Source: Giardia intestinalis
Lineage: Eukaryota
Strand: one strand, 5' to 3'
Assembly (NCBI GenBank): GCA_000002435.2
Contig: CM018793.1
Length of the DNA stretch: 64,000 bases
Shown here: one piece after another, positions 1-64,000 of the stretch
Layout: the number at the start of each line of letters is the position of its first letter
Numbering within the stretch: the first letter of the stretch is position 1
The notes under the pieces: generated by a model
What the model saw: the letters and a program-made list of their open reading frames with translations, nothing else
The model's database searches: none
What the model was told of the DNA's origin: nothing
Position numbers and translations under genes: made by a program

Positions 1-174
1 CTGCGCGGGTCAGATCTGCGTTGTCGGGTCCATCGGGAAGCTCGTTGTACTCGTCCTCGGAAGGGAAGATCGTGCCGCCCTCGGGGTCCATCTGGTCGTC
101 ACCCTCCCGCAAGGGGGAAGGCTCTCTGCCAAGTGTGCCATATAGCAATAGTAAGAATGGTAGAAGTACCGTCA
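1..174 (-). CDS. 5' end of a gene continuing past the window start; N-terminus MTVLLPFLLLLYGTLG... looks like a signal peptide, followed by an acidic stretch
   Basis: ATG at 172-174 (minus) opens a frame that stays open to position 1 with no stop. A hydrophobic N-terminus follows the ATG. AT-rich sequence lies immediately 5' of it, as at other Giardia starts here. It is not in the ORF track because it has no stop inside the window. Confidence 0.3.
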
Positions 175-281
175 TTTTATTTCCGTGGCCGTTCCCGGAG
201 CAGTGGCGCAGGGAGACCTGCAGGGAATCCCGCAGGGAAAGCCGTGGAATAAAAAATTGAGGAGGCTATTTACATTGCATT

Positions 282-1721
282 TTACTCTTCTGCAGAGTAC
301 TTGGACATCCATCCTTCGTGGAAAACCTTCCATCTGGCGAGCAGATCGGTCATTACCTCTTCAGAAGGAAGAATAGTCATACGGAGATGGTAGGTTCCGG
401 GCTTTTGGCCAAACATGCCACCGTCAAGCGTGAAGACTCCTACGCTATCTAGCAGATCCTGGCAGTACAATTGGTCTGGCTCTTTGCCCGCCAACCTCGC
501 TGCTTCAATAGCGGCTGGCGGTGCATGGATTCTGGGGAAAACGTACATTGCCCCAGAAGGCTTACAGCAACTCAGCCCCCTCCAACTGTTCATCTCATGG
601 GATACCATTCTCGCCTTGCGTTGAAGGCTAGTATAGAGAGCGTCGCATTCTCGCTTGAATTTCCAATAAGACGGCTCTCCGGGTCTCGGAGGGTTAACGA
701 TGACATCCATAGCCATCATTCCATCCGTATTAGTTGACCCCAGTGAAATTATGTCCATTATCTGCTCCATAAATTTTGGATTCAAGTTCTCCGCTTGCCA
801 ATAGCCGCCGCGCCGTCCACACTCACCAAAGATGGACTTTGAGGCCGAGTGGATGGAGATCAGCTCAAGGCCTTGACACTCACCCTCGGCGTTAAGCGCG
901 TAGAGAAGCTTTCTGGCGGAGAGGAAAGGAAATTCCTCTGGCTCATAGATATTCGTTTGGTACACCTCGTCAGACATGACCATCATGTCGTTCTTGTATG
1001 CGAAACGGAGAGCGTTCTTTATATCGCTCTCTGTCAGCGTCGAGCCCGTTGGATTGTTCGGATTTATGAGGACAAGACAGCGGGGAGTCAGTCCTTCATC
1101 CTTGCATTGTTGGAGTGCAGCATCCAGAGCCTCCTGTGTAAGAGCCCACTCATTGGATTCGTCCAGGTCATAGCTGACCTCCTTTCCCCCATAGTAAACG
1201 ATCGTGGAGGCGTAAAGGGGGAATCCGGGGCGTGGGCAGAGGATGGCGTCGGTTTCGTTGCGAATTATTGGGCGGAGAAGAGTCATAATTGCCTCAGTGG
1301 CTCCGTTAGCCATGCAGACAGTGGCTGGATTGCACGGAATCTCGTCGCGATCAGAAATATACGCGGCCACGTCATCAACAACGGCAGGAATCCCCGCTGT
1401 CGCCTGGTACGACCCAGAGCTTTTCCCGGAGCACGAATTGAGAATGTGTTTGACACGTAACTCGACGTCTGTGGGCAATACATACTTCCCTATAAGATCT
1501 GGGCAGGCAAATCCGGCTACCATTTGACGAAGGTATGTGACAGGCTTCTGCCCAACACCCTGCGGGTTGCCCAGATTACACTTAATGATGGAGCTAAAGG
1601 GCGCCTGTTTCTGGGCGATTTTCTGCTCGACGCTTGAGAGATCTAGGTTCACCATGGAGAACTTGACATCGAAGAGGCCTTTGTAGCAGGTTTCAGGAGT
1701 CAAAACGGGCTGGTAAGGCAT
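282..1721 (-). CDS. alanine aminotransferase (class I/II aminotransferase)
   Basis: 479-aa ORF carrying the diagnostic ALT motifs LINPNNPTGS and SASKSIFGECGRRGGY (PLP-lysine region), with overall ALT-like architecture. Confidence 0.9.
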   Translation of the reverse strand: MPYQPVLTPETCYKGLFDVKFSMVNLDLSSVEQKIAQKQAPFSSIIKCNLGNPQGVGQKPVTYLRQMVAGFACPDLIGKYVLPTDVELRVKHILNSCSGKSSGSYQATAGIPAVVDDVAAYISDRDEIPCNPATVCMANGATEAIMTLLRPIIRNETDAILCPRPGFPLYASTIVYYGGKEVSYDLDESNEWALTQEALDAALQQCKDEGLTPRCLVLINPNNPTGSTLTESDIKNALRFAYKNDMMVMSDEVYQTNIYEPEEFPFLSARKLLYALNAEGECQGLELISIHSASKSIFGECGRRGGYWQAENLNPKFMEQIMDIISLGSTNTDGMMAMDVIVNPPRPGEPSYWKFKRECDALYTSLQRKARMVSHEMNSWRGLSCCKPSGAMYVFPRIHAPPAAIEAARLAGKEPDQLYCQDLLDSVGVFTLDGGMFGQKPGTYHLRMTILPSEEVMTDLLARWKVFHEGWMSKYSAEE

Positions 1722-1887
1722 TTCTCGAGATGACGATTCTTGATCAATTTGATTTTATTCTTTCATTTTATAACGGAAGAATAAGTCTGACCATGCTATT
1801 GCCGTGATGCCACATCGTCAACTTTTGCGAAAATCTCCAGGAGACGCTCTGTAAGCCCTTGGAGGCGAAAAATTCTTTAATTACAAA

Positions 1888-2469
1888 ATGCCTCTAGAGA
1901 TATCTGGTCGCTTTGCCCCTGTTCGGCCTCCTCCCTATTATACATTGGTGAATGAGGACACTCCTCCCCCAGCTCTCCCGGATGACCCTGGGATCATACG
2001 CCTGATTCCAGAGGATCTCAGATCCGTTGAGCTCCTTCGGGCAAATGATTCTACTTTGATATCGCTCCGTACTGATCCGGAACTGCTCAGAGACGAATTT
2101 CTGGATGTTGTGGATGCCTATCTTGCGGAAATGGTCTTAGCGTTTGATAGCTTATATATGCTGGGGGACATTAGCAACAAACGAAACACTCAGATTTCAC
2201 AGCTCAAAGCGCGCCTCTTGGCTCGCAGGGACGACCTTTGTGCAATGATAGACAAGCTCAGGATACTCCAGGCGATAACGAACACCGAACAGGCACTGAC
2301 CGGCATAATTGAGCAGAAGAGACAGACCATCCATTTACTGCGGGAGCAGAGGCGAAGGATACTAGAGGAAATGCCGGAAAGGTCCTTTGAAGATAAGGAG
2401 CTCCCATCACGATTTTGCCCAAATGAAGGGCAGTTCATTTCGAGTAAGCATCCTTCACCATCCCCCTGA
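1888..2469 (+). CDS. hypothetical protein with a PPPYY motif and a coiled-coil segment
   Basis: 193-aa ORF with non-repetitive composition, divergent from the ALT start. No recognisable domain. Its 3' end overlaps the next minus-strand ORF by 35 nt. Confidence 0.4.
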   Translation: MPLEISGRFAPVRPPPYYTLVNEDTPPPALPDDPGIIRLIPEDLRSVELLRANDSTLISLRTDPELLRDEFLDVVDAYLAEMVLAFDSLYMLGDISNKRNTQISQLKARLLARRDDLCAMIDKLRILQAITNTEQALTGIIEQKRQTIHLLREQRRRILEEMPERSFEDKELPSRFCPNEGQFISSKHPSPSP

Positions 2470-2866
2470 CTTCTGCTGCCGTTATCTTCGAAAATGGAGA
2501 GCAAAAGACCAGTACTGCAAACCCTTCAAACCGAACCATCACGAGACCGAGATGACTTCCCTCACTCACGAGTTGCAGCATATCCGTTTGAACACTTACG
2601 CTAAAGAGCCGAACGCTGGTCCAATCCTTGCTAAAATTTCTGCGAGTGTCTTCTGGAAGGTGTGATAGCGGGAGCAATATGCTGAGCTGGGTAGTCTCGG
2701 GGTCGTTTGAAGAATATGCATTGTGATATTGCAAGGCCACGTCATAGATACCTAGTAAGCTGGACCTGCTAAAGTATCCTCTGTTGTACTCGTCTATTAT
2801 GTTCTTTGCTGACGTAACCACTGCAGCATAGAAGACGCTGGGGGTCTTAGTAAACATGCGGTCCAT
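2435..2866 (-). CDS. hypothetical protein; possibly the C-terminal part of the upstream ERCC4/HhH gene if a frameshift is present
   Basis: 143-aa ORF whose ATG (2864-2866) lies within the last codons of the 2847-3494 ORF in another frame. Composition is protein-like. Confidence 0.3.
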   Translation of the reverse strand: MDRMFTKTPSVFYAAVVTSAKNIIDEYNRGYFSRSSLLGIYDVALQYHNAYSSNDPETTQLSILLPLSHLPEDTRRNFSKDWTSVRLFSVSVQTDMLQLVSEGSHLGLVMVRFEGFAVLVFCSPFSKITAAEVRGMVKDAYSK

Positions 2867-3494
2867 TTTTTGTTGTTACAGAGGATGGGGGCTCGTCGAC
2901 GGCAAAAAGAGTCCGCAGCCTAGAAATTTGTGCGGCTGGGAGAAGACTTGAGAGCTGTGCTGTGTTTTCACTGTGAAGTGCGTCAATAAATCTTCGCAGA
3001 GTAGAGTATTCTCGATGAAGTAACTCTGCTCTCTTTCTCCCTATTCCAGGAATTGCACGAAAAGCCAGCAGCTGCACCGGATACTGAACCTTTTGCCTCA
3101 ACGGTCTTGACGAGCGTATCATCTGATAAAGCTGAGTGCAAAACCTGTGTAGTAATTGTGGCAATTCCTGAATTGTTGTATATACTAGCACCACTTTGGC
3201 TGCTTCTATCTGGACCTGTGTCAAGGGGTCAGTATCCCTAGTGAGTAGAACAATAAATGCATCTCTCTGCTCTATGGGGTCACCTCTTCCTGCCACAAAG
3301 GCGTCTATTGGTGCTCCCTGTAGTGCACACCGCGGGATAATAGAAATGCAGCCCTCAGTTAAATTGCCGTAATCATGGTCAAGAAAGTATTGCTTTACTA
3401 ATTCTAGAGGTATATCGGACAGAAAGGAGGAGTGCATAGAAATTCGTGCGTCAATAAGCATCGATAGACCGGCGCACTTTTTTGTACACAGCAA
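2847..3494 (-). CDS. small XPF/ERCC1-family-like protein: ERCC4-type fold region plus a helix-hairpin-helix motif
   Basis: 215 aa. FRAIPGIGRKRAELLHREYSTLRRFIDAL fits the HhH consensus found at the C-terminus of ERCC1/XPF/Mus81/EME1. Upstream, GDPIEQRDAFIV loosely resembles the degenerate GDx..ERKxxxD nuclease motif of non-catalytic family members. Confidence 0.45.
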   Translation of the reverse strand: MLCTKKCAGLSMLIDARISMHSSFLSDIPLELVKQYFLDHDYGNLTEGCISIIPRCALQGAPIDAFVAGRGDPIEQRDAFIVLLTRDTDPLTQVQIEAAKVVLVYTTIQELPQLLHRFCTQLYQMIRSSRPLRQKVQYPVQLLAFRAIPGIGRKRAELLHREYSTLRRFIDALHSENTAQLSSLLPAAQISRLRTLFAVDEPPSSVTTKNGPHVY

Positions 3495-3522
3495 TCAATC
3501 CATGAGTCAGCTCCTCTTCCAA

Positions 3523-6264
3523 TTAAACACACACCTTGAACTCAACGGCCTGCTTTATAGAGTGAGGTATTATATACTTGACACGGACCCACAGATTGAT
3601 GCCGTTTGCTTTTCCCCTCGGGCTCATAGGATTGAGTGCCTCCAAGTGTGACTCGCCCCTGTTGTGTGGACGAATAGGAATGGGTGTCGTGAGCTCAGCA
3701 GTGTCGCTCTCACTAAGCTGTGAGGTAGAGTGGGACTTGCTTCCTTCTTTCTCCGTGCCAGAAACGATTTCTAGCAACTGAGTAATGGGTGGCTTCAATG
3801 GTCCGGTAACATCTCCACTGGGGTCTTCCATGCAAACCTTACACGTCTTTGGTACGGAGTACTGGATGCGTGCTGTCAATAGATTGGACACTGCATACAA
3901 CGAGAGCTGCAACTTCACAGGCCCTGTGTCCGGACTGTGTACATCATCATTAGTACTGAGCCTAGAGGACCTAGACTCTACTGCTTCATCTGAACCCTTA
4001 ACAATCTTCATTATGTATACTTTTAGATCATCATTAACAAAGACGGGTGAAATAGAAGCTGAATCTTCCCTTTGGGAGCTCCGCTGCGCTGCTTGTCCTG
4101 CATGATCAAGTGTCACTATGCGCTCAAGGGTCGGTTCTGCTCCTAGCGCGCTCAGTGTGATGTCTGTATTGGGGTTTTGTTCAACAGAAGACTTGGATGG
4201 TTGGACACTGTGTGGTATGTGCATGAACAGAGAAGGATTGGTGTAGCGTTTTGTGCTCTTGATGTTGGGTGGAGTGAGGGTTAAGTTTGGCACTGAAGCC
4301 AATGTATAGCGGAGAGATGGGTGTAGGAGGATGTGCTTTAATTGTAAGATTGTCATTAGAATGAGTGGAGAGACTGTTCGCTTAATAGAATCATAGTACT
4401 CCATCACTTGCTTCCTCGCTGACTCACTTAGTTCTGCCAAGAATGCCAGTGATCGCGCAGCTGTCAGCTTGAGGGTAGTTGCTTCATCAGTGTCTGGCAT
4501 ACAGAAGATGTACTGACATAGCTTGAAACTAAAGTCAAAGTCGATGTCAGACAGGATGCTATTTTGGCTAGCAGTATTTGTACCAACATTTTCTAATTGT
4601 AGAATGTACGAGATTGATAATAAATAAGTATCCACTAGAGCAGTAATTTTCCCGTTATGAACACTCTCGAGCATCGCTTCCTTGTGTGCTGCAAATGCAT
4701 CGATGAAGTGTTTCTTGTCTGCTACTGTGGCATCTGATCGCGAGATTGTAGCAATAATAGCCTGTGCCAGAGCATTGTTACACCCCTCTGTAATGAGAAG
4801 AATTAGTCTAAGCAGGTAGTCAAATCCATCGCACGGAGAAAGAACGGAAAGAAGGACAATGTCTCTTATAGAGTTAGCAAAATCAATCCTATTGATCTTG
4901 ATAACCGGGTCCTTCTCAATGTACTTAAAAAGATCAGCAATATAACCTCTAATATCCTTCTTGTGGACAAGCAGCAGAAGTAAGTCCAGCGCCCGCTTAC
5001 GTACGGCCGGATTCTGTCGCTTGAGCAGTTGGGAGAACTTTTTAAACTTCGTATCTGAGTCTAGCCCAGCCGTTTGCTTTTTGTGTAGGACAAAGTTTTT
5101 CAATGACTCTAGAGCTGTACAGGATATGAGATCTGAGTAGTCAGTCACCGCTTCCAATAACAGTCGCATGAAGCTCATGACTAGGTTTGGCAATGCCTCC
5201 TCCTCGGGTATTGTTTCGGATAAGTGAGCCGTTTTCTCGAAGAAAAATGAATCTGGGATTTCAGAGAAAAGCGTAAAGACTTGGGCGCAGATGCTCAGGC
5301 CGATGTTGCGGCTTACTGTGGTTGATGAGCACTTCTCTAGTATGCTACTGAACACGGATAAAAAGTATCTCCTTAAGGACGGTAGCGTGTCAAGGAAGAT
5401 TGTACAATTGTAGCTGAATGCAGCTCTAATGGCGCGCCCCAGGAAGCGCAGGATTGCCTGCTGGAGAAGAGGATCACAAAACCCACCAACATTGTGGTCT
5501 GGAAAAGTCGTCACCGCACAGAGCTTGTTGAGAACCTTCAGAAGATGGTAGATTTTGTGCGCTAGCTTATGAATTAGTTCCTCATTTGCGCTCAGAATAA
5601 TTATGCCCAACTCACAACCGGCCAATACCACGGAGTGGGCCTTGTCAGAGAGGGATGCAGAACAGACATCTACGAATCGTGGTGAGAGATCTGGACAGGC
5701 CTGTAGGATGGCGCAGGCGGCCATGATTGCTTTCTTACGTAGGTAAATACTAGACCCGCCGGAAATGAGCTCATAGACACGAGTGCTAAAGACGGGCGCT
5801 GCCTCCTTGGAGCATATGGTGCATATAGTAGTCAGAGCAAGCGACACCTTGTAGTGCGTGCTCACGTTGTCCTCCACAAGATCTTTGGCCAGGGCGTTGG
5901 TTGTCAGGCTGAAGAGCTGGGTGGCTTCTGCATAGCTGAGTGTCAATGCCAGATAAGCTATGCGCTTTTCCGCATGCATCTTGGCGACGCTACATAGTGT
6001 GCACATGTGTACATATCCCCAGGAAACGTTAAAACCCCATAAGTACGCACACGTCATCTTGGCGACCAACTGAGCGAGTTCATCTGTCCTTGGCTTCTTT
6101 AGCTCCGCCCTGACATTTGCTAGCTCTACCTCTATAACTTCGCGCATCTGGGTAGACGTTCGCGACGTGCGAACTCTGCGAATGAAGTTGCTAAGCTCCA
6201 TAATAAAGATATCAAATGTTTTTGTGGACAGTTGCGCTACTAGCAGTTCTGTCAGTGTCTCCAA
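3523..6264 (-). CDS. adaptor-protein complex large subunit, alpha/gamma-adaptin type (AP-2 alpha-like)
   Basis: 913 aa. The N-terminal adaptin trunk matches alpha/gamma adaptins: ...IRRVRTSRTSTQMREVIEVELANVRAELKK (alpha: INKELANIRSKFK), MHAEKRIAYLALTLS (KRIGYL), and IYLRKKAIMAACAILQACPDL (YLRKKAALC..R..PDL). A long helical solenoid and a C-terminal appendage-length tail follow. Confidence 0.75.
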   Translation of the reverse strand: METLTELLVAQLSTKTFDIFIMELSNFIRRVRTSRTSTQMREVIEVELANVRAELKKPRTDELAQLVAKMTCAYLWGFNVSWGYVHMCTLCSVAKMHAEKRIAYLALTLSYAEATQLFSLTTNALAKDLVEDNVSTHYKVSLALTTICTICSKEAAPVFSTRVYELISGGSSIYLRKKAIMAACAILQACPDLSPRFVDVCSASLSDKAHSVVLAGCELGIIILSANEELIHKLAHKIYHLLKVLNKLCAVTTFPDHNVGGFCDPLLQQAILRFLGRAIRAAFSYNCTIFLDTLPSLRRYFLSVFSSILEKCSSTTVSRNIGLSICAQVFTLFSEIPDSFFFEKTAHLSETIPEEEALPNLVMSFMRLLLEAVTDYSDLISCTALESLKNFVLHKKQTAGLDSDTKFKKFSQLLKRQNPAVRKRALDLLLLLVHKKDIRGYIADLFKYIEKDPVIKINRIDFANSIRDIVLLSVLSPCDGFDYLLRLILLITEGCNNALAQAIIATISRSDATVADKKHFIDAFAAHKEAMLESVHNGKITALVDTYLLSISYILQLENVGTNTASQNSILSDIDFDFSFKLCQYIFCMPDTDEATTLKLTAARSLAFLAELSESARKQVMEYYDSIKRTVSPLILMTILQLKHILLHPSLRYTLASVPNLTLTPPNIKSTKRYTNPSLFMHIPHSVQPSKSSVEQNPNTDITLSALGAEPTLERIVTLDHAGQAAQRSSQREDSASISPVFVNDDLKVYIMKIVKGSDEAVESRSSRLSTNDDVHSPDTGPVKLQLSLYAVSNLLTARIQYSVPKTCKVCMEDPSGDVTGPLKPPITQLLEIVSGTEKEGSKSHSTSQLSESDTAELTTPIPIRPHNRGESHLEALNPMSPRGKANGINLWVRVKYIIPHSIKQAVEFKVCV

Positions 6265-6353
6265 CAGGCCTTCTCAGACCAGGAAAGAAGGTACCCAGTT
6301 CAATTCTTGATAAATCAATACTTTCTCCTCCGTCTTACCAATTGCCTCTGCCC

Positions 6354-7520
6354 ATGCATAAGGTTGAGACCGCAGAGATGACTGTTTCTGTAGACCACGG
6401 TGGTGTGCATACCTTTCTCCCTTCAGACTCTTTTCCTCCAATGATCCATAGCGCACTGGTCATTGTTGTGTATGGAAGTGAGGTGTTTCAGAATATTATT
6501 TTCACGCACCTGGCCCATCTGAAAAGCTGTCCATCGCACTATGCAAGTAGAATTCCAATAATCACAGTAGTTCCGGACAAGCTTGAAGATATCACAAGTT
6601 TACAGCTGGAACAGGCCCTCGCTCATCGTACTCGCATTATCGTAGTCTCCGTTTATGAGCCAGACTCGCCCTATATCTCATTCCACGATTCGACCAGCTC
6701 TCAGATCCTTCTGAACCCCCTACTATTCCCTGAACTTTCAAGCCATCCAAACAGTGAGCTCTACAACTACGTTCATTCGCACATTGCACATGGGACGTAC
6801 TTCACCCAGAGGCCGCTAGCTCCTCCACCAAAAGTTGTCATGTCTAAACGGCATGCAATCATAGAGCACATAAGCATCATGTTGTCTACGCCCAACCAGT
6901 CTGTACCTAAATTCATACACTATCTAAGCTCGCTTGTGGCGCTCCAGGACCACCAGTCAGAGCATGGCCATAGACACTACGTGGCGCTGTGTCCTCGAAC
7001 ACGCATAGAACATCAAAAGCGAATTGCACTGTTCTTTCCGTTTAACCTCTGGGTATTGGCTGGGGCTGGCATAGCATATAGCCACTACCAAAGCCGCTAC
7101 TGGAATCAAAGGCTCTATCTTAGCACTTTATTTCTTCTTGCTAGTGCGCCATTGGGTCCTGTGCTATTTTCTAGAGCATTAGCCATATATGCATCCATTA
7201 ATCTAAAGACACACAAGTTCCCTAGATGTGTAGCCCACAACCACCTATATCTAATCAGCCTTGGAGCCATTGTCCTATCCATTCAAGTAGATATAGCGAC
7301 TAGGTTAAGTGTTTGTCTTCCCCTAGTCATTTTGCTTAATATGATATGCGAGACTATACAATTTCTTCTCCAGCAAAAGCATGGAGAAAGAAATCATCAT
7401 GGCAGAGCCGGTAAAATATCATTTATGCATTCATTGCCTTGCTCTGCTGGAATTTTACAGTTGGTTAAAGACCACATATCTCCGAGTTTCCTCTGCAAGA
7501 AGCTGTGCACCGGGCCATAA
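6354..7520 (+). CDS. hypothetical protein with hydrophobic (membrane-spanning-like) C-terminal half
   Basis: The track ORF starts at 6216 but overlaps the adaptin start codon; the first internal ATG at 6354 gives a clean divergent arrangement. Several predicted TM segments in the C-terminal third. No recognisable domain. Confidence 0.4.
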   Translation: MHKVETAEMTVSVDHGGVHTFLPSDSFPPMIHSALVIVVYGSEVFQNIIFTHLAHLKSCPSHYASRIPIITVVPDKLEDITSLQLEQALAHRTRIIVVSVYEPDSPYISFHDSTSSQILLNPLLFPELSSHPNSELYNYVHSHIAHGTYFTQRPLAPPPKVVMSKRHAIIEHISIMLSTPNQSVPKFIHYLSSLVALQDHQSEHGHRHYVALCPRTRIEHQKRIALFFPFNLWVLAGAGIAYSHYQSRYWNQRLYLSTLFLLASAPLGPVLFSRALAIYASINLKTHKFPRCVAHNHLYLISLGAIVLSIQVDIATRLSVCLPLVILLNMICETIQFLLQQKHGERNHHGRAGKISFMHSLPCSAGILQLVKDHISPSFLCKKLCTGP

Positions 7521-7619
7521 AGCAGCCGTGACCGAGCAGAGAGGAGAGGTAATACTCTGGCGACAATTGGTGACTCATAAAAATTAACCACATTCATAAA
7601 AACACGCGTAACAATTTCC

Positions 7620-10600
7620 ATGTCCGCTTTGGAGCGCGGCCTGCATTCTCGGCACTTGAGGGACGGGGCCTCCAGGAACCGCGATAATAGCATTTTTTAT
7701 GATACAATGAGTTGCGTTGAACGACCTCAACGCATTCGGAACCACCCTCATAAAAAGCAATCAAAACAGAGCCACGGCGCGCGGGCTCAGACGTCCTATT
7801 CATTTTATCAGGATGATCGTCGGCCAAACAGATATGCCCATCAACGGACATCTTATACTATCCATTCCGATTCAGATGACTCTTATATATATTCTGAGCT
7901 GGATGACCGGACTGACAACGAAAACTACGACGCACCGCACCCAGATCGTACGATGCATTATAACAAGGACTTTAAGGCCTTCTGCACAGAGATAGCACAG
8001 TACGTCGTTGAGGCCTGTACACGATCTGCCATCCAAAGCAGTAGCATGTATGTTGACACGGCATCGTCGATTCTATCTGCTAGCCCGGACGATGGGATGG
8101 ATGATCGAGCCCCTGCTTCATCAAAGGGTCATGCCAGCTCTCGTCGCGCTCTTCTCCACGGTGAGTTTGCGCGAAATAGTAGGCTGACCAAAAGTCAAGA
8201 TAAGCTCCAGTCTATCAATGAGATTTTTTCTGGTTCTCATCGGGGAGCTCATTACAGTAAAGGCAAGGACAATACTCATCACAATGGCCGTTACACTTAT
8301 CAACAGAATCCTCTTGCTGCGCCTACAGCTAAGCGGGGCATGGCTCAGTTGGAGTCTTCTCCACTAAGAACACAACACGGTGCTGCCAGGAGCCCTAATG
8401 CAAAGGCCTTAGGAGACGACAGCATCAACAGTCCACGGGCACTCCAAACTAGAATTTCTAAGAGATCTAGGCCCGATAAACAAGGATCAGAAGCAGCTAT
8501 TCGTCGGCTTGTTGTTGAGCCTTTTCCGGCAGAGCCGCCAGACAGTCAGCGTGCCATGCCTCATCACGCCTCACAAAAAGTCAGAAGAACCCAGCCCACG
8601 AGTGCGCATCTAGAGTCTCAGACAGTAGTATTCAGTGCAGAAGACAATCATCTGCATTCAGTCGATAGCTCTGCGAGTGACAACAACGATTCATTTGTAT
8701 CCGATTCAAATACAGATTCATCAACATATTCTAATAGGGAGGATGGGATAAATTATGTTCCCATGAAGAAACTGTCATCAAATATGAAAGAAGACAATAA
8801 TGTCACATCAGTTGCGGTTGCTGCAGCCAACGCCTTCTCATGCATATCTGAAGGGCGAGAAAGGAAGGCATCTAAGAAGCAATCTTTAGTAGACGCCCGA
8901 GCGATTTCTTCTCATCTGCCATCAGATGACGATATAAAGGCTGCAGCCTCTCAAAAGAACGGTATTAAAGAAGCCTTTGTTCATGATAGTCTGGTCCCCT
9001 GTGCCTCTGCTGATCAACAACTTGCTGCAATTGGGGGGAGTTCGTTGTATACCGAGCTCAAATCAGTTAATTTTAACAAACAGGCTATATCAGTGAGGCT
9101 TGTGGAAATCACCAATGATTTTCGGCGTTACAAGAGTGAGATTGCAAAGCAGTTTGCTGAATTGCAAGAGATTGTGGCCTCGATGTCTACTCAGATCAAA
9201 ATGTTAGAGTGCACGATAAACGGTCTTCAGATAGGCGTACATGCCCAGCCATCGTTTGCGCGTGGTAGCGGAATCTTTTGGCATGATTCACTGATCCACA
9301 AAGATCACTCCGCCGCCGCTGGACGCTCATCCGGAACGGGGGCCAACAGCGTTATGCAGTATCCAAAGATAATCAGTACCCCTCTAATAGATCCTGCCAG
9401 AAGCTCTTGCAGCTCTACTCAGATGGTCTCTCGGTCCCCAGAGCCTATAGACGTTATGAGGTCAGAACACAAGCCGCCCATGGTGCCCTCATTTCATGCA
9501 GGGGCTACAGACGTGATGGGAAGATGCGACTTACGGAACTATGTGCTATCCACGGACGGGCAATCAGAATCAGTGCACGACTCTGTTAGCTCTCAGACAG
9601 AACCAAATTCCCTTTCTATTGTCCAGATGGGTGATGAGAAGATATCAGCTCTAACAGCCAGCCAGATTAGTAAAGAAAAGAAACGGAAACACCATACGTC
9701 GTCAAAATGCGAGCCTAGGGACAGCATTGGTGTAACTATATCGCCTCTATCTGCCGCAGCAGAGGTCTTAGACAGAAAAAGTGGGCTAAGTGATATGGCT
9801 GCTCCATCGGCACGGAAGCACACACGCTCGTCCATACAGGACTTCATAAAAGAGGCTTCTTCTACACGTGAGAAAAGCCCAAGCAGAAATCCTTCTCTTT
9901 GCCAGAACAGCACGGCATCCTATGTAGAAGATATGGACATACACAATGAGGATCCTGCTGTAATTGGTCCTGAGGCCCCAGTCTCAGGAATTTCCACGGA
10001 CGATCCTGAACGGACCGGGGACACTAAGTCCACCTCACGCCGATCTCATAGAACAGGAGGTATAGAATTTAGCGATAGGGGAGATACTCAAGATCAGACA
10101 GGCTACGCGTCAACCTATGAGGCAAGTGACATACATAAATCAGGTAAGTCTAAACCCCGTGAGCGAAGGCAGCGGAAGTCCAAGAGTCACTCTAATTCTA
10201 CTAAAGATTACCAAGGGAATGAGGAAGCATCTTACTCACAGTCTATATTGTCTGAGCAACTTGTCTCTATGAATATTTTAGGAGCCAATATGGTGCAACC
10301 AGAGCTTGAGGTCCCACTGAACCAGAGCGATACTCCAATTCACCCGTACCTACTGAGCCATCCAGATAGTGCCGAGCACGCTGCTACTCTGGATCCTTCC
10401 AACTATGGTCTTATCGAAAAGTTGTTTGTATCTGATCTGTCTCGCAGTCCCAGTATCTTCAATGATGACACTGAATTTATGATTGTTGAAACAATTGAAA
10501 TAGTGCAGTCAATCTATATTCTTCCTGGGCTCAGAAATAATAAGCTTACTACCTGGTCTACCGCGTGCAGAACGCTAGGGAACCTGATGATCAACACTGA

Positions 10601-11330
10601 TGGGCCTTTCTGGAGAGCGACGTATCAATGTGCACGGTACCTTCTTGCGCTGTATGTTGCATATGGTTCTGCTGTTCTCGAAGCAGGATTAAGTGAGATA
10701 TACCAGAGGTTTTACACTGCTCTCAAAACGATGACAGGGGTTGGTAACGAGGAGATTCAGGCAGACTGTCTGTTAGTGGCCTCTGTCCTTGATCTTATAT
10801 GTGGAGTCACGCAGCTCCGTCAGGAAGGCGACCTGACGCGTCTTGTCAGCTCAATTGCAACAGTGGCTCCCTCTCTCAGTCAGGTAGGCTTTGCAGCGCA
10901 CGTGTTTCCCCTTCCTGTCTGCCTATTAGTTGTGATGGAGGAACTAATCTCAGAAGAGCAGTTCCAGCTGGTCAACACGTGGATTAGGTCCAATCAGGAA
11001 CCGCAAGATGATGAGCAGAAGCGAATAGCAGAATTTGCCGTGTACTTCTCCACCTATTTCTATTCGATGATGTCATACGTGACAGATTTTTACGTCACGA
11101 TTACCGGACATAGTAAGAAGCCTGATGAGCCTCTTGCCCTTGGCAATCCTGTATCAGCAGGAATGCTCTGCAATCTTGCAAGCTTGTATCGCGCAGGAGT
11201 ACTGCTTCAAGAAAACCTATCACCACCAGAGGGCAGCTTTGAAGCTAATTCTCTTAAGCTGGGTCTAAAACAATTGATTAGCTTGGTACCTGAGATTGAT
11301 GAGATAATCACCAGAACAGAAAAGAGGTAA
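7620..11330 (+). CDS. large Ser-rich / coiled-coil protein, tandem paralog A (shares a C-terminal domain with the next gene)
   Basis: 1236-aa ORF: low-complexity Ser/Asp-rich N-terminal two-thirds, a central coiled coil (KSEIAKQFAELQEIVASMSTQIKMLE), and a C-terminal ~300-aa region alignable to the C-terminus of 11570-15985 (for example YQCARYLLALYVAYGSAVLEAGLSEI vs YYTAKVLLAYFCAFGTDTLELITAI; LICGVTQLRQEGDLTRLV vs LIASLGVLCTEGDLASFV). Confidence 0.7.
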   Translation: MSALERGLHSRHLRDGASRNRDNSIFYDTMSCVERPQRIRNHPHKKQSKQSHGARAQTSYSFYQDDRRPNRYAHQRTSYTIHSDSDDSYIYSELDDRTDNENYDAPHPDRTMHYNKDFKAFCTEIAQYVVEACTRSAIQSSSMYVDTASSILSASPDDGMDDRAPASSKGHASSRRALLHGEFARNSRLTKSQDKLQSINEIFSGSHRGAHYSKGKDNTHHNGRYTYQQNPLAAPTAKRGMAQLESSPLRTQHGAARSPNAKALGDDSINSPRALQTRISKRSRPDKQGSEAAIRRLVVEPFPAEPPDSQRAMPHHASQKVRRTQPTSAHLESQTVVFSAEDNHLHSVDSSASDNNDSFVSDSNTDSSTYSNREDGINYVPMKKLSSNMKEDNNVTSVAVAAANAFSCISEGRERKASKKQSLVDARAISSHLPSDDDIKAAASQKNGIKEAFVHDSLVPCASADQQLAAIGGSSLYTELKSVNFNKQAISVRLVEITNDFRRYKSEIAKQFAELQEIVASMSTQIKMLECTINGLQIGVHAQPSFARGSGIFWHDSLIHKDHSAAAGRSSGTGANSVMQYPKIISTPLIDPARSSCSSTQMVSRSPEPIDVMRSEHKPPMVPSFHAGATDVMGRCDLRNYVLSTDGQSESVHDSVSSQTEPNSLSIVQMGDEKISALTASQISKEKKRKHHTSSKCEPRDSIGVTISPLSAAAEVLDRKSGLSDMAAPSARKHTRSSIQDFIKEASSTREKSPSRNPSLCQNSTASYVEDMDIHNEDPAVIGPEAPVSGISTDDPERTGDTKSTSRRSHRTGGIEFSDRGDTQDQTGYASTYEASDIHKSGKSKPRERRQRKSKSHSNSTKDYQGNEEASYSQSILSEQLVSMNILGANMVQPELEVPLNQSDTPIHPYLLSHPDSAEHAATLDPSNYGLIEKLFVSDLSRSPSIFNDDTEFMIVETIEIVQSIYILPGLRNNKLTTWSTACRTLGNLMINTDGPFWRATYQCARYLLALYVAYGSAVLEAGLSEIYQRFYTALKTMTGVGNEEIQADCLLVASVLDLICGVTQLRQEGDLTRLVSSIATVAPSLSQVGFAAHVFPLPVCLLVVMEELISEEQFQLVNTWIRSNQEPQDDEQKRIAEFAVYFSTYFYSMMSYVTDFYVTITGHSKKPDEPLALGNPVSAGMLCNLASLYRAGVLLQENLSPPEGSFEANSLKLGLKQLISLVPEIDEIITRTEKR

Positions 11331-11569
11331 ATATTGTTAGAGCTGAGCGTATCTATGCTATATTTTCTTGCAGATGTGTTAGCAGGCGTGTGTAGCTAGT
11401 AAATTACTCATTAACGAAACAGATGTCTCAATTCGCTGATAGAATAATCTAGTGGGCGATAAAATGAATGATGTAGGTGTAGTAGCAGCTACAATCCTAA
11501 TCTTCGGGAACTTACCAAAACTGCAGCGCAAAGCCAAAATTAAAATCTGTGTCAGGATTTCTTTGAGAA

Positions 11570-14500
11570 ATGCCCCCGCTTGTTTCCCAGTTTGGCCGAC
11601 AAAGAGCGAACATGAATGCAGGAGGCGTGCTTACCACGTACCGGAACGACTATGATCCTCGAGCACAGAGTAAAACGAAGCGGCTAACTGGCACAACCGG
11701 AGCGACATATCAGACGCGACTTGGGACGCGGGTACAGAATCTGCAGCCAGTTAGATCAAAACAGCAAGCCACACGCAGGCCAGTTGTCCCTCAACGGAAT
11801 ACTATTGCCTCAAACATCTTCCAGCTCGCAAATGCTCTCCAAGCGGCCAAAGGAACAGTTGGAACTCCTCGTCGTGAAGCAAAAAGTGTAGGAGATAGGC
11901 CTGCCTATCAAGTACCGAAGTCTATTGACAGACGAGCGGCTGCCCGCCGTCAAGAACCGTCAGATTCATACAGTGATTACTATAGTTACTATAGCGACTC
12001 ATATCCTTCGGATTACTTCGATGACCTTATCACTAGTCGATCAGTGTCTCAGCATGGGGCAAGTGGAAGCAAGGATACTAGTTTTGCTATGTTGGATGAC
12101 TTAATCGAACTAATCAAAGAAACCTCGATTAGCAGCCAGCACTCTCGTGATAGTAGAGACAACCCAAGTACAAGGTCAAGGGCTAAGGAGAAAAAGCCTT
12201 CATCTGTTTCTGCGTTCAAACGGCCTGCTAGAGCATCTCAGCCTAATTCACGATCTACTTCCAAATCAGATCCAAAATCACACAAAAAGACGTTTTCTCT
12301 TGCCGAAAGTCAACAGGAGGGTAGCGAACACGAGTTCGACAGTGTTATACACCAATCTCTTTCAACCTCGCAAAATAGTATTAACACCGAGATAGTTATT
12401 CCAAACACTAAGGTAAGTAGAGGGTCGATGAATTTCATAGAGCATAACAGAATGATGGCAGTACATCCATACAATGCCGCAAACAGTAGTAAGAAAGACT
12501 CTGCTCTCAGCTCTGGACAAGAGAAGCGCAGCTCTTACATGGAGAATGGGCTGGCCGGATCTACAACCGGATTTATCAACGAGTCACGTAGGCACCAACA
12601 ACTTAAACGGAAACAGGTCCAAGATACCCATTCTAATGAGGATAAATCGAACAAAAGGCATCACAGTACCGGAACACCTGACCTGTCTATAATCACTGGA
12701 TCGGCAGGCTCATTGGCTGCCCCACTGATATCCTCTGCCATTGCGACGTCTGGAGGCGCAGATCTATCTGTTGGTGTAGGATCTCACGCTATGACGTCTT
12801 CTTCAGCCCCTTTAATGCTAGAAAATAAGGATTTGCAAGCCAACTATTCTGAAACTCAAGGCCGCAACGGCCTCACTGATAAGCCTGCCCGGAGATATAT
12901 GTTGCTGAAGGATTCTGAGAGGTACAGGCTCACTGTGCAGCAGCAACAGCAAATGATACAACCTAACGCCCAACAGCCAGTGCTCTCACACTCTGCGTTA
13001 CTAGCATCTGGAGGACCTGCCGGGGAGTCTGGCGAAAAGGCTAATGCTAGCAACTCCGGGTTATCTATACGCGCAACCCCCAATAGCTCTGCGGTGGTGG
13101 TACCTCACCAGCTTCCAGGAGAGACGCCATTACCAAAGTATATAACGACCGCCAATGATGCATTCAATTTGTTCAGAGAAAAGTACCGCAATCTTAAGCA
13201 AGAAAAGAAAACGCTTGAAAAGGAGCTAACTGAACTGAGAGCTACTTTGGAAGCAGAAAGATCTGAGCTTATTGCTGCAAGACAGCAAATTAGGCATCTA
13301 GAAAGCACAAAGGCAGAGATGAGAAACGAGTTTCGGGCCATTTTAGACGAGAAGGAAAAGATCATCTATCAGCTCAACACTACAGTTGACCAAGCCCACA
13401 GAATAGCCATCGATAGGTCCCTCCTTGACAGATCGTCAGCGGATGGAGGGGACATTAAGTTATCAGCCCAGCCACCAGTTGATACAGAGGCGATCTATCG
13501 TGAAGCTTACGAACAAGCAAAAATAGAGCTCTTACGAGAGCTTAGGCAAGATCTGTCTGTGGAGCTAGAGCAACGGAGAACAAAGCATCGTGGCAAGGAC
13601 GGGGACATAGAATTGGCGCTTTCAAATTTGGTAACAAATAAGCAATACAGCGAGAACACTGTAGCAAGAACTAAGGAACCCGCCAAGCCCATTGTGTCCC
13701 GGATTTCCAATGAGTCGTCCGACATAGACTACCTAAAGAAGGGAAAGAAGCCTACTCTTGCCACGAGAAGTGGGTGTACCCAGGAACGGAATAGCTTTGA
13801 TAGTGAGAAGAAGGATGAGGCCGATAAGAGCTCCGAAGAGGTATTGCCAAGCAGGTCGCCACTTATCACCATCCCAGTTTCTACCCCAATCACTTCTAAG
13901 TCGACTGGCTCCACAACAAAAGCTGTGAAGGAGCTCACTGCCCAGGCCCTTATTGTATCAGAACGAGATCAGAGCGCACAATCTGGAGAGTCATCACCTA
14001 TGACTTTGTCCCCGGATATATACAAGGATCCTCTCCGTGGCATTTCCTTGCACTCTAAGCCACTGCCACCACCTGATGGCAATACCTTTGCTGAACTGCA
14101 AGAAGATGTCCATGAGCTTCCTGAGGTTGATAATAAAATTAACTCTGTAGACGGATCCAATGCAATCACTACTGTTGTTGCATTACAAAAGGAAACAGTC
14201 TTCACTGAGGCCAATGCTGTATGTGCTTTAGAGAATCTTCAAGTTAAGGAGTTTGCACATATTCCAGACACCACTGTTAGCGAAGAACCTCACGCAGAGG
14301 AGAAGCTACACGCACATCTCGAAGAGCCAGTTCTTCCTGAAGAAAAAGAAACTTATTTAGCAACTTCGGTTCCGCGTCTATCTTCAGAAAAATCATTGAA
14401 TAATCATTTACTAGATAAAGAGATACACAACGTAAAGAATACAAGAGAGGACAAGCTGGAGGGACAATTGAATTCGACATCAGAGCCACAGCTGGACTCA

Positions 14501-15985
14501 GAGGTTTGCAGTAAAGCTGACCATGCGCTCGATGAGAAACAGGTTGATGATGCTCCTCAGATGCAAACGCAGACACACGTAAGGCCGTTAGAACATGAGG
14601 CGTTTGCTCCTACTGACCATATAAACCAACAAGACACAGCAGTGTGCGAAAACGGACCCTCGGAGGTGAATATCGAAGAGCTTACTGATCTTATGCCAGC
14701 AATAACCCTGCCAAGCAATGACAGAGCCAGATTACTCAGCACAGAGAAGCCAGAGATAAAAGAACAAGAAAGCAACGAAGCCAAAAGAGAGGAGCAAAAC
14801 GAGCTACCCCAACACACGAATGTGGAGAGTCATATGGATATAGAGACAAAATCAGCAGGTGTTACTGAAAGCATCAATGTACTGGATGCATCGACGCTCA
14901 TGTCAGGAGTTGTCCCTGATATTTCGGAAATACTTGCTGATCATACAATCCAGAATCTAAGCATGCTCCCAACGCCGTCTGGGGTCTCGTTCATGCCACG
15001 AACAGAGGAGCACACAGGCTCAGAGGTTGCACTTCGGGACGATGGATCTGCTTATATGGAGTTGACTGCAGCTATTGATAACATCATTGACGACTCATAC
15101 TATGGAAACTTCATTGTAATATTTATGAATATGTCTGAGTACCCTGAAGGTGGGGAGACACTTTGCCAATTGGGAGTTAACATGGCCAACTGCATTTATG
15201 CAAATGCTAGTATAGAGCTCAATGCAATCAGTCAATTCGAGCCATTGTCAAAAGAACTACTAGAACTGGTGCATGATCAGCACAGTGTCTTGTGGTCAAT
15301 GTCCTACTACACAGCAAAGGTGTTACTAGCATACTTCTGTGCATTTGGAACAGACACCCTAGAGCTTATTACTGCAATAGCACCAGACTTTGCCGTCGTG
15401 CTCACCGAAGTCTCTCCAGATATGGGCGAAGGTTTTGCAAACGAGTGTCATGTTCTTGGGGCTCTTCTCAGTCTAATTGCAAGCTTAGGGGTCCTTTGCA
15501 CAGAGGGCGACTTGGCCAGTTTTGTACAGGCGTCTCAGACGTTACTAAATCTAATGAAGATAGACGACTGTCCTATCTATCTATACCCTATTCCTGTGAC
15601 CATAGTGATTTGCATTGAGGTGCTACTGACCAATGGATACTTCTTGCCATTGGAGGCAGATGACGACACTAAGGATGAGGCATCTATTTTGCAAGAGAAC
15701 GTCACAGAAGTCGTTGCTACGACCCTGGTGAAGTTATGCAAGAAATACCTAAACCAAGTGCAAGCGGGCGACAGTGACGAATTCCTCCCAGAGCAGCATG
15801 AACTATGCAACATAGCTTGCCTCATGCAATCAACGATTCTTTTGCAGCGCGAGGTTAGATTAAAACCGGAATTGTTAGAAAATGTGCAGGCTGTATTCGA
15901 AGGTGTCGCACAGTCAACTCGGGCACTTGCTAGTGTTCCAGGCTTGTCTCAATACTACGAGGTAGTTAGCTCCAGCAAATCATAA
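11570..15985 (+). CDS. large Ser-rich / coiled-coil protein, tandem paralog B
   Basis: 1471-aa ORF with the same layout as paralog A: disordered Ser/Thr/Gln-rich N-terminal half, a coiled coil (KKTLEKELTELRATLEAERSELIAARQQIRHLE), an acidic region, then the shared conserved C-terminal domain. Confidence 0.7.
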   Translation: MPPLVSQFGRQRANMNAGGVLTTYRNDYDPRAQSKTKRLTGTTGATYQTRLGTRVQNLQPVRSKQQATRRPVVPQRNTIASNIFQLANALQAAKGTVGTPRREAKSVGDRPAYQVPKSIDRRAAARRQEPSDSYSDYYSYYSDSYPSDYFDDLITSRSVSQHGASGSKDTSFAMLDDLIELIKETSISSQHSRDSRDNPSTRSRAKEKKPSSVSAFKRPARASQPNSRSTSKSDPKSHKKTFSLAESQQEGSEHEFDSVIHQSLSTSQNSINTEIVIPNTKVSRGSMNFIEHNRMMAVHPYNAANSSKKDSALSSGQEKRSSYMENGLAGSTTGFINESRRHQQLKRKQVQDTHSNEDKSNKRHHSTGTPDLSIITGSAGSLAAPLISSAIATSGGADLSVGVGSHAMTSSSAPLMLENKDLQANYSETQGRNGLTDKPARRYMLLKDSERYRLTVQQQQQMIQPNAQQPVLSHSALLASGGPAGESGEKANASNSGLSIRATPNSSAVVVPHQLPGETPLPKYITTANDAFNLFREKYRNLKQEKKTLEKELTELRATLEAERSELIAARQQIRHLESTKAEMRNEFRAILDEKEKIIYQLNTTVDQAHRIAIDRSLLDRSSADGGDIKLSAQPPVDTEAIYREAYEQAKIELLRELRQDLSVELEQRRTKHRGKDGDIELALSNLVTNKQYSENTVARTKEPAKPIVSRISNESSDIDYLKKGKKPTLATRSGCTQERNSFDSEKKDEADKSSEEVLPSRSPLITIPVSTPITSKSTGSTTKAVKELTAQALIVSERDQSAQSGESSPMTLSPDIYKDPLRGISLHSKPLPPPDGNTFAELQEDVHELPEVDNKINSVDGSNAITTVVALQKETVFTEANAVCALENLQVKEFAHIPDTTVSEEPHAEEKLHAHLEEPVLPEEKETYLATSVPRLSSEKSLNNHLLDKEIHNVKNTREDKLEGQLNSTSEPQLDSEVCSKADHALDEKQVDDAPQMQTQTHVRPLEHEAFAPTDHINQQDTAVCENGPSEVNIEELTDLMPAITLPSNDRARLLSTEKPEIKEQESNEAKREEQNELPQHTNVESHMDIETKSAGVTESINVLDASTLMSGVVPDISEILADHTIQNLSMLPTPSGVSFMPRTEEHTGSEVALRDDGSAYMELTAAIDNIIDDSYYGNFIVIFMNMSEYPEGGETLCQLGVNMANCIYANASIELNAISQFEPLSKELLELVHDQHSVLWSMSYYTAKVLLAYFCAFGTDTLELITAIAPDFAVVLTEVSPDMGEGFANECHVLGALLSLIASLGVLCTEGDLASFVQASQTLLNLMKIDDCPIYLYPIPVTIVICIEVLLTNGYFLPLEADDDTKDEASILQENVTEVVATTLVKLCKKYLNQVQAGDSDEFLPEQHELCNIACLMQSTILLQREVRLKPELLENVQAVFEGVAQSTRALASVPGLSQYYEVVSSSKS

Positions 15986-16006
15986 TCACTATGTGAACCG
16001 TGAGTG

Positions 16007-18247
16007 CTAGTCAGCAGAGGCCTCTACTTGAAAGAAATTCATATGTACTACGGGTGTCTCATAGCTCTGCGTATTTTCAGAGCTGTGGTACATCTCTACT
16101 GACGCAGATTGTAATTCGTTAGACATATGGACTTCACTTTTGTTCACAACGCTACCCTCCTTTTCGTGCCCTACACTGTGTGAATTCTCGTCGCTTAGTT
16201 GATCATTCGGTGTTGCATGTGCTTCGCAGATATGCAAATTGGTGTTGAGTCGTATTTGAGCTGCTGACTGATGCTCATGGCGAAGAAGTGCTTGAGTTAC
16301 TGGTCTCTTTGAGGTATTGCTTGTCGATGATGATACATATCCAACTGAAAAGTGTTCAGAATCCATCTTGCTTGAGGGCTCTAATGTGTTAGTCCGCGTG
16401 GCAGAGCAACTTGATTCAGTAGGATGTTCATGTAACAGGCTCTTTTCCGAGTTGGCTACACTACTGTCTGTATATTTGTTTCCCGTGCTGTGGTTACTAT
16501 CGGGCCTATTTCGCTTCTGCACTTTTGGCTGTCCTCTTGTTCTCTTCTCCTTGGTAACCACTTGAGGCTTTGATTTTCTGTTCCCCTTAGCTGAAGATCT
16601 CTGGTTCTTGGTGCTTAGTGGACGCATTTGTTTCTTGGCTGATTCTACCTTTGAGATGGTCAGATCTGTCATCGTGTCTGCGCGAGAAAACAAAGTAAAT
16701 CGCTTAGTCTGCAAGATCAAGCCTACAATAGCGAGAAGAAACGCCGTTGCTTCTCCAAAGCCAAAGGCCAGGACATAGATACCTCCTGCGCCCTGCAGAT
16801 ACATTATTGCAATGAAAGAGGCAAGCACAGTCACTGATTTTCCAAAGGCCATAGTTAAAGCCCCTGCTCCATAGTTAGATCCCTGCATAGCACCCAAAAC
16901 GACGGCATAAAGGCCAGATGGAAGATGAAACAACGCAGATAGCTTCAGGTACCTGGTTATCTCAACATAGAACTCTTCAGAATTCAAAGTAGAGTACTCC
17001 GGATCTATTGCATTTGCTTGTGGAAGAAGTATAACTTTACGGAGAGTGGGTTTAGCGGCAAAGAAGATAGCTATGCATATCAGAGCATTCAGTAGTGTAG
17101 CATATAGGGCACCCCATAGAGTGATTGAGCGAGCTCTGTTATATCTACGTGCATAATATGCGATTTGAACAAGATAGGACACTACTACTTCAAAGCTAGC
17201 TGCACTAAAGGTTGTAGCAGTCGATGCACGTAAAAACAGAGACAATGCTGCTTTTCCATTAACCATTCCCTCATAGTCTGTATAGTAGGTGCCATATGCT
17301 CTGTATATTAGTAAGATGGTGACGCTTTGAAGAGTAAGATTAATCATTGATGGGAGGGACCTCAATAAAAGCGTGCCAAGAATCTTGACATTGATTGGAA
17401 CCAAATGCCTAACTTTTAAACGAAGATTATTGTTGTACACGATCCCATATAGATTGACCCTCATCAGGAGCAGGCTTATCCATACCGTCACAACGACGCC
17501 ACTAAGACAGTATGCGAGGAGAGGGTAAAGCAAAAGCCTGGATGGGTCAGCTGGTTGAGTGTGTGCATACAGGAATAGATTGAAAAGGCCTAGAAGAACG
17601 ATTGAAAGCGAAAACAGAACGAGGTTTTTGACTGTCATAAGAAAGTGCCTTCCTTGAATCATCATAATTGGATCTACTGCGTGAGTGAAGAGAGAAAGAA
17701 GGGGGACAAGAACTGCACTTAGGAGCATGGCAGACGATCCTAACTGACGATGAATAAGAGGACCTCCACCATCTAGTAGTGAAGATAGCTGTGGAGCCAG
17801 AGGAGAAAAGAGTGATATAAGAATGGCCAGGATGCTACATAAGAAAAGTGTGTGTGTATAGTAAATGCTGGAGTCTGTGTATCTCCGGTGGACTATTGCG
17901 TGCTTGATAAAGTGCGAGGAGATGTATGAGATGACGGTCGGAATGCCCCGGTAAAGGGGAAACCCGAACAGGAAAATGGCCGATTCCACATAGAATTGCT
18001 CTCGGCCATAGAGATGAAGAATCATTACAGTATCGATAGTGTGCCAAACACACACAAGAATGCCACAAATATGCATGCTCAGGCCGAGCCCCCACAGAGC
18101 CTGGTGGACATTTCGATTCAACCCGTGGTCTGTAATCTCGTAAACAACATCGTTGCATGTCTGTGCATCATTAGCCTCCTCTGCAGTACTCTTGATGGAG
18201 CTCTGCTCGTGAAGGTAAGCGATGGCAGAGGCATCGTTTTCAGACAT
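16007..18247 (-). CDS. polytopic membrane protein (about 12 TM segments) with a hydrophilic basic C-terminal tail; possibly a MOP-superfamily (MATE/Rft1-like) transporter
   Basis: 746 aa. The first ~500 aa are a run of hydrophobic helices separated by short loops; the last ~250 aa are Ser/Lys/Asn-rich. The family assignment rests on topology only and is weak. Confidence 0.7.
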   Translation of the reverse strand: MSENDASAIAYLHEQSSIKSTAEEANDAQTCNDVVYEITDHGLNRNVHQALWGLGLSMHICGILVCVWHTIDTVMILHLYGREQFYVESAIFLFGFPLYRGIPTVISYISSHFIKHAIVHRRYTDSSIYYTHTLFLCSILAILISLFSPLAPQLSSLLDGGGPLIHRQLGSSAMLLSAVLVPLLSLFTHAVDPIMMIQGRHFLMTVKNLVLFSLSIVLLGLFNLFLYAHTQPADPSRLLLYPLLAYCLSGVVVTVWISLLLMRVNLYGIVYNNNLRLKVRHLVPINVKILGTLLLRSLPSMINLTLQSVTILLIYRAYGTYYTDYEGMVNGKAALSLFLRASTATTFSAASFEVVVSYLVQIAYYARRYNRARSITLWGALYATLLNALICIAIFFAAKPTLRKVILLPQANAIDPEYSTLNSEEFYVEITRYLKLSALFHLPSGLYAVVLGAMQGSNYGAGALTMAFGKSVTVLASFIAIMYLQGAGGIYVLAFGFGEATAFLLAIVGLILQTKRFTLFSRADTMTDLTISKVESAKKQMRPLSTKNQRSSAKGNRKSKPQVVTKEKRTRGQPKVQKRNRPDSNHSTGNKYTDSSVANSEKSLLHEHPTESSCSATRTNTLEPSSKMDSEHFSVGYVSSSTSNTSKRPVTQALLRHEHQSAAQIRLNTNLHICEAHATPNDQLSDENSHSVGHEKEGSVVNKSEVHMSNELQSASVEMYHSSENTQSYETPVVHMNFFQVEASAD

Positions 18248-18322
18248 TCGCTAAAAAATTCAAAAGCACACACAGACGGACTTTCGCTGTAACCTAAATA
18301 GGGTCACTTGCTGCTATATCAT

Positions 18323-18547
18323 TTACATCATGCTTGCGCCGCTAAGAAGACGGAAGACAGGGTAGCTTACAGTTTTGATTGCAAAGCCCGTTACACCGAT
18401 GGCAATGATTCCCATGCCTGTGGAAACAATGAGCTTTTTCACCTCCTCTGAAGTAGGCTTATCGCATCCATTCCAGAAACGACGCATGCTCGCGATTTCT
18501 CCCTTAACTTTTGCCACCGGGCCTTGGTTGGTGTTCTTTCCAGACAT
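18323..18547 (-). CDS. SEC61G: Sec61 gamma subunit (SecE/Sss1 family) of the ER translocon
   Basis: 74 aa. FWNGCDKPTSEEVKKLIVSTGMGIIAIGVTGFAIKTV aligns with the Sec61-gamma core ([36 protein letters not shown]) and has a single C-terminal TM helix. Confidence 0.8.
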   Translation of the reverse strand: MSGKNTNQGPVAKVKGEIASMRRFWNGCDKPTSEEVKKLIVSTGMGIIAIGVTGFAIKTVSYPVFRLLSGASMM

Positions 18548-18748
18548 TTTCTCTTTCCAGTTTTCTTTTAATTAAATTCACTTGTTCCATTTCAGCGAAA
18601 CGTCCTTGCCAGTTCCCGACGAGGTAGAGCACCGCGTGCGGCTGACTACGGTCTAGGAACAGCACTCTGTTGCTCTCGCTAGGAGGTACGTTAGCATATT
18701 GGAAGCAGCCCTGGGCGGTGTCTTTAAGACACAGTGTGGCACGTGGAC

Positions 18749-18765
18749 GCATTTACTACCTAAGT
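18749..18765 (-). promoter_or_regulatory. extended VSP-type polyadenylation signal (ACTTAGGTAGTAAAT) immediately 3' of the CRGKA stop codon
   Basis: The minus strand reads TGC CGC GGG AAG GCG TAG ACTTAGGTAGTAAATGC. This is the conserved 3' signature of Giardia VSP genes, containing the general AGTRAAY poly(A) signal. Confidence 0.65.
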
Positions 18766-19194
18766 CTACGCCTTCCCGCGGCAGAGGAACCACCAGCAGA
18801 GGAAGCCCACAAGCCCTCCTATAACGATGACAGCAGCCACAACAATGCCTGCAATAGCGCCAGTAGAAAGGCCGTTACTCTTGTTGGTGCCAGAAGACAC
18901 GCACGCGGTCTTCCCATCGTTCAGGCTGAATCCCTGGTCGCACACACACACCTTCTGGTCGTTGGCCGCGGAGTTCAGCGGGCAGCCCACGGCGCAGCTT
19001 CTTTTATCGAGTTGCACGTTCTGGCCAGAGACCTTGCAGTCCAGGCACGTCTGGTCGGGTTCTGCCCCGGCGCACGTCTTGCACCCTGCCGTGTCCAACC
19101 CTGATGCGCAGTTTGTGTTGGAAGCCACGCACGCGGTCTTCCCGCTGTCCTTTGCCAGCACGGTTGCACAAACTAGGAGAAATCCTACCAACAT
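18766..19194 (-). CDS. miniature VSP-like surface protein with signal peptide, a few CXXC motifs, a TM helix and a canonical CRGKA tail
   Basis: The track ORF (209 aa) starts at an upstream ATG. The internal ATG at 19192-19194 begins MLVGFLLVCATVLA, a typical signal peptide. The cysteine-rich ectodomain (CKTCAG, CLDC, GCPLN) is followed by a TM segment and ...FLCWWFLCRGKA*. The VSP poly(A) signal follows directly. Confidence 0.75.
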   Translation of the reverse strand: MLVGFLLVCATVLAKDSGKTACVASNTNCASGLDTAGCKTCAGAEPDQTCLDCKVSGQNVQLDKRSCAVGCPLNSAANDQKVCVCDQGFSLNDGKTACVSSGTNKSNGLSTGAIAGIVVAAVIVIGGLVGFLCWWFLCRGKA

Positions 19195-19982
19195 TAGCCG
19201 GAGTTCATGTGCCACTGCTCTTCTGTCAGGCTGATGTGTTGCCGCGAGCAGTGAGAGACAGCCGCTCTTACTCTCTTGATCAGTTGGACTGGAGAAAGAC
19301 GAGATAGGAGCATGCCCACCGGAGGCCAGTTGATAGCACGGTTCCCCCTGACTTCGATAGGAACAGGATGAGTGAGGGCCAGACTCAGATCGCACCTCTC
19401 TTGTGGAGTGATTGATTGGGGTGCACTCCTGTACATTGCTGTCGCTGTATCACTGGGCCCACCTGCAGGTGCGCTCAGAGATCCCACGGGTAAGCCGCGC
19501 CCACTTCCTGGTCGTCCGAAGACTATGGCTGGTTGTGGATAACATACTAAGAGCTCCTCTCCATCGATGCATCCAGAGCCCTGTGTGGTCCCAGTCGGCG
19601 TGCTCTGTCTGGGGCGCTCCGTGTCGGCCTCCAGGATCTGGCCTGCTCAGGGCCATACGAGCCGCTAGTATGCCCTCCTTGGCCTGCCATCGACAGCTCG
19701 CACTAGGCGCCTTGCTCGGGCAGTAACCAAGGTCACACCAAAGGGTGGCTCCGGATTGCAGTTAAAATCAGCGGCGGCTGTTGACTCCACTCCTTGTCCC
19801 AGCCACCGCAGAGGGTGCCCTGGGAGATGCTAGTAACAGTGCAGTTAGCAGCTTTGCAGGGCCGATGGGCGCTGGTGGCGTTCCCGTGTTCAGCCCCAAA
19901 AAGTTGCATAGACGCCTAGGTAACATGCTCAGCAGGCACCCTCAGTGTTATCTACTCTCTCAGGGGATGCCCCTACCTTGCT

Positions 19983-21335
19983 GTGGAGGAGATTCAGCTC
20001 GATGGTTTGGATCAGCACGGTGTGGATGCTATTAAGCGTAGGCTGACCGCTCTTCTAGGCACCCTTCACCCAGACGTTCTCAAATACCACCAGGTGCTTA
20101 CAGACGGCAACGCGATCCTTGTTGTCACAGACCGCTGCTGTGGAGACCTCCGGCAGTTCATCACCGACTACAGGGACATTCACGAACCTATTCTCAGCAA
20201 GCTGGTCCTCTCCCTTCTGGGGCAGCTGGCTGGCGCCCTTGCCCACCTCCACGGGCTCAGCAGAGGTGCCCACAGCGGCTTGCCCTCTAGCGTTGTCCTC
20301 GAGCCCGACAACATCATGTTCGCTGGGGACAGGCGACGTGTCGTCCTTGGAGACTTCGGGTTCTGCAAGGGCATATTGAGTGGAGCTGCGAAGGCCGGCG
20401 ACCCCGCGTACATGGCCCCCGAGACACTCCTCTGCGGTGACATGACCCAAGCATCCGACGTCTGGAGCCTCGGGGCCATCGCATACGAGCTCGCCACCCT
20501 GAGGAAGCCGGACTTCCTAGAAGGTAAAGACCCAAAAGACGTCTTCGTTGACGGATGGAGGCCAGACCTGAGCGGTGTCGCAGACGACCTCGCAAGGAGC
20601 GTCCTTGAAGGAATGCTCGTCCTCGATCCTGCCGAGAGGCCGACAGCCAGAAGGCTTGTCCGTCTACTTCTGAGGCTTGACATCTCTGCTGATGAACAGG
20701 AGGCCCAAGACACAAGGCTAAAGGAGGCGCGCGCAGCCTTTGCAGACGCCTTGAATAGAGCCAACAACGAAACAGTAGCTCTTAGGAAGGACCCTCCTGA
20801 TCGAGCTACAAGAATGGACATCATCAGGGAGCAGTGTGCTATTGCCGCCAAGCTATTCAGGGAAATACAGGAGATTAAGGCAGAGATGGGCGAAACAGAC
20901 GAGCCAGACGAAAGGGAGGATTCAGAAGAGCCAGAGAAGAAGCACCTAATAGAGGAGGACGACTCCACCGACCTCATGAGGGCAGTCGATAGAAACGACG
21001 TGGAGGCCGTGAAGGCCCTCATACCACTCCAGGGGGGCACGAAGATGAAGGGATGCGCACTTGTAGGTGACTGGAAAATATACGAGGGAACTGCCCTGAT
21101 GAGAGCGGCGGTATATGGATACACAGAGATCGTGGGGCTGCTCGTGGAGAAAGAGAAGGGACTGAAAGATAGCAACGGATGGACGGCCCTCATGTGGGCT
21201 GTGAAGAACGATCACACAGATTGTGTCAGGCTCCTCATGAGAGAGAAGGACTTGAAGGGTTATAATGGAGGGACTGCCCTTGAAATGGCTAAGTTATGGA
21301 GAAACCATGAGATAGTCGCCCTCCTCTCAGAGTAA
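19983..21335 (+). CDS. NEK-family (pseudo)kinase domain fused to C-terminal ankyrin repeats; N-lobe disrupted by a frameshift, and the homologous N-terminus lies in frame +2 from ATG 19781
   Basis: The kinase C-lobe is recognisable (VLGDFGF = DFG, PAYMAPE = APE, DVWSLGAIAYEL). The catalytic-loop HRD is degenerate (VLEPDN), and the beta-3 lysine is replaced (YLAVEEI vs paralog YLELAVKVI). Three to four ankyrin repeats sit at the C-terminus (TALMRAAVYGYTEIVGLLV...). The track ORF starts at GTG; upstream ORF 19781-20035 in another frame is homologous to the N-terminus of the NEK at 48.3-50.6 kb. Confidence 0.7.
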   Translation: MEEIQLDGLDQHGVDAIKRRLTALLGTLHPDVLKYHQVLTDGNAILVVTDRCCGDLRQFITDYRDIHEPILSKLVLSLLGQLAGALAHLHGLSRGAHSGLPSSVVLEPDNIMFAGDRRRVVLGDFGFCKGILSGAAKAGDPAYMAPETLLCGDMTQASDVWSLGAIAYELATLRKPDFLEGKDPKDVFVDGWRPDLSGVADDLARSVLEGMLVLDPAERPTARRLVRLLLRLDISADEQEAQDTRLKEARAAFADALNRANNETVALRKDPPDRATRMDIIREQCAIAAKLFREIQEIKAEMGETDEPDEREDSEEPEKKHLIEEDDSTDLMRAVDRNDVEAVKALIPLQGGTKMKGCALVGDWKIYEGTALMRAAVYGYTEIVGLLVEKEKGLKDSNGWTALMWAVKNDHTDCVRLLMREKDLKGYNGGTALEMAKLWRNHEIVALLSE

Positions 21336-22749
21336 ACGCCTTAAAGCCAATGGATTGAAGCGCCAGTGCCACATTTTACTGACCACCGAGAGACGGAAAA
21401 GTGCCGCCGCTCCCCTATAAAGCAGTCTAAGTAGCGCACCACAAGAACTAACCATATAGAGCGAACGTATCTCCACGGCTTGCCTGCTTCTGAGGACGCT
21501 TGGTGGCTCGTGGGAGCTGCTCAGACAACCTTATTTTTGCTTTGATGCATTGAGCAAGATGAGGGTGTAATAGTAGTTGACAACAAATGAAGGCAGGTCT
21601 CTCGTTCGTTCACCGCCCGGCATCTGAGACAAGAACTCGAGCTCGGGGGTCGCCCACCTCTAGAGAAGAACCTTGTGCTTCCTCCCTAGGGGGCCGTTGT
21701 TGCCCTGGGGTGCGTTCCTCTGGCCAACCTGGGCCAGCTGCTCCCCCGTATCCGATGGGCACCCGCTACCCCAGGGCCACGCAGCTCACCTTCCGCCTCA
21801 TCGAAGCTGGTCTGCCACCTGCCGGCCGAGCAATTCGTACCCCGTACAAGTCCTCCCCGCGGCAAGTGGACCCCGCCCGTTCGCCGCCCCAAGCCCAGAG
21901 TCCGGTATTCGGGTCAGAACGTCGGCCGAGTCCGGGGGAGAAGAGCCAGGCCGTGCACGCCAGCTCCGGCATCAACCGGAACGCCCTCCAGACCAGCCGA
22001 GGAACTAAGGCGCAATCTCTGCCGCCCAGTAGCACGACCGAGGCCGCGGTGTTGGGCGGACGACAGCACCAGAGCGCCCAGCTCGTCCAGGGCACTGCGA
22101 AGCGCCGCCCCTCGCAGGGGACACGCTCCGACGCCAGGAGAACGAGGGCCGCGGGCACTCATGAGCGCGCTTCCGGTGCTCCAGGTCCGGCCCGGGCCTC
22201 AGGAGCCCACTGAGACGGGGCGGTGGCACCGGGTGAACGTTGAACTAGTAGGAGCGGAAGAGCACGTGCCCGTCCTGCAGGAAAACCCTCCGCGATGAGG
22301 CCGTCCAGACGTATGCAGCACAGACACCGGATGTAGGGCGCTGCTGAGTGGAGTAATAGGAATAGAGAAGGACACCCCCCTCAGCACCCGTCGTGCGAAC
22401 GTGCTCAGGGGAGGGTACCTAACACCCCGCAGAGCCCCAGGTGAGAGCCGAGGAGACGTGCCTCGCTCACACAGCGGGGAAGCGGAGGAGCGGCATTCAC
22501 CACCCCACTGCCCGGCCTGCAGCCTCTGCCTCGCCTCGAGGGGGAGCTGCACCCTGACAGCGCCACCGACGACCAGCACCTTGCTATCCAGAGGGCCGGA
22601 TCAGGACGGCCTGGCCCCTGAGAGACAAGAGCCCCCTCAGCCATCGGAGAGCACGGACGGCCAGTCCACGGGGCTCGAAGTCTCCGGGCCTGCGCTGGCG
22701 AGTCCATCCGGGTGCAGGCCTTCAACGAGATCCTCGGCGCGATCCATAG

Positions 22750-23510
22750 GATGGGATGCGTGCTCTGTACGGTTCCGCCTGGCCCTTCCCCAAGAATGGG
22801 ACAGGACAAGCACGATCAACGGACGATCATGATTCGCTCCACAACACAGTTCCAAGGAGCTGCGTCGAGGCCTTCCTCCGGCTGCGACACGCTGCACTCC
22901 TGGACTCGGTCCCTCGGGGCCCTGCGCATGCCCCCATACTGCGTGGTACAGAACCTGCTCACCAGGAACTGAGGAGATACCTCGCTCACTGCCTTGCCGA
23001 CGACACATCCATCTTCCATAGTAGCAACAGTGATGCGACGGGGATAGCCACAGAGGCGACAGGCCTAGGAAATGCTATGGCTCGACGATCAGCACTGGGT
23101 GTAGGAGTACGGAGGGACAGGAGGCCTCTCTCCTGGCCGGGCTCGAAGGAGCCCCCAAGGCAACGGAGAGCCAAAGCTAGTGATGGCACTAATCACTCGC
23201 CGTGCTGGTTGAGACGGACCCACACGTGACCTATGTGAATCCCTCGACGAGCAAGTTGGGGCCCCTGGGGTGCTTGGCTGACAGAGGCGGACGAGTCCTG
23301 GCTGCCCACAACCAGCCGGCGGAAGGGGAGGTCCTAGAAGGCCCTGCGAGAAGCACAGCAGCTCCCAAGAGGATAGGGCAAACCTTCTTCTTCTCCCACG
23401 GGGATCTAGGACATCCGGCTCTCGGGTCTCGGACGGTGAGCGGGAGGTCCACTCAGAGCGATGGCTCGCATGGAGAGATTTACTTAGATAGCAGCCTTAG
23501 TGATACTCAG
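22750..23510 (+). mobile_element. highly degenerate non-LTR retrotransposon RT fragment (GilD-like relic) at the right edge of GC-rich block 1
   Basis: The frame containing ...VPRGPAHAPILRGTEPAHQELRRYLAHCLADDTSIFH aligns with the intact-ish relic at 45.8-45.95 kb (GVPQGGPLSTLLF...FLAYADDIVAFH), and nucleotide similarity continues through atggacctgacgatcag / atggctcgacgatcag. The surrounding 21.5-23.5 kb is about 65% GC with open frames on all six strands. Confidence 0.4.
23170..23493 (+). repeat. ~320-bp dispersed direct repeat, copy 1 (the second copy is at 55765-56082)
   Basis: Near-identical to 55765-56082 (about 3 mismatches in 320). Both copies end at the same nucleotide (...gatttacttagatagca). 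Flanking homology decays upstream, and the sequences diverge immediately downstream. Confidence 0.85.
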
Positions 23511-23594
23511 TTAGCCATTTAAAATATCAAACAAAATACCACATGGTGAAAGCTAATAAAGGACACAGCTGTAGTTTCTAGCGCAGTTACTATT

Positions 23595-26069
23595 TTAATG
23601 GGTGCTTGCAACGATAGACTGCTTGTAGAGCAGTGGAACTCCGGCCTTCTTTCGGAAAACGAAAAACCAAACCAGCACAGCCGCCACACCGCCGACGACG
23701 AGGACCACGCCGATGGCGATGCCAGAGATAGCACTAGACGAGAGGGCGGACTTTTTAGAGGTGTTATCGTACTCCAGACATATGGGCTTGACTGCGCCCT
23801 CTGGAACCACGCAGAGGCTGCACTTGGAGATCGCCTTGTGACACGCCTTGCACGTGCTCTCGGAGAAGTAGTACCCGGCCAGGCAGTCGAAGCATGCCTC
23901 CCCATGAGGACAGGTGGCGCAGCCCTTGGAGCACGCCTTGCACGCCCCCTTCTCCAGGTAGAACCCGCTGTTGCAGGCGCTACAGGCTCCACCGCTACAC
24001 ATTGCACAGTTCGTCGGGCATGTAAGGAGCGTTCCGTTGTACGTTATCCCGTACCCGGCCACGGTGCTGTCACACCAGCCGTCGCTCGCCTTCGTGCAGA
24101 CAGTCTTCCCGGGGAGGAGCGTGGAGGTGTAGCACCCCCCGTTGAGCCTGAAGGAGTTCGAGCTGCAAACAACACACCTACCGGCGGCGACATTCGCGCA
24201 CGCGATGCCAGCCGCCCGCGAGCTGGAGGAGGTGCACGCCCCGTTGTTGGGGTACTCCGTGCTCTTGACGCAGCGCGAGCAGTAGCTGGTCCCGCCCACC
24301 GTGAGCCCGCACTCTGCACAGCTGCTGTCCTGCACGCACTGCGGGACGCACGATCCCTTGGCACCGTCGCTGTACTGCAGCCGCCTCTTGGCAGGGCAGG
24401 AGGTGCAGTCGCCGGATGCCGGTCCGCTGCACGTGGCGCACTCAGAGCTGCACGGCTTGCATCCTCCCGAGCCCTCGACGTAGAGCCCGTCCCTGCATGC
24501 CTTGCACTTGGATTCCGACTCGCAGACTGCGCAGTTGCCGAGCGTGCACGCCACGCACCTCGAGACGCCGCCCACGGTGGCCTTGTAGTACCCGGCGGAG
24601 CCCAGGCAGTCCTTCACGCACAGACCGTGGGGGTCGAGGCTGTTGCCATCGGTACACTTTGTGCACACGTCTCTGTCCTCGCACGTGTCGCAGTTGGGGT
24701 CCTTGCACTTGGTCGCCACGCACTGACTATCGGAGAGTGTGTAGCCATACTTGCACTTCTTACAGCTCGATTCATCACACTCAGCGCAGTTCTCCACCGC
24801 GCACCCGACACACTTCCCGTCCTTCAGATAGGACTCGTCATCGCATGCGCAGCTGTGGACCGAGGATGAGGACTCCTGCACGCCCTTCTGCCCCTTGGGA
24901 CAGCTGGCCAGGCAGCTCCTCTTATCCAGGCTCAGGTAGAGGTCGCGGCACTCCAGACACTGAAGACTACTGTCCTTCATCTCACACCTTTGACATCCCT
25001 CTATTCCCCCGTTGGCTGAGTCCCCGCAGCGCCAGCATCCGTTGTTCTTGGTGAACACCTCTTTGGTTGAGCTGTTACATGCGGTACAAACGTTTTCTTT
25101 CACTGCTTGACAAATCTGAGATTCTATTTGATCCGAAACATCTTTAAATAAGTAGCATCCACCATAAAACAAGAAATATTGCCTGTTGCCCTCATTCTTA
25201 CAAGATGTACACCTTCCCGATTCAGGATCCTTTACGCAAATGTCTTCAAACCCAGTTATTGATAGACAGAGGCCATTCAGAGGAATCTCTGATGGGTTGG
25301 TGCAGCGAGAGCATAGGGATTGCCCAGACATCTCCATGATATTCTCCGGTAGACAGATGCTGTTGCTTATTGGAGTATCTCTGGCATAACAAGCATAAAA
25401 GCTCCAAATGTGTGTTTCGGGACAGTATCCACAAAGACCATTGCTTGCACCTTCAGTGATGTGCTTACATCGATAATCATACGAGCATGTATTTTTGTGG
25501 TCTGAACATTGGTAGCAATTTGGGACCACTTCTTGCTTTATCCTTGAAGAGTTACAAACTAGACACCCATATATCCCACTATATCCACCAAAGCCCACAG
25601 TGTCTCCGCATGAGATGCATCGCTCGGGAGTGCTAGTGCTGGGATTGGTGAAGGCTACAGATGGCTGCGTTTCGTTTGTTTTTGCACATTCTACACAGAT
25701 CCCCTTTTCTGCTCGTTCACAAATGAACTTTGTCCAGTCTTGAGATAAATTATAGCACCCACCATAAAAAACAAAGTGGTCATCGCCGCACTTAGTGCAC
25801 CATCCGCCTGTTTGAGATTTAGCACAGCCAGACCGAGTAGCCTTGGAATCTCCAGCCAGAACACACTTGCCATCAATCGGTACGTATCCAGACTCGCATT
25901 CTGTACAAAGAAATCGCGAGGTTACACCCAATATGCAACTATTTGGAAGGCAATTTGGTATTTTACCTTCGCAGAAGTATCCAAACCCATTGCGATATAT
26001 AGGTGCCTCCTCAGAGAAGAACTCTGCCAGAAGACAAACCAATAGCAGAACTGATAAAGATCGTGACAT
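23595..26069 (-). CDS. high-cysteine membrane protein (HCMP; VSP-like ectodomain without a CRGKA tail)
   Basis: 824 aa with signal peptide MSRSLSVLLLVCLLAEFF, more than 80 Cys arranged as repeated CXXC/CXC/GCY modules, a single C-terminal TM (ISGIAIGVVLVVGGVAAVLVWFFVF) and a short cytoplasmic tail RKKAGVPLLYKQSIVASTH. Confidence 0.85.
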   Translation of the reverse strand: MSRSLSVLLLVCLLAEFFSEEAPIYRNGFGYFCEGKIPNCLPNSCILGVTSRFLCTECESGYVPIDGKCVLAGDSKATRSGCAKSQTGGWCTKCGDDHFVFYGGCYNLSQDWTKFICERAEKGICVECAKTNETQPSVAFTNPSTSTPERCISCGDTVGFGGYSGIYGCLVCNSSRIKQEVVPNCYQCSDHKNTCSYDYRCKHITEGASNGLCGYCPETHIWSFYACYARDTPISNSICLPENIMEMSGQSLCSRCTNPSEIPLNGLCLSITGFEDICVKDPESGRCTSCKNEGNRQYFLFYGGCYLFKDVSDQIESQICQAVKENVCTACNSSTKEVFTKNNGCWRCGDSANGGIEGCQRCEMKDSSLQCLECRDLYLSLDKRSCLASCPKGQKGVQESSSSVHSCACDDESYLKDGKCVGCAVENCAECDESSCKKCKYGYTLSDSQCVATKCKDPNCDTCEDRDVCTKCTDGNSLDPHGLCVKDCLGSAGYYKATVGGVSRCVACTLGNCAVCESESKCKACRDGLYVEGSGGCKPCSSECATCSGPASGDCTSCPAKRRLQYSDGAKGSCVPQCVQDSSCAECGLTVGGTSYCSRCVKSTEYPNNGACTSSSSRAAGIACANVAAGRCVVCSSNSFRLNGGCYTSTLLPGKTVCTKASDGWCDSTVAGYGITYNGTLLTCPTNCAMCSGGACSACNSGFYLEKGACKACSKGCATCPHGEACFDCLAGYYFSESTCKACHKAISKCSLCVVPEGAVKPICLEYDNTSKKSALSSSAISGIAIGVVLVVGGVAAVLVWFFVFRKKAGVPLLYKQSIVASTH

Positions 26070-27296
26070 GCCGAGTGTTATTCTTTATCAAATACCTATA
26101 GAATTTACATGCAATGAAGTAAGCAGGCTGTTGGGAAACCAGTTTCAGGAACAAGGTTATTGAATCAGCCTCCCTCACGATCCCCGGAAGAAGAGCATGG
26201 GCGCGTTGTTTGTAGAAAAACTCACTCTACTTACACGAATTGCCTGGTTACACGACAGCCTAGGCAGTCTGTGTCTAGGCGCCACAACAAAAGACGTCAT
26301 TCTATTCTGCTTGTATTCATTGTTAAAGAGACTACTTACGCTACAGCATCGACATGTTGATGCCCTACCGCTCCCGCAAGGTCTACGGTGCAGAGGGTTC
26401 CTCAGTGGAGACGCACTGGACGAACGCGTCTAGCACATAATGTATCTCACCAAGGGCTCTTCAGCTTCATGAACACCATTTCGGGTCGTGAGTGGGCACC
26501 TGTGGGCAAGCTCTTAGGGAGTTGCATGGCTTCAAGTAGTTGTCCATTCTATGACCTGGACAAGTCACGCGCCAAGGGCCAGCACTAACACCTCTGATAA
26601 GTAGGGTGCTATGAGGATAGCACTCCAAGGTCCGCTGGATGTCTGGGAGCACCAGCTCGCCAGAAGGCATCATTTGCCAGCACAGGCTATCCAGGTCTTC
26701 TTTCCTGGAAGGGATCGTGGCCACGGGGCTGTGTCTTTCTGCCCACCGGTGCCTCATTGTCCACAAGGCCCTCAATGCTTGAAGCATCGAGCCCAGAAGA
26801 TGTCCAGTCAGCAGAGTGCTGGCCTCCGCAATGACCGTTCGAGACTCATCAGTGCAGATCCAGTGTCGGGAGGATCTTCACTCCTTCCAGAGGCACGGCA
26901 CATCCAGCGAATCGTCGTCTGAGGCCTTCCCTGCACCCACTCAACAGTCTCTGTAGAGGGGCCTGACACGTGACCCTCTGCAGGCTGTGCTGAGTGAGGG
27001 TGCTGCTATTGCGTGATGGCATGGTCCTCCTCTCTTTTACCTGTAGGTGAGGCAGCCGATCACTACCAGCCTTTTATACCCGCTGACGTGCACGGCACAG
27101 CAAGAAGATTGACTGCATGGCTACCGTACCTGCCTGTGAACCGGGCGTAGGCAGAGCAGGGTGTCGTGGTCCGGTGGTGCCCAGAAGCTATGCAGAGGCA
27201 ATGGGCCTTTGATAGAGATGGCCTCAGGTGGAGGCTCGGCCGCACAGATGGAAACAACTACCAATAGAATCCACCAATGACGCGTTTACTCCTAAG

Positions 27297-27710
27297 TCAC
27301 GCCTTCCCTCTGCAAATGAACTCTACAAGACCACTTGCAACAACGATCACAGCCACAGAAATACCTGTAATAGTACCAGTAGAAGCACGCTTCTGTTAAC
27401 ACTAAAAGACACGCACTTGTTATCATCATCTAGAACAAATCGTCGTTACACTCTGTACACGTATTGCCGAGACTCCGTCACACGTGTTAGTCTCAGAGTT
27501 TGGCGTTCCCTGAGGGCACGTGGCGTAGCAGTCGCCTCTGTAGAGGTAGGTGTTCCCCTGGCACACCCCGTCGATTGGGACGTGCGTGGCAGCGCACTTT
27601 GTGTAAAGCTCTTTAATGATACTATAATGTTTAATATCTAAGCAAATATCTTCAGCTGTACAATTTCCATAGCCAGGACATTCTTTTGAAGCTACTAAGA
27701 CTAACTCACA
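27297..27710 (-). pseudogene. VSP gene 3' fragment (pseudogene): cysteine-rich ectodomain piece, TM helix, CRGKA stop and VSP poly(A) signal, with in-frame stops and no start
   Basis: Minus-strand translation gives ...ASKECPGYGNCTAEDICLDIKHYSIIKELYTKCAATHVPIDGVCQGNTYLYRGDCYATCPQGTPNSETNTCDG..., then three in-frame stops, then ...STGTITGISVAVIVVASGLVEFICRGKA* followed by TGA-CTTAGGAGTAAAC. There is no upstream signal peptide or ATG. Confidence 0.6.
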
Positions 27711-28701
27711 ACGTATTGAAACGATTGAGTAAACATTTTTCCTACTGGTTCTTAAGTACTTATCGTAAAAAAGCCTCGCTAACTTGAGTTCTAGATCACA
27801 ACAATTGATAAGTGAAGAAGCTCTTATAAATCATAGCACAATCCTAAAGTCCGATATTTAGGATTGCTTCGCACACACCACCTTACTACAATCACAAGTA
27901 ACAACAAAAGCTGAGAGAACTGATACGTCAGTACCATCCGATAATGTAGCTGGCAATAAATTACTTTAGTGTAACTATAATAAAATGCCTTTGATAAGAT
28001 TGTTTAACAAAAGGTAGCCATAATGAATATATAAATGCTAGATTCATGAACCTCCTGACGTTGAGCATTAGGCAGTGTAATGCTACCAAAGTATGTAGGC
28101 AAATAAAAAGCATAGTAAACTCTATAAGTGGTATTGACTTTTCTTTTAAGATGGTTCATGTGGACCCAGTGGCAGAGGCAGCTGCGATAGCATGAGTAGC
28201 TATACTTTGGCTAACAATTACATATGGTGATGATACGTGAATCAGCACCGTTGCACTGTCAATTCTAAAAGATCTGTCCGATAGACGCTGTATCATAGTA
28301 AGCAAAAGATTGCCATGACGGACAGTAAGTAAACAGCTATAAAATAGATGATTGAGGTCCAGAATACTGAGCTGTATAGACAAAATTCATGGGGAATGTC
28401 TGCAGAATCTTTACAGAGCAACTGCACGGTACAAACGAATACGCATATCTGAGAGCTGTCTCTACAGTAGGAGTGAAAGTGTTATAAAGATCCTTCTTGT
28501 GATGGTAGCGACAGTGTAAGCATAGATACTACTTCAGAGTGTCTGGTGACGATTAAGGAAGATCGAGTAGGAGGATCCGATGCAGGGAATTGATCTGCAT
28601 TCTCTACTCATTAGAACCTGCTCTACTAGGGCATACAGCCAGACTCCATGGCTACTGAGAGAAGACGATCCTCAAGAACATAACGATTTCTTTTTGTTTA
28701 A

Positions 28702-30762
28702 ATGGATATCGAGGGTCTGAAGCAGATGTTTAGGGTCTGGGGTCTGTTTGAAGAGCAAATAGAGGCAATTCTGATGGCGCAGCGAACCGAAACTGACGTA
28801 CTGACAGCATGCTATGCTGTCTGTCACTCGATTTTTACCACCACATCTCAAGACCTTTTGGCGCAGCCATTCGAAAAGACTGTACTAAAGAATTCTGCCT
28901 TGTTGTCCACAGTGGGGACTAGTATGCGGCTCTTCACAATCGCATCAAAGGACATGTATGGCTTCACCACTAAAGCCATGCCTCAGAGCCTTATTTCTAG
29001 ATTGTCTCCAGAGAAGTACCTCCCATGCGAACTAGGCACAGGCACTAGTACGATCTCCTCCCATCCCCTTTCCGTTGATGACCTTTCCATCTTTTCAATC
29101 GTGGACGGAAAAGTATCAGCGCTTGACCTATCGCATGGAAACCGTGTTTCCCTCTCATTTGAATTTGCTTGCCTTGGAGAGATATATGCAGACGTAGAGC
29201 ATATTGATTTTAGTTTTAATCCCCGTCTTACGGCAGAGAAGATCTCACAGTTTTTATCCATACATGTATTTAAGCGTCTTAAATCCGTGAGAATGATAGG
29301 AACAGATCATAACTTTCGATCTAACGAAGAAGCTCTGGACACAATGCGTCATTGGGACGGTTGTTCAAGACTTGAACAAGTTATCATATTCGATCCTGTT
29401 TTGGGAAGAAAGTATCTCACGCTAACTTTTTCAGACTTGAAAGATACCATTAAAGGATGTGTAGAGAAAGAGACAGAGCCGCTTGTTGTGGACACTGTTG
29501 TGTTTTTGGCCTCAGATATCTCTGCTTTTGAATTGCTATGTTTGGAAACGCCTCAGTTTCTTGCCAATCTTAAACACATATATATTGAGCTCCCTGAGGA
29601 TTATGCATTTGAGAGACTATTTCACATCAAGCCTCAGATAAAGACAATAAATGGAGTTCCCATCTTTAATCACATTGTTTCAGAATTAGCGCTGACGACT
29701 CACGATTCTGCAATAAGGGCCCAGATGATACAGTTGGTAATTGACAAGTTCTATGAGACTTGTAGGCCCATTGCTGTAGATTATGAAGGGGACTGTTATA
29801 GCAAGTCAGGTAGCTATATTTTTGACCCTAACAAAGATTACTTTGCATGCTCACTGTTTCCAAGTCCCCTCACCAACCCCAAGCTGGACTACCACACCTC
29901 CGAAGATTTCTTACATGCACCACTTAATTCCTCTGCATTAATCACCCTCTCTCAATCCTCAAACATTGCCTTCATTTGGGGTAGGCAGCAGCCATTAGAG
30001 ACGTCTCCTAGATATCGCATCACACTTCTTCAATCAAACACTGTGGACAGCAGCGACAACAATTTGGTGCTTGCGCTTAAATCTGGCTTTCCACTCTGCA
30101 GAACAACTTCGTGCCCCAGTGAAACTTTGAAATTGTCTGTGCATGCAGATGCAGATGCAACCAACTGGAGCATCCTTCCTGCTTTCCGTGTCGCCCTCCT
30201 CTCTTCCATTATTGCTAATCTTCCATACACTCCATATGTCTTCGAGTCCACCTGCACGGGAATAGCCATGTGCGCTTATTGGATAAATAACATGCGCAAG
30301 AGATTTGAGAATAGCACATTTGTAGGATATCTTCCATCTATCAACAGCGTAGTTTATGGTGTGCCGCCTATTCTTTGTTACCTCTTGATGCGCTCTGTCA
30401 AGGACGTCATCTTATTAGTTCTCCCTACTACCACCACTACAGGACATGAAGTGTATCTCTACGATTGCGTCACAGAGGTCCATATTGTCGATGAGGTCGT
30501 TACCGGATTTAGTATTAAAGATCTGCGAAGGAGAAGCTTCCAGTACCATAATGTAGTAGTCAACCCCTCCACAGCATTGCCTACTAGTGCAGATAATCCC
30601 CCGTTTAACCTAATGACCGTTATTGAGCAGTCTTTAGAGCTTATCGATCTAAGAGGATTTGCCGAGAAGAAGAGCATCCTTAAGATCAAGACATATATAG
30701 TTCCCACACTTGATCGAGACAGTAACTGTAGCTACTACAGCGTACTCTCTGACATTTTGTAG
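28702..30762 (+). CDS. hypothetical protein, 686 aa (possible leucine-rich-repeat-like segments)
   Basis: Long ORF with balanced composition. It begins right after the AT-rich desert, and the next gene starts 18 bp after its stop. No confidently recognisable domain. Confidence 0.55.
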   Translation: MDIEGLKQMFRVWGLFEEQIEAILMAQRTETDVLTACYAVCHSIFTTTSQDLLAQPFEKTVLKNSALLSTVGTSMRLFTIASKDMYGFTTKAMPQSLISRLSPEKYLPCELGTGTSTISSHPLSVDDLSIFSIVDGKVSALDLSHGNRVSLSFEFACLGEIYADVEHIDFSFNPRLTAEKISQFLSIHVFKRLKSVRMIGTDHNFRSNEEALDTMRHWDGCSRLEQVIIFDPVLGRKYLTLTFSDLKDTIKGCVEKETEPLVVDTVVFLASDISAFELLCLETPQFLANLKHIYIELPEDYAFERLFHIKPQIKTINGVPIFNHIVSELALTTHDSAIRAQMIQLVIDKFYETCRPIAVDYEGDCYSKSGSYIFDPNKDYFACSLFPSPLTNPKLDYHTSEDFLHAPLNSSALITLSQSSNIAFIWGRQQPLETSPRYRITLLQSNTVDSSDNNLVLALKSGFPLCRTTSCPSETLKLSVHADADATNWSILPAFRVALLSSIIANLPYTPYVFESTCTGIAMCAYWINNMRKRFENSTFVGYLPSINSVVYGVPPILCYLLMRSVKDVILLVLPTTTTTGHEVYLYDCVTEVHIVDEVVTGFSIKDLRRRSFQYHNVVVNPSTALPTSADNPPFNLMTVIEQSLELIDLRGFAEKKSILKIKTYIVPTLDRDSNCSYYSVLSDIL

Positions 30763-30780
30763 ACCCCTTGTTGAAAAATA

Positions 30781-31818
30781 ATGAAGATTTCCTTGCTCTG
30801 TTCTGGTGCAACGAAGGAGTTTGAGTTTCCAACTAACACAGGAAGTTCTAAACTCCACCTAGATCTTTGTCAAAAGATGGGCCTGAAGGCCTCCAGAACG
30901 CGTTTCTTTTGTATACCCAAAGGATCGTCTAGCGATGCCGCAACTGATGAATCTCAGAAAACTGGGCGAGCTACACGTCAACGAAAGGTATACATTGATC
31001 CTGAGAGCACCACAAAGCTTCTTTCAGATTATCTTGAGGAAGAACCCACAGAATCAACAATTCTTCAACTTGGCGTCAAGGACATTGGACCCCAGTTCAG
31101 CTACCGAGGCGTGTTTTTGCTGGAGTACATTGGTCCCCTGGTCATATGGGTTGTCGTGGCCATGAACACGAAGATGAAGACCTCCTTTACAAATCTGGCT
31201 ACTGTGATGTGGGTTTTTCATTATGTGAAGAGGCTCTTTGAGACACTTTTTGTGCACACCTTTTCGAATAAGACAATGCCGCTGCGCAATCTGATAAGAA
31301 ATTGTGTCTACTATTGGGGGTTTGCGTCTGCAATATCATGGACAATCTTGCAGAGCAACGTTCGAATAAATATGAGTATCAGGGAGAAAGTTGGGGAATG
31401 GGAAGATCTTTTGCGTGTTTTTCAAGACACCAAAGATTATACTCACATTCTTCAACTTAGTAAGTCCATTTCCAACCATCTTCTTTATGAGGTTAGTATC
31501 ATGCCTGCAGCGCTCTTTTTCGTCTCAGAGCTTTGTAATCTGTACTGCCACCTCAAGCTGCGATATTTACGACCCCCTGGCTCTCGCGAACACTTTCTGC
31601 CCCGTGGACTCCTTTTTGACAGGATAACATGTCCAAATTATACCACAGAGATCCTCTCATGGATGTCCTTCGCCATGTTTACCCGTTCCTGGGTGTGTGC
31701 TGTCTTCAATGTTTGTGGGGCCGTCCAGATGTATATCTGGGCTCGTCAAAAGCGTGCGCGACTTGCGACTCAGTTCCCCGAGGTGAAGAAAAGGTTCTGC
31801 ATTTTCCCCTTCCTCTAG
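30781..31818 (+). CDS. TECR: trans-2-enoyl-CoA reductase (TECR/Tsc13; 3-oxo-5-alpha-steroid 4-dehydrogenase family) with N-terminal ubiquitin-like domain
   Basis: HYVKRLFETLFVHTFSNKTMPLRNLIRNCVYYWGF and LRPPGSREHFLPRGLLFDRITCPNYTTEILSWMSFAMFT closely match TECR (HY.KRLLETLFVHRFS..TMPLRN...NC.YYWGF; PAGSK.R.IP...F....CPNYT.E..SW.GFA). The N-terminal ~80 aa are UBL-like, as in TECR. Confidence 0.85.
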   Translation: MKISLLCSGATKEFEFPTNTGSSKLHLDLCQKMGLKASRTRFFCIPKGSSSDAATDESQKTGRATRQRKVYIDPESTTKLLSDYLEEEPTESTILQLGVKDIGPQFSYRGVFLLEYIGPLVIWVVVAMNTKMKTSFTNLATVMWVFHYVKRLFETLFVHTFSNKTMPLRNLIRNCVYYWGFASAISWTILQSNVRINMSIREKVGEWEDLLRVFQDTKDYTHILQLSKSISNHLLYEVSIMPAALFFVSELCNLYCHLKLRYLRPPGSREHFLPRGLLFDRITCPNYTTEILSWMSFAMFTRSWVCAVFNVCGAVQMYIWARQKRARLATQFPEVKKRFCIFPFL

Positions 31819-31876
31819 TTTTTTCTTGGCTGATGTTCCCTGCAACTTCCCTGCGCTGGCACAAATGTAAATATTC

Positions 31877-32326
31877 GTGTCCCCATTAACCAAAAAAGAA
31901 ATGATCCGCTTTCTTCTAATCCAGAACAAGCTCGGACGCACCCGGCTTGCCAAGTACTTTGTTCACTACGATGCAGATCAGCGTCACCAGCTTGAAAAGG
32001 AGGTCCACCGTTTAGTCATAGGCCGTAATGTCAAACAGACCAACTTCATTGAGTTTCGCTCTCACAAGATAATCTACAGGCGCTACGCTGGCCTCTACTT
32101 CACCATCTGCTGTGATCTCAACGATAATGAGCTTGCCATGCTGGAGGCAATACACTTGTTTGTCGAAACACTCAATACCTACTTCGAAACTGTCTGCGAG
32201 CTCAATCTGATCTTTGACTTCCATAAGGTGAACCTTATTTGCGACGAGGTCTTTCTTGCTGGCGAGATTCAGGAGACCAGTAAAGAAGTCATCATTAACC
32301 ACGTCTCCCAGATCGATAAGTTTTGA
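31877..32326 (+). CDS. adaptor-protein complex sigma subunit (AP-2 sigma-like small chain)
   Basis: [20 protein letters not shown]...[64 protein letters not shown] is nearly co-linear with sigma-2 adaptin (MIRFILIQNRAGKTRLAKWY...[63 protein letters not shown]). The likely true start is the second ATG at 31901. Confidence 0.9.
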   Translation: [149 protein letters not shown]

Positions 32327-32475
32327 AGGCCGATGTCTTCTAGTTGCTTTTCCCTGTGTAAATCACTTATGGCTATGTTCGGCGATTTTTGCCACGTGTC
32401 TGGAGGAAGATATTTTGCTTGCGACCAAAAAATTGAAAGAGAGCTGGAAGACTGGCTTCGCCCCTTTCTTGACCA

Positions 32476-33531
32476 TTGTCACAAGATCATACTTCAAGGG
32501 AGGGCTTTATCATGGGCTGTATTGTCGATAAAATCGCATATCCATCGAAATATTTACCCCGACAGAAAATCACCAAAGATGACAAGCGGTACATCTGGAT
32601 ACCCGTCAAGCACAACACTTCCATCTGCGCCATGATTTGCTATCCTAATCAGAGCGATGTCTTGCAAAGTCTACCCGAGCAGATGGTCTACTCCATCATG
32701 ACAATAAGAAAGGCCCTCTTCGAAAGCACTTCCGAGCGACCCTCCGAAGATGCCGCTAGCAATGACCGTCTCATAATTTATTCCCATGGGAACGCAGAAA
32801 CCATGATGCACAATTCCGCTTACGGGTTCATGTTGGCGGACCTCAGCGGGATGCCCGTCCTCCTCTATGATTATGAAGGTTATGGAGCATCGGAAGGGAA
32901 GAGTGGCGAAAAGACGGCGAGGAGGGACATAGAAGCAGTTTATCGGTACGTGCGCGAAACGTATCCAGAATATAAGCTAATCTTCATGGGAAGGTCCATT
33001 GGAAGCGTGACTACCGTTCATATTGCAAATCTCTACGCCAACAAGAAAGCATATCAAGAAGATAGGAAAAGAGACGTGCTGGCAGGCATTATACTCCAAT
33101 CTGGTGTGGCATCTGCACTCCAAACGCTTCGGAAACGGAAGATAAATGTAATCTGCGATTGCCTGCGCAATTATGATAAAGTCGGGAATTGGTCATTTCC
33201 GTGTCTCATCATTCATGGTGCTTGCGATAACATTGTTCCCGTGCATAACGCGATTATAATGGCTCGCAACGTAATCAAGCACAATCACCCTTCATATCTT
33301 AAATCTTTTGAGTCCTTCATTAAAAAAGCACACCCTTTAGACACGATGGACAATCACTGCATATTTAGAGCAGATAACTTCAGTCTTTTGCTCATTGCCG
33401 GGGGAGACCACAACAGCTACGATATTGAGACATACGAGCTGACGTACAGTGTCATAGCGCAATTCCTGACCGGGGATGGCACAATAGAGACGTCAATCGT
33501 GCAAGGCCAAGAGATGCTGCTCCAAGTCTGA
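32476..33531 (+). CDS. alpha/beta-hydrolase fold serine hydrolase, ABHD17/FAM108-like
   Basis: The lipase nucleophile elbow GRSIGS (GxSxG) is followed by the acid/His region ...IIHGACDNIVP... The N-terminus MGCIVDKIAYPSKYLP resembles the ABHD17 N-terminal acylation region. An alternative start is at 32512 (MGC...). Confidence 0.75.
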   Translation: MSQDHTSREGFIMGCIVDKIAYPSKYLPRQKITKDDKRYIWIPVKHNTSICAMICYPNQSDVLQSLPEQMVYSIMTIRKALFESTSERPSEDAASNDRLIIYSHGNAETMMHNSAYGFMLADLSGMPVLLYDYEGYGASEGKSGEKTARRDIEAVYRYVRETYPEYKLIFMGRSIGSVTTVHIANLYANKKAYQEDRKRDVLAGIILQSGVASALQTLRKRKINVICDCLRNYDKVGNWSFPCLIIHGACDNIVPVHNAIIMARNVIKHNHPSYLKSFESFIKKAHPLDTMDNHCIFRADNFSLLLIAGGDHNSYDIETYELTYSVIAQFLTGDGTIETSIVQGQEMLLQV

Positions 33532-34035
33532 ATATACCGTCCTCCAACCTGCTATTAGGGTGTTGAGCTCATTCCTCCATGTAGTGCGCTCCTCGTTAAA
33601 CTCCTGGATCAACTGAGCAAGTCGCTCCTTCAGCCTTGCAGCCTCACGGATTGCGGCTTGTCCTTCCTCGGCCTGCTGTATCTCCTTCGCAGCTTCCCTT
33701 GAGTGTTCCTTTTCCGTATAGTTAGCCAGCTGAATGCTAAGCTCTAGAATTTTGCTTTCCTTGACTTGGAAGATTGATACCAGAGAGTGAATTAGCCCCT
33801 TCATCTGTTGGGATATGCTCTGGTATGCATCCTCCTTTGGGATCCTCCTTTCTTGAACTCCGGTGAGCGCAGCCCACATCCCTGTTTTCAGGGAGTCATA
33901 GGAGGAAGCAAAGGTCCAATAAAGAGGCTCCACAGTTGGGTCTCTGTCATAGAAGCCACACTTCTCCAGCGATGCGACAGTCCGCGCAAGGGTCTTCGAG
34001 GACGCTACGGTCTGCCGATCAGATTCGAAAGACAT
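33493..34035 (-). CDS. hypothetical coiled-coil protein (about 180 aa)
   Basis: The track ORF extends to 34179, but that start would lie inside the divergent S27a gene; ATG 34033-34035 (MSFESDRQ...) is preferred. The C-terminal half is a heptad-rich coiled coil. The 3' end overlaps the ABHD gene's 3' end by 39 nt. Confidence 0.5.
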   Translation of the reverse strand: MSFESDRQTVASSKTLARTVASLEKCGFYDRDPTVEPLYWTFASSYDSLKTGMWAALTGVQERRIPKEDAYQSISQQMKGLIHSLVSIFQVKESKILELSIQLANYTEKEHSREAAKEIQQAEEGQAAIREAARLKERLAQLIQEFNEERTTWRNELNTLIAGWRTVYSDLEQHLLALHD

Positions 34036-34112
34036 ATTCCTATCCCCAGTGAAAAAATCCCGGCTTCCATTTTTTTGATTTTTTAGAATCAAAAAATGAT
34101 AATGAAATTGAA

Positions 34113-34526
34113 ATGCTGGTGATAGTCCGACTCCAGGATCAGACGTTACCCTTTGAGCTTCCGGCTGGCGCACGCGCATCCCAGCTTTCGAACCTGCTCT
34201 CTAGCTCTGGCATGGCCTTTTCTCTCCACACGCAGGGTCGTGTCCTCTCGGAGGCGGCTGAGCTCAATGATAAGATGGTTATCGACGCGTTTGTCCCTGC
34301 TGATGGCGCCGGTAAAGACAAAAAGCGCAAGAAGAAGGCGCACAAGACCCCCAAGAAGATCAAGCACGAGCCCAAGAAGGTCAGGCTTGCCTGTTTGAAG
34401 TACTACACGATCAAGGGGGATACCGCAGAGCCCACGCGCGAGTACTGCCCCAACTGCGGACCGGGAATCCGCATTGCCAGGCACGCGGATCGATGCCACT
34501 GCGGCCGCTGCGGCTTTGCAAAGTAA
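34113..34526 (+). CDS. RPS27A: ubiquitin-like domain fused to ribosomal protein S27a (eS31); the Ub-like moiety is highly divergent
   Basis: The C-terminal half GKDKKRKKKAHKTPKKIKHEPKKVRLACLKYYTIKG...EYCPNCGPGIRIARHADRCHCGRCGF is the eS31 zinc-ribbon (KKRKKK..TPKK.KH..KKVKLAVLKYY...C....CG.G.FMA.H.DR.YCGKC). The N-terminal 70 aa have ubiquitin length but almost no ubiquitin identity and end ...PADGAG rather than LRLRGG. Confidence 0.85.
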   Translation: MLVIVRLQDQTLPFELPAGARASQLSNLLSSSGMAFSLHTQGRVLSEAAELNDKMVIDAFVPADGAGKDKKRKKKAHKTPKKIKHEPKKVRLACLKYYTIKGDTAEPTREYCPNCGPGIRIARHADRCHCGRCGFAK

Positions 34527-34603
34527 ATCCTCCTGGCTGCCGGTGGCCAGAGGGCGAGTAAACGCACAAACACACGCGTGGGTGCCATGAGTCCCCGTCT
34601 AAT

Positions 34604-35065
34604 TTACCTCCTGCAGAGTATCTTTACGAAGTCTGCGTACTTGATCTGGCCCTCGCCGTCTATGTCGGCCTCACGGAGGAGATCGTCAACCTCGTCCTCG
34701 TCAAGCTTCTCTCCGATGTGGGTCAGGACGTGCCTCAGCTCCGCCGCATTGACGTACCCGTCACCGTTCCTATCGAAGACGCGGAAGGCCTCCCTGAGCT
34801 CCTCCTCAGAGTCTGTGTTGCGTGACTTCGTGACCATGAGCCGAACAAACTCCACGAAACTGATCACGCCGTTGCCGTCCGTGTCGATGGAATTGATCAT
34901 ATCGGCGAGATCTGCCTCCGTGGGGTTCTGCCCGAGGGAGCGCATCACCGTTCCCAGCTCGGCTGTGGTGATGTTCCCGTCTCCGTTTCTGTCGAAAAGG
35001 TTGAAGGCCTCTTTGAATTCCTCCAGGGTCTCCTGGGGCAGGTTTATAGGCATGTCTCCCTCCAT
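34604..35065 (-). CDS. CaM: calmodulin (four EF-hands)
   Basis: 153 aa, about 70% identical to canonical calmodulin across all four EF loops ([52 protein letters not shown]), including [15 protein letters not shown] and [12 protein letters not shown]. Confidence 0.95.
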
Positions 35066-35217
35066 CTGCTACGTCCTCTGAACTTTTTTTCTGGCCAGGC
35101 AGGTTGAAATATTTTTTGAATTTTAAATTCTGAATTTTAATTCTACCGAAATGAAAGCAAACGATGAAAACAGGTTGATCCACCGGTCTCCTTCGTCGCT
35201 TTCTAAAGCATGAATGG

Positions 35218-37809
35218 CTAGTTTCGTCGAGCAGTCGCTTTCTTAGATATTCCTAACTTCTGATTACGCGTGTGTGAGCGAGCAATCCGATCCTTTTCGG
35301 CTCCACTACGAGCTCTCTTATTACGGACCCGCTGACTGTGCAAGAGCATAAGCATATTCTTTGTCGTCTTTTGCTTTTGTATGTTGGAAAGAGACTTGTT
35401 GGACTCTAGCTTACGCGCAATACTCTCTGCCCACCTACTTCCTTTGTGATCATTGGCACTTCTACCAGAATGAGCTAAAACGGTCTTCTCAGCGCGGGTG
35501 AGCTTCTTTCTGGGCAAAAAGCTCTCCAGATCGACTTCGTTCATGCGTGCAGGCGTGACGTATTCGCTTATCCGCGCTAGCTCCTCATCTGTTAGAAGTC
35601 TGCGAGACTGTAACGGAACATTAGAATCGTTCTCTCCAGCACTAGAGTCGGCCTCAGATCTATCTGCTGACTCTGCATCAACGAGAATGGCCCTCTTCTT
35701 TCCTCTCTTTCCTCTAATGATTCGTATGCACTTTCCGGGCTCACCTGATTCGGGCTCGATTGCGTCACCATCAATATTTTGTCCTTCGTCTTCTTCCTCC
35801 TCAGAATCTTGCTCCTTCGGGTTGCCATATTCATCTATTGGCCCAAAGAGCTCATTAATTCTCGTAAAGTAGCACTCTGGTATTGGTAAGCCTCTTTTCT
35901 TGCAATTTACCAGAATGTGACCCATCTTGTTCCGCTCCAGTTTCATCTTCTTCAGCTGGTGTTTCGATGGTGCTACCTCTTCTCCTTCGTCATCAGAGTA
36001 GGTTTCTTTTAGGAGTTTTGCAATGTTTCTCCTGGAGAAATCCGACGAATCAATCTTTTTGTTCGACAAAGGAACGCCGAACTTGGGAACCGCTTTCTGG
36101 TTTCCCATGAGTTGAGTAGTACCTGTCTTGTCTCTGGAACTAGTCTCCTCAAACTCTTCAATATCCTCCAGCTCTTCAAACTCTTCTAGTTCTTCCAAAT
36201 CTTCCAGCTCTTCTAATTCTTCAAGCTCTTCCATTTCCTCGGCACCATGATCATCTCCGTCGTCTTCTTCTCCTTCATCCTCAGTTACCTGGCCCTTTTG
36301 GGCCAACCTCTCGATAGCCTTGAGCTGGCGAACGACTTGTGCACTATCCCTATTCTGGAATCTCGCCTCAAGCTTGTCGGGCGCCTGCTCTCTATAAAAT
36401 TGTAGTAGACACCTTGCAGCAGTCATAACACCCCTACGAGTTTTGCTCGTTGTCTTGCATTTGCTGTTTTGGTATGACCGCGCGACGACTGCCTCCTTAG
36501 AATAACTTGCCAATTCATTAAGTAACTCGCATGCAGAGGGGTTTGCGATGAGCGCGTTTGGATTGCGCTTTGCCATCTCTGCAATAGCATTGAGACCAAC
36601 TGTCATTATATAGTCGGTGGACCCAGAGTGTATAAACTCATGGGCTATGACCTTCATAACGGCAAAAACTTCCTCGTCAAAAATGGCAGGATGAACGGAC
36701 GAGACCAGGTACTCCAGAATTTTGATGACATCCTTTTGCTGCGGCTTAAGGTACTTCATGTAGTAGCGGTAATAATTCTGAATCTCTAATGAGTGGTGCG
36801 CTATTATCTTGGATGTAACCTCAAATGTCAATAACTTTAGTTGAAACGAAGTGTTCCTGCCCAAGTACTTATGGCACAGTTTTTCTATGAACACATATGG
36901 ATCGCGAATGTTATCATATGGATGCCTTGATCCTGCATACGTCAGTTCTTTTTCTTCGTTGTTTTCATCCATTAGATTCTTCAGAGACTTTTGAGCTTTG
37001 GCAAGAGTTTTGTGCGTTTTCGTCTGGTTCCCAGCGAAGCTAGAAACAGCACGCAGGTGTCTTATTTTCGCCTTGAGTGCCTCTTTCTTCTCGTCCTTGG
37101 TTACTCCCTGATCATCTTCTTCCTCGTCTGAGTCCTTGGCTGCAGCTGTGTTTTCTAAAAGGAGAAAATGCAAGACTAACAATGATATGCGCTTATCATT
37201 GGAGTTTAGAAGGCTATCAAGAATGACAGACATCGTCCTTTCATTCTCCCACGCGTGCTTAGAGTACAGGTCACAGCATAGCTGTGTTAACTTAAATGCA
37301 AGAAGCGCGTTTCCGTCCCTCATCTTCATGTTAAAGAACGAAAGAATCTTCTGTGAAGCCCCTGTTTTACCGGCCTTGAACAGCTTTATGCAAGCATTCA
37401 GTAGATGGCTATAGACTAGCTGGCGAATTGGCTTATCGTGAATCCTCAAGAGTCCGCAGTAAAGGCTTAGGAGATTAGTATCTGTTAGGCTTAGGACGCC
37501 GCGTTTGACAAAGAGAATAAGGGTTTGGACAAGGGTTTGACGCAAAGGGGGTGACAAAAGGAGTGCAGACGATTCTGTAAATGTAATCAAGATGGGTATT
37601 AGCGAAGAATATATTGCATTGTACTGGGCAATACCTGAAAGGCGCGCAGTGAAGTTCAAGAGGTCAACGAATTCCTCCTCACTTGTCAGACTGGAGCTGC
37701 TCTGAATGAGCTCCAACTGGCTTCTGAGAACCAGCAGCTGTTTCTGCACCTCCTCAGCGTAGTTGGTGGGGTCTCGACATGCTTTAGAAGCCAAATCAAC
37801 TAACAGCAT
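35218..37809 (-). CDS. SDA1: SDA1-family nucleolar protein (60S pre-ribosome export / actin organisation)
   Basis: 863 aa co-linear with SDA1: VMTVGLNAIAEMAKRNPNALI (SDA1: VMTVGINAIKEITARCP), ...MTAARCLLQFYRE (MMSARTLIHLFR), an acidic linker (ELEELEELEDLEELEEFEE), and a basic C-terminus KNMLMLLHSQRVRNKRARSGAEKDRIA ([24 protein letters not shown]). Confidence 0.85.
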   Translation of the reverse strand: MLLVDLASKACRDPTNYAEEVQKQLLVLRSQLELIQSSSSLTSEEEFVDLLNFTARLSGIAQYNAIYSSLIPILITFTESSALLLSPPLRQTLVQTLILFVKRGVLSLTDTNLLSLYCGLLRIHDKPIRQLVYSHLLNACIKLFKAGKTGASQKILSFFNMKMRDGNALLAFKLTQLCCDLYSKHAWENERTMSVILDSLLNSNDKRISLLVLHFLLLENTAAAKDSDEEEDDQGVTKDEKKEALKAKIRHLRAVSSFAGNQTKTHKTLAKAQKSLKNLMDENNEEKELTYAGSRHPYDNIRDPYVFIEKLCHKYLGRNTSFQLKLLTFEVTSKIIAHHSLEIQNYYRYYMKYLKPQQKDVIKILEYLVSSVHPAIFDEEVFAVMKVIAHEFIHSGSTDYIMTVGLNAIAEMAKRNPNALIANPSACELLNELASYSKEAVVARSYQNSKCKTTSKTRRGVMTAARCLLQFYREQAPDKLEARFQNRDSAQVVRQLKAIERLAQKGQVTEDEGEEDDGDDHGAEEMEELEELEELEDLEELEEFEELEDIEEFEETSSRDKTGTTQLMGNQKAVPKFGVPLSNKKIDSSDFSRRNIAKLLKETYSDDEGEEVAPSKHQLKKMKLERNKMGHILVNCKKRGLPIPECYFTRINELFGPIDEYGNPKEQDSEEEEDEGQNIDGDAIEPESGEPGKCIRIIRGKRGKKRAILVDAESADRSEADSSAGENDSNVPLQSRRLLTDEELARISEYVTPARMNEVDLESFLPRKKLTRAEKTVLAHSGRSANDHKGSRWAESIARKLESNKSLSNIQKQKTTKNMLMLLHSQRVRNKRARSGAEKDRIARSHTRNQKLGISKKATARRN

Positions 37810-37814
37810 TTATT

Positions 37815-38288
37815 TTATACCCTGCTTTGGATCTTAAAATCGCTTTCCGAAGTACAAGGAGCCACCAAATCTAAGACGAGATCGGGAACACCTGCCATAT
37901 AATCCAGTCCCAGGATTCCGTTGTACTTGCCAAAGGAACGACCGGTTTGTAGAGACACTTGGAGTTTTTTTGAAGGAATTTGGGCATTATGATTAACCAA
38001 GCTGACGTCAAGGCGCACGTAGGGACGTACAGAAGTACCATACTTTGTTACCACTTTACCACTTGCAGATATAGGAAGAGTAAACAATGGCTCAATTTGT
38101 TCTGTAGGCACAACAGGCCACAGCTTAAGGGTTACTTGAGTGCCAAGAATATCGATAGCGTCCAGAAAAAGGCTTGAGTTCGTGCTTCCTGTGTCTAGAA
38201 GCATGTGCAGAACAACACCAGGGAGCTGCTGAACGCGAATGTCAACGGATACGGGCAATATAGTGGGCGAGGGCCCCAATGATAGCAT
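37815..38288 (-). CDS. retroviral-type aspartyl protease (retropepsin) domain protein, Ddi1-like, consisting of the protease domain only
   Basis: 157 aa with the active-site motif HMLLDTGSTNSSL (retropepsin hydrophobic-hydrophobic-D-T/S-G-A) and the downstream GILGLDYM motif (Ddi1 MLLGLDML; HIV IIGRNLL). No UBL or UBA domains. The stop lies 5 nt upstream of the SDA1 ATG. Confidence 0.6.
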   Translation of the reverse strand: MLSLGPSPTILPVSVDIRVQQLPGVVLHMLLDTGSTNSSLFLDAIDILGTQVTLKLWPVVPTEQIEPLFTLPISASGKVVTKYGTSVRPYVRLDVSLVNHNAQIPSKKLQVSLQTGRSFGKYNGILGLDYMAGVPDLVLDLVAPCTSESDFKIQSRV

Positions 38289-38389
38289 TTTTCAATTTCA
38301 TACACTATCCGAACATCGTTCCTAACCCTTTTAAACGCAAGTACATGTCTGCAAGCAGTTGCATGCTTTCAAGGGTCCCCAAAAAGAGA

Positions 38390-39112
38390 TCAATCCTGGG
38401 TCACAGATTCTGAATCTTCACATTCAGCAAGCTGCAAAAATGAAAGCCGGATCCGTCTGATTAATAGGGGGATATTACCAGTGATCTTTGCATCTGATAG
38501 GAAGAGGTCCAGGTTAGCTATTTCTATTGTAGGATCCTCTATTATAATCTCTCCGTCCTCCCTTGTTATGAGCCGAAAGGAATACTGCTGAGACTCGTCG
38601 GCTGGATTAAGGCCCCAAAAGATAACAATAATGCTGTTCTCGTCCCGCTGCTCTATCTTCATTCTAAGCATGCTTTCATAGTTTCGTAGACGCCACTCCA
38701 GATCCTCTTTAACATGGGCTTTCTGTGTGGCCGGAAGTGCCTCAAATGCTACTCGCCTCTCTTCCTCAAAGTCTGCAAGTGCCTTTCTGTACTCCTCCTG
38801 CATTATAGAGTATTGTTGTTTAAGGGTGTCGAGTTGGGTTCGAGCGCGTGCAAGTTGTGCATTCAGCTTCTGTTCCTCTTCCGACGCAGAAGTGGAAAGC
38901 TTCTCCACTTCGAGCTCCTGTTTTAGCCGCTCTTCGTAGTCATCTTTGGACTTCTTTAATAGATGTAGAGTCTCGTCAACAAACGATATAAAGGTAGACC
39001 CCATGTTGGAGATGGCGTCCAAATTCTTCGTTACAAATGTATTAAGCGAAATGGTTAGCGTATCTGCAAGACTTACTAGCCGCTCAGCAGCGCTCTTCTG
39101 CTCGTCCTCCAT
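38390..39112 (-). CDS. coiled-coil protein with C-terminal RWD-like globular domain; possibly a kinetochore Spc25/Spc24-type protein
   Basis: 240 aa. The N-terminal ~150 aa are coiled coil. The C-terminal ...SIIVIFWGLNPADESQQYSFRLITREDGEIIIEDPTIEIANLDLFL resembles the Spc25 RWD region ([31 protein letters not shown]). The assignment is tentative. Confidence 0.5.
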   Translation of the reverse strand: MEDEQKSAAERLVSLADTLTISLNTFVTKNLDAISNMGSTFISFVDETLHLLKKSKDDYEERLKQELEVEKLSTSASEEEQKLNAQLARARTQLDTLKQQYSIMQEEYRKALADFEEERRVAFEALPATQKAHVKEDLEWRLRNYESMLRMKIEQRDENSIIVIFWGLNPADESQQYSFRLITREDGEIIIEDPTIEIANLDLFLSDAKITGNIPLLIRRIRLSFLQLAECEDSESVTQD

Positions 39113-39199
39113 TGAATTTTTAATCTTACAGAAAGAGCAAAGTAAGCGCTAAAGCTATTTACTATAAGCCAAGCAGCCACAGTGACGCATAGCCGCTGC

Positions 39200-40396
39200 T
39201 CAAAAGTCCAGAAGAGAATTAAAGTTGGTTGTCTTTGGTGCAGGCGCAGGTGCAGGCACAGGAGCTGACATTGGCACTGGCGTTGGCGTTGGCGCTGGGA
39301 CTAGCGGAGGTGCCGTTAGCGGGACTGCTGTTGGCATCGTAACCGGAACTTGAGGAGGTGCAGACATAATTCCTGGAATAATAGCTGGCTGCGCAGGCGT
39401 TGTGGGCACCACAGGAGGTTGCGATGGAACGGAGATAGCGTTACTAAAGAGGTCGAGGCCGGGTCTCATCATTTCTGTCTGTGGTACTGCCTGAGGAGCC
39501 GGCGCGGAGGTTCCGCCTGGAATCATCGGTGCAGACGGTTGCATAGGCACTGCTGGAATAGAAGGCACTGGAGCCATACTGGGTGCATTAAGGACAGGTT
39601 GGGGACCAGGAACCCCCGGAATAGTGCCCACAGCACCCGAAAACTGCGCCATGGACGCCGGTTGCGAGGGCATTGGAGCCGCGGCAGGCATCACGGGCAT
39701 AGCAGAAGCCACAGGTGCTGGCATGGTAGAAACCGCCGGAGCGGTAAACATGGCCGGAGCAGTCTGCTGCATCACCCCTGGTTGCACTGCCCCAGAGAAT
39801 TGCTGTGCTGGCGGTTGTTGCACCATGCCCATCGTGGGCTGCTGTACCATACCGGACGGCCTGGCGAAAGCTGGCATACCCATCGGCTTCATCCCCATGC
39901 CCATCTGAGGCATACCGAAAGCAGAGACAGACTGGGGTAGTGGGGGAGTCACGTCTGGGGTTATCTGCTGGGTGACACCAGGTGCCCCTGCAAATGCCGG
40001 GACCTGTGGGACCTCTTGCTGTGGCTGTTCGTGGCAGAACCTCTTCTCAACGTACTTCATCCTGATAAAGTCACGTACTCGCCCATTATCTTCACTGCCA
40101 GGCTCAGGGAGCTTGAAGACTTGTTCGCTCCAGTAAGGTAAATAGGTACGCTTGTCGAGATCGTTGCCGCCCAGGGCCTGAATCTCATCTAACTTAAAGA
40201 CGCTATTAGACACCGATTTGACCCTGTGATCAAACTCGCGATGAATCCCTGCACAACGCGCACACACAAATGTTCCGCATGTGAGATTAATGTACGGCAC
40301 ACTAAGAGACTTGCAGTCAGCGCACTGCTTATTTTCAGGCTTGCGTCTGAGGGCGTCGATTGCATTTTTTACGCGTTGTTGGTCCCTCTCGCTCAT
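39200..40396 (-). CDS. ArfGAP zinc-finger protein with a long Pro/Met/Gln/Ala-rich low-complexity tail
   Basis: The N-terminus NKQCADCKSLSVPYINLTCGTFVCARCAGIHREFDHRVKSVSNSVF is the C4 ArfGAP finger (CxxC...C..C.G.HR). About 280 aa of PAM/PQ-rich repeats follow. Confidence 0.85.
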   Translation of the reverse strand: MSERDQQRVKNAIDALRRKPENKQCADCKSLSVPYINLTCGTFVCARCAGIHREFDHRVKSVSNSVFKLDEIQALGGNDLDKRTYLPYWSEQVFKLPEPGSEDNGRVRDFIRMKYVEKRFCHEQPQQEVPQVPAFAGAPGVTQQITPDVTPPLPQSVSAFGMPQMGMGMKPMGMPAFARPSGMVQQPTMGMVQQPPAQQFSGAVQPGVMQQTAPAMFTAPAVSTMPAPVASAMPVMPAAAPMPSQPASMAQFSGAVGTIPGVPGPQPVLNAPSMAPVPSIPAVPMQPSAPMIPGGTSAPAPQAVPQTEMMRPGLDLFSNAISVPSQPPVVPTTPAQPAIIPGIMSAPPQVPVTMPTAVPLTAPPLVPAPTPTPVPMSAPVPAPAPAPKTTNFNSLLDF

Positions 40397-40522
40397 AGCG
40401 TTTTTTAGATAAGCCTTGTAGTGTTAGTTTGTTTGACTTATGAATTTAATTTAAACTGGCAATAAATATGTGCAATAAGAATTAAATATTTAAGCCTTGT
40501 TGCAATTTCTAATGCCGGTAGA

Positions 40523-43500
40523 ATGCATGAATTTTGTCTCGAAGCTACCCATAAAGTTTTGAGATACACTTCCGATGAGGAGGAGGATCTTCTTCGGGGC
40601 GTGTTTGCCATCAGGAAAGTCGATGAGGTGCTAGTGATGCTGCGAATTTTGGATTTCAGACAGCTTCCTCAGACCAGACGAACTGTTATGACAGCTAGAG
40701 TCAAGGCCAATCTGCGCTACCCAAGTCGGTATCTTACACAGATATACTCTCTTCAGGAAGCTCCAGACAAATCCAGGATCCTGATAGAGCTGTATCTGTC
40801 TACAAACAAAACGTTTGAATGCTTGCTAGTTGAGGATGTAATTTCTGTTGAGAGGGCTGTGAGGTTGATTTCTGACTTAGTGCATGGTACAGTTGAACTT
40901 CTAGACTATTATTTACAACGCAACGTTACCGTTACCCAGGATCTTCTCTGTAATGCAATCTTATTGCCCAGTACATTGTTTATTTTGCATGATGATACCA
41001 TACTTTTCCCGAATCCATGCATAGCTACACTCGATGCCGACTTGGGGTTTTCTAATAGGTTGCTTGAGCAAGAGCAATGGAAAAGATATGCACCACCAGA
41101 AATACATTTTTTGCTGTTAGACCGTGGCACAGAGCTATCTATCGACACTCTGGAGAAAGTCCTTACATGGTCTGTTGGTATGTTAGTGTCGGACCTTTAT
41201 TCTCTCGTAGAGGGATCAGACGGTATAGCTGACGCAATGGTCGATACCGTGTTCCCTGACCGATGCGCTATGCATTGTGATGTTCTTTGTCTTGTTCGAA
41301 AGATACTCTGCGCTTGCCTAGTAGAAGATCCTGCATCGCGGGCTGACTGTCAGACGCTTGCGATGAGTCTGGAAGCTGTCCAAAATATCCCGCAAGTTGT
41401 CTCCATTATTAATGCTTCAGAGCATTCAGTAGTTTCTATGAATACTAGTCTGATTTCGGATGAAGACAACTTTCTCATTCTTCCCAATGAATACTTATGC
41501 GTAGAAAGGCCGAGAGAGGATCATTTAGTTACTGCTATCCATGGTACACCAGGTTTTCATGATATTTTTGATGCTGATGATTACGCTGGCAGCATTTCAA
41601 GTGATTATTGGCAACTGGAAGATGAAGTGGCAGTACGACGGCATTCAATATCTTGCTATAAAAACGCACCTAATGAATCTGACTATTTTAACGAAGTCGA
41701 TATAAACGATAAGCGGTCACGATCTAAGTCAGACGCTTGGTCTCACAACTTAGCCGATAGCGCATTCCGCCGGTACATAGAGGCTGCTACCGTAGGACGT
41801 ACCGATTTAGTAGCTATCTATATCGGTAGGTGCTCCAGACAACAAGATATAGACGGTGGTACTGCTCTAATGGCAGCCACGAAAGGGGGAAAACATGAAT
41901 GTGTCTCTCTATTGGCACAGTGTGAAGCTGGCTTGCAAGATGTTCACGGACTATCGGCGCTAATGTATGCCGTGCTTCGAAGTGATGCTACATCTGTCCA
42001 ACTTCTTTGTACGGCCGAGTGTGGTCTGGTGGATGACAGAGGGATGACAGCTCTTATGCATGCGGTCGAGCAAGATTGCTATCAAGTGATTCATCTGCTT
42101 ATAGAAGAAGTTGCTATGATAAACACTAATCATATGAGCGCCTATGATATTGCCGTGAAGCTGGGGCACAACAGATGCACCATGATATTAGAACCATATG
42201 CACTGCAGCTCAGAGTACACCGTGTTGCACGCGTTAATAGCTATGGATACACAGCTTTAATGTTTGCCGCTATACAAAATGACGTTGCAACAGTGTGTCA
42301 GCTTGCTTCAGAAGAAGGAGGAGTAGTGGCAGAGGATGGTAGCACAGCTCTTTATGCTGCTATTCTGCATAACAACTACCTTTGTATACCACCTCTTCTA
42401 CGGTATGAACGATCTATAACGACACCTGATGGATCCACGCCGCTAGAGTTAGCAGAGAAGCTTAACCGCTATGAGTGCGCCCGTCTCTTGCGGAGCCCGG
42501 TTGTAAAAGGGTATCTTCCGATTGATACTGAGTCCTGTTTGATGAAGGAGGCAAGACACGGAGATCCAGAGCTTTTAAGAGCTCACTTGAATGAGGTTCT
42601 TTTAATGTCTGCTAGAGGTGAAACTGCCCTTATGATAGCCGCAGGTGCGGGAAGCTACAGGTGCGTAAAGGACCTATTGCAGTATGAGCAAGGGATGGTA
42701 TCTCCAACTGGCTGGACTGCTCTGATGTACGCGTCCATGAATGGACATTTAGACTGCGTTAGCTTGCTATGCGCCACTGAGGCGAGAATTACTAATACTC
42801 TCGGTCAATTAGCATATGATATTGCAGTGGAAAAAGGCCACAAGGCGTGTGCACGGTTTCTTTCTAAATATGAAGAGCATTTAACTGTTGCGTATCGGGT
42901 TGACGAACTTTTAGCTTTAGACCGTATAGGCGATGCGGTGAGACTACTCAAGCAGCCATTTGTGCTATCTGCAGCTCTTGTCAAATGTATTTGGAGCGTA
43001 CACGGGGGAGAATTTATGGTATTGTGGGGGGCTCTTCGAGCAAACGTGGACCTGACTATACTGGCCAAATATATCACTTTAGAAATGAGTGTTGACCTCA
43101 ATGATCCAGAGCTAACCGACCTTGTATTGAAAAGGAAAGCAGAGTATCAATTGGTCAGTGCAGGACAGAACAACTTAGAAAGTTTATTACATAAAGCTCT
43201 CTGTTCACAGAAATTTCTTGTTATTCCAGTTATCTGTGAGCATGCAATGACTAAGCGTAAGCGCATCTTTGTACAAAAGAGGGTTGGAAAAGCAGTCACC
43301 AGGAAAACAAGACTAATGATAGCAGCAGAGATTGGGGACCTTTCTGAAGTAGAGCAGAATCTTCAATACTTGTGTTTTCAATGTAAGGGTCTTTGCACTT
43401 TCCAAAGGAAGGAAGAGCGTCATTCTTTAGAGACTCATAATAAGACAGTCAGTAGCGTTACGGCTTTAATGCTTGCTGCTGCAAATGGACACAGGAACTG

Positions 43501-43723
43501 TGTTCCTGCTCTCCTTCCCGAACTAGGGCTACGGGACCAGGCATCTGGCACAACAGCTCTGATCCTTGCCCTTTGGTACGAAGATACTACTATTGTCCGC
43601 CTACTTCTTCCTGAGGCCAATATTGCTGATAACAGTGGTATGACTCCTTTAATGCATGCTTCTAAGAAAGATAACAAAAAATGTGCGCAATTACTTAAAT
43701 CATATTTGAAAGCAAAAGGATAA
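40523..43723 (+). CDS. ankyrin-repeat 'protein 21.1'-type protein with an N-terminal degenerate NEK-like pseudokinase domain
   Basis: 1066 aa. The N-terminal ~330 aa keep kinase-like landmarks without catalytic residues (YAPPEIHFL ~ APE; LTWSVGMLVSDLYSL ~ subdomain IX). The remaining ~700 aa are an array of about 18 ankyrin repeats (GGTALMAATKGGKHECVSLL..., GLSALMYAVLRSDATSVQLL..., TALMLAAANGHRNCVPALL...). Confidence 0.8.
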   Translation: MHEFCLEATHKVLRYTSDEEEDLLRGVFAIRKVDEVLVMLRILDFRQLPQTRRTVMTARVKANLRYPSRYLTQIYSLQEAPDKSRILIELYLSTNKTFECLLVEDVISVERAVRLISDLVHGTVELLDYYLQRNVTVTQDLLCNAILLPSTLFILHDDTILFPNPCIATLDADLGFSNRLLEQEQWKRYAPPEIHFLLLDRGTELSIDTLEKVLTWSVGMLVSDLYSLVEGSDGIADAMVDTVFPDRCAMHCDVLCLVRKILCACLVEDPASRADCQTLAMSLEAVQNIPQVVSIINASEHSVVSMNTSLISDEDNFLILPNEYLCVERPREDHLVTAIHGTPGFHDIFDADDYAGSISSDYWQLEDEVAVRRHSISCYKNAPNESDYFNEVDINDKRSRSKSDAWSHNLADSAFRRYIEAATVGRTDLVAIYIGRCSRQQDIDGGTALMAATKGGKHECVSLLAQCEAGLQDVHGLSALMYAVLRSDATSVQLLCTAECGLVDDRGMTALMHAVEQDCYQVIHLLIEEVAMINTNHMSAYDIAVKLGHNRCTMILEPYALQLRVHRVARVNSYGYTALMFAAIQNDVATVCQLASEEGGVVAEDGSTALYAAILHNNYLCIPPLLRYERSITTPDGSTPLELAEKLNRYECARLLRSPVVKGYLPIDTESCLMKEARHGDPELLRAHLNEVLLMSARGETALMIAAGAGSYRCVKDLLQYEQGMVSPTGWTALMYASMNGHLDCVSLLCATEARITNTLGQLAYDIAVEKGHKACARFLSKYEEHLTVAYRVDELLALDRIGDAVRLLKQPFVLSAALVKCIWSVHGGEFMVLWGALRANVDLTILAKYITLEMSVDLNDPELTDLVLKRKAEYQLVSAGQNNLESLLHKALCSQKFLVIPVICEHAMTKRKRIFVQKRVGKAVTRKTRLMIAAEIGDLSEVEQNLQYLCFQCKGLCTFQRKEERHSLETHNKTVSSVTALMLAAANGHRNCVPALLPELGLRDQASGTTALILALWYEDTTIVRLLLPEANIADNSGMTPLMHASKKDNKKCAQLLKSYLKAKG

Positions 43724-44319
43724 TACTGTAAGAGATTGTGTCTAAATTTATTGTATAATAACTCTATGAATACTTTATAATTGTTCTACTCAATATTAAT
43801 ATAAAAATGCATATTCTTGATGATCTGTGAAGGTATGGTAAGAAGCTGGTAGTTCTTACGTTTTACCAAAAAGCATCTTCAGTAAACCTAACTTATCCAT
43901 ATGCACGAATTCGAAGACTGCAAGTTGCGGCCTCAGCAGAACCCCCAGTCTTTTACAGAAGAGCTATAGACTGTCTGCAACCTCTTGGGATAATTTGTCT
44001 ATTTGCGCACTTCAGTACCCCATCCACGACGATGACCAGTAGACAGCAGCGACTCCTGCCTCGGACATAGCGCTAGATGCCGCCCAGCTCAGAACTCGTC
44101 AGCTAACATGTTCTACCCGAACGGAGGAGGCGCTTGGACAGCTGAGTGCAGAGGGAGCTATCTGCTAAGGTTATCCAATGGTTGTATCACCACGCACTCT
44201 TCCTTCATCGCTTCCATTTCTAAGACTCGCAGGAGAAGTCACAGACCCTATAGCAGCAGGGTAACGCTTGTTCAGACGATGCGCTCACCCCGCCCCTGAG
44301 CGTACTGGATGAATCGGTG

Positions 44320-44600
44320 CTGATCTTCTTGTCTCTAGTAGTTGACCCTGATCACTACAGCAGGTGTGGGCCTTGTATGGTGGTGGACCTTAGTAGTAGT
44401 TTACTCCACCCACCGGTTGCTTCCAGTGGTGTGCTGCTGGAGCCCTCGCCTGCGGGCGCTGTCCGCAAATCTCGCGAGTAAATTCCCGCTCAATTTTTGG
44501 CGATGTCCGGAGACGAGGGTTGGCTATGGAATATGATAATGACCACAGTAGTGGAAGGGAGGAGCTATTGCGTTCCTCGGTTGTTCCGCGGGCGTGCACA
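44320..44600 (-). repeat. inverted duplication (left arm) of the ankyrin gene 5' region and upstream sequence; its partner is at 47350-47630
   Basis: The reverse complement of 44398-44526 is near-identical to 47422-47550 (about 2 mismatches in 128). Weaker homology extends on both sides, including a decayed copy of the MSSVDDSDQLLQK start of the ankyrin gene. Confidence 0.75.
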
Positions 44601-44619
44601 CAGCTGTACCTGAGGCGAA

Positions 44620-47340
44620 GGAGAGCCCGCGAGGACCCGATCCGCATTCTGAATGCAAGATCGTACCTCCGGGCCCCAGAGAGCAAGCCATGAGTTCCTG
44701 CTCGGGGGACCACTCCGAAGACATTTACTCTCTCAGCAGGACACACACGCTGGCTCTGTGGCCTGCCGTGCGAGAGCGCCAAGCAACTAACCGAGCACCT
44801 GAGAGAAGCAAATGATGACAGACACAGAGTACTAGGCGACGACAAACTGATCATTCCGTCTCACATACCGAACCAGACAGCTGCCATGCTCATCCACCAG
44901 GGGGCACGCATGATCGCGAGCATCGAACAGGCCGGGACTGGGGTAGCGCTCCCCGCTATCAGGGGCCTAGACGCCCTGGTGGGAAGCCCCAGAGGACTCA
45001 AGCAACACAGTAGAGCAGGCCCAGAGTAAGGCAGACCCAGACCCCGAGAAGGCGAGGCGCCGGATAGCAAACAGGGTGAGTAACGCGCTGAGCTTCGGAG
45101 CAGTTGCTAAGGCTCTCCGTGCCCTTGATGACACACCCATGGTAGACATCAAGCCGGAGAAAGCCAAGGCCGCCCTCAGCGCGCTACACCCGTGCGTCCT
45201 CCCGAAGGCTACGTTGGCCTTGACTACCCTCCATCGATGAACTCGACGGGGCTGGAGCCGGCAACCGAAGAAGAAATGAGGAAGGCCCTGTTGGGACTCT
45301 CAACAAGAAGGCCTCGGGCGTGTCTGGCCTCGGGCCGGTCCATCTCAAGGCGATGAAGCAGAACGACGACTGTGAAATGCCTCACGCAGGCGTACAACGA
45401 GCTGACCACCCACCCCGAGGCGATGTCCGACGTGATGGCCATGTTCGAGTTCCGGGCGATCCTCATCCCGAAGGAGTCCGACGGATACCCCGATCGCGAT
45501 AGGCGGACGGTCACGAACATCTTCCACCGCGTCCTGCTGAAGGGCTGATCAGGCATGCCAGCTACCTCTCATGCGAGCAGATCGCCCTCAAGCAGAACGC
45601 ATACGCGGTAGGCGTGAGGAGGGCCCACGAGCTCATCAGCAGGCCGGGGATGCACCCCGTCTCCCTCGACACAAAGAACGCCTTCAACTCCCTCCCAAGG
45701 GCGGAGGTCGTCAGAGCCCTGAACGAGGCGGGCGTCCCGAAGGTCCTGGTCGACTACATTAGGAACTTCCTCGAGCCGAGGCACAGCCGGGACGTGAAGT
45801 GCGAGGTCTGCGGCGTCCCCAGGGCGGCCCGCTCAGCACGCTCCTCTTCTGCATGGCCACCGAGCGCCTCCTGAGACGCCTCAAGGAGAGAGGCATCACC
45901 TTCCTTGCCTATGCAGACGACATCGTGGCGTTCCACGACGAGGGGTACCCGGCAGGCACGATAACACAGCAGGCCACGGTGGAGGCCGCCGCCATGGACC
46001 TGACGATCAGGAGCGACAAATGCAAGTCTACCATGGCGGGCGAGGAGGTGACCTTCCTCAACCACCCGGCGTCCCCTACTCCTGCAAGCTCCAAAGGCCA
46101 TCGCAGGTGCCGAGACTGCCCTGAGGAAGATCGAGAGAGCACCCATAACCATCCACCAGAAGCTCATCCTGCTGTCACTGTGTGGTCCCGATGGTGAACT
46201 ACGCCCCCCTGGTCGAGATAACATCGAACAAGGTGAACTACGAGGAGCTCGACAGACATCGCACAAGGCTTCAGCAAAATAACTAACAGAAGCTGCGATC
46301 GCCTGGTCGACTTCCTGGCGTACCCGAAGGAGAAGGGCGGCCCGGGCCTGCTCATGCCGGGGCTCTACCACGACGAGCTGCGGAGGGCATGGGCCTCCCT
46401 GGACGTCAACAAGGGGGCCAGAGACCCGGTGGAGCTGTCGGTGGACGGCCAGGCACTGCAAGGAAAGGGACCTACTCCAACCGCCTCCTCAGCCACACAC
46501 CAGCTTCCGGACAGAGCGGCGGCGTGCTGACCGAGGAGGAAAGGGCCCTGAAGGAGAAGGGCGATTCGATCATGGCGCAGACAAGAGGCACCTGCCCGGG
46601 CTGCCACACGGCAGACCCTCGACCACGACATGAACTGCCCGAAGACGGCGTGGACCAGGACCACGAGGCACGACACGATCGTCACGTGCCTGTACCTCCG
46701 CGTCTCAGGGAAGTTCAACGCAGAGCTGGAGGTCAAGACCCACAGCCACCTCAGCGACCAGAACCAGAAGCCCGACATCTGGCTCGTCGACAAGTGGAAG
46801 GCGATAGATGTGGGCGTCATCCAGCCCCGCCAGATGGATGCCTACTACAACGAGAAGGTCAAGAAGTACAGGGACGGGACGCTCCCGATCATCTACGGGA
46901 CAGACGGATCCCTCCACCCCAGTCCAAGGGGCACCTCGAGGAGCTCCACGTGGACCTCTGTCCGGGCTGCCTTCGCCATCGCCCACATGGCTGCAGAGGC
47001 GAACGAGCACCCGACGAAGCTGATCAGACGGGCCGGGCCGAAAGCCTGGCCACCCAGAGCGACCGTCTCCTGTCATCCTACTTCTGACAACCGAATGAGT
47101 CCATCCCCGGGACCTGTCGACAACGACCGAGAAGGGGCGCAAGACTGGACACACAACCGAGTTGAATCCCAACCAGAAGAGAAAGCCCCGCTAGCTGCTG
47201 CTGATATACATGGACAGTATTGAGAATGACAACAAAGACCAGAGCTTCACTCACCGTGAGGGGAGAACAAAGAGAGGTGCCCTAGTAGACCAGTGAGTCC
47301 ATGAGATGGCTTGATCTCCAAAAGGACCTATGTGCACATC
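44620..47340 (+). mobile_element. degenerate non-LTR retrotransposon (GilD-like 'dead' element): RT, CCHC and REL-endonuclease remnants split by frameshifts
   Basis: RT motifs read in different frames. Motif 0: ATEEEMRKALLGL / NKKASGVSGLGPVHLKAM. Motifs 1-2: FRAILIPKESDGYPDRD...RRTVTNIFHRVLLKG. Motif 3: VSLDTKNAFNSLPRAEVVRALNEAGVPKVLVDYIRNFL. Motifs 4-5: PQGGPLSTLLFCMATERL...FLAYADDIVAF. Motif 6: IRSDKCKS. Downstream are the CCHC motif CPGCHTADPRPRHE and the REL-endo motif KPDIWLVDKWKAIDVGV. It is GC-rich (about 63%). Confidence 0.75.
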
Positions 47341-47349
47341 CAGTCTAAG

Positions 47350-47630
47350 TGTACTCCTGTAGAATAGCCGAGGAACGCAATAGCTTCTCCCTACAACCGA
47401 TGTGATTATCGTTACGGTCCGTGACCAACCCTCGTCTCCGGACATCGCCAAAAATTGAGCGGGAATTTACTCGCGAGATTTGCGGACAGCGCCCGCAGGC
47501 GAGGGCCCCAGCAGCACACCACTGGAAGCAACCGGTGGGTGGAGTAAACCACCTTTGTGACCATGGAATAAAAATGTCGTCTGTGGATGATTCAGATCAA
47601 CTCCTTCAGAAGCACGACTGCGCCCCGCCC
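47350..47630 (+). repeat. inverted duplication (right arm) covering the promoter/5' end of the ankyrin gene
   Basis: Partner of 44320-44600; see that entry. Confidence 0.75.
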
Positions 47631-48245
47631 CTTATGCCCGAGAAGGACACGAGCGAAGAGGGCGCAGGAAACCCAACTGAGCCTTCAGAAATGGATGATG
47701 AAGGCAGCGTGGACGAGAACGGCGTCACCACACTTATGAAGGCAGCCAGCAGAAACGACGTGGACGCGGTGAAGCGCTACATCCCTTATCAGGCAAGGAT
47801 GGTGGCGAGGTTTGTCAAGGCAGGGAGAGTAGAGATACGCGAAGGAACGGCACTGATGATCGCCGCGGTGCTTGGACACGTTGAGGCGGTGAAGCTGCTG
47901 ATGAAGCACGAGCGTTGCATGAGGAGCAGCAATGAGTACACGGCCCTCATGTGGGCGGCAGCAAATGGTCGCGCTGAGGTCGTGAGGCTACTCATGGAGG
48001 TTGAGGGTGGCATGCAGCAGGGCAAGGGCTGGACTGCTCTCGTCAGTGCAGCATACTTTGGTCGTCTGGACTGTGTCAAGTTACTGCTGGAGAAGGAGAG
48101 GGACATAGGCGGCTGGCCTGCTCTTTGCGTAGCTGATATGGAGGGTCATTCCGAGGTGGTGTCTCTTCTCGAGAGTGAGGGTATTGGACTGGAGGAGCCC
48201 TGTCTACGGATGTCGCCCAGAAAGGCCGTGAGTGAACGCGCCTAA
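47574..48245 (+). CDS. ankyrin-repeat protein (21.1-type, short)
   Basis: The track ORF starts at 47421 inside the inverted repeat. The preferred ATG 47574 (MSSVDDSDQ...) precedes an acidic N-terminus and about 5 ankyrin repeats (GVTTLMKAASRNDVDAVKRYI..., TALMIAAVLGHVEAVKLLM..., YTALMWAAANGRAEVVRLLM..., WTALVSAAYFGRLDCVKLLL...). Confidence 0.65.
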   Translation: MSSVDDSDQLLQKHDCAPPLMPEKDTSEEGAGNPTEPSEMDDEGSVDENGVTTLMKAASRNDVDAVKRYIPYQARMVARFVKAGRVEIREGTALMIAAVLGHVEAVKLLMKHERCMRSSNEYTALMWAAANGRAEVVRLLMEVEGGMQQGKGWTALVSAAYFGRLDCVKLLLEKERDIGGWPALCVADMEGHSEVVSLLESEGIGLEEPCLRMSPRKAVSERA

Positions 48246-48808
48246 CTGTTGGTTGCATCCGGCGGTGGATAGAATCTCCCTCCAGCTGTGCAGCAAACAG
48301 ACACCTCAATGAAGTGGTGGCTGTCAGTGAGGCACACAGCTGCCCGTTTCCGCAGAGGTCAGGGGGAGCAGGCCTTCTCACCCCCGGCCAGCACTGGAGC
48401 GCCAGTGGGTGAAACGGTCGCACGGGTGGCCTTCTTGCCCTTGATGCAGAAGCCCTCCGCAAGCATTGGACCACTACAGATATGTAGACACAAACCCCTG
48501 TGGAAACGGATCGTTTCCAAAACTGTAGATTACCAAAATAATAAAACCAGGATGGACACTGCCTCGTCTGGGTCTGCAACGGTGGCTTTCAGTGCCCCGC
48601 AGTTCACCCCTAGGGAGCTCCACGAGCGGCTGGATGATGTGCTGGCCAAAGACCCCACAAGCACAATCTACTCTCTCGAAGCTATCTGGAGCTCGCTGTA
48701 AAGGTCATTCTACTAGATGGCCTGGACAAGAACAGCGCAGACGCCATCAGACTCGAGCTGGCCGCCCTCCCCGATCTCTCCCACCCAGGAGTCCTCAAGC
48801 ACCATCAA

Positions 48809-50617
48809 GTGGTCGAGGACGGGGGCTTCATCTACGTCGTTATGGACCGTCACGACAAGACCCTCGAGCGCCTCCTCGCTAAACACAAACGATGGAAGAA
48901 CCCTGTGCCCACCAAAGTGATCTTCTCTGCCATGAAGCAAATCGCCGCCGCCCTCGCCTACCTCCACGACCTCAGTGGGGCAAATACTAGGGGGCTTGTC
49001 CACTGCGACCTCAGGCCTGCCAACGTCCTCATCAGCGAAGACGGGGAGCGCTTCATCATCGCTGGCCTCGGCCTCTGCAGGAACGCCCTGAGATGCGGGA
49101 GCACCATTGCAGGCACGGCAGTATACATGGCCCCCGAGGTGCTCCTCCACAACGAGCCCAGCCCCGCCTCTGACGTGTGGAGCCTCGGGGTCATCCTCTA
49201 CGAGATGGCCACTCTGAGGAGACCGGACTTCCTAGAAGGTAAAGACCCAAAAGACGTCTTCGTCGACAGGTGGAGGCCGGACCTGAGCGGTGTCACTGAT
49301 GGCTTCATGCAGAGTGTTCTGGAGAGGATCTTTGTACTGGATCCTGGGAGGAGGCCGACGGCCAGGGAGCTGCACGAAACGTTCGCTACATTCGACATCC
49401 CAGTTGGTGAGCTGGGGGGTCAGTGCGTGATGCTGAAGTACGAATGCAGCTCCTTGAAGATTGCTTTGAATAATGCTAATGCTAGGATTGCTACTCTTGA
49501 GGCAGCCTTCAAGAGGAGATCAAGTGAGGCCGACGCCCTGGGACAGGAGCCCCGACTTAAGACCTCTGAGATTGACGCGCTTGAAGGCCGGATAAAAGCA
49601 CTGGAGGATAAGCTTGCACAATCCAGTAGTGGGATGAACACGAGTAGCCCCCAGAGCAACCTCTCCGCGCTGCCTCAACTGATATACGCTGCACACACGA
49701 ATGACATGGAGACTGTCCGGGTGCTACTTGAAGAGGGGGTCACCGGCCAGCGCGACGAGCGGGAGATGACGGCCCTCATGCACGCGGCCCAGCAGGGGCA
49801 CATTGGTCCCGTCAAGCTGCTTGTTAAAAAGCAAAAGGGTCTCAAAGATAAAAACGGCTGGACCGCGCTCATGCACGCTGCACATGAGAACCACCCTGAG
49901 GTAATTGAAATTCTCGTCCCTCATGAGCATGGGAAGAGGAACAAGAACGGCCGCACTGCTCTCATGATTGCCGCAGAGAATGACAGCGCAGAAGCTGCTT
50001 CTGTTCTGGCTCCGTACGAGGAGGACATGATCGACAGACAAGGCAACACGGCCCTGATCCTTGCGGCAGAGGCAGGACACGAAGCTGTGGTGGAGGCTCT
50101 CGACCCAACCGATGATAGGGGCGTCACAGCGCTCATGCGGGCCGCGAAACTAAACGACACATTAGCAGTAAGCGTACTTATACCCATCCAGAAGAAGCGA
50201 GCTGTATATGCTGGGACGGCGCTAATACAAGCAGCAATATGCGGCCGCGTAGAAGCAGTACGACTGCTGATGCCATATGAGAGCAGGGCACGGGATGGTT
50301 GTGGTGCGACCGCCCTCATGAAGGCGGCCTCTGAGAATCATGCAGAAGTAGTACAGCTGTTGATGGAGCGCGAAGGCTGCATGCTGGATGTCCGTGCCTT
50401 GCCCGCTATCGCGCACGCAGCGTATGGCGGCCACTTAGAGATAGTGAAGCTGCTATTTGAAAAGGAGGGGCATCTAATAGACAAGTCTGACGAATCCCTC
50501 TTTGGTAAGCTTGAGGCTAAGGGCTACTCTGAGATAGCATCCTTCCTTAGGGACAGCCGTATACCGGGCGCCGACGACTGCAACGATCACCAAGCTGCTT
50601 CACGATCTCACGAGTAA
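48809..50617 (+). CDS. NEK-family kinase-like domain fused to an ankyrin-repeat array; N-lobe split by a frameshift (homologous N-terminus lies in ORF 48288-48701)
   Basis: Kinase landmarks present: beta-3 lysine AVKVI (frame +2, upstream of the GTG track start), HCDLRPANVL (HRD-like), IAGLGLC (DFG degenerate), VYMAPEV, DVWSLGVILYEM. A coiled-coil linker and about 10 ankyrin repeats follow. Upstream ORF 48288-48701 (...SSGSATVAFSAPQFTPRELHERLDDVLAKDPTSTIYSLEAIW) is the G-loop region in another frame. Confidence 0.75.
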   Translation: MVEDGGFIYVVMDRHDKTLERLLAKHKRWKNPVPTKVIFSAMKQIAAALAYLHDLSGANTRGLVHCDLRPANVLISEDGERFIIAGLGLCRNALRCGSTIAGTAVYMAPEVLLHNEPSPASDVWSLGVILYEMATLRRPDFLEGKDPKDVFVDRWRPDLSGVTDGFMQSVLERIFVLDPGRRPTARELHETFATFDIPVGELGGQCVMLKYECSSLKIALNNANARIATLEAAFKRRSSEADALGQEPRLKTSEIDALEGRIKALEDKLAQSSSGMNTSSPQSNLSALPQLIYAAHTNDMETVRVLLEEGVTGQRDEREMTALMHAAQQGHIGPVKLLVKKQKGLKDKNGWTALMHAAHENHPEVIEILVPHEHGKRNKNGRTALMIAAENDSAEAASVLAPYEEDMIDRQGNTALILAAEAGHEAVVEALDPTDDRGVTALMRAAKLNDTLAVSVLIPIQKKRAVYAGTALIQAAICGRVEAVRLLMPYESRARDGCGATALMKAASENHAEVVQLLMEREGCMLDVRALPAIAHAAYGGHLEIVKLLFEKEGHLIDKSDESLFGKLEAKGYSEIASFLRDSRIPGADDCNDHQAASRSHE

Positions 50618-50778
50618 ACCCGTCGTTCCCTTCACGAGAAGCAGAAGGCCCTGGAGAACAGGCCATACGGACCAGCGCCCCATGCTTCTGGCCGTGCCAA
50701 AATACCATGAAACAGCGTCTCCAAGTTTTCTATCAATATGTCTTATGAAGAGCCGCGATCGCAATTGGGAGGCAAAGA

Positions 50779-51537
50779 ATGGCACTTATTGAGGCGGCCA
50801 AGGAGAACAGGCTGGACTACGTCAGGGCCCACAAGGCCGCGGACGCAGGCCAGAGGGACGCAGACGGGAAGACGGCGCTCATGTGGGCCGCCGAGGCCGG
50901 GCACACCGCCGTCGCCCTGGAGCTGGTCGACGCAGAGGCGGGCCTGGTCTCGAACGACGGGTCCTTCGCGCTGATCGCGGCGGCAAAGAGGGGGAACCTC
51001 GAGCTGATCCAGGCCCTTTTCGAGAAGGAGGGGAGGCTGCGGGACGCCGGCAAGCTCTCCGCCCTCAACCACGCCTCCAGGGCGAAGCAGTTCGAGGCGG
51101 CCAAGGTCCTCCGGCTGAAGACCATCGAGACGATGGACGCGGCGATGCTGGAGCAGCTCCGCCAGAGGGTCGCGGCCACCTACACCGAGATGGCCAAGAA
51201 GTCGCAGCAGGCCGAGGTCAAGAGCCACAACATGGCCATCTTCCGCTCGTTCTTCGAGGCGTTCTACTCCCTCTCCTGCTCGGGGATCGACCAGGGGGCG
51301 GAGATCTCGGAGGAGCAGCTGAACAAGTCCCTCGAGAAGTGCCTGGGCGAGATCCGCAAGCTCCTCAACTCGAAGAAGTACACGAAGTGCGTGAAGTGCC
51401 GCGCCAACGCCCCCAACCTGGTCTGCATGCCGTGCAAGCACTACGTCCTCTGCAAGGACTGCGGGAAGGACGTGGCCAGCAAGGTCTGTCCTGCTTGCAA
51501 CAAGCCGGTCGAGGAGTTCATGGAGGTCTTCAAGTAA
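50779..51537 (+). CDS. ankyrin-repeat protein with C-terminal RING finger (putative E3 ubiquitin ligase); strongly GC-biased codons
   Basis: 252 aa with three to four ankyrin repeats (GKTALMWAAEAGHTAVALELV..., SFALIAAAKRGNLELIQALF...), a coiled-coil linker and a C3HC4 RING: CVKCRANAPNLVCMPCKHYVLCKDCGKDVASKVCPACNKPV. GC3 is about 85%. Confidence 0.75.
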   Translation: MALIEAAKENRLDYVRAHKAADAGQRDADGKTALMWAAEAGHTAVALELVDAEAGLVSNDGSFALIAAAKRGNLELIQALFEKEGRLRDAGKLSALNHASRAKQFEAAKVLRLKTIETMDAAMLEQLRQRVAATYTEMAKKSQQAEVKSHNMAIFRSFFEAFYSLSCSGIDQGAEISEEQLNKSLEKCLGEIRKLLNSKKYTKCVKCRANAPNLVCMPCKHYVLCKDCGKDVASKVCPACNKPVEEFMEVFK

Positions 51538-51573
51538 ACGCTAAGAGGCGCTCCACGCACTGCAGATGTCCAC

Positions 51574-54206
51574 CTAGTCGGGGCTCACCAGTAGGATTGC
51601 TTTGGCAGCTGCGCCACGAACCACACAGGACGGAGACGCGGTGATTGGCGCAGCCTCAGAAGGAGCCAGCGGACGCGACCCGTGACAGTCTGACAGGACC
51701 AGATTTGTGAAGACGTCTGCCTCTGCAAGCCCCTCCACCCAGCGGCCGTAGCCGAGACCCACCCTGGCCCTCTTTCCCATCAGTCCACCCAGACAAGGCT
51801 TACTGTAGAACCGATGCTTCCCGCTGTTCAGTGTATTTGTTTGGCTAAAGACACGCGGGTCCTTTTCAGATGCGGCTGCAGGGCCATCCCGCGTGGAGCT
51901 GGGAGAGCGCAACGGCCTCCTCCGCCGCGTACTGCTCCGGGGCGTCGGCAGGCTGCTCTCGTAGAGCCAGCCGTGGTGGGCCAGCGCCAGCCGTCCTCGC
52001 TGCACGGGCTTATGGAGAGCTGGTAGATGAGCCTCGTCAGGTGCTCGCGGAAGGCGGGGAGGCCCTGCAGCTCGAACACCCCGTATATGCGCGAGTAGTC
52101 CCCGCCGCGAGAGCAGTATGTGCTTGGCGATCTTCAGAAGCACGACGATGGACGAAAGGTTGTTGACCTTGGACAGCTGGTACCCTGGGAAGTTGCACGT
52201 GAGCGTGCCCGCCGTGTTTATGTTGGCGGGGTTGTTGGTGCTATTGTCTCCGCGCAGGAACTCCATCAGGTTGGCCAGGTTGTTCGGGATGTACGCCATC
52301 GGCGGCCTGGAGCCCCCACCCGGGACGCTCTGCGCCGCGGCCCCTGGCTGGCCGCCGTGCTGGACGGCTGCAGGATGTGCGAGACGTAGCCGTAGAAGCA
52401 GCGCGACGCCGTCAGCAGGCAGAACAGCCGCCTGCCGCTCGCCAGGCTGTGGAGGGGCCTCGCGGGGCCTAGCGCCGGGTCCGGCGGGGCGCCCTGCTTG
52501 GCGGGCCTGGCCTGCAGGAGGAGAAGGATGTGGAGGCAGCTCTTCAGCACAGACTCCCGGACGTGCTGCGTGGACGATGGGGTGTTGTTGGAGAACGCGC
52601 CCTTCTCAGCGTCCTTCGTCGTGCCCGCAGCCGCCTTGGCCGACAGGACCGTCTCGAGCATGTGGGGGACCCCGCACAGCGCCAGGCGGAGCAGCGACGA
52701 GAGGAACGCCGGCATGTCGACCTCCCGGTTCAGGTGGTAGAGCTGGTGCCCCAGGACGCAGTCGGCCTCGTTGGAAATGCCGACGAGCATCGCCTGCTGG
52801 ACGTCCAGGGGGAGCGCGTAGGCGAGCACATTGACCAGCTCGTGGTACTTGATGCTGCGGAACCGCTCCTCGTGGTAGTTGAAGGACAGCACCTTCTCTA
52901 TGCACCGCTCGAAGTAGGGCAGATTGCCCTTCGCACCCGGCCTCCCCGAGAACGGGAAGGACGCGGTCAGCCCCCGCTTGACCCTGTTGAGGTACATGCG
53001 GTAGTCGCCGGTGGCCACCGCGTTGCCGAGGGTGCGCTCCAGCTCGGCGTCGTGCCCGCCGCCCAGGTCGCTCCGACCGCCGACAGAGGTCTCCTGGGAG
53101 CGCGACACGACGGACTCTCTGGCGTCGCAGCTGTACCGCATGGCCATGTACCCCCCGTGGAGGTCTGCCAGGGACTGCAGGCCGATCCGCACGTCCGGCC
53201 CGGGGAGCGGCTGGAAGAGCCCCGGGCGCCGCCTGTTGGGCTGGGGGCGTTGAAGGCTGTCATGACGCTTGCACACTCTGCTATCTGGTCTGCGACGCCC
53301 TTGTCGGCGTAGGGGAGACGTTGCCGGACGAGAAGGGGGCGTCCTTCGGCCTGAACGAGCCCTCGAAGAACCGCAGCAGGGCCGCGACAGACGAGGACGT
53401 GGGGTTGACGTAGCCACGAAAGCGCGGGGGCGGAAGCCGCTTGACGGTCTTGATCGCGCAAGACCCGGCGCTGCCCTGCTCCTCCAGGGCCATCCTGCGG
53501 ATGCTCCGGCACTTCCGGGCCTGCTTGTGGTCGCCCAGCGGGCCCAGGAGGAGGAGGAGCGCCTGTCTCAGCAGGGCCACCGGGCGGCAGCAAGCCACGC
53601 AGCGGGCGATCGCGTTGTTGAAGGTGTTGTTGTGCGGGCCCGCGTCTGCCTGGATCAGCTTGGAGAGTAGGAGCGCAAGGGGGTGGACCAGAGCCCTGAC
53701 GAAGCCTTCGAAGGTGTGGAGGTAGGGCGAGCAGTCGACTGAGCCGTCCAGGCGATCGTAGACGGTGTGCTCGAAGACGGTGACCCCCCGCAGGTTCAGG
53801 GAGGCCAGCACGAGATGCAGGACCTGGATGCAGTGGGTCAGGGGAGGCGGGAGCTGCTTGCTTGCGTTCTGCGTCGACTCCGCCCTCAAGTCCGAGAGGG
53901 AGACCGCGCACTCGCCGGGACGCCGAACCGCTTGAGGACCTGCCTGAAAAGGGAGCCGCCGTTGTGGAGGAAGAGGAGGAGCGCCCGCCTCGCCTCGTCG
54001 GCGCCCAGCTCGTCCTCGAAGAGCGAGAGGAACGACTCGCTGAGCTCGTAGATCGCCGGCTCCACGTCCGACCACACGACCGAGAGCGGGGCGGTCGTCC
54101 GGTCCCAGTCCAGGCTTCCGTCCCCCATGTTTGCGTTTTCTGGCCCCGCGTGTCCCTCTGCCCCAATCCATAGGGCCATGGGCTTGAGCAGACGAGAGCC
54201 GCCCAT
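51574..54206 (-). pseudogene. GC-rich protein-coding gene of unknown function interrupted by at least 3 frameshifts (pseudogene or assembly errors)
   Basis: Successive minus-strand ORFs in different frames read like real protein (Y/F/N/K/H-containing): ...AIYELSESFLSLFEDELGADEARRALLLFLHNGGSLFRQVLKRFG...; ...FEHTVYDRLDGSVDCSPYLHTFEGFVRALVHPLALLLSKLIQAD...; ...GDYRMYLNRVKRGLTASFPFSGRPGAKGNLPYFERCIEKVLSFNYHEERFRSIKYHELVNVLAYALPLDVQQAMLVGISNEADCVLGHQLYHLNREVDMPAFLSSLLRLALCGVPHMLETV...; ...AYIPNNLANLMEFLRGDNSTNNPANINTAGTLTCNFPGYQLSKVNNLSS... The plus-strand ORFs over the same span look antisense-like. Family not recognised. Confidence 0.4.
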
Positions 54207-55764
54207 TCATCCTCTACTATACGTTTCCACGGATGGCACCGTTCGCGGCAGGGGCACTGAAGCCTCAGGCGTTCCTCTCTGCCAACAACCATGAACTACG
54301 GTAAGGTTCTGACTAGGCTGGAAGGCGCTCTGGCGGTGGCACGGGCAACTGCTAGACCCACCCGCATCGGCCTCTGGTCATGAAGGCGAGCTGGCCCTTC
54401 CTTGGTGTGTCCTCCATACTAGTGGGACTTGCCGCGCTTCCCCCTCACGTGCAGCCAAAGGCCATGGCCGACGTCCGCACTGGTCATATAGCCGACCTCT
54501 GTGACTCTGGTGGCAGCGTGCTTGCTCGCTTATTCCGCGAGGCATGGGCATGGTAGTTACCGGCCTTGCTGCACAGCTCTTGACGGCGCCTTCCAGCCAT
54601 TGCATCGGCCAGCTGTGCTACTTACAAGAAGCTCGCGCGCGTTCCCAACGTTGCAGCGACGCACGCTTGATCCCCGGCGGTGATTACTTTCATTAGTGGT
54701 GGTGCCCGCTCCGTCTCTAATCTAGTGTCGAACACACCAAGGATACGGCGGCGCCACTCACGTTGCCGACGACCGCTTTATCCTGGCTTCTCAGATTGAA
54801 GGAGTGCTCTTGCTGGGCGTGGGCTCCCACGCTCCCCTTCATGGCCTCCTGGCCCTGTGCAATCTCTTCCTGGAGGACGGGGTGCTGCTGCGCGCGATGT
54901 CGTGCACGGCATGTCGCCGAAGCAATAGCAGGGCTGCGCAATCATGCATCCACTTGGTGGGCTACATGACTTGGCCCGCCATGCTTCTCTGTGCCTTCTT
55001 GTCAGTGCTAAGCGGGCACCCTTACGACGGCCAGCGCCTATGCGGCTGCGTGTCCATTCAATATATTTGCTCGCGTCCTTGCCGGTTTACCGTACTTGGT
55101 CTCCTCATTGAGCTCTGCAATTGCCAGCTGCCACAGAGCGAGGCAGGTTCTTACTCTGCCCGAGGGCGATTATTGTGGGAAGCTCCATGCAAAGAACGAC
55201 TCCACAGCGGCTCAGTTTGTTATATGGACAGCGGGCAACCCGAGTTATTCGTGGGGGAGACAGTGCCACAGACACATACCCTCTTCTCTCAATTCTAACG
55301 AGCAATCTTACAAGACCAGAAACAGAAGATTGCTGTCCATGAGGGCGGCTCTAAACTGCTCGGCGCATACAATGCACTCGAGAAGAGGCCTCCTGAAGAT
55401 GTGCTGGTAGGTGCGGAATCGGACGGTCCGATCGAGACGCCGTCCCTGGCAGCCACTGGTTCTCCTAGGGGCGACGAGCCCCATGCCCCCGATGGACTCC
55501 CACTTCCAAAGCCCCAGCCAGCAACGTCTGGTGCCTCCAAGTGCTCCTCTCAAACTAGCCAGTTACCTTATTGCACTGAGGCTAGTTTGTCAGCTGTTGC
55601 CTGACCAGGTCCTCCATGCGAGCCACCGCCGCCCTAGGTTGACAACCTCTCGCTCGTTCACTAGCTGAGACCCAGAATCCGAAAGTCGGATGTCGTCCAG
55701 TTCTGACGGGGAAGATTTATGCCCCCTCCCTCGAGGTGATAGCGAATGCAGATGAGCGTTCGAG

Positions 55765-56082
55765 GCTGGTAATGGCACCAATCACTCGCCCCGCTTGTCG
55801 AGACGGACCCACACGTGACCTATGTGAATCCCTCGACGGGCAAGTTGGGGCCCCTGGGGTGCTTGGCTGACAGAGGCGGACGAGTCCTGGCTGCCCACAA
55901 CCAGCCGGCGGAAGGGGAGGTCCTAGAAGGCCCTGCGAGAAGCACAGCAGCTCCCAAGAGGATAGGGCAAACCTTCTTCTTCTCCCACGGGGATCTAGGA
56001 CATCCGGCTCTCGGGTCTCGGAAGGTGAGCGGGAGGTCCACTCAGAGCGATGGCTCGCATGGAGAGATTTACTTAGATAGCA
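55765..56082 (+). repeat. ~320-bp dispersed direct repeat, copy 2 (the first copy is at 23170-23493)
   Basis: See copy 1. Both copies terminate GC-rich blocks, and AT-normal unique sequence follows. Confidence 0.85.
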
Positions 56083-56275
56083 AATGATAAGCCCCATCTC
56101 AGTGAAACAGAGAGTAAATGGATTACTTGGACAGCGACTAGCAGATCAACCTCGATACCCCATTGGTACAGTTGACTATACGCTTAAGTAAATCTCTCCA
56201 TGCTTACCACAACAGGAACTTAACTTGTACTAATGTTCATCAGTATATAAGAACACAACATCAATCTGCAGTAAT

Positions 56276-59200
56276 TCACATGGCCCCCATTGAGCCTGGG
56301 GTCATAGAAATAGCATGTCTTGCTGTACACTCTGATGCATTAGCTATGCTGTTCATGCGCGGTGTAAGCATTAATCCTTGAAAGCTTCCTGCTTGTGGTA
56401 ACTGTAACATCATTTTTTCCTGTCCTTGTGGAGCATTTGGAGTCATGGATGGCTCAGAAAATGCGCTTGCCGGATAGGCATACGTGGCTGCCCCCGGATT
56501 CAGCGAGCTAACCGTGATAGATGACGTGAGGTTAGCTGCGGAAAGGGAACCGTCACTATCAACCGTATTTTCACTATAACCATTCTGTGTCATGAGAGCA
56601 GAGACAGTTGCCTTAAGCTCAGTGATATTTTCAGTATATTTTGTCTTCAGCTTCTTTAGAGTCGCCTGAAGCTTTTGTATTTGCCCATCTTTCTCTGCTA
56701 GTTCTTTTCCATGTTGTTCCTGTAAGTCTGAAATTTTCGCTAACTGCCGGCTTGAAAGTTCGGCTACTGTAGCTTGTTCCTTCTCCACTCGACGCTTTGC
56801 ACCCAAAAGCTCAGTAGTAAGATTAGTTATTTTGGCTGCGTTTGCAAGAGCCTCGTCTTTTGATTCCTGTTTGAGCCTAATTATTTCTCTTTCGCGTTTC
56901 TCCACAGAGTTAGCGTATCGTGTGTTGACATCTGCCAAGTCCTCCATCAGCTTAGAAATTTGTTGCCTATAGTGTGCTATCTCCTTCTTAGCATGCTCTT
57001 GCTGCTCTTCAAGCTGTCGCCTAAGTTGATCGACATCCGAAATCCTTGTGTTGTCTGCTGTCACCTGCACTTCTTGCAGCATCTCTAGCCGTCCATTGAG
57101 CTCCTGTATCTTTATAGTGGCGTCCATAGTTGTCTCAGTCAGTTCAACCTTTAAAGCACTTATATTTTCCTGAAGTTTTTCTATCATCTCATCCTTAGTT
57201 TTTAGCTGTGCCTCTAAATCAGTCCTCACCTCGGCAAGCATGCTCTTCGAAGATAAAAGTTCAGCTTGCAGGCGCTCAACTTCTGTAGTGTTAGTCTTCT
57301 GTATTATCTCTGATTTGGCTCGGACCATTTCCAACTCGGACTGGAGCTTCAATTGCTCCATCTCCCCAGTGGTCCTAGTGGCATTGCACTTTGCGTGGGA
57401 TTGCTCGAGCTGAGACTGCAGCTGAGACATTTGCGCCAGTTCTTCCTTCCGTTTCTGCTTCATGTCTTCGTTTGCATCTGTTAGTCGTGTTAATTCGTGT
57501 TCCTTTTCTGCCAACAACTCGCTGAACTGAGCCTTTTGTTGCTCTAGCACAGTATATAACTCTCTTAGTTGTGCATCCTTTTCATCAACACTTGCTAAAT
57601 AATCCTTTTTGTTGCGTTCTAATTGCTCATTCAGCATAACTATTCGCTCTTCTGTATCTGTAACGTACCGTTCGTGTACTTTCTTTGCCAGAGAGAGTTC
57701 TGAATTCAGCTGCGCTAGCTTTTCCTCTTGAGATGCAGCATCAGCCTCGCTCTGGGCCTGGAGCACTGCGTATCGACTACAGAGTCCCTTTAACTGTGCA
57801 TTCAGTCTTGACTGTGTGCTATTTCCGTCGGCAATGAGAAACTCTTGGTTTTTACGCAATTCCGTTAGCTCGTTTTGGAGATCAATAATGTTGTTCTTGC
57901 ACTCCTTAATTTGCCTATCCTTTTCTTTGATTGTTTCTGCTAGGCGAGTCTGAATAAGCTCTGTGTCCGCTTCAGCGGCTTGAACCGCGGCTTTGCTCTC
58001 TTCTCTTACACTTTGCATCTCTGCAGTTAAAGTGTTAAGTAAAGTAGTTTTTTCTTCAGTGACCCGTTCTACACTAGCATTGACTTTTTCAAGGCTGTCT
58101 TCAAGCAGCTTGAGTCTAGCTTCCATAGTGGCTTTGTAAATCTTATACTCTCCTGAAAGGGTCTCATATTCACTGCGCAGCGATCCAATGTCTTCGTCTT
58201 TTTTTAGTAATAGAGCAGTGTTCTCCGCATTGAAGTTAGAGAGCTGCGCTAGGAGGTCCTGCTTTTCTTTTTCAATACGCTGGATGTCGCTATTTGCACG
58301 TTCTTGGATCTCTTGCCTCTGCATGGCTTGTATGTCCGCCTCATTGCGCTTCTCCTCGTTAAGGGATTGAATAACCTCTTTTAAATTGGAAATCTCCAAC
58401 TCCAGCTTTTCAACTTCGCTCTCTTTGCGTAGTAATGCAGTCTCGGATGTACTGGCCAATGCAGTTAGCTTTGAGTTCAGAGAGATTACCTGAGACTCCG
58501 CGGTTTGGAGCCGCGCCTTGCACTCTATGAGCTCCCGGCTTGTCCTGTCGGCTTCTGCCTCTAAAAGTTTATAATCAGCAGTCGTGTTGGACATCTTTGC
58601 CTTCAGTTCATCTAAGACTGTGTCACGCTCCCGGAGAGTTCGCTCAGACAGGCACCTGATTTCATCGCACTTCAACAGATATGTGCGGATTTCCTCATTC
58701 TTCTTTCCTTCCATGTCTTCGGAATGCTTGATAGCTTCCTTGAGATTTTCTATTTCTTGCTCACGCTTTTCAAGCAATGAGACAAGATAGGCTTGCATTG
58801 CTGATTTTTGTTGATTTTCTTCGTGTAACTTCATTAATTCGCTATTTAAGATATTATTATCCTCAACCACTTTGGCCATGTTTTGTCGCAAGTTTACCAA
58901 ACCCTCCATGACCTGGTTATTTATAGACTCGTTTGCACCGTTCATAGATTGCAGCAGTGTATATATCTGTTTAGGGGTTATCCTGGCTATATCACTTTCT
59001 GAAAGGGAGGCGGCCGGAATGACTGTTGGGCGCTCTTTGCTAAATGTGACTTCCTTCGGCAATCCTTTTCTTGATGGACAGTTGTCTCCAGAGAGGGATA
59101 AAAGAGGGTCGAGTTCCACGGACTGGTGGAGGCTGTCTTGCATGTCGGAAATGTCTGCACTCATGTCTTTCATGGCAGTGTACGCTTCATCTATCGCTTT

Positions 59201-59413
59201 CTTTCTGGCCTCAAACTTTTCTAAGGTTGTCTTTGGGTTATTCTGGCTTGTAGTGCTCTTCTGTGCCTGAGAGTAAAGATTGGTGATAGCCTCACGAAGA
59301 TCGTTAGCCAGCTGATTCTTCGGTTCCAGCTGTGGCCTGGGCTGCACAAAAGCTTCTGGCGGCGTAGTATCTAGCGCCATCTCCCTGTTATCCATCAACA
59401 GAGCTATATTCAA
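56276..59413 (-). CDS. very long coiled-coil protein (1045 aa), cytoskeletal/filament-type
   Basis: Almost the entire ORF is heptad-repeat coiled coil rich in E/K/L/Q. A short Ser/Ala/Pro-rich C-terminal tail follows, with no globular head domains. Giardia encodes many such axoneme/median-body-associated coiled-coil proteins, but the specific identity is not determinable here. Confidence 0.8.
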   Translation of the reverse strand: MNIALLMDNREMALDTTPPEAFVQPRPQLEPKNQLANDLREAITNLYSQAQKSTTSQNNPKTTLEKFEARKKAIDEAYTAMKDMSADISDMQDSLHQSVELDPLLSLSGDNCPSRKGLPKEVTFSKERPTVIPAASLSESDIARITPKQIYTLLQSMNGANESINNQVMEGLVNLRQNMAKVVEDNNILNSELMKLHEENQQKSAMQAYLVSLLEKREQEIENLKEAIKHSEDMEGKKNEEIRTYLLKCDEIRCLSERTLRERDTVLDELKAKMSNTTADYKLLEAEADRTSRELIECKARLQTAESQVISLNSKLTALASTSETALLRKESEVEKLELEISNLKEVIQSLNEEKRNEADIQAMQRQEIQERANSDIQRIEKEKQDLLAQLSNFNAENTALLLKKDEDIGSLRSEYETLSGEYKIYKATMEARLKLLEDSLEKVNASVERVTEEKTTLLNTLTAEMQSVREESKAAVQAAEADTELIQTRLAETIKEKDRQIKECKNNIIDLQNELTELRKNQEFLIADGNSTQSRLNAQLKGLCSRYAVLQAQSEADAASQEEKLAQLNSELSLAKKVHERYVTDTEERIVMLNEQLERNKKDYLASVDEKDAQLRELYTVLEQQKAQFSELLAEKEHELTRLTDANEDMKQKRKEELAQMSQLQSQLEQSHAKCNATRTTGEMEQLKLQSELEMVRAKSEIIQKTNTTEVERLQAELLSSKSMLAEVRTDLEAQLKTKDEMIEKLQENISALKVELTETTMDATIKIQELNGRLEMLQEVQVTADNTRISDVDQLRRQLEEQQEHAKKEIAHYRQQISKLMEDLADVNTRYANSVEKREREIIRLKQESKDEALANAAKITNLTTELLGAKRRVEKEQATVAELSSRQLAKISDLQEQHGKELAEKDGQIQKLQATLKKLKTKYTENITELKATVSALMTQNGYSENTVDSDGSLSAANLTSSITVSSLNPGAATYAYPASAFSEPSMTPNAPQGQEKMMLQLPQAGSFQGLMLTPRMNSIANASECTARHAISMTPGSMGAM

Positions 59414-59675
59414 AAGTAGGATAAATTTTAGTGGGAGTTAAATCTGGCTGCATACCAGTAGCTTAGCAAGGCACCCCATAGAGTGGCGGTTACAGCGTTT
59501 CTATGAAATGTTTGAGTGGAAAAGTATCAGAGTCTCTTCAGACAGAGTGAGGTTGAGTGCTAGATTTACTGTCAGGCAATATTAGTGTATTATTAGATGA
59601 GAACTATGCTATGTACCGAATCGCTAGCGGGAGTTACGAGGCCTCTAACAGCCTAGACTCTCACATCTTTTAAAA

Positions 59676-60461
59676 ATGGCTCGTGAGCTACGCCCAGATG
59701 GACGAGAAAAACTGGAGCACCGGGAGCCGACTGTGCTCTTCAACTGTATATCTACCTCAACAGGATCCGTGCGGTTTCGCCTTGGCGGCACAGATCTTAT
59801 TGCCTCTGTCTACCTCGATGCACCTCAGAACTCACCATTCAAGCTTACTGTTGAAGCGCTGCCCACAGTCGCAGATGCTTATCGGCTTACTTCGAATATA
59901 CGCGTATTAGTAGGTAGCGTCTTGTCCAGTGTAGTTTTATCTGAGCAAAAGACCTGTTCTCTCTGTGTTTCGGGCCGAAGCTTACTTGTGCTTTCACTCC
60001 TTATCTTATCTGACGACGGTAGTGCAGTGGCCTCTGCGTGTAATGCCATATTGCTTACGCTAATGGCGATAGGAGTGACGCTCCCATATGTCCCATGTGC
60101 GGTGTCTCTAGGCTTCACCAGAACATCAGACTCCAGAACAATGCTCATAGATCCCTCAAAGACTGAGGAAAGAAGCCTCAGTGGAGCCCTTACAGCCGTT
60201 CTAGATTCAATCACAGGAGACGTCTTGGCCTGCGTTCACTCGACAGCCATCCATTCCACAGAGCTTCGGGACATTCTTGTATTGGCGAGCTCCTGCAGCG
60301 ATGTCCTGAGTAAAAACCTTTTTGATCACTTGTCACCGACCAAAGCAGGGGTGCCTCTGGGGGATATTGTGAGTAGGGTGGAGCCGTTCCCGAAACGCCA
60401 AGCAGACCATCCAACGGTTGGAAGGTACCTCAAGGTACCAAATCCGCTCGAGGACACTTAG
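59676..60461 (+). CDS. RRP46: exosome complex component Rrp46 (EXOSC5), RNase PH-like
   Basis: LRPDGREKLEHREPTVLFNCISTSTGSVRFRLGGTDLIASVY matches the RNase PH N-terminal motif (R.DGR...LR...). LILSDDGSAVASACNAILLTLMAIGVTLPYVPCAVSLGF...MLIDPSKTEERSLSGALTAVLDS aligns with EXOSC5 ([41 protein letters not shown]...[23 protein letters not shown]). Confidence 0.75.
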   Translation: MARELRPDGREKLEHREPTVLFNCISTSTGSVRFRLGGTDLIASVYLDAPQNSPFKLTVEALPTVADAYRLTSNIRVLVGSVLSSVVLSEQKTCSLCVSGRSLLVLSLLILSDDGSAVASACNAILLTLMAIGVTLPYVPCAVSLGFTRTSDSRTMLIDPSKTEERSLSGALTAVLDSITGDVLACVHSTAIHSTELRDILVLASSCSDVLSKNLFDHLSPTKAGVPLGDIVSRVEPFPKRQADHPTVGRYLKVPNPLEDT

Positions 60462-60482
60462 TAAACCGACAGCAGGCATCAT

Positions 60483-61040
60483 TTACTGTTCCTGGAGCCC
60501 GCGGGAGGAGACGTAGCAGCCGTCGAGGAACTTGCGGAGATCTTTGTTGGGAACTTTAAGGCTTTCGTGGATGCGCGCAGCAGTATGCGAAACGTCCTCT
60601 ATGGAGATGCCCCTAAGGATTAGCTCGTCCTTGACATTTGTCGACATCGCTATGGTGACGCCCGGAAGGCATTCGATGCGGCGCGTCTTGATCTGGTGCA
60701 TGAAATTGCGGATCTCAATGGCCTTGTTGTTGTCCACAACGGTAGCCGCGATGGGGAAGTGAGCGTATGCCAGCCTCATCTTGTACTCAAATCCATACGT
60801 GACGCCCTTGAACATGTTCTCTATGTGTGAGCAGATGGTGCGGGGGAGAGCATTTCTCTTGCCGCGAGGGAACCAGACTGCGACGCTGATGGTGTCGTTG
60901 GCGTGGGTGATGTCGAGGGGTGCATGGGAAAAATCTCGGACCAGAGTGCCCTTCTTGCCCTTGACAGTTACAACGCGCTTGTTGATCGTGCACTCGACGT
61001 CCGTCGGGACCTTGATCGTCATGGAGGAACAGAGGGGCAT
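60483..61040 (-). CDS. RPL9: 60S ribosomal protein L9 (uL6)
   Basis: 185 aa co-linear with eukaryotic L9: TICSHIENMFKGVTYGFEYKMRLAYAHFPI ([30 protein letters not shown]), IEIRNF...IRR, DELILRGISIEDVS.TAARI, VKNKDIRKFLDG.YVS. The true start may be the second ATG at 61022. Confidence 0.9.
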   Translation of the reverse strand: MPLCSSMTIKVPTDVECTINKRVVTVKGKKGTLVRDFSHAPLDITHANDTISVAVWFPRGKRNALPRTICSHIENMFKGVTYGFEYKMRLAYAHFPIAATVVDNNKAIEIRNFMHQIKTRRIECLPGVTIAMSTNVKDELILRGISIEDVSHTAARIHESLKVPNKDLRKFLDGCYVSSRGLQEQ

Positions 61041-61151
61041 TGCTTCGCGACCTCTAAAAAAAGAGCATCGAAAGCGGATTTAAAATTGTTTGCATATTTC
61101 TTCACGAAAGCCCAAACCGGAGAATGATTTACAAGCCACTAGGTGACCACG

Positions 61152-62816
61152 TCAGGCAAAGCGAATGACGGCCTTGAACTCAACCATCTCGTCAATCCAC
61201 GATGCTATCTTCGCGTTAATTTCCGATAAACGCTTTTGCTTTTTCTCTTCAGCCTCCTCCGCCTTCTTACGGGCTTCCTCTTCTGCCGCTGCTGCAGCCT
61301 TCTTTGCCTCCTCTTCCGCGAGCCTCTTCTGTTCCTTTGCCTCCTCGTCATCATCATCGAGCTCTCCCCTACACATCTTAAGTATCTTCGTGACCTCTTC
61401 CTTGGATGAAACACTGCTATGATCTATGTCTAGGACATTGAGGAGTTCGCAGAGATCCTTATTGAGGATGACCTCCGTCCTTTTGCCCGTTTTTACCGTC
61501 TTTGTTGTCCCGAACGACCCAGTGGCAATGGCCTCCTCACACCACTTAGCCAGTTTAGCTTTCGCTGCCTCAACGATGGCCAGACCAATAGCAGACTTGT
61601 CAGTGACACGTTCATCTGCAGCTACCTCACGTTCAGAACGCTGCAGCGCTCGTTTGGGCAGATCGGTCAAGGGGTACGAAGAGACGACAAACTCACCTGA
61701 CTCGTCACCTTGCTCGGTGATGGTGGCACCGGCTCCGTTGATAAGCTTGCAGAGAGTCTTCCACTTGTTACGAAGGAAGCCACGGTAGCTAGTCTGGGCT
61801 TCAACGCGCCTCTCCTCGGAAGTGTACGCGCGCATGGCAGTTCTGTACTCGGTTGTAATGGCCCTTTTCTCCGAGTAAAGCGTGTCGAGGACCTCGTTCT
61901 CCTTGTCCTTTCTTGCTCGCAGCTCCTTAATTTTCGCGAGGATCACAGACCTATCAAGGCGATCAGGATTGTTCTTAGAGAGAGCCTCATTAGCCTCTTT
62001 TTCAAGTTGGTCCCTTTGCTTCTTTACAGGATCAATCTTCTTCTTCAGCTCCTCTAGTTCTTTCTCGATTGATGCGCGCTCCTCCTCTAATTCACGAACC
62101 TTCGGAAGGCACTTGACCTTTTCAGAGAGCTTCTTAATGCTGGCCTGGGTTTTCTTCTCTTCTTCCGGAGTCATGGATGTATGCTCGGACTCATACTTCA
62201 GTCTTGCAAGCTGGTCCGCTATGGTGTTGAAGTTCTTAAGGCCCTGACCATCTCCTATAATAGATTTAATCTTGGCTGTGACGGGGTTTAGTCTCTCATA
62301 TATCTCTTTCTTCACACTTTGAAGAGCAGAGAACTCGTCACGTGCCGCTTTGAGGCGGTTGCGCAGGTCTTCACTGAGTGCGTCGAAGCTGAGGTTCTTA
62401 AGCTTCTCGTCCAGAGAGCTGATCTCACCAATGATAGAGGCAACGGTCTCCTTGGACTTTGCAATCTTGTCGTCCAACTTTTTTACAGCCTTTTCGACGG
62501 GCCCATAGTCGGGTTTGGGGGGAAGAGGCTCGATGACTTTAGGGTATTCTGAGCGGAGGCGCTCTTTGCGGGGCTTCTTTGCATTTTTATCGGCTTCCGA
62601 GGCAGAGTCCTGGGTAGTGCTCTCCTTGTGAGGATTGTCTTCCTCTCCTTTACAGTCATCAGACTCAGGTTTATCGGTAGACGAAGCTCCCTTGAGCACA
62701 ATAGAGATCTTCTTCGCAGATGCCGCAGAAAGCTGTTCAGTGTCGACATGCTCAACCCTCTCGTCTTCAGGAAGCTGCTCTACTGCAGAGGCTTGGGTGG
62801 TCGAACTGTCTACCAT
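61152..62816 (-). CDS. hypothetical coiled-coil protein, 554 aa, with an acidic/lysine-rich C-terminus
   Basis: Long ORF with extended coiled-coil segments and charged low-complexity ends (EEEAKKAAAAAEEEARKKAEEAEEKKQKR). Divergently arranged with RPLP0. No confident family assignment (a Bfr1-like possibility only). Confidence 0.7.
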   Translation of the reverse strand: MVDSSTTQASAVEQLPEDERVEHVDTEQLSAASAKKISIVLKGASSTDKPESDDCKGEEDNPHKESTTQDSASEADKNAKKPRKERLRSEYPKVIEPLPPKPDYGPVEKAVKKLDDKIAKSKETVASIIGEISSLDEKLKNLSFDALSEDLRNRLKAARDEFSALQSVKKEIYERLNPVTAKIKSIIGDGQGLKNFNTIADQLARLKYESEHTSMTPEEEKKTQASIKKLSEKVKCLPKVRELEEERASIEKELEELKKKIDPVKKQRDQLEKEANEALSKNNPDRLDRSVILAKIKELRARKDKENEVLDTLYSEKRAITTEYRTAMRAYTSEERRVEAQTSYRGFLRNKWKTLCKLINGAGATITEQGDESGEFVVSSYPLTDLPKRALQRSEREVAADERVTDKSAIGLAIVEAAKAKLAKWCEEAIATGSFGTTKTVKTGKRTEVILNKDLCELLNVLDIDHSSVSSKEEVTKILKMCRGELDDDDEEAKEQKRLAEEEAKKAAAAAEEEARKKAEEAEEKKQKRLSEINAKIASWIDEMVEFKAVIRFA

Positions 62817-63145
62817 GAGCGACTTATTTTTTGGAGGCTATTATCAATTCCATTTTTAATTGGCGAAAAAGGCGCACCTGTGCAGACTGCCTCAAACAGA
62901 TACCACAGTATCCCCAGAAGGGGGGACAGCCGGGGAGCCGCACACAGATTGAGTAAAGGATATGCGCGCACACGGCAGACATGGAGATCCACATCCTTCC
63001 TTGGTGCTTTCTGTCGGCGTATCTGGCAGAGCGCAGATCCGCGCTCCATGGCTCTAGCCTTGCTTTTGATCTTTTTCTCTTCCGGCCATCTTTTAAGAAG
63101 CAATCCATTTTAATTTTGATTCTGGAGACATCTATAGATTCCGTG

Positions 63146-64000
63146 CGTAGGTTAAATGTCCGCTGCCCCACTCACTGCGAAGCAGGCCAGGCGACAGGCG
63201 TATGTTGCGAAGCTGGAGAGGTGTCTGACCGAGTACAAGAAGATCGTCCTCGTCAGCGTCGACAACGTGCGCTCCTTCCAGATCGCTCAGATCCGCCGCC
63301 TCCTCAGAGGCAAAGCTGAACTGTTGGCCGGGAAGAACACGATCATCAAGCGCGTCATCAATCAGCTTGACGACGACAAGCTCAAGAACCTCCTTCCGTA
63401 TATAAAGCTCAACGTGGCCTTTGTCTTTACGAATGGGGACACGTCTGCGATCCTCAAGGCGTTCAAGAAGACAAAGCGCAAGGCAGCCGCCAAGGCGGGG
63501 ATTGTCGCACCGGCTGATGTAGTCATCGAGCCCATGCTCACGCAATCTGGGCCTGATCAGCACGGCTTCTATGCGGCTCTCGGGATCGACACGAAGATCA
63601 ACAAGGGTAAGATAGAAATCGTCAACCCTGTCAACCTGATTAAAAAGGGTGACATAGTTACGCCCTCCCACGCGACGCTTCTTCAGAGGCTTGAGATAGA
63701 CCCCTTCTTCTATGCCATGAGCGCGCTCAATCTCTACGACGATGGCGAGATCTATGATGCGGCCGTGCTTGAGATTGACGACTCTGTGATGGAGGCCAAG
63801 TGGAATGCTGGGCTGGAGGCCTTCGTCTCCTTGGCTCTTGGTGCCAACTTCCCGTGCCTTCCTGCCATTCCTCACATCTTCATGGATACCGCCAAGAGCT
63901 TCATCGGTGCAGGTGTTGAGGCTGACGTCACCGAGATTCCCCTTGTTAAGCGTGTCAAGGAGATCCTTGCTGATCCCAGTAAGTTTGCCGTTGCTGCTCC
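63146..64000 (+). CDS. RPLP0: 60S acidic ribosomal protein P0 (uL10), N-terminal ~285 aa; the gene continues beyond the window end
   Basis: MSAAPLTAKQARRQAYVAKLERCLTEYKKIVLVSVDNVRSFQIAQIRRLLRGKAELLAGKNTIIKRVI... is co-linear with RPLP0 (K.EYV.KL.ECL.EY.K...V.VDNVGS.QMQ.IR..LRGKA..LMGKNTM...). It is absent from the ORF track because it has no stop in the window. The track's minus ORF 63132-63875 is its antisense. Confidence 0.9.

What the first reader, a model, noticed from the sequence alone, without database searches (positions are those of the whole stretch)
26070..28701. VSP 3'-end pseudogene fragment next to a ~1-kb AT-rich gene desert downstream of the HCMP gene
About 2.6 kb without a convincing gene is unusual for this compact genome. 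Within it, 27297-27710 (minus) encodes a stop-interrupted VSP C-terminus (CxxC ectodomain piece ... STGTITGISVAVIVVASGLVEFICRGKA*) that keeps the downstream CTTAGGAGTAAAC signal. The 5' two-thirds of the gene have been lost. From 27.65 to 28.7 kb the sequence drops to roughly 35-38% GC, against about 49% for the coding neighbours, with no ORF over 75 aa. Together with the HCMP immediately upstream, this looks like a degenerated surface-antigen locus. The AT-rich kilobase could hold promoter or other non-coding function for the 686-aa gene that follows.
Basis: seen in the sequence. Interest (0 to 1): 0.5.

Follow-up and report, generated by a model that had tools for sequence, protein, structure and literature searches.

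The report
Decayed small VSP gene, gene-poor flanks
The 2.6-kb "gene desert" in this Giardia WB window is three ordinary pieces side by side: the non-coding upstream flank of a duplicated cysteine-rich membrane-protein gene, a complete but frameshift-riddled small surface-antigen (VSP) gene, and a fast-evolving AT-rich spacer. This pattern is already known to surround VSP genes.

Summary
The window is Giardia intestinalis WB. The 686-aa gene is GL50803_005324 and the HCMP is KAE8304656. No protein accession lies between them.

**The dead VSP is real but misdescribed.** It is not the last third of a large gene. It spans 27297-27736 (minus) and aligns from start codon to CRGKA tail and poly(A) signal with intact small VSPs of 168-194 aa. 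Four frame-breaking deletions destroy it. In-frame deletions, a lost CXXC cysteine and AT drift add to the decay. WB, DH (A2) and an environmental assemblage-A contig share every lesion. In isolate P15 the same position holds an intact 424-aa VSP.

**26070-~27275** is the HCMP's 5' flank. It was copied with the HCMP in a 3.6-kb segmental duplication (94% to a paralogous locus). It shows no coding signature and no Pfam or Rfam match.

**27737-28701** (38.8% GC) is colinear with P15 at 72.8% identity, below synonymous-site identity (77%). Only the last ~40 bp and one 105-bp block (28178-28282, 87.5%) are conserved.

Published work already reports gene-poor VSP flanks, frameshifted VSP pseudogenes and VSP/HCMP/NEK clusters at synteny breaks. 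Interest is low.

The parts
23595..26069 (-). Intact HCMP ("High cysteine membrane protein VSP-like", KAE8304656 / XP_001705828), 824 aa. Context gene.
   Evidence: Pfam VSP E=4.5e-73. Substitutions against the DH ortholog and paralog pile up at one codon position (64/26/26, p=4e-6).
23638..27275 (.). A ~3.6-kb segmentally duplicated block: the HCMP body plus 1.2 kb of its 5' flank.
   Evidence: blastn gives 94.2% over 3616 bp to DH locus L013 8818-12432, which holds the paralogous 809-aa HCMP. Reading the boundaries shows homology fading at ~27253-27275 and starting inside the HCMP cytoplasmic tail. WB carries a 94%-identical 809-aa paralog on the same 4.02-Mb record.
26070..27275 (-). Non-coding 5' flank of the HCMP (53.6% GC), with no recognisable gene.
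   Evidence: Paralog identity is 93.5% here, about the same as the coding sequence at 93.8%. Substitutions show no codon periodicity (p=0.37-0.89). The ~100-aa ORFs on both strands change mostly by amino-acid replacements. Six-frame Pfam found nothing. Rfam at E<=1 found nothing. tblastn with VSP and HCMP proteins found nothing meaningful. The proximal ~420 bp aligns weakly with the upstream region of a P15 family member.
27284..27296 (-). Damaged extended VSP poly(A) signal, ACTTAGG-AGTAAAC.
   Evidence: Intact relatives read ACTTAGGTAGTAAA[C/T]. The pseudogene lacks the T.
27297..27736 (-). Full-length but dead small VSP gene: ATG at 27736-27734, TGA at 27299-27297.
   Evidence: It aligns end to end with VSPs of 168, 190 and 194 aa and with the first ~115 codons of the P15 syntenic 424-aa VSP. 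Frame-breaking deletions, with junctions read by hand: 1 bp in the T-run after the ATG (~27731-27733), 40 bp (27468|27469), 1 bp (27441|27442) and 1 bp (27381|27382). In-frame gaps: 72 bp (27559|27560) and 15 bp removing FLCWW of the membrane helix (27322|27323). The reading frame moves 1 to 2 to 3 to 1. WB, DH and ENA contig L007 share all of these. The repaired translation scores 26.3 bits on Pfam VSP, below the 31.4 cut-off. GC is 44.8% against ~54% in intact relatives.
27737..28701 (.). AT-rich divergent spacer (965 bp, 38.8% GC) between the dead VSP and GL50803_005324.
   Evidence: It is colinear with the P15 spacer (970 bp) at 72.8% identity with 9 gap openings. That is below the 4-fold-site identity of the neighbouring genes (77%) and is the lowest of 11 intergenic intervals. 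No ORF is conserved between WB and P15. No other copy exists in the window or the fetched loci. No Rfam hit and no ncRNA 3' motif. It is not alignable upstream of ~28662 in assemblage B or in two further divergent assemblies.
28178..28282 (.). A 105-bp conserved non-coding block inside the spacer, function unknown.
   Evidence: WB-P15 identity is 87.5% against 68-72% in the flanking spacer. Column-shuffle permutation gives p=0.005. Stops or a frameshift interrupt every frame in P15. The consensus fold is unremarkable (z=-1.3).
28662..28701 (+). Probable core promoter and 5' UTR of GL50803_005324.
   Evidence: Identity to P15 is 92.5%. This is the only upstream stretch still alignable in assemblage B and in the ERR3333378/ERR3333379 assemblies. 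The promoter role is inferred from published evidence that ~50 nt upstream suffices in Giardia.
28702..30762 (+). GL50803_005324, a 686-aa hypothetical protein. Context gene.
   Evidence: Exact match to KAE8304657 / XP_037902134. No Pfam domain. Orthologs are present in DH, P15, GS-B and two further assemblies.
18766..19194 (-). Intact 142-aa VSP (KAE8304652). Its 3' flank is orthologous to the 3' flank of the P15 424-aa VSP. It marks the left edge of the ~8.6 kb absent from P15.
   Evidence: Pfam VSP E=2.8e-19. Window 16004-18864 matches L005 4988-7854, and homology resumes only at 27466.

Best explanation
The interval 26070-28701 is three unrelated pieces of ordinary Giardia non-coding DNA. 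They sit together at a recombination-prone VSP/HCMP/NEK cluster.

1. **26070-~27275** is the upstream flank of the intact HCMP. It was carried along when a 3.6-kb block (HCMP plus flank) was duplicated within assemblage A. It is not protein-coding.
2. **27297-27736 (minus)** is a complete small VSP gene that died before the A1/A2 split. A 1-bp deletion just after the ATG and three more frame-breaking deletions scramble the frame. Part of the membrane helix is gone, one CXXC cysteine is lost, the initiator and poly(A) motifs are each hit, and G/C-rich codons have drifted towards A/T. It makes no VSP protein (inferred). Its positional counterpart in assemblage E (P15) is an intact 424-aa VSP.
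3. **27737-28701** is the ancestral divergent spacer between that VSP and GL50803_005324. It predates the A/E split and evolves about neutrally. The exceptions are the ~40 bp before the ATG (probable core promoter, inferred) and a 105-bp block of unknown role.

The long gene-free length simply reflects the known tendency of VSP and HCMP genes to sit in gene-poor surroundings.
For: **Identity and annotation**
- The flanking proteins match WB GL50803_005324 and HCMP KAE8304656 exactly, with consecutive accessions.

**The VSP is full-length**
- phmmer and BLASTP align the translation from residue 3 with the signal peptides of the 190-aa and 194-aa VSPs.
- The DNA alignment shows ATG, ectodomain, membrane helix, CRGKA codons and poly(A) signal all present, with discrete deletions.
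- The missing middle pieces turn up in the other two frames: CTECNDDLF and FVLDDDNKCVSFSVNRS.
- The repaired translation is 58-62% identical to the relatives in the multiple alignment. An intact 168-aa WB paralog, XP_001709727, also aligns end to end.

**Age of the decay**
- The same lesions occur in DH and in ENA contig L007. DH has additionally changed CRGKA to CRRKV.
- GC is 44.8% overall against ~54% in intact relatives, and 44.8% against 62-64% over the tail.
- The repaired translation falls below the Pfam cut-off, 26.3 against 31.4 bits.

**Synteny**
- P15 has an intact VSP at the same distance (~970 bp) and orientation from the 686-aa ortholog. Its first ~115 codons and its upstream spacer are colinear with WB.

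**Duplicated flank**
- The block matches DH L013 at 94% and ends beside the pseudogene's poly(A) site.
- There is no codon periodicity in the flank, while the HCMP coding sequence gives p=4e-6.
- Pfam, Rfam and tblastn are all negative.

**Neutral spacer**
- Identity is 72.8% against 77% at 4-fold sites.
- Its composition falls within the range of the other intergenic intervals, 27-58% GC.

**Literature**
- VSP-flanking intergenic regions have a median of 1280 nt against 79 nt genome-wide. WB has 217 Cys-rich pseudogenes, many split across three frames.
- VSP, HCMP and NEK genes are enriched at WB-P15 synteny breaks.
Against: - No expression data could be examined. Absence of transcription or of small-RNA production from any of the three pieces is not shown.
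- The HCMP flank diverges between paralogs (6.5%) less than the HCMP third-codon positions do (9.0%; derived). That could mean weak constraint, or uneven gene conversion.
- The 105-bp block is conserved at coding-like levels, so the spacer is not entirely neutral.
- Whether the ~8.6 kb that separates WB from P15 is an insertion in A or a deletion in E could not be decided.
- The 72-bp in-frame gap may be a natural length variant rather than damage. The intact WB paralog has a 63-bp gap at the same place.
Confidence: 0.82

Rival explanations
1. One reading: 27297-27710 is only the 3' third of a formerly large VSP. Its 5' two-thirds were deleted, and the AT-rich kilobase took their place.
For: - The syntenic P15 gene is longer, at 424 aa.
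- The in-frame ORF ending in CRGKA is very short.
Against: - An ATG with VSP-type context and a signal-peptide-like N-terminus lies at 27736. It is colinear with the N-termini of four intact VSPs.
- The total architecture equals that of 168-194-aa VSPs.
- The AT-rich spacer is orthologous to the spacer upstream of the intact P15 VSP, so it is not replacement DNA.
- The part of the P15 gene that WB lacks is the middle and 3' body, not the 5' end.
Confidence: 0.04
2. The stretch hides a functional non-coding gene or regulatory module. The 105-bp conserved block (28178-28282), and perhaps the co-duplicated HCMP flank, would encode a small or long ncRNA or a distal control element. The target could be GL50803_005324, or the VSP/HCMP genes through epigenetic on/off control.
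For: - The block is 87.5% identical to P15 against ~70% around it, with permutation p=0.005.
- It contains a conserved UGAUGA (read).
- The HCMP flank is as conserved between paralogs as the coding sequence is.
- Published work suggests Cys-rich genes have unusually large upstream regions.
Against: - No Rfam hit at E<=1.
- No Giardia ncRNA 3'-end motif anywhere in 26-28.8 kb.
- No excess consensus structure (z=-1.3).
- No convincing box D or terminal stem conserved in P15 (manual reading).
- The block is not found upstream of the orthologs in assemblage B or in the two other assemblies.
- Only two lineages are available, so the conservation could be a chance slow patch.
- Similar paralog identity in flank and coding sequence is also what a recent duplication or gene conversion predicts.
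Confidence: 0.12
3. The dead VSP is kept because it is useful as nucleic acid. It could be a donor for recombination or gene conversion that builds new VSPs, or a source of sense/antisense RNA feeding RNAi-type VSP silencing.
For: - VSP modules are clearly shuffled. The N-terminal module occurs in VSPs of 168, 190, 194, 273, 424 and 546 aa.
- A near-identical copy of the pseudogene tail (2 mismatches in 105 nt) sits at a different locus on NC_051857.1, annotated pVSP GL50803_0040233. This shows recent copying or conversion.
Against: - The sequence is drifting to AT, and even invariant VSP elements are accumulating damage: the membrane helix, the CRGKA codons in DH, and the poly(A) signal. That is what unconstrained decay predicts.
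- No expression data are available.
Confidence: 0.08
4. 26070-27275 is a relic of a transposable element or of another decayed gene, rather than plain HCMP upstream DNA.
For: - Retrotransposon relics are reported between VSP/CRMP pairs.
- HCMP flanks share scattered repeats. Window 23176-23493 matches 55765-56082 at 97%. Window 22166-22614 matches the region upstream of a P15 HCMP at 70%.
Against: - Six-frame Pfam finds no reverse transcriptase, endonuclease or any other domain.
- No similarity to VSP or HCMP proteins.
- No second copy in the window apart from the paralogous block.
- The proximal ~420 bp is HCMP-associated in P15 too.
Confidence: 0.1

Closest known systems
Annotated VSP pseudogenes (pVSP, 'Cys-rich type I pseudogenes') of G. 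lamblia WB, for example GL50803_0040233 (Rodriguez-Walker et al. 2022, bioRxiv 10.1101/2022.03.07.483299)
   Same: - The coding sequence is split over all three frames by indels, with the membrane helix and CRGKA recoverable in one frame.
- GL50803_0040233 differs from window 27297-27401 at only 2 of 105 nt.
   Different: - GL50803_0040233 is a different locus, on NC_051857.1, with a different 3' flank and an intact GACTTAGGTAGTGAAT signal. It is annotated as a 105-nt tail only.
- The copy here keeps the whole small-gene architecture.
- Whether the window's copy is itself annotated could not be determined, because the held Table S7 is truncated.
Intact small VSPs: WB XP_001709727.1 (168 aa), DH DHA2_153211 (201 aa; 190-aa form P0001), P15 VSP P0002 (194 aa)
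   Same: - The same module order: signal peptide, KEVCTKC..THVP.DG.C, YLYRGGCY..CPQGTPN.ETNTCDGV, TCTECNDGFV, VNKS, membrane helix, CRGKA.
- BLASTP gives 47-49% identity gaps included, and the multiple alignment gives 58-62%.
   Different: - Those genes are open reading frames scoring 83-85 bits on Pfam VSP (measured for the 190- and 194-aa proteins), with ~54% GC.
- This one has four frameshifts, retains only one CXXC, lacks FLCWW in the helix, and scores 26 bits even after repair.
P15 (assemblage E) syntenic 424-aa VSP, contig ACVC01000109 (L005 7756-9030)
   Same: - The same position and orientation, ~970 bp from the GL50803_005324 ortholog.
- The first ~115 codons and the whole upstream spacer are colinear with WB.
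   Different: - After codon ~120 the P15 gene continues with ~300 residues of ectodomain. That part is absent from WB here and resembles another P15 VSP (69% to P0069).
- Its 3' flank is orthologous to the flank of the other WB VSP at 18766.
- One lineage has therefore recombined between VSP genes. The direction is unresolved.
Gene-poor VSP/CRMP neighbourhoods and VSP/HCMP/NEK clusters at synteny breaks (Xu et al. 2020 as cited; Jerlstrom-Hultqvist et al. 2010, PMC3091692)
   Same: - A 965-bp spacer upstream of a VSP and a 1.2-kb flank upstream of an HCMP fit the published ranges: VSP median 1280 nt, CRMP mean 813 nt.
- About 8.6 kb holding a VSP 5' end, a NEK kinase and an HCMP is missing from P15. 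Assemblage B and two further assemblies have different neighbours.
   Different: Nothing of substance. This is one more instance.

Membership tests
VSP (variant-specific surface protein) gene, functional member | Uninterrupted ORF from ATG to CRGKA | tested here: not met
   The ATG at 27736 is out of frame with the ectodomain. There are three further frameshifts and in-frame stops. The longest minus-strand ORFs are 45-46 aa.
VSP (variant-specific surface protein) gene, functional member | C-terminal CRGKA tail preceded by the conserved membrane helix (..GLVGFLCWWF.) | tested here: inconclusive
   CRGKA is encoded in WB, but the helix lacks FLCWW through a 15-bp deletion. DH and L007 read CRRKV.
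VSP (variant-specific surface protein) gene, functional member | Multiple CXXC motifs in the ectodomain | tested here: not met
   Only CTEC survives, and it is in a shifted frame. CTKC has become YTKC, and two other motifs lie in the deleted segments. The intact relative P0002 has four.
VSP (variant-specific surface protein) gene, functional member | Pfam PF03302 at or above the gathering score (31.4 bits) | tested here: not met
   The raw in-frame concatenation gives no hit at E<=0.01. The frame-repaired translation gives 26.3 bits, E=4.3e-6.
VSP (variant-specific surface protein) gene, functional member | Initiator / Kozak-like PyAATGTT at the start codon | tested here: not met
   The pseudogene reads AAAATGTT. 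The P15 syntenic VSP and the 194-aa VSP read CAATGTT.
VSP (variant-specific surface protein) gene, functional member | Extended poly(A) signal ACTTAGGTAGTRAAY just after the stop codon | tested here: inconclusive
   ACTTAGG-AGTAAAC is present but lacks one T. Whether it still works is not testable here.
VSP pseudogene (pVSP) | Significant similarity to VSPs, a disrupted reading frame, and intact homologs elsewhere | tested here: met
   E=7.8e-18 and 1.4e-15 to VSPs and E=1.4e-24 to 5.7e-15 in the representative library. The lesions are mapped. Intact relatives exist in WB, DH and P15.
VSP pseudogene (pVSP) | Signs of relaxed constraint beyond a single lesion | tested here: met
   Four frameshifts, AT drift (44.8% against 54% GC), loss of a Cys, an Arg in the signal-peptide core, and tail codons altered in DH.
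Giardia small ncRNA gene (snoRNA/snRNA class), considered for the spacer and its 105-bp block | 12-nt 3'-end processing motif [T/A/C]C[C/A]TT[T/C][A/T/C][C/T/A]T[C/T/A]AA downstream of the RNA (Hudson et al. 2012, PMC3510501) | tested here: not met
   No match in 26070-28701. The only window matches are at 33313 and 62949.
Giardia small ncRNA gene (snoRNA/snRNA class), considered for the spacer and its 105-bp block | Match to a curated RNA family, or a conserved secondary structure | tested here: not met
   Rfam found nothing at E<=1 over 25900-28900. The alifold z-score is -1.3 for the block and at best -2.7 elsewhere in the spacer.
Protein-coding gene in 26070-27275 | Codon-periodic substitution pattern, a conserved ORF, or a domain match | tested here: not met
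   Substitution phase counts are flat (p=0.37-0.89), while the HCMP control gives p=4e-6. ORF ends vary and the changes are mostly replacements. No Pfam match in six frames.

The most novel reading that the evidence does not exclude
The 105-bp block at 28178-28282 is conserved between assemblages A and E at coding-like levels. It sits in the middle of an otherwise neutrally evolving 1-kb spacer. The novel reading is that it is a functional distal element: a regulatory site or an unclassified small RNA tied to the on/off control of the adjacent VSP slot or of GL50803_005324. Giardia promoters are generally thought to need only ~50 bp.
Probability: 0.12. Interest if true: 0.45.

Novelty: new member of a known kind. 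Interest (0 to 1): 0.15.

Why it matters
This has little importance beyond annotation.

- It corrects the description of one locus: a whole small VSP pseudogene, not a 3' stub.
- It shows that the "desert" needs no special explanation.
- It gives a clean A-versus-E example of a VSP slot that is alive in one assemblage and dead in another.
- VSP-VSP recombination has added or removed ~8.6 kb holding NEK and HCMP genes at this slot.

The example could serve studies of how the VSP repertoire turns over. The 105-bp conserved block is a cheap candidate for anyone testing whether Giardia has distal regulatory elements.

Tried and rejected
- **Rfam.** Gathering threshold on the whole window and E<=1 on 25.9-28.9 kb found nothing.
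- **Six-frame Pfam of 26070-27296 (plus-strand frames running on into the pseudogene).** Stops were replaced by X. Nothing found. Passing raw DNA references failed because of the stops.
- **tblastn with 26 VSP/HCMP proteins.** The HCMP flank, the AT-rich spacer and the GC-rich stretch 21336-23594 gave no real hits, so these are not recognisable decayed Cys-rich genes.
- **Self-BLAST and tandem-repeat search.** The finding region is not repetitive within the window.
- **C/D-box snoRNA reading of the conserved block.** UGAUGA is present, but no box D or terminal stem is conserved in P15.
- **Small ORFs in the spacer and the flank as genes.** This includes the 75-aa ORF that DH annotation calls ESU35095. 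None is conserved in P15, and none shows codon periodicity.
- **Locus look-ups.** The WB HCMP paralogs P0023 and P0045 were not on record. The DH paralog locus was used instead.
- **P15 paper supplements.** A search for this synteny break found nothing.
- **Polarity of the 8.6-kb difference.** Assemblage B and the ERR3333378/9 assemblies are rearranged at the same point, so they are uninformative. Look-ups were then exhausted.
Full report
**Origin and context**

The window is Giardia intestinalis WB clone C6. The 686-aa ORF at 28702-30762 is identical to GL50803_005324 (KAE8304657 / XP_037902134). The 824-aa ORF at 23595-26069 (minus) is the "High cysteine membrane protein VSP-like" KAE8304656. 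Both lie on a 4,018,654-bp record. The two accessions are consecutive, so no protein is annotated between them. Pfam places the HCMP in the VSP family (E=4.5e-73) and finds nothing in the 686-aa protein.

**Checking the observation**

The minus strand ends ...STGTITGISVAVIVVASGLVEFICRGKA* at 27297, followed by CTTAGGAGTAAAC.
- The segment 27650-28700 is 38.6% GC, against 43.6% for the 686-aa gene, 54.4% for the HCMP and 50.8% for the window.
- The largest ORF in that segment is 75 aa.
- No tandem repeat or intra-window repeat touches the region.

**The VSP remnant is a whole gene**

A database search with the in-frame translation returned two small VSPs, of 190 aa and 194 aa (the latter from P15). 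The BLASTP alignment starts at their signal peptides. I then aligned the DNA with these genes and with the syntenic P15 gene. The alignment shows an ATG at 27736-27734, the ectodomain, the membrane helix, the CRGKA codons and the poly(A) signal, all in order.

The gene is interrupted as follows (junction coordinates read by hand):

| Lesion | Junction | Effect |
|---|---|---|
| 1-bp deletion in the T-run after the ATG | ~27731-27733 | frameshift |
| 72-bp gap | 27559\|27560 | in-frame |
| 40-bp deletion | 27468\|27469 | frameshift |
| 1-bp deletion | 27441\|27442 | frameshift |
| 1-bp deletion | 27381\|27382 | frameshift |
| 15-bp deletion removing FLCWW of the helix | 27322\|27323 | in-frame |

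- The pieces that seem missing in frame 1 appear in frames 2 and 3, as CTECNDDLF and FVLDDDNKCVSFSVNRS.
- A frame-repaired 147-aa translation is 58-62% identical to the intact relatives in the multiple alignment. BLASTP, counting gaps, gives 47-49%.
- A library-wide HMMER search added an intact 168-aa WB paralog, XP_001709727 on the 2.76-Mb record. It also added module-shuffled VSPs of 273 and 546 aa.
- That WB paralog naturally lacks 63 bp where the pseudogene lacks 72 bp. The 72-bp gap may therefore be a length variant rather than damage.

*Signs of long decay*
- GC is 44.8% against ~54% in intact relatives. Over the tail it is 44.8% against 62-64%.
- The first Cys of CTKC has become Tyr, and an Arg sits in the signal-peptide core.
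- The initiator reads AAAATGTT instead of CAATGTT, and the poly(A) signal lacks one T.
- The repaired protein scores 26.3 bits on Pfam VSP, below the 31.4 cut-off. The intact 190- and 194-aa relatives score 83-85 bits.
- All indels are shared by DH (A2) and by an environmental assemblage-A contig. Logan short-read contigs of WB-like samples are identical over the part they cover. The lesions are therefore real and predate the A1/A2 split.
- DH has gone further, changing the tail to CRRKV.

**Synteny**

*DH.* The locus is colinear with WB at 95-97%.

*P15 (assemblage E).*
- The 746-aa gene (WB 16007-18247) is followed by a 74-aa ORF, an intact 424-aa VSP on the minus strand, ~970 bp of spacer, and then the 686-aa ortholog.
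- blastn aligns window 16004-18864 with the left part and window 27466 onward with the right part.
- The first ~115 codons of the P15 VSP, together with the spacer, are therefore orthologous to the WB pseudogene and its spacer.
- The 3' flank of the P15 VSP is orthologous to the flank of a different, intact WB VSP at 18766-19194 (KAE8304652, 142 aa).
- The ~8.6 kb in between has no P15 counterpart. It holds the 5' end of that VSP, a NEK kinase with ankyrin repeats, a GC-rich ORF-poor stretch, the HCMP and its flank.

*Other assemblies.* Assemblage B (GS-B) has two VSP-family ORFs on the other strand upstream of the ortholog. ERR3333378 has a NEK kinase there. The ERR3333379 contig ends 248 bp upstream of the ortholog, so its neighbour is unknown.

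This is a synteny breakpoint of the kind already reported to be enriched in VSP, HCMP and NEK genes. Two routes are possible: the A lineage gained the 8.6 kb by recombination between VSP genes, or the E lineage lost it by fusing two VSPs. I could not decide between them.

**The left 1.2 kb (26070-~27275)**

- The HCMP has a 94%-identical 809-aa paralog in WB and in DH.
- The DH paralog locus aligns with window 23638-27253 at 94.2% over 3616 bp.
- Reading the ends shows that homology starts inside the HCMP cytoplasmic tail. It fades at ~27253-27275, roughly 10-30 bp short of the pseudogene's poly(A) signal.
- The 1.2 kb is therefore the HCMP's 5' flank, copied together with the gene.
- Between paralogs it is 93.5% identical, against 93.8% for the coding sequence.
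- Substitutions in the coding sequence concentrate at one codon position (64/26/26, p=4e-6). In the flank they are flat in every sub-interval (p=0.1-0.9).
- ORFs of ~100 aa persist on both strands, but their ends vary and the changes are mostly replacements.
- Pfam in six frames, Rfam at E<=1, and tblastn with 26 VSP/HCMP proteins are all negative.
- About 420 bp next to the HCMP start can still be aligned weakly with the upstream region of the closest P15 family member (69% protein identity). The proximal part is thus old and HCMP-associated.
- Within the block, WB and DH orthologs differ by 5-6%, against 1-2% outside it. In DH, part of the flank is closer to its own paralog (97.2%) than to WB (93.6%). 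This suggests gene conversion.

**The AT-rich kilobase (27737-28701)**

- It aligns with the P15 spacer over its whole length (965 bp against 970 bp) at 72.8% identity with nine gap openings.
- The flanking genes are 89-90% identical, and their 4-fold degenerate sites are 77% identical. The spacer is therefore evolving at least as fast as silent sites.
- It is the least conserved of eleven intergenic intervals compared. Its 38.8% GC falls inside their range of 27-58%.
- Its composition is ordinary. Only its length stands out, and that length is ancestral to A and E and sits upstream of a VSP slot.
- Published figures make the length unremarkable. Intergenic regions have a median of 79 nt and a mean of 392 nt genome-wide. 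Next to VSPs the median is 1280 nt and the mean 2131 nt. Next to HCMP-type genes the median is 363 nt and the mean 813 nt.
- No ORF is shared between WB and P15.
- No other copy exists in the window or in the fourteen fetched loci.
- There is no Rfam hit and no match to the Giardia ncRNA 3'-end motif.
- Assemblage B and the two other assemblies align only from ~28662 onward.

*Two conserved exceptions*
- 28662-28701 is 92.5% identical to P15. It fits a short core promoter and 5' UTR for the 686-aa gene (an inference).
- 28178-28282 is 87.5% identical, against 68-72% around it. Column-shuffle permutation gives p=0.005. This block is not coding, because stops or a frameshift interrupt every frame in P15. 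It has no notable consensus fold (z=-1.3). It contains a conserved UGAUGA but no conserved box D or terminal stem. Its role is unknown and it may be a chance slow patch.

**Comparison with what is known**

- WB RefSeq lists 320 pseudogenes, of which 217 are Cys-rich and ~89% VSP-like. Many are split across all three frames by indels.
- Adam et al. 2010 had already noted short internal VSPs without a start codon as likely pseudogenes.
- Table S7 of the 2022 preprint lists pVSP GL50803_0040233 on NC_051857.1. It is a 105-nt tail that differs from window 27297-27401 at two positions. It has a different 3' flank with an intact poly(A) signal.
- That entry is therefore a paralogous copy. It probably explains why short-read contigs break at window 27347 and 27430 (an inference).
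- Whether the window's own copy is annotated could not be established, because the held table is truncated.

**Verdict**

The object is one more VSP pseudogene in a gene-poor, recombination-prone Cys-rich gene cluster. It stands out only for being a complete small gene whose positional counterpart is alive in assemblage E. The interest score is low. The only loose end with any upside is the 105-bp conserved block.

Noticed in passing
window 62949-62960 (-), with upstream region to ~63105: There is an exact copy of the commonest Giardia ncRNA 3'-end processing motif, TCCTTTACTCAA. It lies in a 315-bp intergenic gap, ~140 nt downstream of an AT-rich AAAATTAAAATGG initiator-like element. This is probably a small ncRNA gene. 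Rfam finds nothing there at E<=1.
   Followed up: partly
window 21336-23594: A second ORF-poor stretch of 2.26 kb lies on the other side of the HCMP. It is GC-rich (61.6%, with local peaks of 70%). The nine longest ORFs have no Pfam match, and tblastn with VSP/HCMP proteins finds nothing. Window 22166-22614 is 70% identical to a segment 1.8-2.3 kb upstream of a P15 HCMP (L014 441-961), in a non-colinear position.
   Followed up: partly
window 23176-23493 and 55765-56082: A 318-nt direct repeat at 97% identity. One copy lies just 3' of the HCMP. The other lies in another ORF-poor stretch, 3' of the 1045-aa ORF at 56276-59413. Nearby, window 55587-55680 matches L014 2197-2292 at 71%. This may be a dispersed non-coding element of Cys-rich gene flanks.
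   Followed up: partly
window 18864-27466 versus P15 locus L005: About 8.6 kb is present in assemblage A (WB, DH) but absent at the syntenic site in P15, where a single 424-aa VSP bridges the gap. Its 5' end is orthologous to the WB pseudogene. Its 3' flank is orthologous to that of the WB 142-aa VSP at 18766-19194. This looks like VSP-VSP recombination, with the direction unresolved.
   Followed up: partly
window 23638-27275 versus L006 and L013 (DH): Inside the duplicated HCMP block, WB and DH orthologs are only 93.5-95.3% identical, against 98-99% just outside it. In DH, 26070-26460 is closer to its own paralog (97.2%) than to WB (93.6%). This suggests gene conversion between the two HCMP copies.
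   Followed up: partly
window 44396-44599 and 47349-47552: An inverted repeat with 204-nt arms, 87% complementary and 2.7 kb apart. It lies in a region of ankyrin-repeat ORFs, next to a NEK-kinase gene.
   Followed up: no
DH locus L006 8723-8950 (= window 28156-28383, minus): The DH annotation calls a 75-aa protein (inferred to be ESU35095) inside the AT-rich spacer. The ORF is not conserved in P15 and is probably spurious.
   Followed up: yes
window 28702-30762 and orthologs: GL50803_005324 has no Pfam domain. Its orthologs differ in length between assemblies (666/687, 702 and 710 aa), and their identity to the WB protein is 76%, 68% and 71% respectively. It is an uncharacterised Giardia-specific protein.
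   Followed up: no

What the first reader, a model, noticed from the sequence alone, without database searches (positions are those of the whole stretch)
44620..47340. Decayed non-LTR retrotransposon (GilD-like) with RT, CCHC and REL-endonuclease remnants in shuffled frames
Reading all three plus frames between 45.05 and 47.1 kb recovers an almost complete ordered set of non-LTR RT motifs: motif 0 (TEEEMRKALLGL / KKASGVSGLGPVHLKAM), motifs 1-2 (FRAILIPKE...RRTVTNIFHRVLLKG), motif 3 (SLDTKNAFNSLPR), motifs 4-5 (PQGGPLSTLLF...FLAYADDIVAF) and motif 6 (IRSDKCKS). A CCHC motif (CPGCHTA...H) and a PD-(D/E)xK REL-endo motif (KPDIWLVDKWKAIDVGV) follow, as in R2/NeSL/Giardia GilM-GilT-GilD elements. 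The motifs sit in at least 5 different frames, so this copy is dead. It is the clearest accessory element in the window and accounts for one of the GC-rich islands. Which Giardia family it belongs to (GilD versus a decayed GilM/T or Genie) cannot be decided by eye.
Basis: partly seen in the sequence, partly recalled or inferred. Interest (0 to 1): 0.7.

Follow-up and report, generated by a model that had tools for sequence, protein, structure and literature searches.

The report
Dead GilD retrotransposon copy in Giardia

Summary
Every quoted peptide is in the + strand translations. A stitched 678-aa reading hits Pfam RVT_1 (E=2.8e-22). A family profile hits solved R2 proteins (E~1e-46), with a separate CCHC/REL-endonuclease match (3.9e-10).

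The window is Giardia intestinalis WB C6, where GilD/Genie 2 was first described. The closest relatives are equally decayed copies in isolates DHA2 (88-90% nt) and GS_B (75% nt). Other Giardia RT/endonuclease proteins are only 28-34% identical, so this is not a decayed copy of those families, presumably GilM/GilT.

The copy needs at least 17 frame changes to read.

Homology between copies runs 44399-47549. The ends are a 204-nt inverted repeat (44396-44599 / 47349-47552) with a 78-nt hairpin core identical in all six assemblage-A arms. There is no target-site duplication and no poly(A).

A 5-kb long form in DHA2 starts its ORF at an ATG inside the left repeat core. It carries about 2 kb of N-terminal zinc-finger coding sequence that the window copy lacks.

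Verdict: already known, low interest, interpretation supported.

The parts
44399..47549 (+). Whole element (short form of the GilD-type family), 3,151 bp
   Evidence: Homology to copies at unrelated loci (DHA2 L002, L004) starts at GTTTACTCC and stops at GGAGTAAAC, and the flanks differ. There is no TSD and no poly(A).
44396..44599 (.). Left arm of the terminal inverted repeat
   Evidence: the repeat finder I1: 204 nt, 87% complementary to 47349-47552. blastn gives E=1.7e-69 and there is no other copy in the window.
44446..44523 (+). Invariant core of the left arm. It holds an AT-rich stretch CAATTTTT (44491-44498) and ATG 44503-44505 (MSGDEGW...), which is the start codon of the long-form ORF in DHA2. 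In this copy that frame stops at 44611-44613.
   Evidence: The core is 78/78 identical in all six assemblage-A arms. P0219 begins MSGDEGW at the same ATG in L016. Calling the AT-rich stretch an initiator is inference (Giardia AT-rich TSS consensus: PMC3792122).
44602..47087 (+). Remnant of the single ORF. At least 17 frame changes are needed. It is 78% identical to a family reference over 833 codons. The stop codon is at 47085-47087.
   Evidence: Frameshift-aware alignment. Eleven indels are private to this copy.
44757..44825 (+). Zinc-finger-like motif CGLPCESAKQLTEHLREANDDRH, the only N-terminal finger left in this copy
   Evidence: It aligns with CWICGLACENAKQLAEHLRESNDDRH of P0001. The two upstream C2H2 fingers of the long form (Pfam zf-C2H2, below cut-off) are missing here.
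45255..46065 (+). Reverse transcriptase domain (motifs 0-7), with YADD at 45910-45921
   Evidence: Pfam RVT_1 E=2.8e-22. Invariant D216, N219-A220, G264/G268 and A298-D299-D300 in the family alignment. The motif 1-2 segment GY-PDRDRR is locally scrambled by a -2/-1 indel pair.
46593..46638 (+). CCHC motif (CPGC...H...C), split by a 2-nt deletion private to this copy at about 46612
   Evidence: Invariant C527, C530, H538 and C542. It aligns with the R2 CCHC. The deletion is shown.
46660..46900 (+). REL-type (restriction-enzyme-like) endonuclease domain: RHD 46666-, KPD 46768-46776, IDV ~46804-46812, KVKKY 46855-46869
   Evidence: Profile match to the R2 RLE domain, i-Evalue 3.9e-10. tblastn from P0082, P0073 and P0076 reaches 46621-46923. 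The longest invariant coding stretches lie here.
47088..47549 (+). 3' untranslated region (462 nt)
   Evidence: It follows the stop codon at 47085-47087 and is conserved between copies up to the terminus.
47349..47552 (.). Right arm of the terminal inverted repeat. It contains the invariant core 47425-47505, a terminal hairpin at ~47506-47545, and ends in AGTAAAC (47543-47549).
   Evidence: AGTAAAC resembles the Giardia polyadenylation signals AGUGAA/GUGAAC and the UAAA motifs (PMC3610916). A role as a signal is inferred.

Best explanation
This is a fossil copy of the dead Giardia non-LTR retrotransposon family known as GilD (Arkhipova and Morrison 2001) or Genie 2 (Burke et al. 2002).

The family is an R2-like, single-ORF element. 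Its protein has N-terminal zinc fingers, a reverse transcriptase, a CCHC motif and a C-terminal restriction-enzyme-like endonuclease.

An active ancestor would have worked as follows. It was transcribed from the left end. The long form shows that the ORF starts at an ATG inside the left inverted-repeat core, just after an AT-rich stretch. The protein nicked chromosomal DNA and copied the RNA from its 3' end by target-primed reverse transcription.

The window copy is a 'short form'. Compared with the 5-kb long form it lacks about 2.03 kb of N-terminal coding sequence. In its place are about 75 extra bases of inverted 3' UTR. The start codon is out of frame with the body.

The same junction is shared by copies at unrelated loci. 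I therefore infer that the short form was a non-autonomous derivative copied in trans, or that it spread before the last active copies died.

After insertion this copy collected at least 17 frame-breaking indels. It cannot make protein or move. It survives as neutral DNA whose inverted repeats can still recombine.

Shown: identity, domain order, ends, repeats, decay, and the start codon of the long form. Inferred: promoter and poly(A) roles of the repeat, trans-mobilisation, and how the repeat arose.
For: - Host: the flanking 1066-aa ORF is identical to XP_001705810.1 of G. intestinalis WB C6.
- RT: RVT_1 E=2.8e-22.
- Architecture: the family profile hits R2 structures at E=1.2e-46 and L1 ORF2p at only 1e-23. 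The CCHC/RLE part gives a separate hit at 3.9e-10. A colinear 614-aa BLASTP alignment to another Giardia RT/RLE protein runs RT-thumb-CCHC-RLE.
- Family: the only close relatives are hypothetical proteins of G. duodenalis GS_B and DHA2, 61-70% identical on decayed reads. Their loci match 44396-47558 at 88-90% nt, including both repeat arms, and the flanks are unrelated.
- Decay: 17 frameshifts. Most indels are private to the window copy.
- Lesions shared with L002/L003: -1 at 45200 and -11 at 46955.
- Long form: L016 1307-6290. The 861-aa ORF P0219 starts MSGDEGW at the ATG in the repeat core. Its residues 686-861 align to window 44601-45125, and residues 1-685 are absent from the window.
- Literature: GilD copies lie next to VSP genes and are disrupted by deletions (PMC2861651). 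The GENIE clade carries the Cys-His motif and the REL motif (PMC2790886).
Against: - I could not align the copy to the published GilD/Genie 2 sequences, because none is reachable with these tools. The family name rests on host genome, decay, size and neighbourhood, and on eliminating the other Giardia RT families. I also recall from memory that Genie 2 copies carry inverted repeats of up to 172 bp.
- There is no target-site duplication and no poly(A) at the ends, which is unusual for target-primed insertion.
- Long terminal inverted repeats are atypical for non-LTR elements.
- This copy is not beside a VSP gene. The nearest one is at 23595-26069.
- Some indels 'shared' with DHA2 copies could be homopolymer errors in those assemblies.
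- No transcription or small-RNA data were available.
Confidence: 0.9

Rival explanations
1. It is a decayed copy of the telomeric families GilM or GilT (Genie 1), not of GilD.
For: The domain order is the same, and it is colinear with another Giardia RT/endonuclease protein.
Against: - Identity to the other Giardia RT/endonuclease proteins (P0075, P0082) is only 28-34% over the RT-RLE region. Identity to the GS_B copy is 70% at the protein level, and 88-90% nt to DHA2 copies.
- GilM is 5,474 bp long and sits in arrays at a chromosome end (PMC7000408). This is a single 3.15-kb copy between unique genes.
- Caveat: P0075 and P0082 are taken to be GilM/GilT-type from their annotation only.
Confidence: 0.03
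2. The inverted repeats are not part of the retrotransposon. The element inserted site-specifically into the centre of a pre-existing palindromic repeat, such as the spacer of a tail-to-tail VSP pair or a fold-back DNA element. The arms are target DNA.
For: - RLE-type elements are often site-specific.
- In DHA2 L002 and GS_B L005 the inverted repeat runs 717 and 397 nt past the element ends into tail-to-tail VSP genes.
- A tail-to-tail VSP pair with a 3.3-kb spacer holding a non-LTR relic is reported for WB (bioRxiv 10.1101/2022.03.07.483299).
Against: - In the window, L002 and L004, homology ends at the same base on both sides and the flanks are unrelated.
- In the long form the ORF start codon lies inside the left arm core, so the arm is functionally part of the element.
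- GS_B 3' ends carry the same core after the 3' UTR.
- No solo palindrome was seen in any fetched locus.
Confidence: 0.1
3. The copies spread as DNA rather than by reverse transcription. This could have happened by recombination or repair involving the inverted repeats, or by a transposase acting on the terminal inverted repeats. The window copy would then be a DNA-level duplicate.
For: - Sharp inverted-repeat ends, no poly(A) and no TSD.
- Lesions shared between copies at different loci.
- A 38-nt patch of the arms is swapped between the window and L002, which shows the arms recombine.
- Other isolates diverge from WB 6 nt from the left terminus.
Against: - No transposase-like ORF was seen in or near any copy.
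- A transposase would normally leave a TSD, and none is present.
- The shared lesions are equally explained by trans-mobilisation of a defective master RNA by an R2-like protein.
- R2-type insertions often lack poly(A) and a regular TSD (established knowledge of R2).
Confidence: 0.12
4. It is a remnant of a cellular or other reverse transcriptase (telomerase, group II intron, retron) rather than a retrotransposon.
For: Group II intron and retron RTs appear among the weaker PDB matches.
Against: - R2 proteins are the best matches by more than 20 orders of magnitude.
- There is a C-terminal CCHC plus RLE domain.
- The sequence is multi-copy with defined ends at unrelated loci.
Confidence: 0.01

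Closest known systems
GilD (Arkhipova and Morrison 2001) = Genie 2 (Burke, Malik, Rich and Eickbush 2002), the 'dead' non-LTR family of Giardia lamblia WB
   Same: - Same genome.
- Every copy examined is degenerate, with frameshifts and deletions.
- About 3 kb long.
- Related copies sit beside VSP genes (PMC2861651).
- RT followed by Cys-His and REL motifs, as in the GENIE clade (PMC2790886).
- Terminal inverted repeats (from my memory of Burke et al. 2002, 'up to 172 bp').
   Different: - Nothing contradicts membership, but the published sequences could not be aligned here.
- The repeat measured here is 204 nt, of which only the outer ~122 nt is near-perfect.
- The 5-kb long form, with the ORF start in the left repeat core, was seen in DHA2. 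I do not know whether it has been described.
R2 elements (R2Bm, R2Tg and other solved R2 proteins: 9nl3, 9dou, 9nl2, 8gh6, 8ibw)
   Same: A single ORF with N-terminal zinc finger(s), RT, thumb, CCHC and a PD..D..K restriction-like endonuclease. The profile E-value is 1e-46, with a separate RLE hit at 3.9e-10. By inference it also works by target-primed reverse transcription.
   Different: - No 28S rDNA target.
- 25-30% identity at best.
- It has long terminal inverted repeats, and its start codon lies inside the left repeat.
- No Rfam ribozyme or other RNA family matches.
GilM / GilT (Genie 1), the telomere-associated Giardia families
   Same: Same host and same RLE-type architecture.
   Different: - Only 28-34% identity to the Giardia proteins annotated 'reverse transcriptase/endonuclease'.
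- GilM is 5,474 bp long, in arrays at a chromosome end, and encodes an RT (PMC7000408).
- This is a single decayed internal copy.
RT/endonuclease elements of other diplomonads (Spironucleus salmonicida KAH0575584.1, Hexamita inflata CAL6087886.1)
   Same: Colinear RT-CCHC-RLE proteins at 27-29% identity. They are among the best non-Giardia hits in a scan of 1.84 billion proteins.
   Different: Different genera, apparently intact ORFs of about 1,200 aa, and no evidence examined for inverted repeats.

Membership tests
RLE-type non-LTR retrotransposons (R2 / NeSL / CRE / R4 / GENIE group) | Reverse transcriptase domain with non-LTR motifs | tested here: met
   Pfam RVT_1 at 79.9 bits against a cut-off of 29.6. 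The YADD, PQG and SLD..NAF residues are invariant in the family alignment.
RLE-type non-LTR retrotransposons (R2 / NeSL / CRE / R4 / GENIE group) | Cys-His motif and restriction-enzyme-like endonuclease C-terminal to the RT, with no N-terminal APE endonuclease | tested here: met
   The profile hits the R2 RLE domain at i-E 3.9e-10. C527/C530/H538/C542/H553/K615 are invariant. tblastn reaches 46621-46923. Pfam finds only RVT_1 and weak zinc fingers, and no Exo_endo_phos.
RLE-type non-LTR retrotransposons (R2 / NeSL / CRE / R4 / GENIE group) | N-terminal zinc-finger DNA-binding region | tested here: met
   One finger-like motif remains at 44757-44825. The long form P0219 has two more C2H2-type fingers, which score just below the Pfam cut-off.
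RLE-type non-LTR retrotransposons (R2 / NeSL / CRE / R4 / GENIE group) | Insertion footprint of target-primed reverse transcription: variable 5' truncation, and a short TSD or deletion | tested here: inconclusive
   There is no TSD at 44399/47549 or in L002/L004. All assemblage-A short copies share one 5' junction. L005 may be truncated, but this is unresolved.
GilD / Genie 2 | Resident of the Giardia lamblia WB genome, present only as degenerate copies | tested here: met
   WB C6 by exact protein match. There are 17 frameshifts in this copy, and five other copies are also broken.
GilD / Genie 2 | Inverted repeats at the ends of the copies (recalled from Burke et al. 2002, not verifiable here) | tested here: met
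   A 204-nt repeat, 87% complementary. It is present in L002, L004 and L016 as well.
GilD / Genie 2 | Located in gene-poor regions next to VSP genes (PMC2861651) | tested here: inconclusive
   Copies L001, L002, L003 and L005 adjoin VSP genes. The window copy lies between ankyrin and NEK genes, and the nearest VSP is at 23595-26069.
GilD / Genie 2 | Nucleotide identity to the published GilD / Genie 2 sequences | not testable with these tools
   No reference sequence for GilD/Genie 2 or Repbase is reachable, and the primary papers are not in the held library.
GilM / GilT (Genie 1) | Close sequence similarity to the GilM/GilT RT-endonuclease | tested here: not met
   28-34% identity to Giardia 'reverse transcriptase/endonuclease' proteins P0075 and P0082. 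Their identity as GilM/GilT rests on annotation only.
GilM / GilT (Genie 1) | Head-to-tail arrays at chromosome ends, unit about 5.5-6 kb | tested here: not met
   It is the single copy in 64 kb, 3.15 kb long, and flanked by unique genes.

The most novel reading that the evidence does not exclude
GilD may be a non-LTR retrotransposon whose terminal inverted repeat is functional, not accidental.

The same invariant 78-nt hairpin would act on the left as initiator plus start codon. On the right, in the opposite sense, it would act as the 3'-end or RT-recognition element.

A non-autonomous short form capped by an inverted copy of its own 3' end would then have been mobilised in trans.

The repeats would later seed inverted (tail-to-tail) duplications of neighbouring VSP genes and chromosomal rearrangements, linking a dead retroelement to expansion of the antigenic-variation gene family.
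Probability: 0.2. Interest if true: 0.5.

Novelty: already known. Interest (0 to 1): 0.22.

Why it matters
As an annotation, it settles that 44.4-47.55 kb is a retroelement fossil and not genes.

For biology the value is modest. It gives one more dated-by-decay copy of the only 'dead' retrotransposon family of a putatively asexual protist.

Three structural points may interest specialists:
- The ORF start lies inside the inverted repeat.
- There is a long form and a short form.
- The repeats show evidence of recombination, and in other isolates they are continuous with tail-to-tail VSP duplications.

Tried and rejected
- **RNA families.** An Rfam scan of 43700-48300 at E<=1 found nothing. There is no HDV-like ribozyme or known Giardia ncRNA in the repeats.
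- **Target-site duplication.** The 675-bp left flank is unique and ORF-free. It has no similarity to the right flank in either orientation.
- **Empty site.**
  - Ten Logan contigs carrying the upstream gene either stop at the repeat or continue with unrelated sequence.
  - The downstream 223-aa ankyrin gene is not on record elsewhere. It belongs to a multi-copy family, so it is useless as an orthology anchor.
- **Second copy in the window.** None was found for the RT, for the long-form N-terminus, or for the repeat arm.
- **L005 as a truncated copy.** I tried to read GS_B L005 as an independent 5' truncation carrying a fresh inverted cap. Its 190 nt between the left arm and the body match nothing, so this is unresolved.
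- **Covariation in the arm hairpins.** Only one compensatory pair was found. The core is too invariant to test.
- **Primary papers.** Arkhipova and Morrison 2001 and Burke et al. 2002 are not held. One review places GilD at telomeres (PMC5537684). That conflicts with the title of the primary paper and with this internal locus, so I did not rely on it.
- **Shared -2 deletion in RT motif 1.** I considered it as proof that a dead master was copied. It lies in a C-run, and the DHA2 assembly may carry homopolymer errors, so I rely instead on the -1 at 45200 and the -11 at 46955.
Full report
**What is there**

The mechanical ORF list shows only short overlapping ORFs on both strands between 44.4 and 47.3 kb. 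This is what a GC-rich, frame-broken coding remnant looks like (GC 0.62-0.63 at 45-47 kb).

I stitched the best-reading segments into a 678-aa conceptual protein. It scores 79.9 bits on Pfam RVT_1 (E=2.8e-22, cut-off 29.6).

Because I chose the stitching by eye, I also ran unbiased searches. Database proteins found with the stitched query map back by tblastn to one locus only, 44613-47095, with HSPs alternating between the three frames. RT proteins of other Giardia families and of Spironucleus and Hexamita hit both the RT part and, separately, 46621-46923.

**Where the window comes from**

The 1066-aa ORF just upstream (40523-43720) is identical to XP_001705810.1 / KAE8304668.1, 'Ankyrin repeat protein 1' of Giardia intestinalis ATCC 50803 / WB clone C6. 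The window is therefore from the genome in which GilD/Genie 2 was originally described.

**Domain architecture**

An alignment of the stitched protein with seven diplomonad or unnamed RT proteins shows these residues invariant:
- RT: the SLD..NAF, PQG and YADD residues
- thumb: the VNYxP residues
- CCHC: four Cys/His positions (C527, C530, H538, C542)
- endonuclease: H553 (the RH(N/D) motif) and K615 (the K..KY motif)

The profile of that alignment hits solved R2 retrotransposon proteins at E=1.2e-46 to 1.6e-32, and human L1 ORF2p at only about 1e-23. A separate significant stretch (i-Evalue 3.9e-10) lines up CxxC..H..C, RHN, KPD, DV and KVRKY of the R2 restriction-like endonuclease. The single-sequence search gave the same segments.

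BLASTP against a Giardia GS 'reverse transcriptase' (P0082) is colinear over 614 residues at 28% identity, from motif 0 to the conserved GxDGSLHP tail.

The element is therefore an R2-like, RLE-type non-LTR retrotransposon. The GENIE clade is described in the same way in PMC2790886.

**Decay**

A frameshift-aware alignment of a family reference protein to 44560-47120 needs 17 frame changes. It gives 78% identity over 833 codons and ends at the stop codon 47085-47087.

An alignment of four assemblage-A copies shows eleven indels private to the window copy. Among them are a 22-nt deletion at about 46518 and a 2-nt deletion inside the CCHC motif at about 46612. RT motif 1-2 is locally scrambled, reading GY-PDRDRR instead of GYRPIAIGE.

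A majority consensus of the four copies restores much longer open stretches of 387 and 505 codons. Most of the damage is therefore copy-specific and happened after insertion.

**True ends and the inverted repeat**

The repeat finder reports a 204-nt inverted repeat, 87% complementary, with arms at 44396-44599 and 47349-47552. blastn gives E=1.7e-69 and finds no further copy in the window.

Loci fetched for the five homologous proteins show the following:
- Three DHA2 (assemblage A2) copies match 44396-47558 at 88-90% nt, including both arms.
- In the window, L002 and L004 the homology begins at GTTTACTCC (44399) and ends at GGAGTAAAC (47549).
- The flanking DNA is unrelated between these loci.

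The unit bounded by the repeats is therefore what was copied. No target-site duplication and no A-run is present at any of the three copies.

**Structure of the arms**

Each arm has five segments:
- an outer ~44 nt with a small terminal hairpin
- a 78-nt core
- a 38-nt middle patch
- a conserved 22-nt segment
- a poorly conserved innermost ~20 nt

The core is 78/78 identical in all six assemblage-A arms, and the two cores are the two longest invariant runs of the whole element. The core is also the part conserved in assemblage B. It folds as a long imperfect hairpin. The A/B differences are G-U-compatible, but there is too little variation to prove a structure. No Rfam family matches.

**A long form explains the left end**

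A scan of 1.84 billion representative proteins with the GS_B protein P0001 found a cluster covering its N-terminal 330 residues. One member, DHA2_153013 (P0219, 861 aa), lies on L016.

Its ORF starts MSGDEGW at the ATG inside the left repeat core (window equivalent 44503-44505), 4 nt after CAATTTTT. It runs through about 2 kb encoding C2H2-type fingers (Pfam zf-C2H2, just below cut-off). It then joins the sequence shared with the window copy: P0219 residues 686-861 align to 44601-45125, and residues 1-685 are absent from the window.

In L016 the element spans about 1307-6290, and its inverted repeat is the outer-plus-core part only (94 nt at 100%).

The window copy is thus a short form. About 2.03 kb is missing. 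About 75 nt of additional inverted 3' UTR (44524-44599) stand in its place. The start codon frame stops at 44611-44613.

Giardia initiates transcription at AT-rich sites (PMC3792122). Its polyadenylation signals are AGUGAA/GUGAAC-like or contain UAAA (PMC3610916). I therefore read the left core as initiator plus start codon, and the terminal AGTAAAC as a 3'-end signal. Both readings are inferences.

**How it spread**

All four assemblage-A short copies share the same arm-body junction. The window, L002 and L003 also share a 1-nt deletion at 45200, between the N-terminal region and the RT, and an 11-nt deletion at 46955. L004 and both GS_B copies lack these deletions.

Copies at unrelated loci therefore descend from an already defective template. 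The simplest reading is trans-mobilisation of a non-autonomous short form by protein from a long form. DNA-level copying cannot be excluded.

**Family assignment**

The only close relatives in 5.8 billion proteins are Giardia hypothetical proteins.

The next tier, at 27-35% identity, comprises:
- Giardia proteins annotated 'reverse transcriptase/endonuclease' and 'reverse transcriptase'
- Spironucleus and Hexamita RTs
- unnamed metagenomic proteins

GilM is a 5,474-bp unit in arrays at a chromosome end (PMC7000408). GilD is the family disrupted by deletions and found next to VSP genes (PMC2861651). Copies L001, L002, L003 and L005 do adjoin VSP genes.

The inverted repeats match my recollection of Burke et al. 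2002. I could not read that paper or Arkhipova and Morrison 2001, and no reference sequence is available, so the name GilD/Genie 2 is very likely but not formally tested.

**Surroundings**

- Left of the element are 675 bp of unique non-coding DNA.
- Right of it, 24 nt from the terminus, starts a 223-aa ankyrin gene of a multi-copy family.
- Next come a NEK kinase-ankyrin gene and an ankyrin-RING gene, then an unexplained GC-rich stretch.
- The other GC island (19-25 kb) holds a NEK gene and a VSP gene.
- The element therefore accounts for only part of the 44-56 kb GC-rich block.

**Verdict**

The element is a known kind in its known host: a dead short-form GilD/Genie 2 copy. Novelty is nil for the finding as stated. 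The structural details above, and the items listed as noticed in passing, are of modest specialist interest.

Noticed in passing
window 44392/44393; loci L012-L015 (e.g. L012 5180-5568): Short-read assemblies of other isolates carry the identical upstream ankyrin protein. They follow the window up to 44392, 6 nt before the element terminus. They then continue for 389 nt with sequence absent from the whole window and from all fetched loci. Mismatches rise from 0% (43724-44114) to about 3% (44115-44392). L006 has the WB junction. This looks like a structural variant or rearrangement breakpoint at the element end, not a simple empty site.
   Followed up: partly
window ~44525-44562 and ~47386-47424; L002 arms: A 38-nt patch of the repeat arms is swapped between the window copy and DHA2 copy L002. 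Left(window) = right(L002) at 38/38 and right(window) ~ left(L002) at 34/38, whereas the two window arms agree at only 22/38. The innermost 20 nt keep their side. This suggests recombination between the arms (inversion of the body) or arm-to-arm conversion.
   Followed up: partly
L002 163-1069 vs 4773-3869; L005 1-487 vs 2502-2013: In a DHA2 copy and a GS_B copy the inverted repeat continues 717 and 397 nt beyond the element termini into tail-to-tail VSP genes. The element is then the unique centre of a large palindrome. This matches a report of WB tail-to-tail VSP pairs separated by about 3.3 kb holding non-LTR relics (bioRxiv 10.1101/2022.03.07.483299).
   Followed up: partly
L016 1307-6290 (DHA2 contig AHGT01000031.1): This is a 5-kb long form of the family. 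Its 861-aa ORF (DHA2_153013) starts at the ATG in the left repeat core and encodes about 640 extra N-terminal residues with C2H2-type fingers. The outer 32 nt of its left arm are replaced by ankyrin-repeat coding sequence. The same locus holds a second, inverted partial copy (1-605) and a 41-nt solo terminal fragment (8617-8657).
   Followed up: partly
L001 1-3327 (GS_B contig AHHH01000232.1): The assemblage-B copy keeps a 1108-aa open reading frame through the zinc fingers, RT and thumb, and is frame-shifted only in the CCHC/RLE part. It is much less decayed than any assemblage-A copy seen here.
   Followed up: no
window 47574-48245: A 223-aa ankyrin-repeat gene starts 24 nt from the right terminus of the element. 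It belongs to a family with many 65-82% identical paralogues of 221-225 aa on several WB chromosomes and in P15, DHA2 and GS. Its exact sequence is not on record in any other assembly.
   Followed up: partly
window 51500-55500: This is the most GC-rich stretch of the window (0.62-0.69). It has long overlapping ORFs on both strands, none with a Pfam match and none similar to any RT tested. Its nature was not established.
   Followed up: no
window 19983-21335 and 23595-26069: The other GC-rich island contains a NEK kinase-ankyrin gene and, on the minus strand, an 823-aa VSP gene (Pfam VSP E=5.9e-73).
   Followed up: no
window 43801-43824 and 47568-47591: The motif ATAAAAATG plus a following ...GATGAT, typical of a Giardia gene start, occurs 78 nt after the upstream ankyrin gene without any ORF behind it. 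It occurs again at the real start of the 223-aa ankyrin gene. The first may be a dead gene start or chance.
   Followed up: no
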